Below are positions 1 to 61,079 of a stretch of 61,079 bases of DNA, one piece after another (positions within the stretch are counted from its first letter, which is position 1; every line of letters starts with the position of its first letter). The notes below the pieces were generated by a model. The model was not told the DNA's origin, made no database searches, and saw only the letters and a list, made by a program, of their open reading frames with translations. Both the position numbers and the translations under genes were made by a program. The DNA comes from Hormoscilla sp. (GTDB taxonomy: Bacteria; Cyanobacteriota; Cyanobacteriia; Cyanobacteriales; Desertifilaceae): the NCBI GenBank assembly GCA_051439505.1, contig JBFRWI010000180.1, forward strand, positions 1 through 61,079, read 5' to 3'.

Positions 1-576
1 ACAGAGGGATCGAATAGTGGCTGACATCACAGAGAACATCCGGTGACAGGCATGAGGGCAAAGTTCGCAGCTCGCAAACTGTCGGATCGGAAGGATTAAA
101 CAAGACCAAGAACCGGTGAGAAGCAAAGAGATGAAGGACATGCTAGTTCCTGGCAAGGAAAAACGTTTAACCCCCGCTCGAACTATAAATACCGGCTATT
201 TACCATTGTGGAAGCTCTCAAAGATGAACAATGACGAGTTGTTTTCGGTCACAACAGAAATATTGAAAGGTAAAACACCTATATGAGTATCCTCTAACTC
301 GGTCGATCGCACAGAGAAGTTGTAGGAAAAGACCGAGGAACTCCAGTGTATTGAGGGATACATCAATCCAAGTTTGAAGCGATCGCTCTTCGAGAGGAGA
401 TCGTGACGTAGTGCCATGCGTTCCCCTGTCAGCAGCGGTTAGCAGGACAGGAGGTAGCAACGGGCAACTACTTCAGGCGATGAAGATCGCCCAATAAGCA
501 TGCCAAAAATCTGCCGCACCTTCACTTCTGTAGCGGCAGAACCGGGCAGTTGTGTCAAATAAAAAGAGGAAAGATA

Positions 577-1956
577 ATGAATCTAGAAACTGCACTTACT
601 CAAACAGAACTGACAGAAAAGATCAAAGAAGAGTTGATAGAGCAGTTAGAGCGCACCGTCCCGGAAACATCAGAACAGAAGGACATTGGGGTAAAGCATG
701 ACCCAAAATATCGTACCTCAGAGTGGTACACGGGTGAGGGGCAGATCTTCCCAGGAAAGGACGGTCGCGAGTTCGAGGTCACTGCAACCTACCGTCTGAC
801 GGCCAAGGTGAAGCTGGTCGATGGGGTATTTGACCCGTCGAACCCCACCCTGGCGGAAATCTACAATAGTCGGGGTCGCTGTGTTGCCGTGATCGACGAA
901 ACCGTCAATGAACTCTACGGAGAGTCGGTGCATCGCTATTTTGATGCCAACGAAATTCCTCTAGAAATGCAGGTGATCCGGGCCTGGGAAGCGGACAAAA
1001 CTCCCGAAACAGTCCACCGTATTTTGGGATTCCTGGGCAAGGATGGTTGTGACGTGTCCCGCAATGAACCGGTGCTGGTGATCGGCGGTGGCGTCCTCGC
1101 CGATGTAGCAGGGTTGGCCTGTTCTTTACAGCATCGCCGCACTCCTTATGTGATGGTGGGGACCACGGTGATCGCAGCGATCGATGCCGGTCCGTCACCC
1201 CGCACCTGTACCAACGGCAAGCAATTCAAGAACAGCATTGGTGCTTATCATCCCCCAGTGCTGACTCTGGTCGATCGCAGTTTATTCCGCACCCTCGCCA
1301 CCGGTCACGTCCGCCATGGCATGTCCGAAATTATCAAGATGGCAGTGACAGATGACGAAGTTCTGTTTGAACTGCTGGAGAAACATGGTAAGCGCTTGGT
1401 CGAAACCCACTTTGCTACCATCGAAGAAGACGAAGAGTTGGGTGAAATCGCCGATGAGGTGATCTACCGGGAACTGTTCTCCTACATGAAGCACGAAGGG
1501 ACGAACATGTTCGAGACCTATCAGGATCGGCCTCACGCCTACGGTCACACTTGGAGTCCCCGGTTTGAACCGGCAGTGGGGCTGATGCACGGTCACGCGG
1601 TCAGCATCGGCATGGCTTTCGGGGCAACTTTGGCCATGCTCCTCGGTTGGATCTCCGCAGCAGATCGCGATCGCATCATTGCCCTGATTCGCAGCCTCGA
1701 TTTGGCAGTCTATCATCCGATCCTGGAAGACATTGATCTAATGATTTCCGGACAGAAGAATATGAATCGCAAGCGGGGAGATGGCGGACTGTGGGCCCCC
1801 CTACCTCGGGGCGGCATTGGCAACTGTGACTATGCCCGAGAAGTGACCCAGGAATTGCTGGAAGCTGCTGTCTCCGAACATAAGGCATTATGTGCTAACT
1901 TCCCCGATGGTGGGGCCGGAAAGGAAATGTACCTCAGGGATCTGGGTCTGGAATAA
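577..1956 (+). CDS. mysA: Sedoheptulose 7-phosphate cyclase (demethyl-4-deoxygadusol synthase-like, divergent type with N-terminal extension)
   Basis: DHQS-like motifs EPVLVIGGGVLADVAG, HGMSEIIKMAV, AYGHTWSP and HGHAVSIGMAF. AGAGGA RBS before ATG 577. Lies next to mysBCD. Confidence 0.88.
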   Translation: MNLETALTQTELTEKIKEELIEQLERTVPETSEQKDIGVKHDPKYRTSEWYTGEGQIFPGKDGREFEVTATYRLTAKVKLVDGVFDPSNPTLAEIYNSRGRCVAVIDETVNELYGESVHRYFDANEIPLEMQVIRAWEADKTPETVHRILGFLGKDGCDVSRNEPVLVIGGGVLADVAGLACSLQHRRTPYVMVGTTVIAAIDAGPSPRTCTNGKQFKNSIGAYHPPVLTLVDRSLFRTLATGHVRHGMSEIIKMAVTDDEVLFELLEKHGKRLVETHFATIEEDEELGEIADEVIYRELFSYMKHEGTNMFETYQDRPHAYGHTWSPRFEPAVGLMHGHAVSIGMAFGATLAMLLGWISAADRDRIIALIRSLDLAVYHPILEDIDLMISGQKNMNRKRGDGGLWAPLPRGGIGNCDYAREVTQELLEAAVSEHKALCANFPDGGAGKEMYLRDLGLE

Positions 1957-1974
1957 AAAGACTGATCGCCCTTG

Positions 1975-2098
1975 CTGTAGGTTGGGTTTCCCACGAAACC
2001 CAACACCAGCAAACCGAAACCTCTGTTGTAGGTTGGGTTTCCCCACGAAACCCAACCGCAACACTGTTGGGTTTCGCTCACGCTCTACCCAACCTACG
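1975..2098. repeat. REP-like palindromic repeats (TGTAGGTTGGGTTTC...GAAACCCAAC)
   Basis: Three related palindromic units between convergent genes. Related units occur near 39831-39860 and 46748-46771. Confidence 0.75.
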
Positions 2099-2107
2099 GT
2101 AATGGTA

Positions 2108-3664
2108 TTACTTGATTGCCACTAGGGTCATGTCCACCTCTTGGATCAGGTTATTGTATAGTGTACTCTGTTGAAGGAGATACTCTGTATCATCCGCCCG
2201 ATCGGGGTATAATTCGGACCAGAGTTCGCTAGGTTTATATATGGTCTCCACCAAATCGAAGTCAACACCTAGATATATACCCAGTGGAGTAGTAGGATAT
2301 CCTTTCGCCTGCCGCTCTCGATTAAATTTTTGGGAAAACATACTCAAACCATAGGGCGTGATTGGACGCACGTGTGTCGGATCGTGCAGGAGGTTGTCGT
2401 GGCGATGGTGGGGGACTATTACATGCACCCGTCCCCCTGGTTTGCAGATTCGATATATCTCCTGGATGATTTTGAGATAGACTTCTGCTTGTTGTCCCAG
2501 ATGTTCCAGTACGTGAGACAGTTCAATTTCTACCACCGTATTATCTTCCCATGGCCAAGGGAATGTCTCCAAATCTAACTTGACGTCAGGATTTCCAAAC
2601 TTGTCCACATTGATGTAACCTTCTCTAGGTCTCGATCCGCAACCCAGATTTAAGCGTAAGTTCGACGACTTGCGAGGGTTCCAAGGAGAACGTTGCTCTT
2701 CGATATGCATGTTCTTTTTGTCCTTCTTCAGGTGTCGGGGACTACTTTCAAAAGACAAAGATGACGGCAGCGCCTTTGCTTCGTATTCTCCTTGAATAAA
2801 TGACTCTATCTCTGCATAGGTCGGAGAAAATAACTCTGAGTCCGATTCTATAGATCCCTTGCTCTTCAGGGTAGTGGAAAACAGACCCGTGCCGTCATCA
2901 AAAAAGCGCTCGGTGGTCGCCCCGTATTGTTCGTAGGGGTGAAATGCTAGGTCCCCAGGAGCTTTCGCCGCCACCCAGGAAGAATAGCACCAATATTCAC
3001 TAAAGGTTTCAAACTGATTAGCAGAACGCATCATCAACAGCAGCCAGTTTTCCTCTGATTGAAAGTAGTTTTGTACTTGCTGCTTAAATGATGCCAGATG
3101 TTCCTGCTTAAACCACATGTGATGGGGAATAAAGGTGCCTTCCTGGTCTGTCACCGGCTCTACCCCAAGCACCGATCGGATCCACTCAGCCCACTTGTGT
3201 ACGATATGCTCGTTACCCCATTGATTGTGTTGCAGAAGTGCAAATGGGTGCTTTATCGTTTGCTGCTCTTCGAGAATGAGTGGCCAAGTATCTACCGGCA
3301 GTAGGTCGCTATCCCAGACAACGTACCATTCACTCAGGTCCTCAATCCCCTCTGAAGCACCGAGTTTTAATAGCTGCTGATAGAACCACCCCGGGGTATA
3401 AAGGGATTTGCCTAAATCCAGTTCCGAGCAAATCTCGTCCTTGGTCAGACCACTCTTGTGAAAAAAGTTTTCCTCCTTGTGGGTATAGACTGGAGCAACT
3501 TGCCATTCCTTAACCTGGGTCCCGAGCGATCGCACTTCTGTTTCCGGGGCAATTATGTGAATTGCCCGGGGCTTGTAGTGGTGAGTCAGTCCTTCCAGAA
3601 CAGCTCGCGTGTTCCAACGCCACCGGTAGAGGGGGATAACAAAGTCGAATGTTTCTTTTACCAT
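2108..3664 (-). CDS. Fusion of a glycosyltransferase-like (DUF6492/GT-A-like) domain and a class I SAM methyltransferase domain
   Basis: The N-part has DFVIP, WFYQQLLKLGA, YVVWDSD (DxD) and FSEY. The C-part has LRLNLGCG...GYINVD, SHVLEH, EIYRICKPGG and DPTH. ATG 3664 is preferred over GTG 3700. Confidence 0.7.
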   Translation of the reverse strand: MVKETFDFVIPLYRWRWNTRAVLEGLTHHYKPRAIHIIAPETEVRSLGTQVKEWQVAPVYTHKEENFFHKSGLTKDEICSELDLGKSLYTPGWFYQQLLKLGASEGIEDLSEWYVVWDSDLLPVDTWPLILEEQQTIKHPFALLQHNQWGNEHIVHKWAEWIRSVLGVEPVTDQEGTFIPHHMWFKQEHLASFKQQVQNYFQSEENWLLLMMRSANQFETFSEYWCYSSWVAAKAPGDLAFHPYEQYGATTERFFDDGTGLFSTTLKSKGSIESDSELFSPTYAEIESFIQGEYEAKALPSSLSFESSPRHLKKDKKNMHIEEQRSPWNPRKSSNLRLNLGCGSRPREGYINVDKFGNPDVKLDLETFPWPWEDNTVVEIELSHVLEHLGQQAEVYLKIIQEIYRICKPGGRVHVIVPHHRHDNLLHDPTHVRPITPYGLSMFSQKFNRERQAKGYPTTPLGIYLGVDFDLVETIYKPSELWSELYPDRADDTEYLLQQSTLYNNLIQEVDMTLVAIK

Positions 3665-4103
3665 CGAATCTGAAAATTTCCTATTTATCTTTGCTTTCAC
3701 AATCTGCTGTCACGCTACTTGGGCGCGATCGCGCCCAAGTTACGATCGAACCTTAAACAATTGCTCAACAGCCGAACCATATCACACCTGCGGGAACATG
3801 TCCAGACATAAGAGTAAGTATTTTGGCTTATCTATAATCTGGCGATCGCTGTCAATCATCCCATATGGTAATTAATGGGTTTGAAGCTGTTGACAACGGG
3901 ATCCTCAACATGCTTAACATATATTAGCTCAACTACTTTTGGTCACAGTCCCAAGCAAAAATTCTAGAAGGGAAAGGCTTTCAGGTTCCCTCCCTATCAG
4001 ACGAACGTCGTCAATTGACCGGTGGGCAGACAAGTTCCAACCGCTCTAGACAGGGTTAAGAAGCGTGAGAGTCAAGACTTTCAGAACTGGAGGTAGTTTC
4101 AAG

Positions 4104-4154
4104 ATGTCCAATGGCATGTCCATGTTTGAACTAATTTGGGGGAAGAGTGCATGA
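4104..4154 (+). other. 16-codon mini-ORF MSNGMSMFELIWGKSA overlapping the mysB start (possible vestige of a canonical mysA)
   Basis: GGAGG at 4089-4093, ATG at 4104, and the stop overlaps the mysB start as ATGA (4151-4154). Confidence 0.35.
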
Positions 4155-4987
4155 CGAGCGCAACGCTTGTGAAGGAAAAGACGGCAAGACCGGTTACTCC
4201 CTTGGGTATCTTGGTAGAAGATCTGGCCAAGGCAGTGGAGATGCTCTCTGATGCCAAGGTGCCAGCGGAACTGGCCGCAGCTGTTCGGAAAGCTCACAGT
4301 CTGGCAGCGGGAATGGAACCTTATCTGAATAACTACAGTACTGCCGAGTCCCCCGCATTGGCAGCATTGGCAGCCAAAACGGTAGAGGAAGATTGGAGCA
4401 AAAGGTTCTCGGATGGAGAACTGGTGCGATATTTAGAACAGGAGATGCTCTCGGGACATGTCGAGGGACAAACTCTGAAGATGTTTGTCCACATGACGGG
4501 GGCAAAACGGATCTTGGAAGTCGGCATGTTCACCGGCTATTCAGCCCTGGCCATGGCAGAGGCCCTGCCAGAAGATGGACTCATGGTTGCCTGTGAGGTG
4601 GATGAATATGTGGCTAACTTTGCCAAAACCTGTTTCCAAGAGTCCCCCCACGGGAGTAAGATCGCTGTCAAGGTAGCTCCCGCTTTGGAGACCATGCGCC
4701 AATTGGCAGATGCTTCGGAGTCCTTTGACTTGGTGTTTATCGATGCTGATAAGTCCGAATATGTAGATTACTATAATCTCCTGCTGGATACCGGCCTGTT
4801 GGCACCAAAGGGGTTTATCTGCGTGGATAATACCTTGCTCCAGGGACTGCCTTATTTGCCGCCAGCACAACGGACTGCAAACGGAGAGGCGATCGCCCGC
4901 TTCAACCAGGTGGTGGCGGACGATCCGAGGGTAGAACAAGTGATTCTACCTTTGCGGGACGGCGTGACCATCATCCGCCGCAAGTAG
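4151..4987 (+). CDS. mysB: MAA biosynthesis O-methyltransferase
   Basis: ARPVTPLGIL, LEQEMLSGHVEGQTLK, LEVGMFTGYS, FDLVFIDADK and LPLRDG motifs. Confidence 0.93.
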   Translation: MTSATLVKEKTARPVTPLGILVEDLAKAVEMLSDAKVPAELAAAVRKAHSLAAGMEPYLNNYSTAESPALAALAAKTVEEDWSKRFSDGELVRYLEQEMLSGHVEGQTLKMFVHMTGAKRILEVGMFTGYSALAMAEALPEDGLMVACEVDEYVANFAKTCFQESPHGSKIAVKVAPALETMRQLADASESFDLVFIDADKSEYVDYYNLLLDTGLLAPKGFICVDNTLLQGLPYLPPAQRTANGEAIARFNQVVADDPRVEQVILPLRDGVTIIRRK

Positions 4988-5003
4988 CAAGTAGGGTGGG
5001 CAT

Positions 5004-6398
5004 ATGGCCCACCTTACGCTTATCGAGCAATATAGGTTACAAACAATGTCTGTAAAAGCCAAGTTTTGGGCATTTTGCCAGAATATCGGTACCCTCACGT
5101 TACTATTGTTGGCATTACCGTTTAACGCGATCGTCGTTTTACCATGTCTGTTATGGAGTTGGCTAAGTAAACCTTTTCAGAAAAAGGTGGTTGCGGACAA
5201 CCCGAAAAGGATCTTGATCACGGGTGCCAAGATGACAAAGGCGCTGCAACTGGCCCGTTGCTTTCACGCCGCCGGACATACAGTATTTCTGGTAGAAACT
5301 CATAAATACTGGTTATCAGGACATCGCTTTTCTCGCGCAGTAAAGGGATTTTTCACTGTGCCCGCACCGGAAAAAGACCCGAATGGCTATTGTCAGGGAT
5401 TATTGGATATTGTGAAAAAGGAAAAGATTGATGTCTTTATTCCCGTATCCAGTCCCGTTGCCAGTTACTACGACTCGATCGCGAAATCATTGTTATCACC
5501 TCACTGCGAGGCGTTAACCTTTGATCCTGAAATCACCCAGATGTTAGATGACAAGTTTACTTTTTGTCAGAAGGCGAGGGAGTTGGGTTTAACTGCACCT
5601 AAAGCATTTTTGATTACAGACCCGGAACAAGTGCTGAACTTTGACTTTGCCGCCGATGGCAGTCAGTACATTATCAAGAGTATCGCCTATAACTCAGTTT
5701 ACCGCTTGGATCTGACGAAACTGCCCATGAGTAGCAAAGAGGAAATGGCAAGTTTTGTCAAGGGATTGCCCATCAGCAAGTCCCAACCTTGGATCATGCA
5801 GGAATTTATTCGCGGACAAGAATATTGTACCCACAGTACGGTCAGGAAGGGGATCGTCAGGCTGCATTGCTGTTCGGAGTCTTCTCCCTTTCAGGTAAAT
5901 TACGAACAGGTGGATAATCAGGAGATTTTCCAATGGGTGCAGCAGTTTGTCAAGGCATTAAACCTGACTGGACAATTCTCTTTAGATGTCATTGTGACCG
6001 AGGATGGGAAGGTTTATCCAGTAGAATGTAACCCGCGCACCCACACGGCAATTACTATGTTTTACAATCATCCTGGGGTAGCAAATGCATATCTTTTCGA
6101 TAGCAAGGAAGATGGAGAACTGCCCATTCAGCCCCTTCCTGAGAGTAAACCTACCTATTGGGCATATCACGAACTCTGGCGACTGACAGGAATTAGGTCT
6201 TGGGGGCAACTCAAGGGGTGGTTTAATAAGATAATTAAGGGAACGGATGCGATGTTCCAGCTGCATGACCCCTTGCCGTTTTTGATGGTCCACCACTGGC
6301 AAATAACATTACTCCTGCTGAATAATCTGAGGAAGTTAAAAGGTTGGGTGAAGATTGATTTTAATATTGGCAAGCTAGTAGAATTGGGCGGAGACTAG
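5004..6398 (+). CDS. mysC: ATP-grasp ligase (mycosporine-glycine synthase)
   Basis: GAKMTKALQLAR, FIPVSSPVASYYDS, ECNPRTH and the C-terminal IDFNIGKLVELGGD. Confidence 0.93.
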   Translation: MAHLTLIEQYRLQTMSVKAKFWAFCQNIGTLTLLLLALPFNAIVVLPCLLWSWLSKPFQKKVVADNPKRILITGAKMTKALQLARCFHAAGHTVFLVETHKYWLSGHRFSRAVKGFFTVPAPEKDPNGYCQGLLDIVKKEKIDVFIPVSSPVASYYDSIAKSLLSPHCEALTFDPEITQMLDDKFTFCQKARELGLTAPKAFLITDPEQVLNFDFAADGSQYIIKSIAYNSVYRLDLTKLPMSSKEEMASFVKGLPISKSQPWIMQEFIRGQEYCTHSTVRKGIVRLHCCSESSPFQVNYEQVDNQEIFQWVQQFVKALNLTGQFSLDVIVTEDGKVYPVECNPRTHTAITMFYNHPGVANAYLFDSKEDGELPIQPLPESKPTYWAYHELWRLTGIRSWGQLKGWFNKIIKGTDAMFQLHDPLPFLMVHHWQITLLLLNNLRKLKGWVKIDFNIGKLVELGGD

Positions 6399-6591
6399 GG
6401 CGCAGGGAGGACGGGGTGAGGCGGTGACGCGGGGACGCGGGGACGGGGTGAGGCGGTGACGCGGTGACACCCCATCGACCTGGGACCTGTCTCCCACGAG
6501 GCATATAGTCTCGGAGTCTTCCCTGTGGAACCGGTCAACCCATAACAGATATCGGTGAGGCAGTGGCCGCGCCTAGTGCGCTGTTGGAAAT

Positions 6592-6691
6592 AACCTAGTG
6601 CTGTTATTCCCAAAAACCTAGTGCTGTTATTCCCCATAACCTAGTGCTGTTATTCTCCATAACCTAGTGCTGTTATTCTCCAAACCTAGTG
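6592..6691 (+). repeat. Tandem repeat of a 23-nt unit AACCTAGTGCTGTTATTCYCMAW, about 4.4 copies
   Basis: Units start at 6592, 6615, 6638, 6661 and (partial) 6683, with no spacers. Confidence 0.9.
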
Positions 6692-6924
6692 GTGCGAATG
6701 GGCCAACCTGTGGGTCTTCACCTGATGGAGGTGAGGCGTGACAGCACTCAAGATGTCCAAACCTGCTCGTGACTTGCGCTCGTGTTGGTCAGAGTTTGGG
6801 TAAAATATTGCTGTGCTCTGCCAAATATGGTAAGAGAGGATCGGCCCGTTGGTTTGCTGCCCCCCCCCACGCGATCGCCCCGCCAAACCAACGGGCGCAA
6901 GACTACACCCCCTACAAACTGACA

Positions 6925-8349
6925 ATGGATAATCAAGTTTGGATCGCAGTAACATTCATCGCCTTTCTGCTATTATTTACTATAGTGGGAATATATTCGG
7001 CGACCCGCAAGCAAAATACGACGAGTGATTACCTGCTGGCCAGCAGAAATGTAAATCCATGGCTGACGGCCCTATCGGCCCAGGCGTCAGGTCAAAGCGG
7101 CTTGTTGTTTATCGGTCAGGTAGGCTTCGCTTACAAGACGGGAATTTCGGCAATATGCTTGACAATAGGCTGGGCGATCGGGGACTATATTGCTTGGTTG
7201 TTGGTTTTCAAACGGTTAAGAGAAATATCTGAGTTAACGGCGGCGGAGACTGTCTCATCCTTACTGGGTCAAGAAAAAAAAGGGTGGCGTCCGATTACAA
7301 AGCTCTCAGCTTTAATTATTATTACCTTTATGGGAACCTATGCGGCAGCACAACTGGTGGCGGGTAGCAAGGCACTGAATGCCATATTTGGCTGGAACTA
7401 CAACTTGGGTATAATAGTAGGGGCAGTCATTGTGGTTATCTATTGTTTTTCTGGAGGTATCCGCGCTTCCATCTGGACGGATGCAGTGCAATCAGTGATT
7501 ATGATCGGTTCCTTGCTGCTGCTGCTGGTAGTTGCAGTTGCTAGCAGCGGTGGCGTAGTCGAAATAGGTCGAAAACTTGCCGAGATAGACCCGGCACTGG
7601 TTTCCTTAAGCCCCCAAAACCTTCAGTTCGGACTGTTGCCTTTTTTCATCGGTTGGATAGCAGCAGGGTTTGGGGTGGTAGGTCAACCTCATATCCTGGT
7701 CCGAGGTATGGCGATCGACTCAGCAGATAATATAAATAAAGCTCGTAATATAAAAATAATATGCGGTCTGGTGGCATCTTTTTCGAGTATATGTATAGGA
7801 CTGACAGCCAGAGTGATGCTACCAGAATTAATGGTAGGTGGGGATCCGGAGTTAGCACTGCCCTATTTATCCCTAGAATTGTTGCCTGCGCTCTTGGTAG
7901 GATTGATGCTAGCGGGACTGTTTGCTGCTACGATATCGACGGCGGACTCTCAGATACTCTCAAGTTCGGCAGCTTTAACTCAGGACTTGTTTCCTGAAAC
8001 TGCGAAGTCTTACAAGTGGGCGAAGTTGGGAACCCTGACGGTGACAATGATAATTTTGATGATGGCTTTGGCAGGAGATGATAATGTATTTGCATTGGTA
8101 ATATTCTCTTGGTCGGCCCTAGCTTCCGGTCTCGGTCCTCTATTGCTAGTGCGGGTTTGGCAAAAACCGGTAACGGCACCAGTGGCGATCGCCATGATGG
8201 TGGCGGGCATCGGGGCAGCTTTAACCTGGAAGTTAGGACTAAACTTGTCTGGAATAGTTTACGAAGTGCTTCCGGGCATGACGGCTGGTATGCTTGTTTA
8301 TGGAATCAGTTGGTCAGCAAAGATCGACAAAAAATTTCCTAACATTTGA
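6925..8349 (+). CDS. Sodium:solute (proline/PutP-like) symporter
   Basis: Multi-TM protein with DYLLASR, SGGIRASIWTD, GQPHIL and AATISTADSQ SSS-family motifs. Confidence 0.9.
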   Translation: MDNQVWIAVTFIAFLLLFTIVGIYSATRKQNTTSDYLLASRNVNPWLTALSAQASGQSGLLFIGQVGFAYKTGISAICLTIGWAIGDYIAWLLVFKRLREISELTAAETVSSLLGQEKKGWRPITKLSALIIITFMGTYAAAQLVAGSKALNAIFGWNYNLGIIVGAVIVVIYCFSGGIRASIWTDAVQSVIMIGSLLLLLVVAVASSGGVVEIGRKLAEIDPALVSLSPQNLQFGLLPFFIGWIAAGFGVVGQPHILVRGMAIDSADNINKARNIKIICGLVASFSSICIGLTARVMLPELMVGGDPELALPYLSLELLPALLVGLMLAGLFAATISTADSQILSSSAALTQDLFPETAKSYKWAKLGTLTVTMIILMMALAGDDNVFALVIFSWSALASGLGPLLLVRVWQKPVTAPVAIAMMVAGIGAALTWKLGLNLSGIVYEVLPGMTAGMLVYGISWSAKIDKKFPNI

Positions 8350-8376
8350 GAAAATTAGTACAACAGTAGATTGGAA

Positions 8377-9432
8377 ATGATATCAGAAACAATGGCTTCA
8401 TTGCGAGTCTTGCACCTAGCAGGTTCTCGCGTATCCGACTTCTACTACAACCTGTCGGTACTCTACGCCAGGGAAGTAGTGCAACCAGTTGGTGTCAGTA
8501 GCTACTACGCAGTCGTGTACCCCGATGGTCTTTGGCAGTTGGGTACATCTTTAGACAGTCTATCGGAGAAAATGTCCCTCCAAGAGGCGATCGCGAGGCT
8601 ACCGGAGGTGGATGTAGTAGTGCCGCATATGTTTTGTGTCCCAGGGATGACCAGTTTCCGTGGGTTATTCGAGGACATTCTCGGGCTACCAGTAGTGGGG
8701 TCGCCACCTAGTTGTACGGCCCTAGCAACTAACAAAGCTCAAACCCGAAGCGTCGTGTCAGCATCTGGCGTGCTAGTGGCCAAGGCCCAAGTTGTGCGCC
8801 GGGGAGATACCGTGACCATGCAGCCCCCATTTATAGTGAAGCCGAATTCCGAAGATAATTCGATCGGCCTAACCTTGGTGAGGAAATCAACAGAGGTAGC
8901 CGAAGCATTGCGAGTTGGGTTTGAAAATGACGAGACCTTGTTGGTAGAAGATTACATCCCCGGACGGGAACTGCGCGTGGGGGTAGTCGAACGTGAAGGG
9001 CAGTTATGGGTGCTGCCAGCGATCGAGTATTTAGTCACCGAGTCCAATCCCATTAGAACTGTAAATGATAAGTTAGAGCTGCAAGGGGGACTGCCTAGAA
9101 AACAACCTGATAAGCCAGCAGTGAAAAATGTCTGTCCAGCTAATGTAACTCCTTCTTTATGGGAGAAAATCTCCGATGCAGCCAAGCGGGCACATATAGC
9201 TTTGGGCTGTCGCGATTACTCCCTGTACGACTTCCGGGTACATGCCGACACTTCGGATCCCTATATGCTGGAGGCGGGATTGTTTTGGTCTTTTGGCAAT
9301 ATTAGCATGATCTCGCGGATGCTCCAGGCAGATGGGCAAAATTTGGAGGATTTGGCATTGTCGTTGTGGAGTGCGGCGGCTCGACGGACTCCTGTAGCTT
9401 GTGGTGCGAAGTTTAAGTACGCTAATCTGTGA
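8377..9432 (+). CDS. mysD: D-Ala-D-Ala ligase-like MAA ligase
   Basis: LRVLHLAGS, PHMFCVPGMTSFR, VKPNSEDNS and LGCRDYSLYDFR. Position in the MAA cluster. The start could be 8377 or 8392. Confidence 0.88.
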   Translation: MISETMASLRVLHLAGSRVSDFYYNLSVLYAREVVQPVGVSSYYAVVYPDGLWQLGTSLDSLSEKMSLQEAIARLPEVDVVVPHMFCVPGMTSFRGLFEDILGLPVVGSPPSCTALATNKAQTRSVVSASGVLVAKAQVVRRGDTVTMQPPFIVKPNSEDNSIGLTLVRKSTEVAEALRVGFENDETLLVEDYIPGRELRVGVVEREGQLWVLPAIEYLVTESNPIRTVNDKLELQGGLPRKQPDKPAVKNVCPANVTPSLWEKISDAAKRAHIALGCRDYSLYDFRVHADTSDPYMLEAGLFWSFGNISMISRMLQADGQNLEDLALSLWSAAARRTPVACGAKFKYANL

Positions 9433-9457
9433 AAAGCCGATATAAATAACATCCCCG

Positions 9458-9565
9458 ATGCTCGATCGAACATCTATTGCAGTTACATTCGTCGCCTTTG
9501 GACTATTATTTGTCATGGTAGGAACATTGGCGGCGTTGCGCAAGCACAATACCACTACAGATTAA
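9458..9565 (+). pseudogene. N-terminal 35-codon fragment of a second sodium:solute symporter
   Basis: MLDRTSIAVTFVAFGLLFVMVGTLAALRKHNTTTD* aligns with MDNQVWIAVTFIAFLLLFTIVGIYSATRKQNTTSDY of the gene at 6925. Confidence 0.8.
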
Positions 9566-9570
9566 TAAAA

Positions 9571-9731
9571 ATGAAGCCTCATCTTGACGATAGACAAGAT
9601 ATACAATTGACAAAAAGCCTTCCTATAATAAGGGCATCTCAAGATTCCAGAGATTTGCAGTCCCTACTCGATCATCTGAAACTACATCAACAGGAACTCA
9701 AGGAGACTCTAACTAATCATGGGGCGATCGC
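9571..9731 (+). pseudogene. N-terminal fragment of a TauD/TfdA (SyrP-like) dioxygenase, truncated at a HIP1 site
   Basis: LPII...LLDHLKLHQQELKETLTNHGAI resembles the TauD/SyrP N-terminus (..HGAILFRGF). The similarity stops at GCGATCGC 9724-9731, after which repeat sequence follows. Confidence 0.55.
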
Positions 9732-9759
9732 CTCATACATGCGATCTCTTCCCGAACTG

Positions 9760-9868
9760 CAAGAAACCCGGTTTCTCAACCCCCATGCGATCGCCCCAAG
9801 CAAGAAACCGGGTTTCTGCGATAATTTTTGCAGTCCAACCGAGATCTCACAAAGAAACCCGGTTTCTG
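9760..9868. repeat. REP-like palindromes AGAAACCSGGTTTCT (3 copies)
   Basis: Visible palindromes. The same family occurs near 58065-58128. Confidence 0.75.
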
Positions 9869-9873
9869 AATTT

Positions 9874-10299
9874 TCACGCGATCGCATTAGTATTGTCCGA
9901 GATATCTGCCTTTAATGATTCTACAATATTCCCAACTTCAAGGTCTTGGTATAGCAAAATTTCTTCATATAAAACTCTGGCAGACTCATCATTACAAATG
10001 CGGTAATGCAGAATTTCTGTCCATTCTGGGGCCCGCGCCATCAACTCAGGCAGAACCTTGACAAAAGCGAGCAGTTGTGCTTTCATATCAAAGGATTCCA
10101 GAAAATGGATCAAATCCCACATGACATCCTGCTGCTGACAGCGATCGTCTAAAACTAGATGCAACTCGGGTAACCAGCGGTTTTGGGGATTTTGGGCCAG
10201 TTCAGTTAAGGCATTCTCAAAAGCGGCGATTTCAAAAGCGCATCGCATGAGTCTATTTGCCTGTAATATGTCAATCAAAGTAGATGATATCTGGTCCAT
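9874..10299 (-). CDS. Putative Imm30-family immunity protein (orphan)
   Basis: The pattern ANRLMR..E..AFENAL, LHLVLDD..QQ.DVM..LIHFLESF, APEWT.ILH.RI.N matches recalled cyanobacterial Imm30 proteins. Confidence 0.6.
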   Translation of the reverse strand: MDQISSTLIDILQANRLMRCAFEIAAFENALTELAQNPQNRWLPELHLVLDDRCQQQDVMWDLIHFLESFDMKAQLLAFVKVLPELMARAPEWTEILHYRICNDESARVLYEEILLYQDLEVGNIVESLKADISDNTNAIA

Positions 10300-10328
10300 C
10301 TTATATTTGGTAATCTAACTGTAGGGGC

Positions 10329-10569
10329 GAATGGCACTGACTTAAAGCTGTCATTGCGAGGGGGGAGTCCAAACCGAGATTGTGAGGAACTCGACCAACA
10401 GCCCCCCGAAGCAATCTCCTACCCCTACCGACACCCGCGAGATTGCTAGCCCTCCTGCGTCGGGCCGCTACGCTAACGGGGGGGAATGATAATTTGAATA
10501 ATGATTGATAGCTTTTCCCCCCCCCCTCGCAATGACATTAAGGGCTTTTTTCTTAAGTCAGTACCATTC
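10329..10569. mobile_element. MITE (IS4-like TIRs) with an 11-bp target-site duplication
   Basis: TIRs GAATGGCACTGACTTAA / TTAAGTCAGTACCATTC. ACTGTAGGGGC is duplicated at 10318-10328 and 10570-10580. Internal IR TGTCATTGCGAGGGGGG. Confidence 0.82.
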
Positions 10570-10742
10570 ACTGTAGGGGCGTTAGCGCAGCGGCTGCGCA
10601 GCAGCTAGCATTCGGGCGACAAATTATGGCATAAATCTACAGATGCACTATCCGATTTTTCCGGAACGGTATGCTTCGCCCGGCGCGTCGTGAAATACAC
10701 CAGACTCTCTCCTTGTTACACGGTATTTCACCTCTCAGCATT

Positions 10743-11327
10743 TTAGTGATTGAATGCGATCGCCACACCTATAATCCCACCAAGTATTGTAATTACGATT
10801 TGAACGGGAAATCCCATAATCACTGCCAAAAATGTTATTACACCGATGCCAATCAGAACGCCAACAGCAATTTGTCCTCCCGTAGGTTTGGATGATGACG
10901 AAGAAGGTTTGCTTGATGATGAACTGCTTGACGGTGAACTGCTTGATGGTGGCGACCACAATTGCGACGACTTTGGGTATATAAAATCAGGCCATCTCTT
11001 CCAGTTAGGTTCATGTGTCGTGTAATAAGCCTCAACAATTTGATTACCCCAATATTTACCTTGTATCATTCTTGCTGCTCTTTTTTGTTTCTCGCTATAT
11101 GGCTCTAAAATACTCCCAAAATCATACCGCTCTACCAAAAAATTCGGCTTTACCAACCCAAAATTTACCATAAAATCTACATAAATATATAGCGAACCTG
11201 GATATTTTCTACTTGGATCTGCTATTATAGGATTCAAGTGTATTTTTATACCAATTTTAGCTTCTATGTATTCTATCACATCACTCTTTGTGACGTGAGA
11301 TGGAACATTGTCGATTACTAAAGTCAT
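10743..11327 (-). CDS. Hypothetical membrane protein: divergent RRM-like domain, Ser-rich linker and two C-terminal TM helices
   Basis: TLVIDNVPSHVTKSDV..., YIYVDF and AARMIQGKYWGNQIVEA resemble the RRM layout. Poly-Ser and a hydrophobic tail follow. Confidence 0.5.
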   Translation of the reverse strand: MTLVIDNVPSHVTKSDVIEYIEAKIGIKIHLNPIIADPSRKYPGSLYIYVDFMVNFGLVKPNFLVERYDFGSILEPYSEKQKRAARMIQGKYWGNQIVEAYYTTHEPNWKRWPDFIYPKSSQLWSPPSSSSPSSSSSSSKPSSSSSKPTGGQIAVGVLIGIGVITFLAVIMGFPVQIVITILGGIIGVAIAFNH

Positions 11328-11477
11328 GACTTTTACCTTCTTGTTGAAGATTGTCTGCGATCGATCGGGACTTTCGGAAAAACTAGATTAACATCAAACC
11401 ATTTCACCGATGCACATAAGGGTCGATTTCGCCTCGCCGGACCCAGGCGATCGGCCCAAGCAAGAAACACAATATTT

Positions 11478-11533
11478 TTAGTCGGTTTTCAACCGACTTT
11501 AGCTATTAGCCGTGGGTTTGAACCCACGGCGGT
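11478..11533. repeat. REP-like double hairpin (AGTCGGTT..AACCGACT / CCGTGGGTTTGAACCCACGG)
   Basis: An inverted copy lies at about 23407-23460. Confidence 0.7.
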
Positions 11534-11567
11534 CTAACAACGAAGCGAGAAGCGAGAAGCGAGAGAA

Positions 11568-12503
11568 TCACTCCCGCGAAACTGGAACATCATAAGTAAA
11601 GAAATCATAAGCCATTTTCGTGTGGGGGAAAATCGCCCGCGCTTCTGCCAGCAAATTATCCAGCCCGATCGCATTACCCGGAGCGTAGCGGGGGCTAAAA
11701 TGAGTCATAATCAACTGCTTCACCTGGGCTAAATGAGCCACTTGGGCTGCCATTGTACTGGTAGAATGCAGGCGATCGTAAGCCATTTGAGCATCTTGAT
11801 GGGCAAAAGTCGCCTCGTGAACCAAGACATCTGCTTGCTGGGCCAACTCCACCGCCCGATCGCAGAAGATAGTATCGGTACAATAGACAAACTTGCGTCC
11901 CGGTTGAGTCGGACCGCACAAAGAAGCACCATTAATCTTGCGACCATCTGGCAGATCCACCCATTCCCCGCGCTTCAGCCTACCATAAACCGGACCCGAG
12001 GGAATGCCTAAAGCCTTAGCTTTTTCCACATTAAAGCGTCCCGGTCGGTCTTTTTCCGCGATCCGGTAACCAAAGGCGGGCACCCGATGGTGCAAAGGAC
12101 CGCAACTGACAGTAAATTCTTCATTCTCAAATATCACTCCCGGCTCCACCTCGTGAACCTTCAGGGGATAAGATAAATGAGTTTGGGAACAGCGCAGACA
12201 ACCTTGCAGATACTCATTCAGCTTCGGCGGGCCGTAGATATCCATCCGATCCATATTACCCGCCAAGCCGCAACTGGCCAACAGACCCATCAAGCCGAAA
12301 ATATGGTCCCCGTGCATGTGGGTAACAAATATGCGTCGCAACTGACTGACTCTCAGGTCGCTGCGCAGAAACTGGTGCTGAGTCCCTTCCCCGCAGTCAA
12401 ACAGCCAGACCTCTGCCTTTTGGGGTAGCCGTAACGCGATCGCCGACACGTTGCGCGATCGGGTGGGTACACCGGAGCTGGTTCCTAGGAATGTAATCTG
12501 CAA
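11568..12503 (-). CDS. rnz: Ribonuclease Z
   Basis: [32 protein letters not shown] and THFSPRY. Confidence 0.96.
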
Positions 12504-12576
12504 AACGCTTTTATATCTATAATAGAGAGTTGATGTGAGTTCTGAGATGATTTTATCATATTAACCCGAAAATCGG

Positions 12577-12825
12577 GGGTGTGGTCAAAACCCCTTGATA
12601 AAAATACCGATACCCCAGCCCGTCGTGGGTGGCCCTGGGAGTCTCTGGAGAGGTTTACAACCTCAACGGAGAGGTTTACAACCTCAACGGAGAGGTTTAA
12701 AACCTCAACGGAGAGGTTTAAAACCTCAACGGAGAGGTTTACAACCTCAACGGTGGGGCACAGGTGGGGACACGACTGGCGATCCTTCGGCTTTTGACCC
12801 GACCCAACTGGTTTTGACCACACCC
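12577..12825. mobile_element. MITE with TIR GGGTGTGGTCAAAACC and a 9-bp TSD, carrying a 21-nt tandem repeat
   Basis: TSD GAAAATCGG at 12568-12576 and 12826-12834. Five copies of GAGAGGTTTAMAACCTCAACG at about 12648-12752. Confidence 0.88.
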
Positions 12826-12939
12826 GAAAATCGGTCATCAGCTGGGGCGAGCATTGAGTCACAACCCGATCGAGGCCGAAACCATCGCGCCCCTAGGGGC
12901 CGTCTCAGCTTCTCTGGTTAGAGTTAGGGAAAAACACAG

Positions 12940-14100
12940 ATGATATTTCGACGATACTTCCTATTTGCCCAGTTAGGAAAACATTGGTGGGTGACTCTGC
13001 TATTGTGGATAGCGATGTTCAATCCCAACCTAGCGGCTGCCTTAGAACTGCGAGTCGCGATCGAACGAGAAGTCAAGCAAGTGCAAGTGGGCAGTTCCTC
13101 GGCGGCCACAGTCAAGAATGCTGCCGGGGAAACCCTCGGAGAACTGAATGCCATGTCAGGCTTTGTCGCTCAACCCCAGGATAGCACTGTGGCCCTGTCC
13201 AAATGGCAAGCTAGTCAAATTTGGATTGAACCCGCAGATAATGGCTTAGTCTGGATAGGCGATCGCTGGTATCGGGGGCGCGTCCTCCTGGTCCCCACAT
13301 CCCAAGGACTCACTGCTGTCAACTACGTAGACATCGAACATTATCTCTACAGCGTCTTAGGAGGGGAAATGCCCCCTAGTTGGCCCCTAGAAGCCCTGAA
13401 AGCCCAAGCAGTGTCCGCCCGTTCCTACGCCTTGTATCGGCGGGAGAGGACCGCCAATAAAATCTATGATGTCGGCAATACCACTACTTGGCAAGTTTAC
13501 AAAGGCGTCGAAGATGAATATGTCAGCACCCAACAAGCCGTAAATGCCACAGCGGGTCAAGTTCTCATCCACGATGGTAAGATTATCGAAGCCGTTTTCC
13601 ACTCCTCATCAGGAGGGCACACCGAAAATGTCGAAGATATCTGGACAGCGCCCCTACCCTACTTGCGAGCAGTTCCCGACTTCGATCAGAAAGCACCCGT
13701 GTACGAATGGAAAAAAACCTTTTCGGGAGATACTCTCAGCAGTTTAATTAGCGGTGTCGGCAATATTTTATCCCTAACTCCAGAACGGACCACACCTCGC
13801 GGACGCATTATCACCATGAAAGTTATCGGCGATCGAGGGGAGAAAGTCGTCACTGGCAAGGAACTGCGGAAACTGCTAAACCTGAAAAGCACTTTATTTA
13901 CTATCACTCCCCTTGGGGAAAGTGCAGAGGATGAAGATGCACCCCCAAGCAGTTTCCAAGTAGTCGGTCGCGGTTTCGGACATGGACTGGGGCTGTCTCA
14001 ATATGGCGCTAACGCCTTAGCTCGACGGGGATACAACTATCAGCAGATTTTACTGCATTACTATAGCAAAACATCTCTTGCCCGCATTGAAGCCGAGTGA
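12940..14100 (+). CDS. SpoIID/LytB domain protein
   Basis: EALKAQAVSARSYA, FHSSSGGHTE and GRGFGHGLGLSQYGA. Confidence 0.92.
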   Translation: MIFRRYFLFAQLGKHWWVTLLLWIAMFNPNLAAALELRVAIEREVKQVQVGSSSAATVKNAAGETLGELNAMSGFVAQPQDSTVALSKWQASQIWIEPADNGLVWIGDRWYRGRVLLVPTSQGLTAVNYVDIEHYLYSVLGGEMPPSWPLEALKAQAVSARSYALYRRERTANKIYDVGNTTTWQVYKGVEDEYVSTQQAVNATAGQVLIHDGKIIEAVFHSSSGGHTENVEDIWTAPLPYLRAVPDFDQKAPVYEWKKTFSGDTLSSLISGVGNILSLTPERTTPRGRIITMKVIGDRGEKVVTGKELRKLLNLKSTLFTITPLGESAEDEDAPPSSFQVVGRGFGHGLGLSQYGANALARRGYNYQQILLHYYSKTSLARIEAE

Positions 14101-14201
14101 TTGACCAATTGTTGAATTTCCCTGGTGACTAGGGAACGTGACCAGGGAGACCCTGGTCACGAGGCAAAAATCCCCCTGGTCATGAGGCAACCATCTAATA
14201 T

Positions 14202-14750
14202 TTAAAAGTAAGCATCTGGTTCTAAAACCCAGATCAGATAACCTTTTCTGGTTTGGGTCAAGAAGACCTTATCCCCTTCGTTAGTCAATTGCTCGGCAAT
14301 TTTTAAAGCTTTCTCCCGATCGGGAACGTTCTTGAAGAAACTGTAATATTTGCCCGAGACCTCAATAGCGGCCAATGGTTTTTTCACATCGGGCACGCTA
14401 ATCTTACAGGGTTGATACTGCGATCGGTCTAAGATGGGGGAATTCGCTTCTTTTGTCGGGGGACTGGCAGATGCAGAGGATTTCTGCACAGATTTTAAGA
14501 ATGCTTTTGCTTCCCAGACCCAGATAGCATAGCCTTTTGGTATAGCGGTCAGCATTACACTATCCCCCCGCTTGACTAGCTTTTCTGCTAATTCTACGGC
14601 TTTTTGCTCATCGGGGACGACTTTCAGCAGACTGTAATACTTGTCCCCGACATTAATTGCTGCTAAGGGGTCAGTCAGGTCCGGCACCCAGACCTGACAA
14701 CGGCGATACTCGGAGGGAGATTTTAAGATGAGGTAGTTTGGGTTTGACAC
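14202..14750 (-). CDS. Conserved cyanobacterial hypothetical protein with two internal repeats
   Basis: Duplicated module C...VPD...PLAAI.V..KYYS..K.VPD..KA...A..L...GD...LT...KGY.IWV.E..A. Confidence 0.75.
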   Translation of the reverse strand: MSNPNYLILKSPSEYRRCQVWVPDLTDPLAAINVGDKYYSLLKVVPDEQKAVELAEKLVKRGDSVMLTAIPKGYAIWVWEAKAFLKSVQKSSASASPPTKEANSPILDRSQYQPCKISVPDVKKPLAAIEVSGKYYSFFKNVPDREKALKIAEQLTNEGDKVFLTQTRKGYLIWVLEPDAYF

Positions 14751-14908
14751 GATGGTGAGGGAGTTTTCTGCGGAATGCTACGCAAACGGGCTAAAAGGGT
14801 GCATTGAGATGCACGGGCGAAGCATTACGATAGGTAATTTATCAACTTATGTCAGAGATTGTCGCCGTAATGCTTCGCCCCTACAGATATTTTTATCCTA
14901 TCAATATT

Positions 14909-15310
14909 CTAATTTGTCGGCTCGACATTGGCATGCTTGAGAACCGACTGATGTAGAATTAACCGGTTGCCTTGCGGATCGTAAGCGTAGATTTCTCTGC
15001 CGTGGGATGCACCTATAATCTCTCCATCTGGTGCATAACCTAGAGTCCCCAGATGGGAGATCGCCCTTTCCAAGTCATCCACTTCTAAGCATAAACTCAT
15101 ACTACCACTGGATTGGCGCTCAAATTCTTGCCAATGGGAGTTTTTTGGCTTAAATATCCCCAAGCGCAACCCCGGCAGATGAAATTCCGCATACTGCTGT
15201 CCGACGATCGCATCCGGTTGTCGTCCCAGCAACTGGACATAGAATGCCAGCATTTTCTCCATCTCCTCAGCTGCTATAGTCACAAATGCTTGACTAAAAT
15301 TAAAACTCAT
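14909..15310 (-). CDS. VOC/glyoxalase family protein
   Basis: MSLCLEVDDLE and HGREIYAYDPQGNRLILH. Confidence 0.85.
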   Translation of the reverse strand: MSFNFSQAFVTIAAEEMEKMLAFYVQLLGRQPDAIVGQQYAEFHLPGLRLGIFKPKNSHWQEFERQSSGSMSLCLEVDDLERAISHLGTLGYAPDGEIIGASHGREIYAYDPQGNRLILHQSVLKHANVEPTN

Positions 15311-15321
15311 GCTATCTCGGC

Positions 15322-15690
15322 TCAATCCAACCACTCACTCAGATCGGGTTGTTTGCGTTCCCTTGCTTTGATATAATCATCCAGCGTCCGCTGATAGTCA
15401 GCTGGCTTGGGCCGCTGGACTCGGACTCGGCCCGAATGGCCAGCCCCTTTGCGGGTCTTGGGGGGTTGGGGGGCCCGGGTCTTAGAAACGGTCAGAATTG
15501 ACCGCAAGCGATCGCGAGCTTCATTGATCTGTCTCATTTTCTCATGAGCCTTCTGTTGCAGCCGGGGAAACTGGGCAAAGCGATCGGGGTGCCAGACGAT
15601 CGCCAAATCCTTATAGCCTTGGGAGACTTCCTCTAGCGAAGCCCCCGGTTCTAGTTCCAGGATTCTATAATAATAAGCTACATCTGTCAT
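15322..15690 (-). CDS. J-domain protein
   Basis: YYRILEL...YKDLAIVWHPDRF...INEA (HPD motif). Confidence 0.88.
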   Translation of the reverse strand: MTDVAYYYRILELEPGASLEEVSQGYKDLAIVWHPDRFAQFPRLQQKAHEKMRQINEARDRLRSILTVSKTRAPQPPKTRKGAGHSGRVRVQRPKPADYQRTLDDYIKARERKQPDLSEWLD

Positions 15691-15946
15691 ATCTAACAGC
15701 CCTCCCACGACGAACACATAGCGATCGCATTTTGCTCTGATTTGAGCTGACTGAGACAATTTCGACAAATATCGTAAAAAAAATATATAATATCAAGGTT
15801 TTATTTAACTTAAGTTAACGTTTTTTTATTTACCAGTCTCATAAGTGCTCGAACCGTTAAAAAAACTTTAATCACCGAGCCAGTCTCAAGGGACTCTGGG
15901 AAACTAGAAAGGCACATTTATAGAAGTCTGTGAGGGTTTGGTCACA

Positions 15947-17116
15947 ATGAAGCTGGCAGCAAGAGTAAGTCAGGTAACGCCTTCCTTAACCATGAGTGTT
16001 ACCGCCAAGGCCCTGGGGATGAAGGCAGAAGGGATTGATGTCTGTAGTTTCAGCGCTGGAGAACCGGATTTTGATACGCCGGCCCATATTAAGGCCGCAG
16101 CTCAGCAAGCACTGGATGACGGTAAAACTAGGTATGGCCCGGCAGCAGGGGAACCCAGGTTACGAGAGGCGATCGCCCGCAAGCTACAACATGATAATCG
16201 GCTAAACATCGACGCGGAAAATGTGATCGTCACTAATGGTGGCAAGCATTCTCTGTACAACCTGATGATGGCCCTGATCGAACCAGGTGATGAGGTGATT
16301 ATCCCCGTTCCCTACTGGGTGAGTTACCCGGAAATGGTGAAATTAGCCGGTGGAACGCCAGTGTTTGTACGGACAACTGCCGCGACTGGATATAAAATTA
16401 CTCCCGCACAGCTGCGTCAGGCGATAACACCGCAAACGAAGCTGTTTGTGCTCAATTCTCCGTCCAATCCTACGGGAATGGTTTATACGCCGGCGGAGAT
16501 CTCCGCCCTGGCAGAAGTGGTGGTGGAGCAGGATATTCTGGTAGTTTCCGACGAGATCTATGAGAAGATTCTCTATGAGGGTGCAGAACACTTGAGTATC
16601 GGTGCGGTTAGCCATGAGGCATTTGTCCGGACGATCGTCAGCAATGGGTTTGCTAAAGCTTACTCGATGACGGGTTGGCGGGTTGGCTATCTGGCGGGTG
16701 CAGTAGAACTGATAAAAGCTTGCAGTAAGATCCAAGGACATAGTACATCAAATGTCTGCACATTCGCGCAGTATGGGGCGATCGCGGCCTTGTCAGAGTC
16801 CCAAGATTGTGTAGAACGAATGCGCCTGGCTTTTTCCCAACGGCGTGAGATAATGCTAGAAAGGATCAACGCTATATCCGGACTTAGCTGTGTTGTGAAA
16901 CCAGAGGGAGCGTTCTACCTGTTTGTAGATATTAGTAAAACAGGTTTGAATTCTCGGGAATTTAGCAATTCGCTGTTAGAATCCCAGCATGTGGCAGTGA
17001 TTCCCGGAATTGCCTTTGGGGCTGACGACCATATCCGCTTGTCCTATGCCACTGACATGAGGACGATCGAAAAAGGGATGGATAGGCTAGAAAAATTCGT
17101 CCGCTCTCTAGTTTAA
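15947..17116 (+). CDS. aspC: Aspartate aminotransferase (class I PLP-dependent)
   Basis: [19 protein letters not shown] and [11 protein letters not shown]. Confidence 0.9.
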
Positions 17117-17222
17117 TATACACCGAAGTCCAGTTGAGATGAATGTAAGAGCCAGTATTGGAGTCAAATCAACCATGACTGAAAGGGGAGCATCTCACTT
17201 TTGCATTTTTGCAACAATATTC

Positions 17223-17263
17223 GCTAATTGCTAATTGCTAATTGCTAATTGCTAATTGCTAAT
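17223..17263. repeat. Heptamer tandem repeat GCTAATT (STRR-type), about 6 copies
   Basis: Direct reading of the sequence. Confidence 0.85.
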
Positions 17264-17723
17264 TTCCTCCTTGTCTCCCTTGTCCCCCTTGTCTTTTGCA
17301 AATATGAGATGCACCCACTGAAAGTCTATTACCCCAAGCATCTGCCTGGGGGTTCCTTCGCAAATGTAATCTTGACGGACTGACATTTTTAGCTCCCCTT
17401 TAAGAAAACTTGACAAATCGACAATACTGTGCTTAGATGGGAAATAGAGCATATAAGCTGTCGCGCATTGAAATTGCTAGGATCCAAATGCTGAAACCCT
17501 TGCCCTAAGAGGGTTTCCCAATTTGGAATTCTGAATGAGAGAATTTTGAATTGCTTACCCACGTGAGTTCGACAGATGTTCAAACCCTTATTTCGCGTCG
17601 GGTCGCGTCGGGTTGAAAATGCCTCAAACCCCCATTATTGCGTTGGAGATCTCCCGAACTCCGAAAGACGAACTCCGAAGGACGAACTCACGTTTACCCC
17701 TACCCCCTTGCAAAAATTAAGCC

Positions 17724-19166
17724 ATGAACCTGAGACAAGTTTTACCTTCGGGATTTGGAATTGTATTTTTGGTAGTGATAATCAATACCATAGTTTCCGA
17801 AGTAACGACAAACACTCTAGAAGATTCTGCCAAATGGATAGCCCACACTCATCAAGTTAAGGTATTTTTGGCAAAGTTAGAAAAAACTTTAGTCGATGCG
17901 GAAACCGGACAAAGAGGTTTTATTTTCTCTGGTGAAGAGGTATTTTTAGAACCCTACGATCGAGCATTATATAGCATAGACGACCAAATAGAAAATCTGG
18001 CAGAAAATATATCCGATAATGCCGTGCAAACAAATAATTTACAAGAGGTTCGAGAATTAGCCAGAAAAAAACTTGAGGAGTTAGAAACGACGATCGTTTA
18101 TAAAAGATCTGGTAGAGAAGCGGAATTAAGAAAGTTAGTATTGTCGGGCCTGGGCCGGGAGATTATGGACGAGATCAGGGTCAAAATTGAGGAAATGGAA
18201 AAAATAGAAGATCGCTTACTCGATGAAAGATACCAAGCAGCAAAAGGAGCTTCTATCTTAGTGAGAATTGTGAATTTTGGCAGTTTAGGGATAATTTTAA
18301 TAGTTTGCGTAATCACTGTATTGATGATTAACAAAATTGCGATCGCACCAATTAACGAAATTGCTAGCACGATCGCCAGTTATACTGCTCAAATTGCTAC
18401 TACTATTCAAGAACAAGAACGGGTGGCTGCCGAACAGGCAAATTCCGTGAGTACCACCACTACAACCATGAATGAATTAAGCGCGTCTTCCCGGCAATGT
18501 TCGGAGCAAGCCCAGTTGACTGTGAAGGCAGCACGAGAGGCCCTTCAGGTAGCAGAAAATGGCGGTGTATATGTGGCGGAAACTTTAGAGGGAATGACGC
18601 AGCTAAAGGAAAAGGTAGGAGAGATAGCTAGTCAAATATTCAAGCTTAACGAACAAAATAATGAAATCGGGACTATTTCTAAAATGGTTAGCGATATGGC
18701 TAACGAAACAAATATGTTAGCCCTTAATGCTGCGGTAGAAGCCGTGCGGGCTGGAGAAAATGGCAAGGGTTTTTCCGTGGTAGCTGGGGAAATTCGGAAA
18801 TTAGCAGAACAAAGCCGGGAATCTGCTAAAAAAATTAACGATTTGGTTATGGAAATTCAAGACTTAATTAATTCAACCAGGTCGGTTACGGATGCAGGAA
18901 CTCAAACTGTAAATTTGGGTATGAAAGTTACGGAAGAAACAACAGGAGCATTCCATGAAATTGCTGATGCTGTCAATAATGTTGTCATAAATAACGAAGC
19001 AATTAATCTTAATACCCAGCAGCAGGCGGCGGCTGTTTTGCAAGTATTAGAAGCGATGAATGCTCTGGAAAATGCTTCTAGAGAAACGGGAGCAGGAATT
19101 AGTCAAACGCGACTGGGTACCGAACATTTAAACCAGGCGGCTTTGGCTCTTAAGGCGATTGTTTAG
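17724..19166 (+). CDS. Methyl-accepting chemotaxis protein with a CHASE3 sensor domain
   Basis: AETGQRGF (CHASE3) and ETNMLALNAAVEAVRAGENGKGFSVVAGEIRKLAEQS (MCP signal). Confidence 0.93.
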   Translation: MNLRQVLPSGFGIVFLVVIINTIVSEVTTNTLEDSAKWIAHTHQVKVFLAKLEKTLVDAETGQRGFIFSGEEVFLEPYDRALYSIDDQIENLAENISDNAVQTNNLQEVRELARKKLEELETTIVYKRSGREAELRKLVLSGLGREIMDEIRVKIEEMEKIEDRLLDERYQAAKGASILVRIVNFGSLGIILIVCVITVLMINKIAIAPINEIASTIASYTAQIATTIQEQERVAAEQANSVSTTTTTMNELSASSRQCSEQAQLTVKAAREALQVAENGGVYVAETLEGMTQLKEKVGEIASQIFKLNEQNNEIGTISKMVSDMANETNMLALNAAVEAVRAGENGKGFSVVAGEIRKLAEQSRESAKKINDLVMEIQDLINSTRSVTDAGTQTVNLGMKVTEETTGAFHEIADAVNNVVINNEAINLNTQQQAAAVLQVLEAMNALENASRETGAGISQTRLGTEHLNQAALALKAIV

Positions 19167-19202
19167 TTACTGGAGATTGTCCTGCAGATGAGGCTAATAT
19201 TG

Positions 19203-21965
19203 TCAGTGATTATGCTTGCCCAACAGTTCTTGAGGCTGTAGAATGGGAATAGCGATGAGAAACTGGGTTCCTTGCCCTGGTACTGACTGACATTTTAAGC
19301 GACCGTGGTGCTTTTTGACGACAATCTGATAGCTAATGGATAACCCCAGACCAGTACCTTTGCCTACAGGTTTTGTGGTGAAAAAGGGGTCAAATAGCTG
19401 AGAACGTACAGACTCGGGAATGCCAGGACCATTATCCCGAATGGCGATCGCCACATGGTTGCCCTTTACCCCCTTTACCACCTGAGTGCGAATCTCAATC
19501 TGAGGATTTTCCCTGGGTGTTTCTGTTTCCCGACCGCTAACAACAGATTCTTCTAAGGCATCGATCGCATTAGCGAGGATATTCATAAACACCTGATTCA
19601 ACTGCCCTGGGTAGCACTGCACCAGAGGCAAGTTGCCATATTCTTTAATTACCTGAATTTCTGCTTGGCTGCCACGCTCTTTGGAGCTAGCTTGGGGACG
19701 CAATCGATGTTGTAAGATTAACAGAGTGCTATCGATGCCTTCGTGAATATCGGCCTGCTTCAATTCTGATTCATCCAGGCGGGAGAAATTGCGTAGAGAT
19801 AGGACAATCTCGCGGATGCGATCGGCTCCCACATGCATAGAATTGAGCATATGGGGTAAGTCTTCTAGGATAAATTCTAGGTCTATGTCCTCTGCCCGGT
19901 CTTGAATTTCAGCTACGGGATGGGGGTAGTGCTCTTGATAAAGATCCAGCAACTCCAGCAGGTCCGTGATATATTCATTGGCATGGTTGATATTGCCGTA
20001 GATAAAGCTGACGGGGTTATTAATTTCATGGGCGACTCCAGCCACCATCTGTCCCAAGCTGGACATTTTTTCACTCTGCACCAACTGCGCTTGAGCCTGT
20101 TTTAGTTCCTGGATGGCAACTGCTCGCTTTTGGGCTTGTTGGCGTGCATGAGCTTCTGCTTGTTGCAAAGCTGCTTCTGCTTGCTTGCTTTCCGTCCGAT
20201 CGCGCATTACCCCCAGGAAATGGGTCAACTGCCCCTGGGCATTCACCAGGGGCACAATATTGATTTCTGACCAAAACTGTGAGCCATCTTTACGATGGTT
20301 GATCACCTCTACGGTAACTGCTTCGCGACTTAAAAGGGCGGCGCGAATTTTGTCTAACTCCGATCGTTGGGTTTTCGGTCCTTGGAAGATGCGGGGAGTC
20401 TGACCGAGGAGTTCGGCGGCAGAGTAACCGGCCATGCGGCTACAAGCCTGGTTCACGTAGACGATCTTAGGGCCCATGGGTGGATCGATCGGATCGGCTT
20501 CGGTAATTAAAATGCCGTCTTGGGCGTTGACAACAGCGGACTCTAGCAAGCGCAGGCGTTCTTCTGCCTGTTGGCGATCGGCTATTTCTTGCTGCAATTG
20601 ACTGTTAAGCTGCAATTGCTCTTGTTTACCTTGTTCTAGTTTACTAAAAGCGGTGAGAATGCTGTCCGCCATTTGATTAAAAGTGACCGCCAGTTCCCCC
20701 ACCTCGTCAGTAGCAAAGACCTGGGCTCGCGCTTCCATGTTACCTGTGGAGAATTCTTTGGTGGTACCCTGTAGCTGCTTGATGGGGCGGGCGATCGCCC
20801 GCCCCAGAACGATCGCCAAGATTACGTCTGTCGTCAATGCCAAGACAGACACGAGTATTTGCAGCAGCAGACTATCCTTTAACATGCTATTCAGTCTCGT
20901 TTCTGGCGTTCCCCGCACCAAAATTGCCACCTGTTCCCCAGCAAAATTGGGCAAGCTTTTCGCCGCCACAGTATAGGTTTGCTTTCCTACAGTTATCCGT
21001 CCTGACACGGGCTTACCCTTTGCCTCCACTGCCGCAGTTAGTAGGGAAGCATCGGGTAAAGGCACATTGATGATATAGTTTTCTTGGTTGGGGTGATAAG
21101 GCTGAGCGATTTCGTGGACTTCTGGATCTTGTACTGCTGTAGCTAATGTAAAAGTGCCCAGAGGTTGGCGCAGATAGACAGCACTATAGCCGCCGCCAAC
21201 AGTTTGTACGGTTTGATTGACAATTAGCGGTTTGCCATTCACGACATCCCCAGATACCAAAGCCCCCAATATCTCTTGGGTTTGGGGGTCGATCACTGGG
21301 GTCACCGTGTAACGAACTAGGGCGTAGTCGGTACTAACCGTTTCTGTTTCTGCGAGCAAAGGCGGAGACTCTTGGAGTAACTCTTGCCAACTAACGACTT
21401 CGCTAGTTTTGATTTGCCGAGGTTGGGCGAGCACTTCACTCACCAAATTGTTAGGATTGAATTTTTCGCCGGAACGATCTGCATTAGCATTGACAATAAT
21501 CCGTAAATCAGCTCCCACTAAGGTAGCATATTCTATCTGCCGGGCTTGAATTTCATTCCTAAGAATGTTTTGCACTTGTTCTCGTAAAGCAACGTCGATG
21601 GTTTCAGCAGCATCATGGGTTTTGGCGGCAGCAATAATGGCAGCATTATCCGATTGTCCCCGGAAGCCAAAGCCCATTTGATTGATTTTGATATTATAGT
21701 GAATTTCCGTAACCGCTAGTTCCGATTTGGCTTGATTGCGCAGCTGAGTGCGTCCCCCCGAGACAATCAAAAAGGCCCCTACCCCCACCAGTCCTACGAT
21801 GGAGATGACCTCGGAAGTGAATAAGCCCACCAGCTGCTTGCGCCGAATGGGAAAGTCATAAAACCATTGTAGAAAACTTCCGTTCCCAGGAGTTTGATGT
21901 TCGGTTTTGTAGGGGCCTTTGTGCGACTGATCCTGTTTTATTGTCGGTTGCCGGACTGGTTTCAT
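19203..21965 (-). CDS. Membrane sensor histidine kinase (Cache-like, HAMP, PAS/PAC, HisKA, HATPase)
   Basis: DEVGELAVTFNQM, IVYVN..GQTPRIFQGP, AGVAHEINNP, DNGPG and GTGLGLS. Confidence 0.92.
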   Translation of the reverse strand: MKPVRQPTIKQDQSHKGPYKTEHQTPGNGSFLQWFYDFPIRRKQLVGLFTSEVISIVGLVGVGAFLIVSGGRTQLRNQAKSELAVTEIHYNIKINQMGFGFRGQSDNAAIIAAAKTHDAAETIDVALREQVQNILRNEIQARQIEYATLVGADLRIIVNANADRSGEKFNPNNLVSEVLAQPRQIKTSEVVSWQELLQESPPLLAETETVSTDYALVRYTVTPVIDPQTQEILGALVSGDVVNGKPLIVNQTVQTVGGGYSAVYLRQPLGTFTLATAVQDPEVHEIAQPYHPNQENYIINVPLPDASLLTAAVEAKGKPVSGRITVGKQTYTVAAKSLPNFAGEQVAILVRGTPETRLNSMLKDSLLLQILVSVLALTTDVILAIVLGRAIARPIKQLQGTTKEFSTGNMEARAQVFATDEVGELAVTFNQMADSILTAFSKLEQGKQEQLQLNSQLQQEIADRQQAEERLRLLESAVVNAQDGILITEADPIDPPMGPKIVYVNQACSRMAGYSAAELLGQTPRIFQGPKTQRSELDKIRAALLSREAVTVEVINHRKDGSQFWSEINIVPLVNAQGQLTHFLGVMRDRTESKQAEAALQQAEAHARQQAQKRAVAIQELKQAQAQLVQSEKMSSLGQMVAGVAHEINNPVSFIYGNINHANEYITDLLELLDLYQEHYPHPVAEIQDRAEDIDLEFILEDLPHMLNSMHVGADRIREIVLSLRNFSRLDESELKQADIHEGIDSTLLILQHRLRPQASSKERGSQAEIQVIKEYGNLPLVQCYPGQLNQVFMNILANAIDALEESVVSGRETETPRENPQIEIRTQVVKGVKGNHVAIAIRDNGPGIPESVRSQLFDPFFTTKPVGKGTGLGLSISYQIVVKKHHGRLKCQSVPGQGTQFLIAIPILQPQELLGKHNH

Positions 21966-22135
21966 CTTAAAATTTGCTTAAGTCACGTAATTTCATCTAA
22001 CCAGTATGCTACCACTCCAGGCGATCTTTGAGTCTTGAGTGCGATCGCCTTCTTTCCTGCTGTTAATGCCCCGTGAGTTCCATAAATAGGTCGCCCAGGG
22101 CATCTCCCTCAAAGTAGAGTTAGTAAAATAATTTT

Positions 22136-22318
22136 GGCGTTGCACATTTTTCGGATGATGACAGCCAATTGTTAAAAATTGCTAATTGAAAAGAGTCAAT
22201 TTATCTATTTATGACCAAAAATGACTATCGCGATTAACCATTGACAATAGCGCTCCTGCGTCGCGCACTTCGTATAAGCAAGCCCGCAACCCTTATCATC
22301 CCGTCGTTGTGCAACGCC
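22136..22318. mobile_element. MITE with TIR GGCGTTGCACA and an 8-bp TSD
   Basis: ATAATTTT is duplicated at 22128-22135 and 22319-22326. Confidence 0.8.
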
Positions 22319-22463
22319 ATAATTTTCTTATAGTTTTGTATATTTTTTTGAAGTTGCAATAATATCAAGTAAAATTGCAGAAATTGCAGGGGCTACTGGT
22401 AGGGTGGGCATCGCCCACCATCCGGCTTTGTTACAGGGCATAACCCCAGTATGTAGCAGGGAT

Positions 22464-22766
22464 TTAGAATTTGTAGAGGATGTCAAAGCCCTGCAAACCT
22501 TGAGGTTGTTCTTTGTTAACGGCGACATCCGTGACTGCCGCATCAAGGGGCCCCTGGTAACACCAGCGAATCATGGCTTCAACGGCAGACTGAGATCCTT
22601 CAAAGACAGCTTCGACTCGGCGATCGGGCAAATTACGTACCCAACCGGCAATACCCAAATGTTTGGCCTGGGAACGAGTGGAGAAGCGATAGCCGACGCC
22701 CTGGACTCGGCCCGAAATGAAGACATGGGCGCGAATTTCTGGTTTTGGTTGTGATGGTTTTTCCAT
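22464..22766 (-). CDS. acyP: Acylphosphatase
   Basis: ISGRVQGVGYR and GWVRNLPD.RVEA. Confidence 0.93.
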   Translation of the reverse strand: MEKPSQPKPEIRAHVFISGRVQGVGYRFSTRSQAKHLGIAGWVRNLPDRRVEAVFEGSQSAVEAMIRWCYQGPLDAAVTDVAVNKEQPQGLQGFDILYKF

Positions 22767-22801
22767 AAACTTATCAAAAGTATGCTCAATTAATCATAAT
22801 C

Positions 22802-23323
22802 ATGATCTTAGTTCATCGCCTCACGGCTGCATACTCGACTATTCCTAATGCCGAAGCTTGGGTCTGGGCGGCATTGCTGGTATGCATATTTACCATAATT
22901 TCTCTGCCCGTGGGATTCAAGTTTGATTTCCTGCAACTAAAAGTAGAGACAGCATGGCAAACCGTTGTCAGTGTCATGGCCATGACACTGCTAATCCCTG
23001 GGATATTTGAGGAGACAGTGTTTCGGGTTTTACCCCTGCCTCACCCAGCAGAAAATCCTTCGGTCCAAGTCCAGTTGCTGTGGGGGTTGGGCAGTTTAGC
23101 AATTTTCATTATCTCTCATCCGCTGAATGGTTTGACCTTCTATCCTGCTAGACTGAAGACATTTACCAATCCAGTTTTTCTGTCTTTAGCAGGAATTCTA
23201 GGTCTTATTTGCACGATCGCCTATTGGCAGAGTGGTTCAATTTGGACGCCCATAGCTATTCACTGGTTAATTGTAGTAATTTGGTTGCTAGGGCTAGGTG
23301 GATATGAAAAACTCTCTCAGTAG
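22802..23323 (+). CDS. CPBP (CAAX/Abi) family intramembrane glutamic protease
   Basis: EETVFR, FIISH and IAIHW motifs. Hydrophobic. Confidence 0.85.
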   Translation: MILVHRLTAAYSTIPNAEAWVWAALLVCIFTIISLPVGFKFDFLQLKVETAWQTVVSVMAMTLLIPGIFEETVFRVLPLPHPAENPSVQVQLLWGLGSLAIFIISHPLNGLTFYPARLKTFTNPVFLSLAGILGLICTIAYWQSGSIWTPIAIHWLIVVIWLLGLGGYEKLSQ

Positions 23324-23512
23324 GGTGGGCATTGCCCACCTGTAAAAATTGGTGGGCGGTGCTTTCGTAATTCAGCGATCGATATCTATCTTACTTCGCT
23401 GTTATCCCGCCGGGGGTTCAAACCCCCGGCTAATAGCTAAAGTCGGTTGAAACCGACTAATAAATAATTTTCAAATTAATTGTAGCATTGTTTTTACAAA
23501 ATGGTATAATCT

Positions 23513-23563
23513 AGCCCGCGCAGGCGGGCTTTGTTTGTGTAGCCGGACCCTTTAGGGTTCGGG
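23513..23563. repeat. REP-like element AGCCCGCGCAGGCGGGCT...CCGGACCCTTTAGGGTTCGG
   Basis: Inverted copies near 39762-39811, 44310-44359 and 47481-47530. Confidence 0.75.
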
Positions 23564-23585
23564 CGACGCAAATATGCAGTGTACC

Positions 23586-24395
23586 CTACTTTTTCCAGAT
23601 TTGAGGTTGACGGAAAGCATGGATATCTTTGATTACCTGTACCCAGCTATTGGCCAGAGATGCTAAGATGCGATCGCCATTTTCCCCAGAAGCAGTTGTA
23701 GGATCTCCCAGGACTCCACTTGTCGTTAAATCTCGCGTCGCCCAAGCGAAAGGCAGCTTTCCCTCCATACTCAGCATACTGTCTGTAGGTAACTCTTGAG
23801 GATATTCAGCTACTGCCGCCTCCATGTTCACCTGTTCTGGTAGCAGAGAAAGGAGTAAGCTAGTTTCGGCATCTCCAGCATGGATCCCCAATTCAAATTC
23901 CTTTGCTGTCAATAATTCCTCAGTAATATTAGGAACGCGCCAGGTAAACAGGGGGAACACCATAAAATCATCATATTTGACGTGTAAATCTCGCGCTGCT
24001 ATTTCCAATACCTGGGGTTGTCCTCCGTGGGAGTTAATCAACACAAACTTGCGAAAACCGGCCCGGTAAATACTTTCGGCTACTTCGGTAATAACTGCCA
24101 ACAGGGTTGGGGCCGTCAGAGTAATTGTACCCGGGAAATGTAAGTGTTCGTTAGATTTGCCATAATAAAGGGTAGGCAAGGCATAAGCGGGAATGCTGGG
24201 GTCTAGTTGAGCCAATGCCTTTCCCAAAACTCCGACGCTAATGGCAGCATCTACTATGAGTGGCAAATGGGGGCCATGTTGCTCAATTGCCCCGATCGGT
24301 TGGATGATCGGCACATTTTCCTTATCTGGAATTGCCTGGATCTCTGTCCAGCTGAGGTAGGTAAAAAAACGTTCTGGGGGGATGAAGCTGTGCAT
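23586..24395 (-). CDS. Creatininase family protein
   Basis: GAIEQHGPHLPL..D, NSHGG, HAGDAETS and SGVLGDPT. Confidence 0.9.
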   Translation of the reverse strand: MHSFIPPERFFTYLSWTEIQAIPDKENVPIIQPIGAIEQHGPHLPLIVDAAISVGVLGKALAQLDPSIPAYALPTLYYGKSNEHLHFPGTITLTAPTLLAVITEVAESIYRAGFRKFVLINSHGGQPQVLEIAARDLHVKYDDFMVFPLFTWRVPNITEELLTAKEFELGIHAGDAETSLLLSLLPEQVNMEAAVAEYPQELPTDSMLSMEGKLPFAWATRDLTTSGVLGDPTTASGENGDRILASLANSWVQVIKDIHAFRQPQIWKK

Positions 24396-24407
24396 TATTG
24401 TTGATTG

Positions 24408-24858
24408 CTAATTGTTAATTGCGTTCCGGGGCACCCAAGTATAATACTGCTCAATGAGCCCGATCGTCAATTCTTGCTTCTGTTGGACTGCGATCGCCCC
24501 TTGGTGGACCTGGGCGATCGCCCCTGCTATGGAAAATCCCAATCCAAATCCTCCTTGATTTTTAGAACGGGTTTTATTCACGCGATAGAAGCGATCGAAA
24601 ATCTGCGATTTTTCCTCTGGGGAAATCCCCAGGCCATTATCTTCGACGTGAATGAGAGCATAATGTGCATCTCTTTCTAATCTTAACATGACAACTCCTC
24701 CTGGTGATGTATATTGAATCCCATTGATAACTAAGTTATCTTGCTTGAGTTGCTGTTGGGAGTTAAGGCTTAATTGCCAATCCAGGAGGCAACTGGCAGT
24801 TAAATCTCGCGTAGCCCAAGGGAAAGGCAGCTTCCACTCCATGCTCCTCAGCATGCTA
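24408..24858 (-). pseudogene. Chimeric relic: a creatininase fragment joined to the HATPase_c fragment of a sensor kinase
   Basis: SMEWKLPFPWATRDLT copies the neighbouring gene. NLVINGIQYT..DNGLGI..FDRFYR..GFGLGFSIA has no HisKA domain or evident start. Confidence 0.7.
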
Positions 24859-25018
24859 TATTTCCTACGTACACCCAAAAAAGTCCGGGGAGTATTGTGG
24901 TAAGCTACCAACTTAAGCCGGGATAGCCCATAAGGCAAGGCTTCTAGCCCACAGGGACGCGCGATCGCTCCCTTGGGCCTCTTGGGCCTCTTTGTCCCCC
25001 TTGACGTTGGTACTCTTG

Positions 25019-25027
25019 TGGTATAAT
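25019..25027 (+). promoter_or_regulatory. Extended -10 promoter (TGGTATAAT) for the EF-hand gene
   Basis: TGnTATAAT lies 30 nt before ATG 25058. TTGACG is at 25001-25006 (15-nt spacing). A GAGG RBS precedes the start. Confidence 0.5.
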
Positions 25028-25057
25028 TACCAAAAGTTGATTGAGGAATTAGTAGAA

Positions 25058-25633
25058 ATGTCTCCAGAAGAATTTTTGTCATCTAATGTTTGGGTTGCCA
25101 AGATGAAGACCTACTTCCAGGTCATGGACACTAACCAAAATGGTTTTTTGTCCCTCTCTGAATACGAGGAGATTGCGGAGCGGATGATCCAAAATCAAAA
25201 AGATCGGTCGAAAGACGAAGAAATTCGTGGGGTGTTTCGCTCCCTGTTTAACAACTTTGTCGCCGGAGGGAAGCAGGTCGATGCTGACACCCAGATTGGT
25301 TACGAAGAGTTCCTCGCCAATGCCGCGAAGGCGGTCTCGTCGATGCAATCGTCACGGGAAGCGGGTAAGCGAAAGAACGAAGTTTTCTTTGATTTCGTCG
25401 ATACAGATGGCTCTGGAGAGATATCCCGTGAAGAATACCGAAAGTATCTGGCAATATACTCCGGGGGAGAGGACCCCGATCGTGCCGATCGGGCTTTCGA
25501 CAGCATCGACGTTGATGGCAATGGTTCTATCACCCGCGCCGAGTTTGTTGAAGGTCATATGCACTACTGGTTTGAACATACTAGCGACCCAAGCTGCTCG
25601 CCGCTTCCCTATGGGCCGTTGGTAGATTCATAA
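25058..25633 (+). CDS. EF-hand Ca2+-binding protein of the sarcoplasmic-calcium-binding/coelenterazine-binding/photoprotein structural family
   Basis: 191 aa. EF loops DTNQNGFLSLSE, DTDGSGEISREE and DVDGNGSITRAE, with EF2 degenerate. WVAKMKTYF start and YGPLVD end. Confidence 0.85.
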   Translation: MSPEEFLSSNVWVAKMKTYFQVMDTNQNGFLSLSEYEEIAERMIQNQKDRSKDEEIRGVFRSLFNNFVAGGKQVDADTQIGYEEFLANAAKAVSSMQSSREAGKRKNEVFFDFVDTDGSGEISREEYRKYLAIYSGGEDPDRADRAFDSIDVDGNGSITRAEFVEGHMHYWFEHTSDPSCSPLPYGPLVDS

Positions 25634-25733
25634 TATTAACCTGAGTTTGGGATAAGTCGGAATCAGCTGCGCAGCATACTAAAAAACTGGTAATTTCCCG
25701 AAAATACCGTCCTCTAGGCGGTTGACGCGACGC

Positions 25734-25756
25734 AAAAAAGCCACTAGCTGCGTGGC
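25734..25756 (-). terminator. Rho-independent terminator downstream of the omega-like RNA
   Basis: Minus strand GCCAC-gcagcta-GTGGC-TTTTTT. Confidence 0.6.
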
Positions 25757-25982
25757 CAGTGACTATTTTGCTGCCTTTCGGCTCTCCCTGAAAAGGGGTA
25801 AAGTTTGCCTCGGTCAAGTTAAAGGGGCTTTTTACATCTGACTCACGCGGTCCTACTAAATCCATTCGTTCCGTTCCTTAAAGCCAGACGACAGCAGCTT
25901 AAGGCTGGCGCTCACCCGTAGGTGTCATGACCCCCCTAACGTAGGTCTGATCCTGGACCTGCATCAAGCATCTTCCCGAGGG
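25757..25982 (-). ncRNA. Orphan HEARO/omega-RNA-like structured RNA (IscB/IsrB-type guide scaffold) without a nuclease ORF
   Basis: Minus strand order: CAGACCTACGTT, GTCATGACACCTACGGGTG..GCCAGCC..CTGTCG, TTAAG, AAAAAGCCCC, TAACTTGACCGAGGCAAACTTTACCCC..GGGAG. GTTAGGGGGG pairs with CCCCTTTAAC. Confidence 0.8.
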
Positions 25983-25987
25983 AGATA

Positions 25988-25996
25988 ATTTTAACA
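25988..25996 (-). promoter_or_regulatory. Extended -10 (TGTTAAAAT) upstream of the omega-like RNA
   Basis: TGnTAAAAT on the minus strand, about 28 nt before the scaffold hairpin. Confidence 0.45.
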
Positions 25997-26382
25997 TTGG
26001 TCAGAAATTACCGGATTTTATGCAAGAGTAGATTCCGACTTTAGCTATGAGCCTGTGCCGCCACCGGCGGAGGATCGGGAAAAATACAAGATCTAAGTTG
26101 TATTATACCCAATTTTTCCCAAGCTTTCCCAAGATTCCCCAACTTGTCCTAACTTTTTATCTGGTCATTAACGGGAGAAGTCCAAATAAAAATATGACTT
26201 TTAGGGGATTCAAAGGAAAAGCGCATTGCTCTAATATATCTGGAGTTACGCAGAAGTCTTAAAGATATGGTGGGCGGTGCCCGCCAGATGCTACACCGGT
26301 ACGAGATAATGGTCCAAATGGCTTAAGTCCTGTGGATAGGGGCAAGTTGACTGTCAAGGATGAGCAGTAAGGAGTATAATAA

Positions 26383-27489
26383 ATGTTGTTAAAAAGTATC
26401 CCTCAAAATGTTATCCCTCAAAATGGACTTAAATGTTTATTGGGGTGTGTACGTGTAGGTGATGGAAGTGTGGCTTTCTGGCATGAAAAAAAATTACGCG
26501 ATCTGGGAATAGAGACTCTAGGGATTATCGATCCCGATCCTGTTAAACAAAAAAAGGCAGCAAAGAGAGGAATAAAGGTATTTTCATCTTTGGTACAAGC
26601 AGCAGAAAATCGTCCAATTTTCTGGGATATTTGTTGTCCTACTAAATATCACGTTGAAGTCATCAGGGATATTATAGAAATTGATAACCAGGCTAACATT
26701 ATAGTAGAAAAACCGGTCTGCTCCTACGGTGAAATAGAAAAATTGTCTGAATTGCTGAAGGGATTTAAGGGAAAGCTAGTTGTTAACGAAAACTACATAT
26801 CATCATTAGTAACACAGAAGATCAAAGAACTGATTATCGATATGGAACTTACCCCCCATAGAGTTGTATCAGAAATGACAAAAAAACGAATTAATGACTT
26901 TATTAATGGTCGTTTTTTGGATAATGAGTTTTATGCGTTTGGTTATGAAGGTTCCCATATAGTTACCAATGTCCTGGCTCTAGGAAAAAAATATATTCCC
27001 CGGGAAATAGGAAATATTTTTTATGAAGACCTATATATTGATATTAATGGCAAAAAGCTGCATCTGCCCAAGCAGGCAATGGTAGAAAAGCACTATCGAG
27101 CAGTGAATGGTGCAGAAGTTGTGTTATATACTTCTATGGAGGGAAAGATAAAATACTTTTATCCAGGGTACTCTCTGCACCACCTCTACCAAGCTCCTGA
27201 AGATCCACATACCCGCTATCGTGTATTAGCTGTAGAAGATCATAACACTGGTATAACTGTAGCTGGATTTTATGAACCTATTATTGGTCAAAACAGAGGT
27301 GAAGGACGTGTTGTAGTCTGCAAGGATGGCATTGTGCAAAAAATCATCCCCCACATAGTTGATGATACAATGGGCAGAACTCTGAAAAATGCCATAGAAT
27401 ATTTCCAGGGAAAAAGAGAAAATCCCTGTCCTGCGAGGGTAGCTATTGGCATAGTAGAGTTCATGAATTTATGGTATAGTGAAAAATGA
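26383..27489 (+). CDS. Gfo/Idh/MocA-like oxidoreductase
   Basis: DICCPTKYH...NIIVEKP...VNENY. AT-rich, with an AAGGAG RBS. Confidence 0.7.
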   Translation: MLLKSIPQNVIPQNGLKCLLGCVRVGDGSVAFWHEKKLRDLGIETLGIIDPDPVKQKKAAKRGIKVFSSLVQAAENRPIFWDICCPTKYHVEVIRDIIEIDNQANIIVEKPVCSYGEIEKLSELLKGFKGKLVVNENYISSLVTQKIKELIIDMELTPHRVVSEMTKKRINDFINGRFLDNEFYAFGYEGSHIVTNVLALGKKYIPREIGNIFYEDLYIDINGKKLHLPKQAMVEKHYRAVNGAEVVLYTSMEGKIKYFYPGYSLHHLYQAPEDPHTRYRVLAVEDHNTGITVAGFYEPIIGQNRGEGRVVVCKDGIVQKIIPHIVDDTMGRTLKNAIEYFQGKRENPCPARVAIGIVEFMNLWYSEK

Positions 27490-27522
27490 ACATCAACACC
27501 GAAAACGGAGGTTGTCAATTAA

Positions 27523-27852
27523 ATGATCCTTTCTAGCGATAGCATCCCCCAGGAAAGAGGACACTGCGGCACTATTAGAAAACTGGTATCCCAAGGACCG
27601 GCCAGACTCGTACATCTTTTTGTGGAGAATGCAGAAAAGCATTATCACAAAAAGACGACAGAGTATTATTACGTACTTAATGGAACCGGACAGGTGTCTC
27701 TCGACGACAATATACAGCCGATTAAAAAAGGTGACGTCATTAAAATAGAACCGGGAGTTAAGCACCAGGCGATCGAGGGTGAAGAACCCTTGGAAATTCT
27801 CGTAATTGAAGTGCCTCCTGCCATAGGTGACTCTTATATAGTAAACGAATAG
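27523..27852 (+). CDS. Cupin domain protein
   Basis: HYHKKTTEYYYVLNGTG and GDVIKIEPGVKH. Confidence 0.88.
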   Translation: MILSSDSIPQERGHCGTIRKLVSQGPARLVHLFVENAEKHYHKKTTEYYYVLNGTGQVSLDDNIQPIKKGDVIKIEPGVKHQAIEGEEPLEILVIEVPPAIGDSYIVNE

Positions 27853-27979
27853 TCCCTACCAACGGGATCATATTCACATCAAATGCCCAGAAACCAGGTT
27901 TTTACGTTAATCTGAACTCTCTAGGCGCGAAAGCGCCTGGAAAGCACTAAAGTGCTTACTACGAACGAATTAGCAATTT

Positions 27980-30478
27980 CTACCCGATCGCACCTTGGGA
28001 AGTAGCAGATGGCAGGTCGAATTGCTCTAAGAATTCGATGACTGCCTCGGGAGTTATCCGGATGGCATCTGGGGCTAAAGCACCGCTAATCATCGACTCG
28101 CCTCTAATATCAAACATATAGCGTATCATCAGAATGCCGTCAGTGATCGCATCGGCGTTGCCATTACCATCCACATCCAGCATGATATCACGGGCTTCGT
28201 CCAGGTAGTTGGCGATCGCATCTGGACTGTTCCGGTTCGCCCCTGATGCGATCGCGCCTTCCGTGAGAGCATCATCTCTAATGTCGAATAGATAACGTAA
28301 AGCCAGAACACCGTCAGTGAGAGCATCTACTTCTCCATTATCGTCTATATCTAGAGTAAAGCCAGATGGTTCGGTATTTCCAGAAAATTCAAAAGCCCCA
28401 ATATCGGCGATCGCCGTCCCATCATCATCTCCATCTAGGGGACGAGAAATACCCCGTTGATCGGTAGCGGGTGCGCCAGCATTCACCCCGCCATCAATAG
28501 CAGGACTTTCTGGTAGCAGGGGATGTACGAGGACGCCATTAATCTCTTGCAGGTCTCCTAAGAGGGGGTCTGCCTGGGTAACCCCCGGCACCACCAGAGT
28601 ATCATTGGGATTGAGTTCGTTAGATTGGATGTTTCCCCCGCCATCGCTGAATTGAGAACCCGTGTGATGGTTAAGGTTAAACCCCTCGATGCCTTGATTA
28701 TAGGCGAGAATGGTATTTGTCAGGGTTGTCGAGAAGTTACCACCCCAAAATCCTCCCCCCTGAAACCCGGCTGTATTGTTGGCAATGGTCGTGTTAATAA
28801 TGTTGTTGACACCATTGCCCAGGGCGATCGCCCCTCCCAAACCGCCCACATTACCAATTGACTCTGCCGTGTTGCCCGAGAAAGTGCTGTTAGTAATCTC
28901 GGTTGGGGAATTTTCTCCTATCCACAAGCCACCTCCTTGACCCTGGGCCGTATTATTGGCAAAGGTACTGTTGTCAATCTTAAAATCTGCACCACCGCCG
29001 TGCCGCAGTCCCCCACCTAATCCGAATCCTTGGGTATCTGGTTGTATCTGATTATTGATAATGGTGCTATTGGCGATCGTCACTTCGTCTCCAGGGTAAG
29101 CGAACAGAAACATTCCTCCCCCTTGTCCTGCCCCTTGATTGCCCTCAAATCGACTATTGCTAATATCAATGCGCCCAGTTGTGCTAGCATTGGTTGTTGC
29201 GGAAGCCCCATCCGTGTAAATGGCACCGCCGTAACCAAATGTATTAGGAGAGAACGCACCACCTGCTGTTGAGTCGTTATCGATGAAAGTCGAGTTTTCG
29301 ACAGTCAGTCCCCCCAACAGGGTGTTAATTGCCCCGCCATTAATCCCCCTGTTATCGATAAATATGCTGTCTGTGACTGTGGTAGTGCTTTCGCTTTTGA
29401 CTGCGATCGCCCCTCCGCCCCTTCCGCTTTTTCCAAACTCCCCGTTCCCAGATGAACTATTCCCCTCAAATAAGGAATCGATCGCGGTATTATTACTGCG
29501 AAAACCGGCAAATATTGCCCCGCCGCCCACCCCGTCTGCCACGTTATTGAGAAACTTGCTATTGACTACAGTTAAAGTCGTACCGCTTGCGGTTTTAATG
29601 CCTCCCCCTGCGCCCGCTTCTCCCGTGCCATTGCTTTTCCCATTGGCAACGATCGTATTCTCTATCGTCACAGTTACGGGATTAAAATTGGCATCGTTGG
29701 TAATCTCAAATACCCGATGGGCGTTATTGCCACTGATGGTGACATTGGGGTTATTATCACCATCAACCAGACCGACAATAGTCAGGTCTTTATCGATTAC
29801 CAGTTGACTGTTCAGGGTAATGGTTCCCCCCGCCAGACTGGGGTCCAATATTATGCTGTCTCCCGGGTTTGCAAGGGCGATCGCCTCCCTCAAACTTCCG
29901 GCACCAGAGTCATTAATATTGGTAACGTTAATGGTTGCTAACACTCCCCGGTAAGCTGCCATTACCTCTGGACCTAAAGCTATCGGCGTTGTTACTTCAC
30001 CTGCGGTAAACTCTAAGTTCCAGTTACTTACCGTAGCAGCATTTCCTACCAAGTTAGCCGATGCCGCGATCGCCTTACCAGTCAAGTTTCTCAGTTCCTT
30101 GACAAATTCCGCTCCTCGTGCGTAGGCTAGTTGGCAGCCGTAAAGCAGGATAGCAGCTTTCTGGGACAATGCCTGCTGCCACACTTGCCAATGTTCGAGG
30201 TATTTTCCCAGACTGTCCGTGCTGAGGACGACACCGGGCAAGTATAGGCGATCGGGACTACCATGGGCAAAGATATGAACAGCATCAATTTCCCCAAATG
30301 CCGCCGCCTGCTGAATAGATGTAGTAATTTGGTCGAGCCCATTCCTGGCGCGGTCTAATACGTCAACCTTTACCCCTTCACGAACACCTGCGACTAGGGA
30401 TTGGTAGTCCTCTATACTGGGGTCAATAAAGACCAGGGTTTGAGAACGTGAATTCAGTGAAGTCTGGAACTCGATCAT
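27980..30478 (-). CDS. DUF4347 plus beta-helix (GGAI repeats, choice-of-anchor Q-like) secreted protein with a C-terminal dockerin-like duplicated motif
   Basis: LVFID..HIFAHGSP..ILLYGC, DSGAGSLREAI, F..N...GGGAI repeats, SPAIDGG..TDQRG..DIGAFE, and LD.D.NG..DA.TDG....RY.F twice. Confidence 0.85.
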   Translation of the reverse strand: MIEFQTSLNSRSQTLVFIDPSIEDYQSLVAGVREGVKVDVLDRARNGLDQITTSIQQAAAFGEIDAVHIFAHGSPDRLYLPGVVLSTDSLGKYLEHWQVWQQALSQKAAILLYGCQLAYARGAEFVKELRNLTGKAIAASANLVGNAATVSNWNLEFTAGEVTTPIALGPEVMAAYRGVLATINVTNINDSGAGSLREAIALANPGDSIILDPSLAGGTITLNSQLVIDKDLTIVGLVDGDNNPNVTISGNNAHRVFEITNDANFNPVTVTIENTIVANGKSNGTGEAGAGGGIKTASGTTLTVVNSKFLNNVADGVGGGAIFAGFRSNNTAIDSLFEGNSSSGNGEFGKSGRGGGAIAVKSESTTTVTDSIFIDNRGINGGAINTLLGGLTVENSTFIDNDSTAGGAFSPNTFGYGGAIYTDGASATTNASTTGRIDISNSRFEGNQGAGQGGGMFLFAYPGDEVTIANSTIINNQIQPDTQGFGLGGGLRHGGGADFKIDNSTFANNTAQGQGGGLWIGENSPTEITNSTFSGNTAESIGNVGGLGGAIALGNGVNNIINTTIANNTAGFQGGGFWGGNFSTTLTNTILAYNQGIEGFNLNHHTGSQFSDGGGNIQSNELNPNDTLVVPGVTQADPLLGDLQEINGVLVHPLLPESPAIDGGVNAGAPATDQRGISRPLDGDDDGTAIADIGAFEFSGNTEPSGFTLDIDDNGEVDALTDGVLALRYLFDIRDDALTEGAIASGANRNSPDAIANYLDEARDIMLDVDGNGNADAITDGILMIRYMFDIRGESMISGALAPDAIRITPEAVIEFLEQFDLPSATSQGAIG

Positions 30479-30690
30479 GTATAATTCTCCCAAGTTATGG
30501 CTCGCAGATAGCAACATTTTTTCTGAGAGCCTGTCAGACTCAATGATAACCCGCCCACTGCCTATCAAAAAACCAGATTTTTACCGAAAACCGGGGTTCT
30601 GAGTTCCTGGTAAATATGCCCACAACCAAGTGATATGTACCACGATCACCCTAGTTGCCAAGGGTTTCACCAATTACCAATCACCCCCTT

Positions 30691-33600
30691 TTATAGGATA
30701 AGATTCGAGTCAGTAGTAGCCTGAGGAATAGAGGCACCGCCGACTTGGTTAATACCATCCATCAGCCAGATATCGTTCCTGCCAGTATTCTGCCGCCAGA
30801 GGATGTCAGCTTTACCGTCGGCGTCGAAGTCACTCACCCCCTGCACCGACCAAGAGGTGTCAACTCTGGGGAGGGAACCGCCGCTAATACGGGTAGTGCC
30901 ATCCATCAGCCAAATAGCATTATTACCAGTGCTGTGTCGCCAGAAGATGTCATCCTTGCCGTCACCATTGAAGTCCCCAGTCGATTCTACCTCCCAAGTG
31001 GTCGTACCAATGGGGCTGTCGCCGATTTTTTCATCACCATTCATCAGCCACATGGTATTAACATTTGTCAGAGAATTGCGCCAGATGATGTCGGCTTTGC
31101 TATCACCGTCGAAGTCACCAGTTCCTTCCACCTGCCAGTTACTGCCTGCATTGCCGATCGGGTTATTGCTGAGGCGGTTACTGCCATCCATCAGCCAGAT
31201 GGAATTTTCACCCGTAAGAGGGTCGCGCCAGAAAATATCGCCCTTGCCATCGCCGTTAAAGTCATCCGTAGCTGCCACCTGCCAATTACTATCAGCATTG
31301 GGGATGGAGTTGTCACTGATGCGGTTGGGACCATCCATCAACCAGATGGAATTTTCTCCCGTAGAACTGTGACGCCATAGTATATCCGATTTACCATCAC
31401 CGTCAAAGTCAATAATCCCCTGCACCTGTAAGTTATTATCGGCAAAAGGAATATCGCTGTCACTCAGTTGAGTAGTGCCATCCATCAGCCAGATGGCATT
31501 ATTCCCACTGCTGTCCCGCAGTAAAATGTCGGCTTTACCGTCGCCGTTGAAGTCAGGGCGAACATGGGAAGACTTTTCGTCAGCTTCAGCTTCATAAGCG
31601 CCGATGTCTGTGTTAGCATCCCGGGTTACACCTCGCTGGTCGGTGGCGGGTGCCCCAGCATTTACCCCTGCATCAATAGCAGGACTTCCTGGCAGCAGCG
31701 GATGAACCAGGACGCCGTTAATCTCTTGCAACGGAGCAAGTTTCGGGTCGGCGATAGTAACCCCTGCCGCGATCTTCAGAAAGTCATTATCATTGAGTTC
31801 TGAGAACTGGATATTCCCCCCGCCATCGGTGAACTCAGCGTTAGTTTGATGGTAACGATTCTTCTGGGCTACATTATAAGCGGCAATGCTATTGACAATA
31901 GTAACATTTGACCCCCCACGGAAAAAACCACCAGCAACAGACTCGGCATAGTTATTAGCAACTGTCGTATTGATTATATCTATGTCGGTAATTGTGTTCA
32001 AAGTCAATCCACCGCCCCAACCCTGTTCGCCATCAACTGTGGTCGTAGCCCTGTTCCCCGAAAATGTACTGTTGCTGATGGTGGCTTCGCTCACATTTTT
32101 TGACACAAACAATCCCCCACCCTGACCGCCTTCTGCCACATTGTTCGCAAAGGTTGTGTTAGAGATTTCTCCTCTCCATCCTCTGCTCAACATCAGACCA
32201 CCACCATTTGATGACCCAATGGAATTTTGAATCACCCTGTTATTGATGATGGTATTGTTTTCCACTATTATGGTGTCACCCCCATAAGCCTCCAGACGCA
32301 TTGCCCCACCCTGTCCCGCAGCTATATTGTCCTCAAAGTGACTGTTGCTAATGCGAATTGTACCAGAGGTGCTGCCATCATATTTTGCGGAAGCGCCATC
32401 GGTGTAAATCGCACCTCCAAAACCCTGCTGTGTCGCATAATCTACTCCACCCACCGTCGTGTCATTCCCAATAAAGACCGAGTTGTCTACTGTCAGTTCT
32501 CCCAACAGGGTATTTATTGCACCGCCACTTATCCCATTATTATTTCTAAATGTGCTTCCATTCACCGCAGTCGTGCTTTCACTTTTGACCGCGATCGCCC
32601 CACCACCACGTTCACTTTTTTCAGTTGCCGAATGGTTTGCTAAGGATGTATTACCCTCGAAGTGGGAATCGATGACTGTATTGGTGCTGCGAAAACCGGC
32701 AAATATTGCCCCGCCGCCTTCTCCGTTGGCGTAGTTGTTCTCAAAGAAGGTCTTTTCTATTGTTAATGTCGTGCCACTTGCCGTGCGAAGTCCTCCTCCC
32801 GATCCATCCTCATCTACCCCTGTTACTCGACCATCAGCGATCGTCAGATTCCGCAAGGTTAAATATATCGATTTCAGCGACCAATTTGTCGCCTGCACGT
32901 CAATTACCCGTGATGCTTCATTCCCGCTGATAGTTAAACCGGGTGCATCGACCGCATCAATGATTATGTTTTTGTCAATGATTTCTAATTGACCGCTAGT
33001 GAGAGTAATGGTCTGACTGGCCAGACTGGGGTCAAATTCAATTGTATCTCCATCGGCGGCCAGGGCGATCGCCTCCCTTAAGGAACCCGGTCCCGAGTCA
33101 TTAATATTGGTGACAATGACGGTACCTAACAGACCCCCGTAACCTGCCATTGTCTCGGGCTTAAATGCTGGAGCGGCGGCGATCGGACCTGTGGTATAGT
33201 CTAAATTCCAGGAACCTCCGAGAGCAGCATTTCCTGTATAATCAACCGCAGCGGCGATCGCCTTTCCAGTCAACTTTCTCAGTTCCTTGACAAATTCCGA
33301 TCCTCGTGCATATGCTACGCAGCAGCCGTAAAGCAAGATAGAGGCGCGCTGGGACAGTGCGTTTTTCCAGACCTGCAATTGAGAGTGGTACTTATGAAGA
33401 GTATCCTCACTGATAACAGCATTGCCTAGGTATAGGCAACCTGGACTGCCGTGAGATACAATATGTATTGCGTCAATCTTGTCCGATTGCTTTTCAACGA
33501 TCGCCGTAATTTGGTCCATGCCATCGCGATCGCTATCTAAAACATACGCTTCTACGCTATCGTAGATCCCGGCTGCTAGATATTCGCAGTCATCTACATT

Positions 33601-33693
33601 GGCATCAATGAAGACAAGGGTTTTAGATTTATTCAAGCTTGCAGCGCAAGTTGAACGGGCATCGAAGTGAAGCCTGTCGAAAGTAGTATTCAT
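30691..33693 (-). CDS. DUF4347 plus beta-helix secreted protein with C-terminal FG-GAP/VCBS repeats
   Basis: Same N-terminal architecture as the neighbour, with six DFNGDGK.DI.WR...N.IWLMDG repeats. The track's 5' extension is IS607 right-end DNA, so ATG 33693 is used. Confidence 0.85.
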   Translation of the reverse strand: MNTTFDRLHFDARSTCAASLNKSKTLVFIDANVDDCEYLAAGIYDSVEAYVLDSDRDGMDQITAIVEKQSDKIDAIHIVSHGSPGCLYLGNAVISEDTLHKYHSQLQVWKNALSQRASILLYGCCVAYARGSEFVKELRKLTGKAIAAAVDYTGNAALGGSWNLDYTTGPIAAAPAFKPETMAGYGGLLGTVIVTNINDSGPGSLREAIALAADGDTIEFDPSLASQTITLTSGQLEIIDKNIIIDAVDAPGLTISGNEASRVIDVQATNWSLKSIYLTLRNLTIADGRVTGVDEDGSGGGLRTASGTTLTIEKTFFENNYANGEGGGAIFAGFRSTNTVIDSHFEGNTSLANHSATEKSERGGGAIAVKSESTTAVNGSTFRNNNGISGGAINTLLGELTVDNSVFIGNDTTVGGVDYATQQGFGGAIYTDGASAKYDGSTSGTIRISNSHFEDNIAAGQGGAMRLEAYGGDTIIVENNTIINNRVIQNSIGSSNGGGLMLSRGWRGEISNTTFANNVAEGGQGGGLFVSKNVSEATISNSTFSGNRATTTVDGEQGWGGGLTLNTITDIDIINTTVANNYAESVAGGFFRGGSNVTIVNSIAAYNVAQKNRYHQTNAEFTDGGGNIQFSELNDNDFLKIAAGVTIADPKLAPLQEINGVLVHPLLPGSPAIDAGVNAGAPATDQRGVTRDANTDIGAYEAEADEKSSHVRPDFNGDGKADILLRDSSGNNAIWLMDGTTQLSDSDIPFADNNLQVQGIIDFDGDGKSDILWRHSSTGENSIWLMDGPNRISDNSIPNADSNWQVAATDDFNGDGKGDIFWRDPLTGENSIWLMDGSNRLSNNPIGNAGSNWQVEGTGDFDGDSKADIIWRNSLTNVNTMWLMNGDEKIGDSPIGTTTWEVESTGDFNGDGKDDIFWRHSTGNNAIWLMDGTTRISGGSLPRVDTSWSVQGVSDFDADGKADILWRQNTGRNDIWLMDGINQVGGASIPQATTDSNLIL

Positions 33694-33713
33694 AGGTTCT
33701 AATCCAGGTATAG

Positions 33714-33870
33714 CGGTGCTGGTAGATACCACCGTTACATAAGACTTACCCAAAGTTACCCATCGCTTGACATCTTTGGAACTCACTTCCTGCTTCACTC
33801 TGGTAGTGCTGGCACTGACCAGTCCACAGGCTAACACCACCTAACTGGCGGCTTTTTCTAAATTAATCGA
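33714..33870 (-). ncRNA. Predicted TnpB reRNA/omega-RNA (right-end scaffold plus flanking guide)
   Basis: Structured sequence (GCCTG...CTGGT..ACCAG..GAAGCAGG) runs from the tnpB 3' end to the element end. Boundaries are approximate. Confidence 0.55.
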
Positions 33871-35015
33871 GGCATTCAGATCTCGATCTATCTCTAAACC
33901 ACAATTGTCACACTGGAAGACTCTTTCCGATAACGGCATGGAGTCCTTTTTTGTCCCGCACTGAGAACATGTCTTAGTTGAGGGATACCATTGATCAACT
34001 ACAACTAAGATCGTTCCATACAACTCGCACTTATACTCCAACTGTCGTCTGAATTCATAGAATCCCATGTCACCGATAGCTTTAGCCAGTTTGTGATTAG
34101 CCATCATTCCCGACACATTCAAATCTTCTATTCCTATCCGACTGTGGTTTTTGGCCAAATAGGTTGTGATCTTGTGTAATGTATCTTTACGAATGTTAGC
34201 TATTTTCCGATGTAGGCGAGCTATTTTAACTTGCGCTTTTTTCCAATTGGCTGAACCGATTTTTTTATGACGATTCTGCCATTGCAACCGTGAGAGTTGT
34301 TTCTCGTATTTACGATAGCTTTTAGCACCCTCAAAGACTTCACCGGTTGATAGAACTGCCAGGGCCTTTACACCTAAATCTACCCCAACTACAGGATGGG
34401 CCTTTTGCTGAGTAACTGGCTCAACTTCCATCTTAAAACTGACGAACCATCTATCAGCCGTCCTGGATATAGTCACGGACTTGGGGACTCGACAGACTGG
34501 CAGCCGCTCATATGTTCTTAGCCAACCAATTACTGGAACTCTAATTCCGAAATGGTCAAGTTCGATCTTTCCATCTAGAGTGAAGCTATCAGCACGACCT
34601 TTTTTCTTAAACCTGGGCGGTTTACTGACCTTTTTGAATGCCCGCCTCCAAGCTTCAGCTAGCTGTCTCAAAGCATATTGTGGAGCACATTTGCTTACTT
34701 CGTAGTACCAAGGATACTCAGGTTTGACCAGGGCTACCAGCCATTTATGCAAATCTATCGCTGTCGGAACTTTTATTTTCTCCTCTGGATTGTCCCGATT
34801 GTGGTCAAGTATCTGTTTTGTTAAACCCAATCCCCAATTCCAAGCATGACGAGCTACTCCGCAATGTTTAGCCAATGCCGTTCGCTGTTGGTTGTTCAGT
34901 TTTAATTCTGTTTTAAAGCCTAAGAGCATACATCCTCCACAGCTTTTGCCACACGCTTCGCTATAAATTGTGCTGGTGTACTGATATAAACTACACCACA
35001 ATCCTTACCCATTCC
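33732..35015 (-). mobile_element. Non-autonomous IS607-family element (tnpA deleted, tnpB intact)
   Basis: The right end reads ...TGAAGCAGGAA...TGGGTAACTTTGGGTAAGTCTTATGTAACGG. The left end has a similar TGGGTAAG motif after a GG. A short VAKAVEDVCS* relic overlaps the tnpB start. Confidence 0.72.
33841..34929 (-). CDS. tnpB: RNA-guided endonuclease TnpB
   Basis: N-terminal HTH (ARHAWNWGL), RuvC VGVDLG / IGIEDL / DRDLNA, and zinc finger CSQC...CDNC. Confidence 0.95.
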   Translation of the reverse strand: MLLGFKTELKLNNQQRTALAKHCGVARHAWNWGLGLTKQILDHNRDNPEEKIKVPTAIDLHKWLVALVKPEYPWYYEVSKCAPQYALRQLAEAWRRAFKKVSKPPRFKKKGRADSFTLDGKIELDHFGIRVPVIGWLRTYERLPVCRVPKSVTISRTADRWFVSFKMEVEPVTQQKAHPVVGVDLGVKALAVLSTGEVFEGAKSYRKYEKQLSRLQWQNRHKKIGSANWKKAQVKIARLHRKIANIRKDTLHKITTYLAKNHSRIGIEDLNVSGMMANHKLAKAIGDMGFYEFRRQLEYKCELYGTILVVVDQWYPSTKTCSQCGTKKDSMPLSERVFQCDNCGLEIDRDLNASINLEKAAS

Positions 35016-35210
35016 GGAAATAATGTCCAAAGCGGTCCAATGATTTAGTTACAGTTTCATGCCCTGCTATAAAAACTCTAATCGAGGTTTATGAGGTAGA
35101 TTGCAGCTTTATCGTCCTGAGTCACCTATGAGTCAAGATAGCAACATATTTTGGCCCCTGACATCGGTGAAAATCCGCATTTTTCCGGCGCAACCTCATC
35201 AAACTCCAAT

Positions 35211-35708
35211 TTAGGCGCAATCACAAATCCGGATATCGATTGACTTCTTAGCCGGAGTTACTTTTTGAAGAGGATTTTCTGCGGTTTCTCTGGTACTAGC
35301 CCCCAGCAGGCGATCGCGAATATTCCCCAGTTTGGCTTGATTATTAACAGGTAAACGAGGTTTGGGCAGATCTAGATTCGGCCACTCACGTAAATCATTA
35401 CAGGGACAGCACTGAGGTGGCCGGCCCGCAGTCGGGAGGGGGAGAGGCAACTCACAACGACAACACATTATCAGTTCCCACTCCGGCGTCAACAGTTTAG
35501 CAATAGTTTCGTCAGTCCCCTCCAGGTAGCAGTCTCCCGAGTCAACTGACATAATTTTCTGCCAGCAGGCTTCAAACTCCTGACTATAGCCATTGCCTTT
35601 TACCACTTGTTGAGGCAGCAAAGCTTCGTTCCCATTACGAATCATTACCTTTTTGCCCAGCTGTAGCCAATAGGCAAGATATTGTTTTACTTGCGTTTGA
35701 GATGCCAT
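35211..35708 (-). CDS. Conserved cyanobacterial hypothetical protein
   Basis: VKQYLAYWLQLGKK, DCYLEGT.ETI..LL, Cys-rich CCRC/CCPC and WPN. Confidence 0.8.
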   Translation of the reverse strand: MASQTQVKQYLAYWLQLGKKVMIRNGNEALLPQQVVKGNGYSQEFEACWQKIMSVDSGDCYLEGTDETIAKLLTPEWELIMCCRCELPLPLPTAGRPPQCCPCNDLREWPNLDLPKPRLPVNNQAKLGNIRDRLLGASTRETAENPLQKVTPAKKSIDIRICDCA

Positions 35709-35817
35709 ATTATCTGATCATTGCCTATTGCTAATTGAAGATTAGGCTAGTCCCTCTATTGTAGCGAGGTATCACTGCCTTTGGGGATCGCAAATATAAA
35801 TTAATGTAACGTTATGG

Positions 35818-36378
35818 TCAGCTCTCCCCTGACAAGGGAGTACCGAGCACACTCAGGTTAAGGACATGGCCAGCAGTTACCAGGTAAACTGGATGGGCTA
35901 CCGCAGCGATGTGGCGCACCAGAACCCCGAGGCGATCGCGAAACAGCCGACCAATAGGATAAGCTGGAACTAGGCCCCAACCTGTCTCTTCAGCCACCAA
36001 AATCACATCAGCAGCAGTTCGCTGCAAACTGGAAAGCATTGCCTGCTGGGTCTGATACCAGCTATCATCATCCTGGTCCAATAAATTTGCCAGCCAAGTT
36101 CCCGCCGAATCAATCAACAGACAGCTATCCGCCCCATATAGCTCAATTGTAGCTGCCAACTCGATCGGTACTTCCAGAGTTTCCCAGCTAGCTGGACGCC
36201 GAGCACGGTGTATTATAATCCGATTATGCCACTCCCGATCGCTCGGATCGGTAGTAGCTGTTGCTACATAAACCACCTGTTTGTCCGTACCTGCGGCCAG
36301 GGTCTCAGCCCATTCGCTCTTACCGGACCGGGCCGGTCCCGTCACCAGGATTAATTGCCTGGCCGATCGATATGCCAT
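35818..36378 (-). CDS. cobU: Adenosylcobinamide kinase/adenosylcobinamide-phosphate guanylyltransferase
   Basis: TGPARSGKSEWAE, YVATA, HRARRP..W and EETGWG..GRLFRDRLG. Confidence 0.93.
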   Translation of the reverse strand: MAYRSARQLILVTGPARSGKSEWAETLAAGTDKQVVYVATATTDPSDREWHNRIIIHRARRPASWETLEVPIELAATIELYGADSCLLIDSAGTWLANLLDQDDDSWYQTQQAMLSSLQRTAADVILVAEETGWGLVPAYPIGRLFRDRLGVLVRHIAAVAHPVYLVTAGHVLNLSVLGTPLSGES

Positions 36379-36448
36379 GTAATTTTGGATGTATTTCTGG
36401 GCAAGATCTAATATAACAGTAAAGGAATCGGAATTTAACAATAGCAGA

Positions 36449-37075
36449 ATGAAACTAGAATTGCAGCGGATTGAGGCTATAGTGGATAAAGTTATAGCAG
36501 ATCGAAACAATAATGTAAAAAGGCCAGCTATTGAGAAAAATCAGACCTACTCATTTGACTTACTACCCAAAAACCCCCCGCCCCCAAGCAAAGCGACAAT
36601 CCCTCCCATACAGCCAAGGTCGCAAAAGAACCAGTCGGTCACGCCAGCACTGCCCAAGCTGAAAACTCCGAGATTGAGCACTCATCAAAACGCAGCTAAC
36701 CCAGATCTGGCAATCAATCTGTTGCAGGAAATTCAGGGGGTAGTCGCTAGCTGGCAGCTCTCTTTGCAGCAAGTGCATGCAGAAATTCAAGACCTGTACC
36801 AAGAAGGACCGATAGTGGATGGGTGGTTAGAGTCAAATCCGCCAGGCGGAGGTCTCCCGGGAGAAGCAGCGGGCTATCGCCTGTGCAGACTAGAGTCCAA
36901 CGGCAAGTTGTGGTTCTGTCCCTGTCCGCCAGACCAGGTGGCTACAGTATCGGTGGCGATCGCCCGATATCACCAGCTGCGACAACTGCTCGGTCGCAAG
37001 CAAGAACTGGAATCTCGCCTGACCCAATTATCTGAAGCCCTGATAATTTTGCACGGGCAACTGCGTGAAGCATAG
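36449..37075 (+). CDS. Conserved cyanobacterial hypothetical protein
   Basis: ANPDLA, EGPIVDGWLES, GYRLC and VSVAIARY. Confidence 0.75.
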   Translation: MKLELQRIEAIVDKVIADRNNNVKRPAIEKNQTYSFDLLPKNPPPPSKATIPPIQPRSQKNQSVTPALPKLKTPRLSTHQNAANPDLAINLLQEIQGVVASWQLSLQQVHAEIQDLYQEGPIVDGWLESNPPGGGLPGEAAGYRLCRLESNGKLWFCPCPPDQVATVSVAIARYHQLRQLLGRKQELESRLTQLSEALIILHGQLREA

Positions 37076-37084
37076 GGAAGAATT

Positions 37085-38020
37085 ATGACTGAGCCGAAAA
37101 TTTCCGCAATTATCTGTACTCACAATCGGGATAATTATCTGGGCGCAGCCATAGATAGCTTACTGGCCCAGGATTTTGCCGATTTTGAAGTCCTGGTGGT
37201 AGATAATGGATCGAGCGATCGCACCCGTGAAGTGGTAGAAGGGAGACTATCGGATCCGCGCCTCCGCTATGTCTTTGAGCCAGTCCTGGGTCTGTCGGTA
37301 GCGCGGAACAGGGGCGCAGGGGAGACAACGGGGGAGATTATTACCTATCTGGACGACGATGCCGTTGCCAGTCCCAGCTGGTTGAGCATTCTAACCCGTG
37401 CCTATCAGCAGAATGAAAAGCTAGCGATCGCGGGGGGCAAAGTTACGTTAATATGGCCAGAGGGCATTACCCCTCCGGCCTGGCTGACTCCAGAACTAGC
37501 GGGCAATCTAGGATTATACGACCTTGGCTCCGAACTGGTCTACATCAAGAATCCAGGTCTGACTCCCAGAGGCTTAAACTACTCTATCCGCCGGTCATTT
37601 TTAGATGAAATCGGTGGTTTCGACCCCAATTTGGGCAGAATCGGGAAAAAATTGTTATCTAATGAAGAACTGTATACAACCGAGCTTGCCCTGAAGAGGG
37701 GGTGGCAAGTAGCATATGTCCCTGATGCCGTGGTTGCTCATAATGTGGCCCCAGAGCGCATCAAGCGCAGCTGGTTCCTGAATCGAGGCTGGTGGCAAGG
37801 CATCAGCGAGTGCTATCGGGAACAGCTAGTTGGTAAAGCTGGTAGGGCCCAGCTGGGGCGAGGTGGGGAACGTCTGGTGCGAGGACTGTACAAGGCCCTG
37901 AAATATTTCGGTGACCCGGCCCAGCGGTTTGATAGTCTGGTATATGCTTACGGTCAAATAGGTTATTTGGGTGCAGCGATTCGAGGAATGCTGCTAGGAG
38001 CGAGTAGAATAAAAAAATAA
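37085..38020 (+). CDS. Family 2 glycosyltransferase
   Basis: IICTHNR, VVDNGSSD, GLSVARNRG and YLDDD. Confidence 0.92.
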   Translation: MTEPKISAIICTHNRDNYLGAAIDSLLAQDFADFEVLVVDNGSSDRTREVVEGRLSDPRLRYVFEPVLGLSVARNRGAGETTGEIITYLDDDAVASPSWLSILTRAYQQNEKLAIAGGKVTLIWPEGITPPAWLTPELAGNLGLYDLGSELVYIKNPGLTPRGLNYSIRRSFLDEIGGFDPNLGRIGKKLLSNEELYTTELALKRGWQVAYVPDAVVAHNVAPERIKRSWFLNRGWWQGISECYREQLVGKAGRAQLGRGGERLVRGLYKALKYFGDPAQRFDSLVYAYGQIGYLGAAIRGMLLGASRIKK

Positions 38021-38084
38021 GCATTGGTCAGGAAATATTCCTAAAGTTCCATTTACAATAGTTCTATAAACTCTCTTTGCCATT

Positions 38085-39077
38085 ATGAATTCAGCCCTAG
38101 ACAAGATTCCCGTATCGGTCCTGATTCCCGCGAAAAACGAAGAGCGCAATATTCGGGCTTGCCTGGAAAGCCTGAAGCGGGCAGATGAAATTTTTGTAGT
38201 AGATTCCCAAAGTAGCGATCGGACGGAAGAGATAGCCCTTAGCTTCGATAAAGATCCTGATTATGGCCAAGTGAGAGTGGTTCAGTTTGAGTACAATGGG
38301 GGCTGGCCGAAAAAGAAAAACTGGTCCTTAAAACACCTGGAATTCCGCAACGAGTGGGTGCTGATAGTTGATTGTGACGAGCGCATTACCCCCGAACTAT
38401 GGGATGAGATTGCTACTGCCATCCAAAATCCCGACTACAACGGTTACTACCTCAACCGGAAAGTTATTTTCCTAGGCAAATGGATTCGTTACGGTGGCAG
38501 GTATCCAGACTGGAATCTGCGCCTGTTCAAGCAGGAAAAAGGTCACTACGAAAACCTAGGAACCGAGGGAGTTTATAAAACTGGCGACAACGAAGTTCAC
38601 GAGCACGTGATCTTAGAAGGGACAGCGGGATACCTGAAAAATGACATGCTGCACGAGGACTTCAGAAACATATATGAATGGTTAGGGCGACATAACCGTT
38701 ATTCTAACTGGGAAGCTCGGGTTTATTACAATATTCTCAATGATATTAGGCCACGGGACACCCTACCTCCCAATCTATTCGGCGATGCAGTGCAGCGCAA
38801 ACGCTTTCTCAAACAAATTTGGGTGCGGTGGGTGCCTTTTAAGCCCACGCTTAGGTTTATATTGCACTACTTCCTACAACTAGGATTTCTCGATGGTAAA
38901 GCGGGTTACTTATATGCGCGGCTACTCAGTCAGTATGAGTTTCAAATTGGTGTAAAACTATATGAGTTACGCAAGTTTGGCGGTCAGATAAACCCGAAAA
39001 AAGATACAGCAGTTGCTATTCCTCAGTCAGATGAATCAACAGTTTCCCCATCCCCCATCAACTCCCGATCCAGTTGA
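38085..39077 (+). CDS. Family 2 glycosyltransferase
   Basis: LIPAKNEE, VVDSQSSD, VDCDER and EVHEH. Confidence 0.92.
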   Translation: MNSALDKIPVSVLIPAKNEERNIRACLESLKRADEIFVVDSQSSDRTEEIALSFDKDPDYGQVRVVQFEYNGGWPKKKNWSLKHLEFRNEWVLIVDCDERITPELWDEIATAIQNPDYNGYYLNRKVIFLGKWIRYGGRYPDWNLRLFKQEKGHYENLGTEGVYKTGDNEVHEHVILEGTAGYLKNDMLHEDFRNIYEWLGRHNRYSNWEARVYYNILNDIRPRDTLPPNLFGDAVQRKRFLKQIWVRWVPFKPTLRFILHYFLQLGFLDGKAGYLYARLLSQYEFQIGVKLYELRKFGGQINPKKDTAVAIPQSDESTVSPSPINSRSS

Positions 39078-39645
39078 GGCGACGTTGGATGCAGCACCCT
39101 GGGTCGATTTACGCCAATACGACCAATCTGGGTTCTCCCGGGGACGCCCTGCTTGGTTTGTGCTGATCTGGTGGTTGGTGCAAGCGGTGGCGTTCCCTTT
39201 AACTCTGCACAATTTTAATATGTTGCGGAGTGCTTTGCTGCGACTGTTTGGGGCGAAAATTGGTAAGGGCGTTGTCATTCGCCCTACTGCGAGATTTACT
39301 TTTCCCTGGAAAGTGGAAATTGGCGATTATAGCTGGATTGGTGATGATGTGGTTTTATATAGTCTGGACTATATCCGCATTGGTCAGCACTCGGTTATTT
39401 CCCAGAAAAGTTACCTCTGTACTGGCAGTCATGACTCCCAAGACCGGGCTTTTAGCTTGATTACTGCTCCTATTACTATTGGTAATGGGGTATGGGTGGC
39501 CACGGACTGCTTTGTGGGTCCGGGAGTGGAAGTTGGGGCGAATTCTGTGATTGGTACCCGCAGCACTGTCTTGCGATCGCTTCCTTCCGGTCAAGTTTGC
39601 TGGGGGACTCCCTGTCGTCCCCAACATCCCAGGAATATGAAATAA
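39031..39645 (+). CDS. hpsU: WcaF-like acetyltransferase (hormogonium polysaccharide, HpsU-like)
   Basis: LLRLFGAKIG..V.IRP...FPWK, hexapeptide repeats and LCTGSHD. Confidence 0.75.
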   Translation: MNQQFPHPPSTPDPVEATLDAAPWVDLRQYDQSGFSRGRPAWFVLIWWLVQAVAFPLTLHNFNMLRSALLRLFGAKIGKGVVIRPTARFTFPWKVEIGDYSWIGDDVVLYSLDYIRIGQHSVISQKSYLCTGSHDSQDRAFSLITAPITIGNGVWVATDCFVGPGVEVGANSVIGTRSTVLRSLPSGQVCWGTPCRPQHPRNMK

Positions 39646-39671
39646 ATTTTAGTCAGCCCGCCGGGGGTTCA

Positions 39672-39746
39672 AACTTCACTCTTGCTGTTGTAAATCCTCC
39701 ATTCCCCTGGCGATCGCCACCTTAAGCTCGGGCACTCTCTGCTGAG
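39672..39746 (-). pseudogene. Diverged duplicate of the 3' end of the HepT gene
   Basis: Near-identical to 39867-39941, with a few substitutions. Confidence 0.8.
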
Positions 39747-39870
39747 CCCGGGGGACACATACCGAACCCTAAAGGGCCCGGCTACAGGAACAAAGCCCGC
39801 CTGCGCGGGCTAGATTACAAAAGCTACCTTTGTAGGTTGGGTTGAGGCACGAAACCCAACAGCATCAACT

Positions 39871-40224
39871 TCACTCTTGCTGTTGTAAATCCTCCATTAC
39901 CCTGGCGATCGCGACCTTAAGTTCGGGGACTCTCTGCTGAGTTGTTTTCCATAAAATATTGACATCTATACCCCAATACTCATGGACTAACTTATCTCGC
40001 ATTCCGGCTATAGGTTTCCAGGAGATTTCCGGATAATTGCTTCTGATGGAGTCAGGAACATTCTTAACCGCCTCACCAATAATCTCAATCCCTTTCACTA
40101 CCGCAAATATTTTTTCTTCATTTTGGACAAAATCCTCAAACTCTACCTCTGTCATGAATCTTTCGATCGCACTAATAGCCGCCATAATATCTTGAAGCGA
40201 CTCTGTCAAATCTCTCTTATTCAT
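39871..40224 (-). CDS. HepT-like (DUF86/HEPN) ribonuclease toxin
   Basis: EIIGEAVK and GMRDKLVHEY (RX4HXY). Confidence 0.92.
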   Translation of the reverse strand: MNKRDLTESLQDIMAAISAIERFMTEVEFEDFVQNEEKIFAVVKGIEIIGEAVKNVPDSIRSNYPEISWKPIAGMRDKLVHEYWGIDVNILWKTTQQRVPELKVAIARVMEDLQQQE

Positions 40225-40514
40225 ACATAAACGACCTCAGACAAAATCCGCTCTCTGAGTCGGGGTTTCAATCCATTTTTGGTCACCACATCCACTGGCA
40301 CCCCCAGGCGATCGCTGAGTTCCTCTTCCAGTTCCAGGAGTTCGATCAGGTCAGGAGCTTCTATATAATCTATCAGAACATCGACATCACTATCGGCATT
40401 TTGTTCGCCTCTGACATAGGAGCCAAATATTCCCAAGTCCGTCACTTGGTATTTTCGGAGAGCAATGGATTTATACTGACTCAGGTTTTCCTTGATTTCT
40501 GCCAATGTTTTCAT
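40221..40514 (-). CDS. MntA-like minimal nucleotidyltransferase antitoxin
   Basis: FGSYVRGEQ..DSDVD and VDVV. ATGA overlap with the toxin. Confidence 0.92.
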   Translation of the reverse strand: MKTLAEIKENLSQYKSIALRKYQVTDLGIFGSYVRGEQNADSDVDVLIDYIEAPDLIELLELEEELSDRLGVPVDVVTKNGLKPRLRERILSEVVYV

Positions 40515-40648
40515 CCTGTCGGACCTCCTGATTGAGAATTAATGATCTCTAGATTATAATATGTTACTGGCTCGGGCTGTTCCATCCCATGGGGTAAGTG
40601 CTGAAGCCACATGATGTAAAATATAACAACGGATGAGAGGTTGGCGAG

Positions 40649-43495
40649 ATGACTCAGGAAGATCGGGTAGAGTTTCTGTTACAGCAAGGACATGAACAAC
40701 TGGATATCGGACAGTATTCAGCAGCGCTAGCAACTTTCCAGCAGGCGGCGGCCCGGGAACCGGATAACCCCCAGGTGTTGTATGGGTTGGGTTTGGCATG
40801 CTTTCGGTTGGAACGATATCGGGAGTCGGTGAAATATCTGACGAATGCGTTGCAAGTGCGGTCATCCTACATTTTGGCATTGGCGCGGCGGGGAATGGCC
40901 TACCAAGAGTTGAATGAGAATGAGCAGGGAAGGGCAGATTTTGAGCGGGCTATTTCTATTGAACCTCAAGATTATGAAGATTGGCGAGGTCGAGGAATCG
41001 CTTTGAAGGAGTTGGAACGTTATGAAGAGGCGATCGCATCCTATGACAAGGCGATTGAAATCCAACCTGATTATTACGAAGCATACAATAATCGTGGAGC
41101 TTTGCTATGTGACTGTCTAAAGCGATATGAAGAGGCGATCGCATCTTATGAAAAGGCTCTTCAAATCAAACCTGACGACCACAATGCCTGGGTAGACAGG
41201 GGCGTTGCGCTGTATTGTTTAGGAGGACATGAAGAGTCGCTCGCATCTTACGATAAGGCTCTTCAAATTAAACCTGACGACCACAATGCCTGGGACAACA
41301 GGGGCATTGCGCTGTGTTATTTAGGACGGAATGAAGACGCGATTATATCCTACGAGAAGGCGATAGAAATCAAACCTGACAACCACAATGCCTGGGGACA
41401 CAGGGGCGGTGCGCTGTATTATTTAGGACGAAATGAAGAGGCGCTCGCATCTTTTGACAAGGCGATAGAAATCAAACCTGACGACTACGAGGCATGGGGA
41501 AACAGGGGCGTTGCGCTGAATTATTTAGGAAGGAATGAAGAGGCGCTCGCATCTTATGACAAGGCGATTAAAATCAAACCTGACTTCCACTTAGCCTGGG
41601 GAAACAGGGGTATTGCGCTGAATGATTTAGGACGATATGAAGAGGCGATCGCGGACTTTGATCGTGCCTTAATCTTAACTCATAATCAAGACAGAGATGC
41701 TTGGCGCAGTCGAGGTATAGCACTCATCAAATCAGGACGATACGAAGCTGCCATAAAAAACTGGGCTGACGGCATTTTCGCCCTCCAGCCCCAAACACCT
41801 GATTATCAACAAGGTGTGGGCGAGTTGCATCTTATTAAAGCATCTTACCAGTATCTATATGGAAAAAAACAGCCATCCAAGCGCTTCCCCTCTTGGTTTG
41901 AGGCAAAACAAAGCTACGAAGCGGCCCTCAAATTCCTAACTTTCCAGGAGTTTCCCCTGCGCCATCTTGAAGTCTTGCAAGAATACCTGGAAGTTTGCAA
42001 CGCCCTGGGGGACAGCAAAACCATTCAGGAACGTTTGGAAAAAGGAACCCAGCAGCTAGAAGAGTTGCTGCGCCAGTGCGAAGTCCTCGGACAGAAAATC
42101 ACCCTATCTCATAAATTCGCCGCCTTCGACCAATTGCGGGTCGATGCCAAAGCTGAGTCCTCAGACAAGCAGCAGCAAATTCAAGCCTTAGAATTAGCAG
42201 AACGCCGCAAAAATACTTGCCTCAGTTGGTATCAACACGGTTGGCAACGGGCAGTTCCCGAAACCACCTATAAAGAGATGCAACAGCTACTGAACCGCAA
42301 AACTGCCATCATTTACTGGCATCTCAGCCCCGCTGCCATTACTACCTTTATCCTGCGGTACAAAAAACCTCCCATCGTCCAGACACTCAAACCAGAATCA
42401 TCTCCTCAGAAGCGTTCCTTTTTCGGTCGTCCCCGTCGGCAGGCAACATCCGCAGAAACTGCTAATCTCAAAGCTGCCCAGCAGTTGGAAAAAGTTGAAG
42501 AATGGATGGAAACCTGGCAACGGGACTATCAAAATTACCGCGAAGCCAAGGAAAAAAATACATCTCCTTGGCGCGTGCAAATGCCTTCCCGCTTGAACTT
42601 GCTAGCAGAAATTTTGGATATCAAGGCAATTTTGCCCCATTTGCAAGGCATAGAACAACTAATTCTGATTCCCCACCGCCAACTGCACCTACTGCCCCTC
42701 CATTATCTATTTAATATTGTCGCCCAGCAGCAGTTCGCCATCAGCTATTTACCCAGCGCCCGCATCGGCATCGATCTCCAACGGCAAGCTACTTCCCAGG
42801 CAAATTATCTGCTGAATGTGGAACAGGCAGGGCTACTCTTTACCGACCTACAACATGCAACTATTTCCCAGTTGTTCCCCAATTCCCAAAACCTGCGGGG
42901 ACCAGCAGTTACCCCCGCCGACTTAATCAAGGCCCTTTCGAGTGGTTCAGGCATCTTTCACTTCGCAGGTCACGCCGACCACGATCTTCAGGATCCTCTC
43001 AACTCCGCTTTACAATTAATGAACGCAGAAAAACTGACTCTGAAGGATATCTTCACCGTCACCTTAAGCAATTATCACCTGGTCTGTCTCTCCGCTTGCG
43101 AAACTGGCATGACCAGTCAGCAAAACCTGATTGATGAATATGTAGGGTTAGTGAGTGGTTTTGTCAGAATGGGCGTCACCCACGTCCTCAGCAGTCTCTG
43201 GACCGTTCAAGAGGATGTCACTACCATGCTGTTGATTCGGTTTTACCAGTTTCTCAAGCTTGGAGTCGCGCCGGTACTGGCCCTGCAACAGGCCCAAGAG
43301 TGGTTGCGTAGCGTCACCAACAGCGATCTCGCCCAATGGTATGGGGACTTGGCAGATGAGTTTTCCGGGCCCAAGAGAATTAAGCGTATAATCAACGGCA
43401 AAGCCAATTCTTTTGCTAAGATGGAGGGAAGCGAGTACCCCTATGCCCATCCTTATTATTGGGCCGCCTACTTCCTGACCGGTATAGAAAGGTAA
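40649..43495 (+). CDS. TPR-repeat plus CHAT (caspase-like) protease
   Basis: About ten 34-aa TPRs, LILIPH..LH.LP, HFAGH (His), LSACETG (Cys), SSLW.V and HPYYWAAY. Confidence 0.93.
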   Translation: MTQEDRVEFLLQQGHEQLDIGQYSAALATFQQAAAREPDNPQVLYGLGLACFRLERYRESVKYLTNALQVRSSYILALARRGMAYQELNENEQGRADFERAISIEPQDYEDWRGRGIALKELERYEEAIASYDKAIEIQPDYYEAYNNRGALLCDCLKRYEEAIASYEKALQIKPDDHNAWVDRGVALYCLGGHEESLASYDKALQIKPDDHNAWDNRGIALCYLGRNEDAIISYEKAIEIKPDNHNAWGHRGGALYYLGRNEEALASFDKAIEIKPDDYEAWGNRGVALNYLGRNEEALASYDKAIKIKPDFHLAWGNRGIALNDLGRYEEAIADFDRALILTHNQDRDAWRSRGIALIKSGRYEAAIKNWADGIFALQPQTPDYQQGVGELHLIKASYQYLYGKKQPSKRFPSWFEAKQSYEAALKFLTFQEFPLRHLEVLQEYLEVCNALGDSKTIQERLEKGTQQLEELLRQCEVLGQKITLSHKFAAFDQLRVDAKAESSDKQQQIQALELAERRKNTCLSWYQHGWQRAVPETTYKEMQQLLNRKTAIIYWHLSPAAITTFILRYKKPPIVQTLKPESSPQKRSFFGRPRRQATSAETANLKAAQQLEKVEEWMETWQRDYQNYREAKEKNTSPWRVQMPSRLNLLAEILDIKAILPHLQGIEQLILIPHRQLHLLPLHYLFNIVAQQQFAISYLPSARIGIDLQRQATSQANYLLNVEQAGLLFTDLQHATISQLFPNSQNLRGPAVTPADLIKALSSGSGIFHFAGHADHDLQDPLNSALQLMNAEKLTLKDIFTVTLSNYHLVCLSACETGMTSQQNLIDEYVGLVSGFVRMGVTHVLSSLWTVQEDVTTMLLIRFYQFLKLGVAPVLALQQAQEWLRSVTNSDLAQWYGDLADEFSGPKRIKRIINGKANSFAKMEGSEYPYAHPYYWAAYFLTGIER

Positions 43496-43498
43496 CTT

Positions 43499-43802
43499 GG
43501 GTGCATCTCACTTGGGTGTGGTCAAAACCAGTTGATAGTTCTAGGGCCTCGGAAGCCGCCGGATCCCCCCCAAACCCCCCCTTCCAAAAGGGGGGGCTTC
43601 CGGAAGCCCCCCTTTTTAAGGGGGGTTTGGGGGGATCCTCTACAACTACTTTTGACCACACCCATCTCACTTGGGCACGGGCGAAGCATTCCGGCACAAT
43701 ATTTTTCATTTGATGTCGCAATTTGCTCGCCGGAATGCTAGCTGCTGCGCAGCCGCTGCGCTAACGCCCCTACGGGTTATTCTGCCTCTATGAGATGCAC
43801 CC
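43499..43802. mobile_element. MITE with TIR GGGTGCATCTCA and an 8-bp TSD (one mismatch), hosting a nested MITE
   Basis: GGTAACTT at 43491-43498 versus GGTAAATT at 43803-43810. A related copy lies at about 44276-44383. Confidence 0.7.
43514..43663. mobile_element. MITE with TIR GGGTGTGGTCAAAA and a 9-bp TSD, nested in another MITE
   Basis: ATCTCACTT is duplicated at 43505-43513 and 43664-43672. Internal poly-C/poly-G palindromes. Confidence 0.88.
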
Positions 43803-43839
43803 GGTAAATTGGCAACCATCACAATCGGGAGATGATACT

Positions 43840-44268
43840 ATGGTCTCAGAGTTAATGCTCAATCAAATTGACTGGCTGACTTTATCGGCTTTCTTACAGA
43901 CTATCGGCGATCTAGACGCGCCGCTACCAGAAGAAACGATATCTCAAATTAACGAAATCGGACGGGCCTTAAGCAATGGAGACCGGGATGCAATTGACCA
44001 AATAGAGGAGATAGCAGACCAGTTGCCTCTCATCAAAACTAAGTATGAAACCATCTGCGAACAGTTGCAAGAACAATTGCAAGCTAAGTACAAACCTCAA
44101 GAACTGCCGATTCCGCGCCAGCGAGAAACAGCGGACGCAGAACTGCAAAGTATCTTAGAAAATGTTGTGCTTCCTTCCCTGACAGATCCTGACCCCAAAG
44201 CTGCTGCGAAAACCCGCAAGCAGAAAATTAAAGAGATTTTCATGAAGATATTCAAGAATGATAATTAA
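43840..44268 (+). CDS. Small helical hypothetical protein downstream of the CHAT protease
   Basis: 142-aa acidic helical ORF with a GGGAG RBS before ATG 43840. Confidence 0.7.
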   Translation: MVSELMLNQIDWLTLSAFLQTIGDLDAPLPEETISQINEIGRALSNGDRDAIDQIEEIADQLPLIKTKYETICEQLQEQLQAKYKPQELPIPRQRETADAELQSILENVVLPSLTDPDPKAAAKTRKQKIKEIFMKIFKNDN

Positions 44269-44453
44269 TCCGATCGGGTGCATCTCATAGAAGCTTAGTT
44301 AGACACAGCCCGAACCCTAAAGGGCCCGGCTACAGGCACAAAGCCCGCCTGCGCGGGCTAGATTATAAAAGTGAGATGTCCCCGCAAAAATGGTATAATA
44401 GTCACAGAGATAATCGTAAAAATTTGGGGCTCTACTAAAAAGACTTTTGAATT

Positions 44454-44873
44454 ATGTCAGCAAAAGATATCTTTCACGACAACGCGCGAACTGCTTTAGA
44501 AAAAGATGGATGGATAATTACTAAGGATCCTCTGTTTTTAACTCTGACTAAACAATTTAAGATTAACATAGACCTGGGAGGACAAAAGTTACTTTCTGCT
44601 GAAAAAGACACCCGCAAGATAGCAGTGGAAATCAAAAGTTTTGTTGGGAAATCTGCTGTTTCAGAATTCCATACGGCTGTCGGTCAATTTCTTAATTATA
44701 GTTTAGCATTAGAACAATTGGAACCAGAACGAGTGCTTTATCTGGCTGTACCTAGTGATGTATATCAAGATTTTTTTACAGATTCGTTTGTGCAAGCAGT
44801 ACTGGAACGATATCAGATCAAGGTGTTGGTTTTTCACATTCAAAAAGAGGAGATAATATTATGGAAGGACTAG
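44454..44873 (+). CDS. xisH: XisH family protein
   Basis: AKDIFH..AL.KDGW.IT.DP, IAVEIKSF and GQFLNY. Confidence 0.93.
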   Translation: MSAKDIFHDNARTALEKDGWIITKDPLFLTLTKQFKINIDLGGQKLLSAEKDTRKIAVEIKSFVGKSAVSEFHTAVGQFLNYSLALEQLEPERVLYLAVPSDVYQDFFTDSFVQAVLERYQIKVLVFHIQKEEIILWKD

Positions 44874-45193
44874 ATTATCGCGAATTGGTTCAGAAAATTA
44901 TTCGTCAACACGCCCGCGAACAGTCTGAAGAAAATCTAGAAAATGCTGAAATTGTTTTCGATACCGAACGCGATCGCTATTTATTGTTGTATGTGGGATG
45001 GCATGATGAAGATCGCATGCACGGATGTCCAATTCATATCGACATTAAGGATGGTAAAATTTGGATTCAGCGGGATTTTACTGAAGAAGGTTTGGCTTAT
45101 CAGTTGGTAGAATTAGGCGTGCCGAAAACCGATATTGTTTTGGGATTTCGGGCTCCTTATGTGCGACAATTTACAGAGTTTGCCGTAGCTTAA
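44861..45193 (+). CDS. xisI: XisI family protein
   Basis: FDTERDRY, IHIDIKDGKIWIQ and GVPKTDIVLGF. Confidence 0.93.
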   Translation: MEGLDYRELVQKIIRQHAREQSEENLENAEIVFDTERDRYLLLYVGWHDEDRMHGCPIHIDIKDGKIWIQRDFTEEGLAYQLVELGVPKTDIVLGFRAPYVRQFTEFAVA

Positions 45194-45262
45194 ATCCCTC
45201 CCCACTACTGCTGCAAACCCGCAAGCAGAAAATCAAATAGATTATTATGAGTAGATTCTGGA

Positions 45263-46726
45263 ATGTTAATTAATCCGATCGTAGATTTATTTGCGTACAG
45301 CCTCGCAGAGGGGCTGGGAGATAGTGAAAAGCGACGGGCGATCCGCCAGGAAGTTTTTGCTTCTAACTTCCCGCCCCCACTGCAAGGTTTGCTACAAACT
45401 GCTTTCGACAATGAAGCTGCTGTTCGCAATCCTAAATATACCCTGTTACTTAAGGAATTAGCCGATCGAGCTGAAAATCATTATCCCCTGAATAATCCCA
45501 TTATCATCGCCGAACAGCCCCTGGACGGTTATTATTATCCGGTGCTTTTGGGTGATAGCTACGGGTTGTTGTTTGAATGCTTCCTTGACTGTCAAGGTAC
45601 TGACAAATCTTTCCAGATCGGGATTTTACCAGAACTGAAGAAACAAGTGATTAAACCCTTGCAGTCCCCGGACTCTCAAGGAGAACCGATCGCGGGGGAT
45701 CTGGGTAAAACTTGGACGATCTCTGGTTGGAAAGATCCTGATGTCGGGGAAACCACTGCCGAAATTGCCGAACAAGTATATCGGGCTTTCATGTCTGGAG
45801 AAATGGGCGATACTACCCAGCTTACTCGTGATTGGCAGCAGCGAAAAGAGGGAAAATTCCTCGGCAACTCGGTGTTTGAAATCTGGCGATCGCCCCAAAA
45901 ATGGGAAAAGGAAGAAGAAGGGTTGCATGTTATCATCATCATCTATGAAAATCGGCATATGCCTACGGAAGATGACATAGCATTATTTTACGATGATTGG
46001 CTGCGACTGTGGTGCTACCGCCACAAGATCGTCTGGGCTTATAGGCGCAGTCGGGAATTAAAGCAGTTATTGCGATCAGGTTTCCAAGAGATCCGGGAAG
46101 CGGTGCAAACGGTCAAGCAGAAAGCTAATTTGCAGCAGTTGCAAGCAACCTTGGAATCAAAACTGGAACCATTTTCAGATTATGTCTTGCGTCTGAACGA
46201 ACTGAAAACCCAATTACATACGATCGCTATTAACCTGCAAAACTATGAAAAAAGCTTGAAATTTATCGAAGCTGCTGGTAGCAAGATTGGAGAGACGAAA
46301 CTGGAGGCGATCGGGGAATCATTCCAGAAAGATGTTCGGGAAATATACACAGAACAGATCCAGCAAGACTATGAAAGCTTTGCCGGAGGAGTGGCAGTAA
46401 TAGACACCATTATGGATACAATTAAAGCCATTGTCGAGATCCAACAAGCAAAGCGCGATCGCAGCTTTCAAAATACGATCGGCATAGTGGGAGTAGGCTT
46501 GGGAGTAGGGGCGATCGCCCAATCATCCATATCCGACTACGTGAAAGAAAATATCACGCCACAGGCATTAGCAAAGGCAAATATAAAAGTACCAGAAGCT
46601 TGGCATCCCTGGGTACAGCCTGGGTTTTCCTTCAGTTTCAGTGTGGCAGTAGTAATTTTGTGTAGTATAATGACAGCCATAGCGATCGGCTTGTGGCAAG
46701 GACCGCAGGAACGTCAGGGAAAATGA
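45263..46726 (+). CDS. Hypothetical protein with an alpha/beta N-domain, long coiled coils and two C-terminal TM helices (CorA-like layout)
   Basis: 487-aa ORF with a helical stalk ending ..AKRDRSFQNTIGIVGVGLGVGAI and a second TM near the C-terminus. Confidence 0.7.
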   Translation: MLINPIVDLFAYSLAEGLGDSEKRRAIRQEVFASNFPPPLQGLLQTAFDNEAAVRNPKYTLLLKELADRAENHYPLNNPIIIAEQPLDGYYYPVLLGDSYGLLFECFLDCQGTDKSFQIGILPELKKQVIKPLQSPDSQGEPIAGDLGKTWTISGWKDPDVGETTAEIAEQVYRAFMSGEMGDTTQLTRDWQQRKEGKFLGNSVFEIWRSPQKWEKEEEGLHVIIIIYENRHMPTEDDIALFYDDWLRLWCYRHKIVWAYRRSRELKQLLRSGFQEIREAVQTVKQKANLQQLQATLESKLEPFSDYVLRLNELKTQLHTIAINLQNYEKSLKFIEAAGSKIGETKLEAIGESFQKDVREIYTEQIQQDYESFAGGVAVIDTIMDTIKAIVEIQQAKRDRSFQNTIGIVGVGLGVGAIAQSSISDYVKENITPQALAKANIKVPEAWHPWVQPGFSFSFSVAVVILCSIMTAIAIGLWQGPQERQGK

Positions 46727-46947
46727 AAGGTTGCATCTCTTTTCGGAGGTTGGGTTGACAGCAAACCCAACGGGCGATCGCGTACACTGCAATGTCAGAA
46801 TTAAGAAACGGGGTTTCTGGGCTACTCGCCTATTCCCAGCAAAGACAATCATGGCACTTGACAGATGCAATCATTGATGGTACATGATGATTGGAGGCTC
46901 TACCTCTATACCCATCGTTCCCAGCCAGAAACTGGAAACGAGATGTA

Positions 46948-47460
46948 ATGGAGAACACAGTTAGGAAAGTAACGCAGATGGTGGAGAAAATTACTGAATT
47001 ATTAGAACCGATCGCATCCTGGTTCCGGACCCTGGGTCTCCCAGAACCGATCGTACATTGGGGACATCCCCTGATGATGGCGATCGTGGTATTTATCCTG
47101 GGAAGTTTTGTGGCCGTTGTCGGATGGCGGGGACGAGTGGTGGCCGATGAGGAGGCCGCTGTCAAAAGTCGGAAGGCCCACCGGAAACTGGCACCTTGGT
47201 TGTTTCTGTTCTTGGCCGCTGGCTACACTGGCGGCGTCTTGTCTCTGGTGATGCAAGAAGAACATATTTTTTCTAGCCCCCATTTTTGGACCGGATCGGT
47301 TGTCCTAGTATTATTGGCCATCAATGGACTGATCTCCGCGACCGGTTTTGGAGGTGACAAGGCAGCTTTCCGTACTACTCATGCCTACTTGGGTACAGCC
47401 GCGATCGCGATTTTGTTTGTCCATGCTATTCTAGGCTTAAAGCTGGGTTTGTCTATTTAA
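46948..47460 (+). CDS. DUF4079 family membrane protein
   Basis: HWGHPLMM, HRKLAPW, SPHFWTG and HAYLG. The start could be 46948 or 46978. Confidence 0.82.
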   Translation: MENTVRKVTQMVEKITELLEPIASWFRTLGLPEPIVHWGHPLMMAIVVFILGSFVAVVGWRGRVVADEEAAVKSRKAHRKLAPWLFLFLAAGYTGGVLSLVMQEEHIFSSPHFWTGSVVLVLLAINGLISATGFGGDKAAFRTTHAYLGTAAIAILFVHAILGLKLGLSI

Positions 47461-47760
47461 TCCAGAAGCGTTGCGGCCCCCCGAACCCTAAAGGGTCCGG
47501 CTACTTGAACTTAGCCCGCCTGCGCGGGCTTAATTACAAAAGTGCAGTGTACCCCGCTTTAGCGCTTACTACGAACCTCGAAGCGCTTTAGCGCTTACTA
47601 CGAACATTATCGGAGCGATTTTCCGACAGTTGGAAAAGATGGATCGCCGAAAATAAATTCCATGGTCCCCCGCATAGCAGTTTCCTTCACTAACTTTGTA
47701 TTTCCCAATCACTACAGTTGGCAAGAGCCCAATATTCCCTCTTGGTAATGATATTAAATA

Positions 47761-48408
47761 TCAGTTTTCACGCTGGGAAATTACAGCATAAAATGGATCG
47801 GGGCCCGCAATACCCAGCATTTGCAGGAAACTATTCATGTTAGATTTATGCACAATTACTTCTGGAGGACTAAAACCGGCTACCGACCGGAAGTAACTTT
47901 TCACTAACTGCACCCGCGTCCCTTCCGTCCCGTCCCGCCAGGCCCCGATCGCCTTTTGATAGAACATCCGGTTAGAGAAGCTCACGATCGCAATACCACC
48001 GGGTTTGAGGATGCGGTAGATTTCGGCAAATACGGCCTCGGGATATTGCAGGTACTGGATGGAGACGCAGTTGAGGACGGCATCAAAATCTCGATCGGGC
48101 AGAGGAATTTTGGGATTTTGGTTCAGATCTTGGATAAAGTAATGATTAAGTCGCCCATTGCGTGCCAACTCCTCAGCATTCATCCCGTGACCTTCCACAT
48201 GGGCAAACTCCATGTCCTCTGGTAAGTGGGAAACCCAACTGCTCATCATGTCCAAGATGCGCGTGTTTGCTTGCAGTCGCTCGGCATATAGACCGGTGAG
48301 CTGGCGAATAAAGCCGGAATCCACATGGGTGACAAAGCGCGGATAGGCATAAAACTCGGCGTCGTCGGTCTGGTCTAGCTTCGTTCTGTCATGGGGTCGT
48401 AGCAACAT
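47761..48408 (-). CDS. Class I SAM-dependent methyltransferase
   Basis: PRFVTHVD, ILDMMSSWVSHLP and RILKPGG..SFSNR. Confidence 0.88.
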   Translation of the reverse strand: MLLRPHDRTKLDQTDDAEFYAYPRFVTHVDSGFIRQLTGLYAERLQANTRILDMMSSWVSHLPEDMEFAHVEGHGMNAEELARNGRLNHYFIQDLNQNPKIPLPDRDFDAVLNCVSIQYLQYPEAVFAEIYRILKPGGIAIVSFSNRMFYQKAIGAWRDGTEGTRVQLVKSYFRSVAGFSPPEVIVHKSNMNSFLQMLGIAGPDPFYAVISQREN

Positions 48409-48508
48409 GGCACTGGCGGTAATGTAACGAAAAATAGGAGAGGATGAAAGATTAAACAAAAATGATAATATATTTTATCGCCTGAATCGAAAAAGGAGAA
48501 CAGCTTTT

Positions 48509-49387
48509 ATGATACAGCCAGTCTTCGTGATCTTAGCTTTAGCGCTGATTAGCTATGTCTTGGGTTCAGTGAGAATTATCAAAGAACCTTATCAAGCTCT
48601 CATAGAGCGCTTGGGCAGATATAACCGGACGTTGAAACCAGGGGTAAATTACGTCATTCCTTTCCTGGAGACGATCGTCATCAAAGCCCTGATGAGCGAA
48701 CGAGTTCTGGACATCCCCCCCCAGCAAGCCATCACCAAAGATAACGTGCCCTTGACAGTCAATGCCGTCGTATATTGGCAAATCCTGGATCTCAGGAGAG
48801 CTTATTACGCGATCGATGACGTTGGCAACGCCCTGGAAAACCTGACGATCACCGTGCTGCGTTCTAAAATTGGGAAAATGGACCTACAGGAGACTTTTTC
48901 CTCCCGAGATGTCATCAATCAAGATATGCTAGCAGAATTGGATGACGCAACTGATGCCTGGGGAGCGAAAGTGATTCGGGTGGAAGTACAGGATATTGTA
49001 CCAGCGCCAGCGATACTAGAATCGATGGAAACTGAAAGAGCAGCAGAAATTAAGAAAAGAGCGGAGATCCTGGAAGCTGAGGGTCAAGCACAGTCGATCG
49101 AACGCATCGCTACGGCCCTGAATATGCCGCCCAGTAATCGGGAATTTTTGAAGTACCTGATCGCCCAAAAGTATGTGGATGGCAATTACAAACTGAGTGA
49201 AAGCGATAATTCCAAGGTCGTGTTCATGGACCCCAAGGCCATGTCAGATAACCTGTTGTATTTGTTTGACTCTGTATTTGATGAATCAAGAGTGGGCCGA
49301 GGAAATGGTCGTTCTCAGAGTCTTTTAAATAAAAGAATGACCAATGATGAGGATGGACAAGAAAATAATCCTGCTGATAATAATTGA
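48509..49387 (+). CDS. SPFH/stomatin-like protein
   Basis: ERLGRY..LKPG, ITKDNV and WGAKVIRVE. Confidence 0.9.
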   Translation: MIQPVFVILALALISYVLGSVRIIKEPYQALIERLGRYNRTLKPGVNYVIPFLETIVIKALMSERVLDIPPQQAITKDNVPLTVNAVVYWQILDLRRAYYAIDDVGNALENLTITVLRSKIGKMDLQETFSSRDVINQDMLAELDDATDAWGAKVIRVEVQDIVPAPAILESMETERAAEIKKRAEILEAEGQAQSIERIATALNMPPSNREFLKYLIAQKYVDGNYKLSESDNSKVVFMDPKAMSDNLLYLFDSVFDESRVGRGNGRSQSLLNKRMTNDEDGQENNPADNN

Positions 49388-49413
49388 TGATTGATAAAAA
49401 TTAGCCACGACAA

Positions 49414-50274
49414 TCATCCTCGAAAAATGGCATCGGCGACCCGGCAGACATCCCGCATTTCGGCAACGTCATGCACCCGCAAGATGTCTGCCCCACCGGC
49501 GATCGCACCCACGCAAGCTGCCGCTGTACCCCAGACTCTCCCCTTCGGATCGGTGGGGAGATCGAGCAGATGACCGATAAAACTTTTCCGGGATGGCCCC
49601 ACTAAAATGGGAACTCCTAAAGCTCGAAATCTGGACATTTGCCGGAATATTTCTAGGTTTTGCGCTCCCGTTTTGGCAAAACCTATCCCCGGATCGATTA
49701 TCAGGCGCGATCGCTCAATCCCCGCCGACACTGCTGCATTAATGCGGCTTTCCAGAAACCCATAAATCTCGCCAAGCAAATCTTCATAGTCCGTCAATTT
49801 TTGCATCGTCTGGGGCGTTCCCCGCATATGCATCAAAATCATCGGAACCCGTTTGCGTGCCCCGACAGAAAGCATATCTGGATCGAAAGTACCGCCAGAA
49901 ATATCATTTACTATATCCGCGCCCAGGGCGATCGCCCGATCGGCCACTTCGGCCCTAGTCGTGTCAATGGAAATGGGTACCTCTGCCCATTTATCAGGCC
50001 GGGAGCGAATTTGGGAAATCACAGGTAGCACCCGATCGAGTTCTGCTTGTAAAGTAACTTGACTGCTTCCCGGTCGAGTCGATTGACCGCCAATATCAAC
50101 TATATCTGCACCTGCTGCTACCATGAGCTTAGCTTGGTTCACCGCAGCTTCCGTGCTATAGAATTCGCCACCATCACTGAAGCTATCGGGCGTCACATTC
50201 AGTATGCCCATCAGATAGGTGTACGCCCCCCAATCAAACAATTTGTCTCTAATTATCATGGGTTCTAAGTCCAT
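49414..50274 (-). CDS. folP: Dihydropteroate synthase
   Basis: MGILNVTPDSFSDGG, STRPG, DPGIGFAK, SRKSF and RVHDV. Confidence 0.96.
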   Translation of the reverse strand: MDLEPMIIRDKLFDWGAYTYLMGILNVTPDSFSDGGEFYSTEAAVNQAKLMVAAGADIVDIGGQSTRPGSSQVTLQAELDRVLPVISQIRSRPDKWAEVPISIDTTRAEVADRAIALGADIVNDISGGTFDPDMLSVGARKRVPMILMHMRGTPQTMQKLTDYEDLLGEIYGFLESRINAAVSAGIERSRLIIDPGIGFAKTGAQNLEIFRQMSRFRALGVPILVGPSRKSFIGHLLDLPTDPKGRVWGTAAACVGAIAGGADILRVHDVAEMRDVCRVADAIFRG

Positions 50275-50345
50275 TGTTTCGATCTATGAACCATTTCTCG
50301 TTCCCAGGCAAAAGCCTAGAAACGAGGTTCGCGCGGCATGACAAT

Positions 50346-51077
50346 CTACTGATAATTGACAATGCGGGCAAAACTGGCAGGTTCCAGACTAGCACCTCCC
50401 ACCAAAACACCATCGATTTCTGCTTGAGCCATAATGGCATCGATATTGTTAGGCTTGACAGATCCGCCGTATTGAATCGACACATTCCCATCGCTCAACC
50501 GAGAACGAATCAAACCAATCACCCGGTTAGCTTCGGAAACCTCACAAGTCTCTCCAGTCCCGATCGCCCAGATCGGTTCGTAAGCAATTACTAGCTGAGA
50601 AAGGTCTACATCTACCAGGTCTCGCTCCAGCTGGGAGTAGATATGGGTTTCCGTTTCCCCAGCATCACGTTGTTGCTTAGTTTCACCCACACAGAGAATG
50701 GGCAGCAGACCGAACTGCTGAGCTGCTTTCAGGCGCTGGTTAACAGTTTCATCCGTTTCCCCAAAATACTGACGCCGTTCGCTGTGACCGATAATCACAT
50801 AGTCTACTCCTATCTCTTTAAGCATCGGGGCAGAAATTTCCCCAGTGTAAGCGCCTTCAGACTCCCAATGGACATTCTGAGCCCCCAGCTGCACCGAGGC
50901 TGGCAATTTTTGGGACAGCAGGCCCAGGTTCGTAAACGGCACGCAGAGTACCACGTTCCGTTCTGCCGGAGTCTTATCCAGTTCAGGCATAAATACCTGC
51001 AAAAACTCCAGGGCCTCTGCCTGGGTTTTGTACATTTTCCAGTTACCAGCTATGACTATTTTCCGCACAGGTGTCAA
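50346..51077 (-). CDS. tpiA: Triosephosphate isomerase
   Basis: [23 protein letters not shown] and LVGGASL. Confidence 0.97.
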
Positions 51078-51155
51078 TCAATTCCTCTTCTACTCTCTCA
51101 AACTAACCATCATACCTTCAAATGGTTCTAATTGGAACTGGCATCGCCAAACAGC

Positions 51156-52385
51156 TCATCGGCGTTTAACTGGCATCAGCAAACAGGTCATCTGTATCCC
51201 GGACAAGGGGGAGAGGATTACGGGCTCAGCCTCTGTATTCAGCTGCATTTGCAGTTCCTGGGAGCCCATAACCTTGCCCATAGCCTTGATGGCCTCCAAA
51301 AAATACTTGACATTAAACTCAATCTCCAAACTCTCTCCAGATATCTGTGCGGCCATCGACTCCTGTCCGCTGCCCACTTCCGATTCGTCCGCCGATACAG
51401 TCAACTGTTCGCTTTCCTTGTCCAGGCTGAACTTGACCAGATGATTCTTCTGGTCGGCGATAATGGCAATGCGCTCTAAGACTTGCTCTAGCTGCTGTCG
51501 CTCCACCGTCACCAGTCGCTGGAATTCCTTGGGTATCAGATCCTGATAGGGAGGATATTGCCCCTCCAGAGTCCGGGCGGTCAGCTTTTGGTTTTTAAGC
51601 TCAAAGACAACTTGCGTCTGGTCAAAATGTAGGACCATTGTCTTATCCTGCTTTTGTTGATTCGCGATCCGTTCCAGTTCCCGCAGGGCCCTCGCGGGTA
51701 CTGTCACCTCAAAAGGTGCTTCCGGAGATAGGCCGGACCCCTCTTCCACATCATCTGGACTCTGCTGGTCCTCTTCTGAGGACTCCTCTTGGGACTCCAA
51801 CTCCTCCTCCGACTCCGACTCCGGTTGGTTAGTAGTTTTGACCACAGCTAAACGATGTCCGTCAGTGGCGGCAAATTCCAGGCTCTCGCCATAGACCGTT
51901 AAATGTATTCCCGTGAGAATTTGCTTGGTATCATCGGTACTCGCAGCAAACACACAGCCGTTCAACCCCAAGCTCAGTGCTTCTGTAGGCAGAGTTAAAA
52001 CCTCCCCATCCTCTACTACTGGCAGTTCCGGAAATTCTTCCGACTCCTGTCCGGTGACTTGATAGCGTCCGGAAGCTTGGGTTAAGGAGACTATTGCTTT
52101 TTCTGTTTCCAGTTCCAGGGATATATCTCCTTCTGCTAGACGGGAAACGATGTCCGAAAGCAATTTTGCTGGCAGGGCGATGTCCCCCGACTCTGCTACC
52201 TGGGCCTCAAAGTTAGCCGAGATTCCTAGACTTTCGTCGAAGGCTGTTAAACTCACTTTTTGACTCTCTACATCAGCGCACAGTCTCACGTTGGCAAGTA
52301 TTGGTTGTCTGGGGCGAGAGGACACCGCACGGGAGACGATTGATAGATTTGTATTGAGGGCACTTTGGGTACAGACCAGTTTCAT
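51156..52385 (-). CDS. dnaN: DNA polymerase III beta clamp
   Basis: PILANV, AATDGHRLA, LEGQYP and LLMPV. Directly downstream of dnaA. Confidence 0.96.
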   Translation of the reverse strand: MKLVCTQSALNTNLSIVSRAVSSRPRQPILANVRLCADVESQKVSLTAFDESLGISANFEAQVAESGDIALPAKLLSDIVSRLAEGDISLELETEKAIVSLTQASGRYQVTGQESEEFPELPVVEDGEVLTLPTEALSLGLNGCVFAASTDDTKQILTGIHLTVYGESLEFAATDGHRLAVVKTTNQPESESEEELESQEESSEEDQQSPDDVEEGSGLSPEAPFEVTVPARALRELERIANQQKQDKTMVLHFDQTQVVFELKNQKLTARTLEGQYPPYQDLIPKEFQRLVTVERQQLEQVLERIAIIADQKNHLVKFSLDKESEQLTVSADESEVGSGQESMAAQISGESLEIEFNVKYFLEAIKAMGKVMGSQELQMQLNTEAEPVILSPLSGIQMTCLLMPVKRR

Positions 52386-52439
52386 GGGCGTTTGCTAGCG
52401 ATCGGCTTATCTATTTTAAGCCCAATAGCACTGCCGAAA

Positions 52440-52640
52440 CTCTCAATTCCACAATCTGCAATTTGTGGAAAAATTTCTGGACTATTTATTATCTTTACGA
52501 AACTATTGCTACAGATATGGGCGGCATGGTAACCCGCAAGCACGCTTCGTGCTTACTACAAACGAAGATTTTGTAGCTTTTATAAATGATATGCGATTTT
52601 TTCACAAGTTTTCCACAGTTACCAGAATTTTTCCACCGGT
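52440..52640. promoter_or_regulatory. Probable oriC (DnaA-box cluster in the dnaA-dnaN spacer)
   Basis: TTTTCCACA-type boxes: TGTGGAAAA 52464-52472 and TTTTCCACA 52609-52617, with near matches at 52445, 52598 and 52629. Confidence 0.7.
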
Positions 52641-52652
52641 GCGATCGCGCTC

Positions 52653-54074
52653 TCATTGGCTTTGGGATTTGCTGACCAGGTTGATCCGATCGCTCAACTG
52701 CCGCAATCTCTTCGCCATATCGGGATTTTTCTCCCGCAGTTGAGCCACTTTATCGCAGCTGTAGATGACAGTCGTGTGATCCTTCCCGCCAAACTCCTCG
52801 CCAATCTTGGGCAAGCTGAGATCCGTGTTCTGGCGCACCAAATACATGGCAACCTGACGGGCCTGGGAGATTTCTCGGCGGCGGGAATTACTCTTGAGAT
52901 CTTCGACGGACAGATTAAACTCATCTGCTACCACTGCCATCACCACTTCCGCAGATACCTCCACATTGCCAACCGGGGGATTCAATACTGGCGCAATATT
53001 CTCCACCGTCATGGCCAAACCCGAAATCGACATATATGCTGCTGCCCTAATCAATGCCCCCTCTAGTTCCCGAATATTGGAAGTGTAGTTACTGGCAATG
53101 TATTCTACTACATCTCGCGGCAGAGGAATATTTTCGTCTTCTGCCTTTTTCTGGAGAATAGCTATCCGCGTTTCTAAATCTGGCGGCTGAATATCGGCGA
53201 TCAATCCCATGGAGAACCGAGAACAGAGGCGTTCTTGTAACCCCGGAATCTGGTTCGGAGGGCGATCGGATGCCAAGACAACCTGCTTGCCAGCTTCGTG
53301 CAAGGTGTTAAAGGTATAGAAAAACTCTTCCTGGGTGTATTCCTTGCCTTCGATGAACTGTATATCGTCAACTAACAGCACGTCGGCGGCCCGATAATGT
53401 TCCCGGAAGCTTTGCATGCTGTCCTTGCGGATCGCGGTAATCAGGTCGTTGGTAAATTTTTCCGTCGAGACGTAAAATATCTTCGAGGAGGGTGCAATCT
53501 CTAAGCGATAGTGGCTGATCGCCTGCATCAGGTGAGTTTTTCCCAGACCGACGCCACCACAGAGGAAGAGAGGATTGAACTCTCGTCCGGGAGACTCGGC
53601 CACGGCCAGGGCCGCTGCATGGGCCATGCGATTGTTAGAGCCGACCACAAATCGCGAGAATACATACTTGGGGTTTAAGTTAGTCTGTCTGGGTTGCTGT
53701 TGCGATCGGGGATCTAGTTCCCTAGTCGTGCTGGGCAATGGCCACAGGATATCCCCGTCGGGTGTCCCCCCTTTTGTACGATTAGCGTTCCCGGGGGATA
53801 CGGCAGATCCGGTGGCGCGATCGTCCGCAGCAACTATAATCTGGATTTCCACCGGTTGACCCCAAATTTCCTGCACCACATCGGCAATGGTTTTGAGATA
53901 ATATTTCTGTAGCCAATTGCGGGCAAAGGGGTTGGGGGTGGAAATTACTAGACAATTATTAGTCATCTTGACTGCGGACGCTGGTTTGATCCAAGTCTCA
54001 AATGTCGGTCGAGTCAGATCGATCTGCAAACGCTCCTGAGCTTGAGACCAGAGACTTTCAAGGGTAATTGCCAC
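52653..54074 (-). CDS. dnaA: Chromosomal replication initiator DnaA
   Basis: [28 protein letters not shown] and [12 protein letters not shown] 54074 is the probable start. Confidence 0.97.
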
Positions 54075-54228
54075 AGGGTACAACCTCCACAATTGTTGAT
54101 TTGACATCTCCATCTGGTGAGAGAGGGTATTGACCAGATTTTAATTAATCCTGCGGAGAATCGAGCGATTGTTGTCGTGCAGAATGGTAATAGCGGACTG
54201 CAATAATTGATAGCGAGGACCAAGTTCT

Positions 54229-55455
54229 ATGAGTAAAACAGGCGATCATTTTCGCGGCCCTGCTGCTGATGCTGACAAGGGTGCGGGTAAAGCAGTGACT
54301 TACTTGTCCCTGCTGCTAGTTGGGGCCGGGGTAACCTTTCTGGCCGATCGCGTAGCGGAGGGTTCCCGGAGCCTGTGCGCGCGGCGCAATCGGCTGCTAA
54401 TGACTGGCCCACCCCCACCACCAGCCGCTCGCGCCTTGTCTAGTCCGGGGATGCCTGGGGCTAACTATAATTTTATTGCTGCTGCTGTGGCCAAAGTTGG
54501 GCCAGCGGTGGTGAGACTTGATGCGGACCGGCCTGTATCTCCTAGGGAAGGTTCACCTGGCCGACGCTTTTTCGGTCCCGGAGGCGACTGGCTTCAGCAA
54601 GGAACTGGTTCTGGCTTTATCATTAATGCTGACGGACTGATTGTCACTAATGCCCATGTGGTAGATGGTGCCAAGAAGGTGACGGTAACTCTCAAGGATG
54701 GTCGCGAGTTCTCCGGTGAGGTGCTGGGGTCCGATCGCCTCACAGATGTAGCTGTTGTGAAGATCTCGGCTAGGCATTTGCCAGTGGTGAGGTTGGGAGA
54801 TTCCGAACAGTTGCAACCTGGAGAATGGGCGATCGCGATCGGGAATCCTTTGGGACTGGACAATACGGTCACTGCGGGAATCATCAGTGCCACTGGTCGT
54901 TCTAGTCTTCAAGTAGGGGTTCCTAGCAAGCGAGTTGGGTTCATTCAGACTGATGCGGCGATCAACCCCGGGAATTCTGGTGGCCCGCTGTTAAATCAGC
55001 AAGGGGATGTCATCGGCATGAATACTGCTATTATTGGAGGTGCTCAAGGTTTAGGTTTCGCCATTCCGATCGACCAAGTGCAGCGGATAGCCTCCCAACT
55101 GATTACTACTGGTCAGGTGTCCCATCCTTTCTTGGGGATTCGGATGGCCACCATCACCCCTGAGTTGCTCGACTCCTTGAAGGCCGATCGGTCTTTGGGG
55201 TTGAATGTCAAAGATAAAAGTGGTGTTTTCATTGCCGGAATTATCCCCAATTCGGCTGCCGCTGCTGCGGGACTGCAAAAAGGTGATATAGTCCAAAAGA
55301 TAGATGGATTAACCGTGACCAAAGCTGGGCAACTCCAGCAGATAGTCCAAAAAAGTTCGGTGGGCGATCGCTTGTTGCTGACGGTGCGCCGTCAGGGTCG
55401 GACTTTGAATATTGTCGTGCAACCGGGACCATTACCCAAAAAGTATCATGAGTAA
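54229..55455 (+). CDS. HhoA/HhoB/HtrA serine protease with PDZ
   Basis: GSGFI, TNAHVV, TDVAV, QTDAAINPGNSGGPL and a C-terminal PDZ. Confidence 0.93.
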   Translation: MSKTGDHFRGPAADADKGAGKAVTYLSLLLVGAGVTFLADRVAEGSRSLCARRNRLLMTGPPPPPAARALSSPGMPGANYNFIAAAVAKVGPAVVRLDADRPVSPREGSPGRRFFGPGGDWLQQGTGSGFIINADGLIVTNAHVVDGAKKVTVTLKDGREFSGEVLGSDRLTDVAVVKISARHLPVVRLGDSEQLQPGEWAIAIGNPLGLDNTVTAGIISATGRSSLQVGVPSKRVGFIQTDAAINPGNSGGPLLNQQGDVIGMNTAIIGGAQGLGFAIPIDQVQRIASQLITTGQVSHPFLGIRMATITPELLDSLKADRSLGLNVKDKSGVFIAGIIPNSAAAAAGLQKGDIVQKIDGLTVTKAGQLQQIVQKSSVGDRLLLTVRRQGRTLNIVVQPGPLPKKYHE

Positions 55456-55975
55456 AACCTTGACAATTGCCCAATTAGGCGATCGGGTGCTGCGGCAGCA
55501 AGCCCGGCCAATTGAGAATATCGAGTCGGTACAAAAATTGATTGATGAGTTAATGGCTACGGCGGCGGCATCCAATGGCGTGGGCATTGCCGCCCCGCAA
55601 GTTGGACAATCTTATCGCTTGTTAATTGTGGCCTCTCGTCCGACTCTCCGCTATGTAAACGCCCCGAAGATGGAACCAACTGCGATGATTAATCCGAGAA
55701 TTATAGCCCACTCGGATGAAATAGTCAAAGATTGGGAAGGTTGTTTGAGTATTCCGGGGATTCGGGGCTTGGTGCCCAGATATCAAGCCATTGAGGTAGA
55801 ATATACCACTAGGGACGATCGGGTGGAACGCCGGGAGTTAACTGACTTTGTCGCCCGGATCTTTCAACATGAATACGATCATCTGGAGGGGCTAGTCTTT
55901 TTAGACAGATTGGAGAGTACCCGGGACATCATCACGGAACAGGAATATCAGAAGCAAATTGTTAATGATGGTTAA
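55448..55975 (+). CDS. def: Peptide deformylase
   Basis: GVGIAAPQ, EGCLS and QHEYDHL. Confidence 0.96.
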   Translation: MSKTLTIAQLGDRVLRQQARPIENIESVQKLIDELMATAAASNGVGIAAPQVGQSYRLLIVASRPTLRYVNAPKMEPTAMINPRIIAHSDEIVKDWEGCLSIPGIRGLVPRYQAIEVEYTTRDDRVERRELTDFVARIFQHEYDHLEGLVFLDRLESTRDIITEQEYQKQIVNDG

Positions 55976-56052
55976 GTTTTGTGAAGATGCTGAAAAGTGA
56001 TGTGAATTGTGATAAACTAAGAAAAGTTGTTGATTTAAGGAATTAAAGCAAG

Positions 56053-56625
56053 ATGGCGATAAATCTGAGTAAAGGTCAAAGGATAGATCTGTCAAAAGAA
56101 GCCCCGGGGATGAAGCGAGCGACTATTGGCCTGGGATGGGAGGTGAATAAAACCGACACGGGTTCAGATTATGACTTGGATGCTTCGGTATTTCTGTTGG
56201 GAGAAAATGGCAAAATTCCAGACGACAAGTATTTCGTGTTTTACAACAATTTAGAATCTCCAGATGGTGCAGTAAAATCCATGGGGGATGAAAGAACGGG
56301 AGCCCAGGAAGGAGATGATGAGACGATCAAGATAGAGTTGGACAAAGTGGACCCGAAGATTCAAGAAATGGTGTTTATCGTCACTATTCACGAGGCCCAG
56401 GAGCGCCGGCAAAATTTTGGCCAAGTGCGAAACTCTTTCATCAGAATTTATGATGAGGAAACCCAAAACGAGGTGGCGAAGTACGAGTTGGATGAGGACT
56501 TCTCCACGGAAGCGGCGATCGAATTTGGTCGCCTGTACAAGAAAGATGGCTCCTGGAGATTTCAAGCAGTGGGACAAGGTTTTAATTCCGGACTGCAAGG
56601 TTTTGTAGACCAGTATGCTTCTTAA
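56053..56625 (+). CDS. TerD family protein
   Basis: GLGW, DLDAS, TGAQEGDDE, NFGQV and WRFQAVG. Confidence 0.93.
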   Translation: MAINLSKGQRIDLSKEAPGMKRATIGLGWEVNKTDTGSDYDLDASVFLLGENGKIPDDKYFVFYNNLESPDGAVKSMGDERTGAQEGDDETIKIELDKVDPKIQEMVFIVTIHEAQERRQNFGQVRNSFIRIYDEETQNEVAKYELDEDFSTEAAIEFGRLYKKDGSWRFQAVGQGFNSGLQGFVDQYAS

Positions 56626-56770
56626 ACGTTGAGGGTGGGCACCGCCCACCAGACCCGCCATTGACAAGGCAAAATAACAAATGGATATCGCCTGTCAAGG
56701 TGTGGCGGGATGGCGCGTTCCCAGGCAGAGCCGTGGGAACGAGGTGATTCGACAAGTTTGGAGAGAAAAG

Positions 56771-57361
56771 ATGGCGATAAATTTGCAGAAAGGACAGACA
56801 ATAGTGTTAGACAAGAATGAATATGACTTGTCGTCACTGACAATGGGTTTAGGATGGGATGTGGCTCCATCAGGAGGTTTCTTCGGTAGTGGAAAAGATT
56901 TTGACCTGGACTCCTATGCCCTTTTGCTGGCAGAAGATTGCAAGTTGAAAAATAGCAAGGAAGATGCGATATATTACGGACATTTAAAAACGGGCGATCG
57001 CACGGTAGTTCATTCGGGAGATAATCTCACGGGCGAGGGAGCAGGGGATGACGAACAAATAGTTCTCAAGTTGAGGGAAATACCGGAAAAATATCAGAAA
57101 ATTGTGCTGGGGGTGAATATTTATCAGGCGAAAGACCGGAAACAGCATTTTGGTATGGTAACAAATGCCTTTGTGAGAGCGATCGATGCCAAAGGCAGGG
57201 AAATTGGCAAATATAGTTTGTCTGGTGATGGTGAGTATGATGGTAAAACTGCTATGTTAATGGGAGAAGTTTACAGACATAAGGGAGAATGGAAGTTTAG
57301 AGCTTTGGGCGATGCAATGGAAGCTACTCTGCAAGAGGTGGTTAATTCATTTAAGGGCTAA
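56771..57361 (+). CDS. TerD family protein
   Basis: GLGWD, DLDS, HSGDNLTGEGAGDDE and WKFRALG. Confidence 0.93.
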   Translation: MAINLQKGQTIVLDKNEYDLSSLTMGLGWDVAPSGGFFGSGKDFDLDSYALLLAEDCKLKNSKEDAIYYGHLKTGDRTVVHSGDNLTGEGAGDDEQIVLKLREIPEKYQKIVLGVNIYQAKDRKQHFGMVTNAFVRAIDAKGREIGKYSLSGDGEYDGKTAMLMGEVYRHKGEWKFRALGDAMEATLQEVVNSFKG

Positions 57362-57386
57362 AGAGAATTACAAGTTGGAATTGACA

Positions 57387-58055
57387 ATGTGGCAGAAAAA
57401 ATTGCGCCTAGCAACTGTGGGAATAGGGGGATTACTCGGTAGCGCGATCGGGCTTTGGTGGTTAGGAACAAAATTAACAGGGGTATGGCAGGAACAAACC
57501 TTTGCTATAGAGTCGGCATTGCTAGTGTGGATCCACGATCGCTCTAATCCCATTCTGGATGCAGTGATGCTGACTGTCACAAAATTTGGCAACAAGGAAC
57601 TGTTGATAGTTGTCGTAATAGCGACTATTAGCATTCTCTGGTGGCAAAATTACAGACGGTCAGTTGAGACATTTATAATTTCCTGTCTGGGAACTTTTAT
57701 CCTCAGTGATGGCATGAAAATTATTGTGGCCAGAGTCCGCCCCGAACTTTGGGATACATTAATCACCGAACCCACCTTCAGTTTTCCCAGCGGTCACGCC
57801 TTGAAGTCTACCGTTTTCTATGGCGCGATCGCCTACCTGCTAGCGACCCGTTATCCTCAACAAGCCAAATGGATTTATACTGGAGTGACGATTATGATTG
57901 CCAGCATTTGCTTCAGTCGGTTGTATCTGGGAGTCCATTGGCCTACAGATGTGATTTTCGGTTCTAGCATCGGCTGGGTGTGGTTGATGACATGTATTAG
58001 AATTGATAAATTGCAAAGTAAAAATGGTGAATTAACAGATAAACAATCTGGCTAA
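57387..58055 (+). CDS. PAP2 family phosphatase
   Basis: K......RP, SFPSGH and SRLYLGVHWPTD. Confidence 0.92.
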   Translation: MWQKKLRLATVGIGGLLGSAIGLWWLGTKLTGVWQEQTFAIESALLVWIHDRSNPILDAVMLTVTKFGNKELLIVVVIATISILWWQNYRRSVETFIISCLGTFILSDGMKIIVARVRPELWDTLITEPTFSFPSGHALKSTVFYGAIAYLLATRYPQQAKWIYTGVTIMIASICFSRLYLGVHWPTDVIFGSSIGWVWLMTCIRIDKLQSKNGELTDKQSG

Positions 58056-58150
58056 AGCGCTAGCAGAAACCGGGTTTCTCTGACTATCTTTGCTTCAAGT
58101 TACAACTATGGAGAAGAAACCCGGTTTCGTGTTTTCACTTGACTGATGTC

Positions 58151-58969
58151 CTATGAATGCTGCCGACGGAAGCAGGCCGCGCCCAAAAATCCCGCTAACT
58201 GCACTAAGACAATACTCGGTCCGGAAGGTAAGTCTAAACTCCCAGATACTACCATCCCACCCGCCCCACTCAGGGCACCAATACAGGCGGCCATTACCAG
58301 AAAAGGCACAAATTGATGACACAGCAACTTTGCCGTCGCTGCGGGAATCACTAAAAATGCATTTACCAATAGTATGCCCACGGCCCGAATGGTTAAGGCG
58401 ATCGTCCCAGATAGCAGAACAATAAACAAATACCGATACCGTTGCACCGGTATTCCCTGCACCCGTGCCAAATCTTCATTGAGAGTCAGCAGAACTTGTG
58501 CGGGGAAAGTCCAGATTAACCCTGCTACCGTTATCCCCAGCAACAGCCCTAACAAGATTAAATCCGTACTGCTAATTGCCAGAATATCACCAAAGAGAGC
58601 AGATAAAAGATTGCCTCGGTATCCTTTCAAGAAACTAAACCCGATCGTCCCTAGGGCCACGGAACCCGCCACCACAATGCTTAATATTGTATCGCTGCCT
58701 AAATCCGTCCGATCGTTCAGGTAAACTACTGCTAGCCCTGATGCGACAATAAATCCCATCAGTGAAGCAGTTGGGGGCAACTGTAATAAAGCAGCAATGA
58801 CTACCCCTAAAAAAGCCGCATGACCTAAAGCCTCGCCAAATAAAGATAACCTGCGCAAAATGACAAAGCTGCCTAGTATTCCTCCCATAATTCCTAAAAG
58901 CATACCCCCAGCTAAAGCCCGTTGCATAAATGGTAAGCTAAATAGACTTACCCACTCGTAAAGATTCAT
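58151..58969 (-). CDS. znuB: Zn/Mn ABC transporter permease
   Basis: FMQRAL, EALGHAA and LFGDIL. ABC-3 family. Confidence 0.85.
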   Translation of the reverse strand: MNLYEWVSLFSLPFMQRALAGGMLLGIMGGILGSFVILRRLSLFGEALGHAAFLGVVIAALLQLPPTASLMGFIVASGLAVVYLNDRTDLGSDTILSIVVAGSVALGTIGFSFLKGYRGNLLSALFGDILAISSTDLILLGLLLGITVAGLIWTFPAQVLLTLNEDLARVQGIPVQRYRYLFIVLLSGTIALTIRAVGILLVNAFLVIPAATAKLLCHQFVPFLVMAACIGALSGAGGMVVSGSLDLPSGPSIVLVQLAGFLGAACFRRQHS

Positions 58970-59747
58970 GTTGATGAAAATAGCGCGTGAGAGTTGAACC
59001 GTAGATCCTGTTGATATTTTCTGAAGAAAGAGTATTACTCGGTACGCCTTGACATAGCAGACTGCGATTCATACATAAAACCCGATCGCAGTAACTACTG
59101 ACCATGTCTAAATCATGAGAAACTTGGAGAATAGTCCAAGCTTGTTCTCGTTGCAGCTTGGCCAGTAACTCGGCAAATTCAGCTTCACCCGTGGCATCTA
59201 CACCTGCCATCGCTTCATCTAAGACTAAAAGGCGGCGAGGAACGACCAAACAATAGGCTAACAGCACTCGTTTGAGTTCCCCGCCACTGAGAACGCCAAT
59301 GCGCTGATGGGTCCTGTTTTGCAGATTAACTTGTTCTAAGGCATATTCTACAGCTTCGCGCTTTCTTTTAGCGTATTTGCCAAATCCCAGAAATCCGCTC
59401 TGATGATGATATCCTAAACCCACTAACTCTGCTACGGACAGGGGAAAGCTGCGATCGAAGGGCCATTTCTGGGGAATATAGCCAATCCTATGCCAAAGTT
59501 GACCCAATTTTTCGATCTGATGTCCAAATATTTGCATCACTCCAGCTTGATGCTCTATCAAACCTAAAATAGCCTGAATCAGGGTGCTTTTGCCCGCGCC
59601 ATTGGGACCGACGATCGCCGTATTTGTACCAGATAATAATTGGAATGAAACAGATTCTACTGCCGCATATTCACCCCGATATATTGTCAGGTTATCAACT
59701 TTTACTATCGGTATTTCTCCAGGAAACAAAGAATTGCTCACCGACAT
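58938..59747 (-). CDS. znuC: Zn/Mn ABC transporter ATPase
   Basis: GPNGAGKST, LSGGE, LVLDE and VSHDL. Confidence 0.85.
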   Translation of the reverse strand: MSVSNSLFPGEIPIVKVDNLTIYRGEYAAVESVSFQLLSGTNTAIVGPNGAGKSTLIQAILGLIEHQAGVMQIFGHQIEKLGQLWHRIGYIPQKWPFDRSFPLSVAELVGLGYHHQSGFLGFGKYAKRKREAVEYALEQVNLQNRTHQRIGVLSGGELKRVLLAYCLVVPRRLLVLDEAMAGVDATGEAEFAELLAKLQREQAWTILQVSHDLDMVSSYCDRVLCMNRSLLCQGVPSNTLSSENINRIYGSTLTRYFHQHESLRVGKSI

Positions 59748-60820
59748 ACTGTCTCCAAAGTTTGCAAGTTTTGCTCCATGGCACGAAAGTAATGTTGCGG
59801 GTCAGCAGGTCCGGACTCTATGGGGTCTAAAATTTTGACGGGCACCCCCAGATGTTTGGCGATCTGCTGGAGTCGGCGATCGTCAAGACTCTCGGAAAGT
59901 AAGGCTTTAACTTGAAATTCCTGCGCTGCTGCTATGACTCGCTGCAAATCTCTAGGGGTGAGATTGTCTTCTGGCAATTCTACTATTGCTATTTGTTGCA
60001 ACCCGTAGCGTTTGGCCAGGTAAGGGTATGCATCGTGGAAGGTGATGAAGGTGCAACCGCGTAGTTCCGCGCGATCGAATTGGCGATCGAGCTTTTGAAG
60101 TTGTCGAATATAAGCTTTTGCATTATCCCGATAGGTTTGAGCATTGATAGGATCTGCTGCAATTAAACCATCCCGAATGTTTGTCACTTGCTGTTGTGCT
60201 AATACCGGATCTAGCCAAACATGAGGGTTTCCCTCTGCGTGAACGTGACCGTGGTGGTGGTCATCATGGTGGTCATCATGGTGGCCATGGTGGTCATCAT
60301 GGTGGTCATCATGGTGGTGGTCATCATGGTCATCATCATGGTCGTCGTCGTCTTTGAGTGCTTCTATCCCCGTGCTGGCATCAACTTCCTTCAGCCTCCG
60401 GTTACCAGCATTTTCTACCAACCCTTCCAGGAATTCTTCCATACCCAAGCCATTCATCACCAGCACATCAGCTTGAGCAACGGTGCGGACATTCCCTGGC
60501 GTCGCCTGGTAATCGTGAACCTCTACTCCCGGTGGGATTAAAATCTCTACTCGCGCTTCCTCACCGGCTACCGCCCGGGTAAACATATATATGGGCAGGA
60601 ACGTGGCTACTATTTTGGGAGCGCCACTCTGGGCCCTGGACGCGACATTAGTCAAGGAAATATTTACCAAGGAAATGCCGGCCATAAATGCCAGCAAGGC
60701 GAACGTGGTCCCTGAGCGAAGCCGAAGGGAGGACCGGCGCTGCCAAGACTTGGAAGGGTTGGCAAGCTTCTTGAGCAGGGTTTTTACCATTGACAAATTT
60801 TTCATTATATGATAATCCAT
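59738..60820 (-). CDS. znuA: Zn ABC transporter substrate-binding protein with a His/Asp-rich loop
   Basis: EVHDY, NG.GME, (DDHH)n loop, NPHVWLDP and FHDAY. The start is uncertain (60820, 60805 or 60790). Confidence 0.85.
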   Translation of the reverse strand: MDYHIMKNLSMVKTLLKKLANPSKSWQRRSSLRLRSGTTFALLAFMAGISLVNISLTNVASRAQSGAPKIVATFLPIYMFTRAVAGEEARVEILIPPGVEVHDYQATPGNVRTVAQADVLVMNGLGMEEFLEGLVENAGNRRLKEVDASTGIEALKDDDDHDDDHDDHHHDDHHDDHHGHHDDHHDDHHHGHVHAEGNPHVWLDPVLAQQQVTNIRDGLIAADPINAQTYRDNAKAYIRQLQKLDRQFDRAELRGCTFITFHDAYPYLAKRYGLQQIAIVELPEDNLTPRDLQRVIAAAQEFQVKALLSESLDDRRLQQIAKHLGVPVKILDPIESGPADPQHYFRAMEQNLQTLETVCR

Positions 60821-60882
60821 CTTGTTCTTTGCTAGGAGCGATCGCGTCCGCCTTGGGGTGAGGGACCGATAACTCATGAGAA

Positions 60883-60897
60883 TAAGAATGATTATCA
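60883..60897 (-). promoter_or_regulatory. Zur/Fur-type 7-1-7 box upstream of znuA
   Basis: TGATAATCATTCTTA versus the consensus TGATAATnATTATCA (2 mismatches). Confidence 0.65.
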
Positions 60898-60952
60898 TTT
60901 TACAGAGAACGGGAAAACAAGGCAATAGATTCTCAATTTTGCCGCTCTCTGG

Positions 60953-61079
60953 GGGTGTGGTCAAAACCCGTTGATCGTTCATGGTACCCCCCAGTCGCCG
61001 GATCCCCCCAAACCCCCCTTAAAAAGGGGGGCTTGCCTTCGCCCCCCCTTTTGGGAAGGGGGGGTTTGGGGGGGATCCT
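60953..61079. mobile_element. MITE of the GGGTGTGGTCAAAACC family, cut by the window end
   Basis: Same TIR as 12577 and 43514, with the same poly-C/G internal palindrome as the 43514 copy. Confidence 0.75.

What the first reader, a model, noticed from the sequence alone, without database searches (positions are those of the whole stretch)
25650..26045. Stand-alone HEARO/omega-type guide-RNA gene with its own promoter and terminator but no IscB
Seen: the minus strand carries, in order, the landmarks of IscB/IsrB omega RNAs (CAGACCTACGTT, GTCATGACACC..CCAGCC..CTGTC, AAAAAGC, AACTTGACCGAGGCAAACTTTACC, 3' hairpin with GGAG). The long-range pair GTTAGGGGGG/CCCCTTTAAC is intact. Where iscB would normally start there is a GCC-GAAA-GGC hairpin and a U-tailed terminator. 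An extended -10 (TGTTAAAAT) sits about 28 nt upstream, leaving a ~20-nt leader (CCTCGGGAAGATGCTTGATGC) in the guide position. The usual GTCAAC...GTTGAC transposon-end stem is replaced by a short AGGTC/GACCT hairpin. Known: omega RNAs guide IscB/IsrB, and trans-acting orphans have been reported. Inference: this is an autonomously expressed guide RNA, possibly domesticated, that programs an IscB-like protein encoded elsewhere or acts as an sRNA.
Basis: partly seen in the sequence, partly recalled or inferred. Interest (0 to 1): 0.8.

Follow-up and report, generated by a model that had tools for sequence, protein, structure and literature searches.

The report
Guide-RNA mini-transposon with IS607-type ends
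This is one of about twenty copies of a tiny gene-less jumping element that carries the guide RNA of IscB (the ancestor of Cas9), and its two ends look like those moved by a serine recombinase (IS607 type), a partner not reported for IscB in the papers searched.

Summary
The omega/HEARO RNA is real (RF02033, 65.9 bits, E 7e-13) but is not a stand-alone domesticated gene. It is one copy of a 357-bp mobile element (26028-25672, minus). The genome holds 23 RNA-side and 18 far ends; of 20 visible 3' junctions, 18 carry a terminator filler and 2 an intact iscB. The orthologous site in a relative is empty. Protein-free omega-RNA minis are known. New: the ends are IS607-type, not IS200/IS605-type. 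Both junctions share CT; the target is CTG (18 of 18); 10-bp-phased CCGG/CCAG repeats end 14 nt from the terminus, as in a co-resident IS607. A matrix trained on other genomes' IS607 ends scores 18 of 23 and 18 of 18 family ends, but 0 of 25 canonical IscB elements. Most likely the element is moved by an IS607 serine recombinase and guarded by IscB, both in trans (inferred; no assay; both matching tnpA copies here are broken). The scan noted IscB with IS607-type ends once before on other DNA (e1-7751181), and IscB-less minis many times.

The parts
25672..26028 (-). Whole mini-element from the CT at the RNA-side junction to the CTG at the far junction (357 bp; one CT and the final G belong to the target site)
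   Evidence: Boundaries from 23 and 18 aligned ends and from the empty site in G001
26029..26048 (-). Predicted guide: host flank just outside the boundary (left arm of a host palindrome); length assumed about 20 nt
   Evidence: Variable flank next to an invariant end; position by analogy to IscB elements (Meers 2023); inferred
25784..26028 (-). omega-RNA scaffold, 245 nt, shared with the iscB-carrying copies
   Evidence: RF02033 hit; sister copy C166 matches the whole model from the element's fifth base at 84.9 bits, over the cut-off; alignment
25984..26028 (-). RNA-side end: CT core, 12-nt spacer, 10-bp-phased CCGG-type repeats; read on the plus strand it resembles an IS607 right end.
   Evidence: 19 of 31 identical in register to the IS607 right end on C1 (21 of 31 for copy C166); matrix score 15.0, last repeat 14 nt from the terminus
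25965..25971 (-).
25734..25783 (-). Filler that replaces iscB: small hairpin plus intrinsic-terminator-like stem with U tail
   Evidence: same junction in 18 of 20 pieces; not found in 13 family genomes nor in metagenome contigs
25675..25704 (-). Far end: two phased repeats and a 12-nt spacer, shared with the iscB copies
   Evidence: matrix score 15.2
25672..25674 (-). Target motif CTG (CT core plus G); predicted TAM of the cognate IscB
   Evidence: 18 of 18 far ends; retained in the empty site; the TAM role is inferred
25654..25664 (-). Right arm of the host palindrome (left arm 26041-26031) into whose loop the element inserted
26102..26107 (-). Host TATAAT hexamer 73 nt upstream of the boundary, also present at the empty site; candidate promoter for read-in transcription
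   Evidence: seen in the sequence; not listed by the scan; untested

Best explanation
A recently amplified, protein-free derivative of an IscB insertion sequence whose ends are of the IS607 (serine recombinase) type. Shown: one founder replaced iscB by a terminator filler, kept both ends and the omega-RNA scaffold, and spread to about 20 CTG sites. Inferred: an IS607 TnpA supplied in trans binds the 10-bp-phased CCGG/CCAG repeats, excises the element scarlessly at the CT core (AG on the strand that matches IS607 orientation) as a double-stranded circle, and inserts it at new CTG sites. Also inferred: transcription entering from the host flank makes an RNA with a flank-derived guide, the scaffold and a terminator. 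IscB from the two full copies loads it and cuts the emptied site (guide + CTG) but not the filled site (guide + CTC or CTT), so repair from the sister chromosome restores the element.
For: Mobility and boundaries; empty site in G001 and a second empty-site contig in run X5. Parent element with intact IscB. IS607-type ends: (1) the best non-family match to the far-end 24-mer on both strands of the whole genome is the IS607 right end on C213 (20 of 24); C1's is one of two at 19; 8 of 8 shuffled queries had none at 20. (2) A matrix trained only on 6 distinct IS607 right ends of other genomes ranks the genome's own IS607 right ends in rows 1-4 and RNA-side ends of this family in rows 5-13. It scores 14 or more for 18 of 23 RNA-side and 18 of 18 far ends, against 0 of 25 and 0 of 25 ends of canonical GTCA-type IscB elements and 1 of 1500 random windows. 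(3) The last repeat ends 14 nt from the terminus in 23 of 23 RNA-side ends and in both IS607 right ends, and 14 nt from the CT in 18 of 18 far ends (15 to the G). (4) A dinucleotide shared by both junctions and phased repeats are the IS607 hallmarks (PMC6188088; bioRxiv 2023.11.20.567912). Related cyanobacterial IS607s use TG or AG cores rather than GG. (5) The one-base self/non-self contrast (CTC or CTT against CTG) parallels CGG against GGG in ISXfa1 (bioRxiv 2023.08.09.552727). Scaffold kept: 96.1% of cells paired over 54 pairs. Trans function of stand-alone omega RNAs is published (PMC10691335; PMC9581776).
Against: No biochemical test. Both matching IS607 tnpA genes in this assembly are broken (assembly 93% complete, 232 contigs); intact ones were seen only in G002 and G255, while G004's is frameshifted. 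No element with serine tnpA plus iscB was found: 0 of 114 IscB loci within about 1.5 kb. The core differs from that of the co-resident IS607 (AG against TG in IS607 orientation). 3 of 8 genomes with this IscB family have no close TnpA with this query (G003, G234, G268). The junction sequence alone fits a Y1 insertion at N|CTG equally well. RNAalifold did not predict the first stem as drawn, nor did single-sequence folding of this copy; this copy breaks 3 of 54 pairs. Only 3 pairs change on both sides, among related sequences. Upstream ORFs show no orientation bias: 10 same, 10 opposite, 1 tie among the 21 of 23 ends with an ORF. Transcription is not shown.
Confidence: 0.6

Rival explanations
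1. IS607-type mini-element in which the RNA is a passenger: the scaffold survives because it contains the transposon end and the burst is recent; few or no copies give IscB a working guide.
For: Mini copies are 88-96% identical, so little time for decay. Several carry lesions or insertions in the scaffold (C39 deletion, C1 and C203 insertions, broken first stem here). No orientation bias.
Against: The whole 245-nt scaffold, far more than the 45-nt end, is kept in 7 of the 8 complete minis (C39 lacks about 13 nt). The founder gained a terminator whose stem is kept in 15 of 16 copies printed. 18 of 18 sites carry the G beyond the CT core, as selection by a TAM would give.
Confidence: 0.2
2. Ordinary PATE-like derivative of an IS200/IS605-family IscB element moved by a Y1 TnpA that recognises subterminal hairpins, with target N|CTG; the IS607 likeness is a relic or convergence.
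For: All described ISC elements are assigned to Y1 (PMC4810608; Meers 2023). The genome has 3 Y1 hits over the cut-off, one an intact IS200-type gene. The RNA-side end of copy C43 folds as DNA with z -2.46. Scarless insertion fits both enzymes.
Against: No GTCA-type terminus; CTG is not among the targets in Table 1 of PMC4810608. The far ends do not fold better than shuffles (z -0.19 and 0.20), nor does this copy's RNA-side end (z 0.15). No end like this element's was seen at the 4 Y1 loci, only scattered one-mismatch 9-mers. The in-register match to IS607 ends is far beyond controls.
Confidence: 0.13
3. One reading: a domesticated, self-promoted guide or sRNA gene with a fixed 20-nt guide.
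For: Terminator present; a TGn-TAAAAT hexamer exists in this copy and 6 others.
Against: Multicopy and absent from the orthologous site. The 'guide' is constant also in iscB-linked copies and pairs with the element's first bases. The hexamer is missing in 16 of 23 ends. No true guide has a 12- or 16-nt match next to CTG elsewhere in the genome (0 of 22).
Confidence: 0.03

Closest known systems
Stand-alone omega RNAs of OMEGA-IscB systems (Altae-Tran et al. 2021, seen only as cited in PMC10691335 and PMC9581776)
   Same: Mobilised omega RNA without effector or transposase, in a genome that also holds effector-carrying copies; guide outside the end.
   Different: Here iscB is replaced by a dedicated terminator filler, minis outnumber full copies 18 to 2, and the ends are IS607-like.
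HEARO RNA, Rfam RF02033
   Same: Model match E 7e-13; same core helices; upstream of iscB in sister elements.
   Different: This copy is below the gathering score; the 5' region starts CTC and is built from phased repeats, not the usual GTCA-type start.
ISC elements and PATEs of the IS200/IS605 superfamily (PMC4810608; Meers et al. 2023, bioRxiv 2023.03.14.532601)
   Same: iscB-only and protein-free non-autonomous forms, scarless insertion, motif at the far end differing slightly from the RNA-side motif.
   Different: 3-nt target CTG with CT at both junctions; no GTCA terminus; ends match a serine-recombinase element. Meers et al. state that tnpB but not iscB was found with the IS607 serine resolvase.
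IS607 family (IS1535, PMC6188088; CboIStron, bioRxiv 2023.11.20.567912; ISXfa1, bioRxiv 2023.08.09.552727), and the cyanobacterial CCGG-repeat IS607 on contigs C1 and C213
   Same: Helically phased end repeats, shared core dinucleotide, three-base target, one-base self/non-self contrast; 21 of 31 bases identical in register at the right end.
   Different: Cargo is iscB or its RNA alone, on the opposite strand, instead of tnpA-tnpB; core AG (CT) rather than GG or the co-resident TG; no transposase gene.

Membership tests
HEARO / IscB omega RNA (RF02033) | Covariance-model match at the curated cut-off | tested here: inconclusive
   65.9 bits against 83, E 7e-13; 1 of 14 genome matches is over the cut-off (C166, 84.9)
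HEARO / IscB omega RNA (RF02033) | Lies directly upstream of iscB in intact elements | tested here: met
   Same scaffold precedes a 421-aa IscB on C2 and C41 (NF040563 478.5 bits)
HEARO / IscB omega RNA (RF02033) | Variable 5' guide outside an invariant boundary | tested here: met
   22 different flanks before an invariant end
Stand-alone trans-acting omega RNA | Mobilised without effector, compatible effector in the same genome | tested here: met
Stand-alone trans-acting omega RNA | Transcribed and directs IscB cleavage in trans | not testable with these tools
   Only contigs of one RNA library were available; no assay
IS200/IS605 (ISC, PATE; Y1) | Subterminal hairpins at both ends | tested here: inconclusive
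   z -2.46 for one RNA-side end, but 0.15, -0.19 and 0.20 for the other three ends folded
IS200/IS605 (ISC, PATE; Y1) | 4-5 nt target motif; GTCA-type 5' terminus of ISC elements | tested here: not met
   Only CTG is conserved; no flanking position beyond it is; terminus CTC
IS200/IS605 (ISC, PATE; Y1) | Ends shared with a Y1 tnpA or IS605 tnpB element | tested here: not met
   No shared end at 4 Y1 loci; no exact end motif near 9 tnpB loci, where the only look-alikes were IS607 ends
IS607 (serine recombinase) | Same dinucleotide at both junctions, no duplication beyond it | tested here: met
   CT at 23 of 23 and 18 of 18 ends; one CT in the empty site
IS607 (serine recombinase) | Short, helically phased repeats near both ends, matching a TnpA-encoding element | tested here: met
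IS607 (serine recombinase) | GG core | tested here: not met
   Core is CT/AG; related cyanobacterial IS607s end in TG or AG, so GG is not universal
IS607 (serine recombinase) | Encodes TnpA (serine) and TnpB | tested here: not met
   No gene in the mini; iscB alone in the parent; 0 of 114 IscB loci with a serine tnpA nearby. It can only be a non-autonomous user of IS607 TnpA
IS607 (serine recombinase) | TnpA-dependent excision through a double-stranded circle | not testable with these tools
   needs an excision assay

The most novel reading that the evidence does not exclude
An IscB-omega RNA module has left the Y1/IS200-IS605 world and been rebuilt between IS607 ends in cyanobacteria, with the right-end repeats folded into the RNA's first stem and the TAM reset to the recombinase target CTG. 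A second IscB clade with different phased repeats suggests this happened more than once. The protein-free minis would then be double parasites: serine recombinase for movement and IscB for homing, both in trans.
Probability: 0.6. Interest if true: 0.7.

Novelty: new variant of a known kind. Interest (0 to 1): 0.55.

Why it matters
The papers read place IscB, the Cas9 ancestor, only in Y1-type IS200/IS605 elements, while TnpB is shared with IS607. If this family is moved by a serine recombinase, the guide-RNA homing module is portable between unrelated transposition chemistries for IscB too. It also gives a direct test of how TAM and insertion target co-evolve. It predicts a 421-aa IscB with a short CTG TAM and a 357-bp natural substrate for an IS607 TnpA with a non-GG core. 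The protein-free guide-RNA element by itself is ordinary.

Tried and rejected
Rfam at gathering level: no HEARO hit. Fixed-guide or regulatory target: 0 of 22 guides match elsewhere at 12 or 16 nt plus CTG; 4 of 22 have one 10-nt match, about 4 expected. Origin of the filler: only in this family; metagenome pattern scan 0. Viral contigs: 0. Autonomous serine tnpA + iscB element: none; the pattern search over 401 genomes matched only G000, G003, G004 and G255. Matching IS607 ends for other phased-end IscB lineages in their own genomes (G019, G044, G073, G607, G268): no clear match by eye, and the matrix did not score the TAGCCAG group (0 of 4). RNA evidence not counted: contigs of one RNA library (X9) cover the element up to 26029, with summed depth of about 10,000-30,000 over the scaffold, about 100 past the terminator and 7.6 on the neighbouring gene, while DNA run X1 shows no such drop. 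These are contig depths summed over copies from one study, DNA may be present, and the contig entering the filler has only 25 letters on that side, so this shows presence only. DDE-type MITE with 2-bp duplication was considered: the ends are imperfect inverted repeats, but they match IS607 ends and the extra G is fixed; no DDE search was run. Altae-Tran 2021 (Science) is not held; it and its supplements, and the extended data of the bioRxiv papers, were not seen and may list this clade or a CTG TAM. The tree's end labels were regular expressions written after viewing the sequences; the matrix test is the fairer control.

Full report
Observation. The minus strand at 25.7-26.0 kb holds the landmarks listed. 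Rfam gives no hit at gathering level but HEARO RF02033 at 65.9 bits, E 7.2e-13, over 25798-25968. The terminator-like stem at 25764-25739 is found by the scan. The locus lies between an EF-hand gene (24992-25633, plus) and a Gfo/Idh/MocA oxidoreductase (26383-27489, plus).

It is a multicopy element. The own genome holds 23 RNA-side ends, all starting CTC (24 pattern hits, one chance hit on C132 dropped; 23), and 18 far ends, all ending CTG with those three letters left free in the pattern. No flanking position beyond these is conserved. Of 20 pieces that show what follows the RNA, 18 continue into the same filler and 2 into iscB; 8 minis are complete on one contig, 357-449 bp. The two iscB genes (C2, C41) are 421 aa, 91% identical and without stops. 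C2's passes NCBIfam NF040563 and has RRXRR and HNH domains. The motifs KLDPG, MELVRFD, EHI and HWLD are present in both (their catalytic roles are recalled). Relative G001 has the orthologous site empty, with one CTG at the junction. A contig of DNA run X5 joins across the element too (25674 to 26037, 8 other letters between; likeness threshold 85). Among 30 relatives only G001-G004 had long matches to the RNA or ends; the G001 and G004 copies examined carry iscB. The filler was found in 0 of 13 family genomes. So one founder lost iscB, gained a terminator and spread in this lineage.

The scaffold begins at the boundary, 26028: sister copy C166 matches the whole HEARO model from the element's fifth base at 84.9 bits. 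The 'leader' is nearly constant in 16 aligned sequences including 7 iscB-linked ones. Its 3' part pairs with the element's first bases: 92.9% of cells in that helix, 96.1% over 54 pairs, 3 pairs with changes on both sides against 0.6 in shuffles (structure drawn by me from these sequences and the Rfam alignment, sequences related). Against this, RNAalifold proposed another pairing for the 5' end, this copy alone does not fold the stem, and it breaks 3 pairs. The same TT variant occurs in 3 of 23 ends and in an iscB-linked copy in G234. The '-10' occurs in 7 of 23 ends. The real guide is the host flank, as described for IscB elements (Meers et al. 2023, section 5 read). No guide has a 12- or 16-nt match plus CTG elsewhere in the genome (0 of 22), so the only predicted target is the copy's own emptied site.

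The ends are IS607-type. Four tests followed. First, the far-end 24-mer of the IscB element has its best non-family match in 12.9 million positions at the C213 IS607 right end (20 of 24); C1's is one of two at 19; 8 shuffled queries gave none at 20 and 0-2 at 19. Second, a matrix built only from 6 distinct IS607 right ends of other genomes ranks own IS607 right ends in rows 1-4 and RNA-side ends of this family in rows 5-13; 10 unrelated rows come before the first far end at row 25. Third, that matrix reaches 14 in 18 of 23 RNA-side and 18 of 18 far ends (this copy 15.0 and 15.2). Across IscB elements it reaches 14 in 6 of 9 and 5 of 10 ends of the TGCAG-labelled group, 0 of 25 and 0 of 25 of the GTCA-type group, and 1 of 1500 random windows. 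Fourth, the geometry agrees: the last repeat ends 14 nt from the terminus in 23 of 23 RNA-side ends and both IS607 right ends, and 14 nt from the CT in the 18 far ends. The RNA-side end read on the other strand is 21 of 31 identical (C166) or 19 of 31 (this copy) to the IS607 right end, in register to the last base. Multi-copy IS607s in relatives show TG (G002, 5 copies) or AG (G137, 4 copies examined) at both junctions, so a CT/AG core is within range. In a FastTree tree of 48 IscB proteins (from 49 of the 114 loci held; midpoint root), all 10 TGCAG-labelled sequences fall in one clade of 13 (support 0.992) and 4 others with different phased repeats form a second clade (0.999), both among GTCA-type relatives. 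A close TnpA (E at most 1e-59) occurs in 9 of 301 genomes and this IscB family in 8, both in 5, of which 4 are one genus (one search scored only 2 candidates a genome).

How it most likely works. Shown: mobility, boundaries, target CTG, parent with intact iscB, end similarity. Inferred from IS607 biochemistry (PMC6188088, passages; bioRxiv 2023.11.20.567912, passages): TnpA dimers bind the phased repeats, excise a double-stranded circle at the core, and insert at a matching core. Inferred from IscB biology (Meers 2023, passages and section 5): read-in transcription, possibly from the host TATAAT at 26107-26102, gives guide plus scaffold, ended by the filler's terminator. IscB in trans cuts guide+CTG, which exists only after excision; filled sites read CTC, or CTT in two G001 copies. 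This mirrors CGG against GGG in ISXfa1 (bioRxiv 2023.08.09.552727, passages).

What weighs against it. Both matching tnpA genes in this assembly are broken; intact frames were seen in G002 and G255, not G004. No serine tnpA lies near any of 114 IscB loci, and one weak Y1 hit does. The core differs from the co-resident IS607. G003, G234 and G268 have the IscB family without a close TnpA by this query. The junction alone also fits Y1 at N|CTG; Y1 genes exist, though none shares the ends. There is no orientation bias of upstream ORFs, and transcription is not shown.

Comparison with what is known. Stand-alone, mobilised omega RNAs that work in trans are published (PMC10691335, passages; PMC9581776, passages; the primary paper was not held), and protein-free PATE-like forms are in Meers 2023. 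ISC elements are assigned to Y1, and CTG is not among the listed targets (PMC4810608, passages and section 7). Meers 2023 states that iscB was not found with the IS607 resolvase, and a 2026 review lists IscB only under IS605 (PMC13565253, passages and section 12). PMC9956272 and PMC9755519 (passages) added nothing contrary. Seven searches (listings and abstract starts) showed no paper on IscB elements with IS607-type ends; subscription journals and supplements are largely outside this library. Verdict: the finding as written is a known kind misread, but the family is a new variant through its ends. Interest 0.55.

Noticed in passing
L162, L170, L173, L182 (G607, G044, G536, G073): A second IscB clade with different 10-bp-phased end repeats, separate in the tree; not scored by the CCGG matrix.
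   Followed up: partly
L279 (G255:C40:30288-30652): Independent 365-bp iscB-deletion mini of the same family, without the terminator filler, also CT...CTG; this genome has an intact matching IS607 tnpA.
   Followed up: partly
L031 (G003:C12): The opposite deletion: both ends kept, RNA core and 5' third of iscB lost.
   Followed up: no
alignment A1, own-genome rows: Copies are mosaic: 142 of 276 pairs of informative sites show all four combinations; gene conversion among copies or chimeric assembly.
   Followed up: partly
G000 C1, C203, C5, C232, C39: Secondary insertions or a deletion inside the scaffold of several copies.
   Followed up: no
L034 (G004:C29): An RNA-side end of this family directly abuts the remains of an IS607 right end.
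   Followed up: no
L015 (G000:C60): The one intact IS200-type Y1 gene is followed by a palindrome resembling the host palindrome into which this element inserted; possibly a REP-associated pair.
   Followed up: no
window 26140-26102 (minus): 10-bp-phased TTGGG repeats followed by TATAAT, shared with C100:33255 upstream of a 248-aa gene.
   Followed up: partly
window 33859-34062 (minus): tnpB zinc-ribbon hit in a 387-aa open frame, one of several similar tnpB-only elements in the genome.
   Followed up: no
window 23512-23535 and 39789-39812: Single Rfam CRISPR-DR28 matches of 24 nt, not arrays; probably dispersed hairpin repeats.
   Followed up: no
window 24408-25082 (minus): Chimeric-looking ORF with a piece like the neighbouring gene at 23586-24395 and a histidine-kinase-like tail (by eye).
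   Followed up: no
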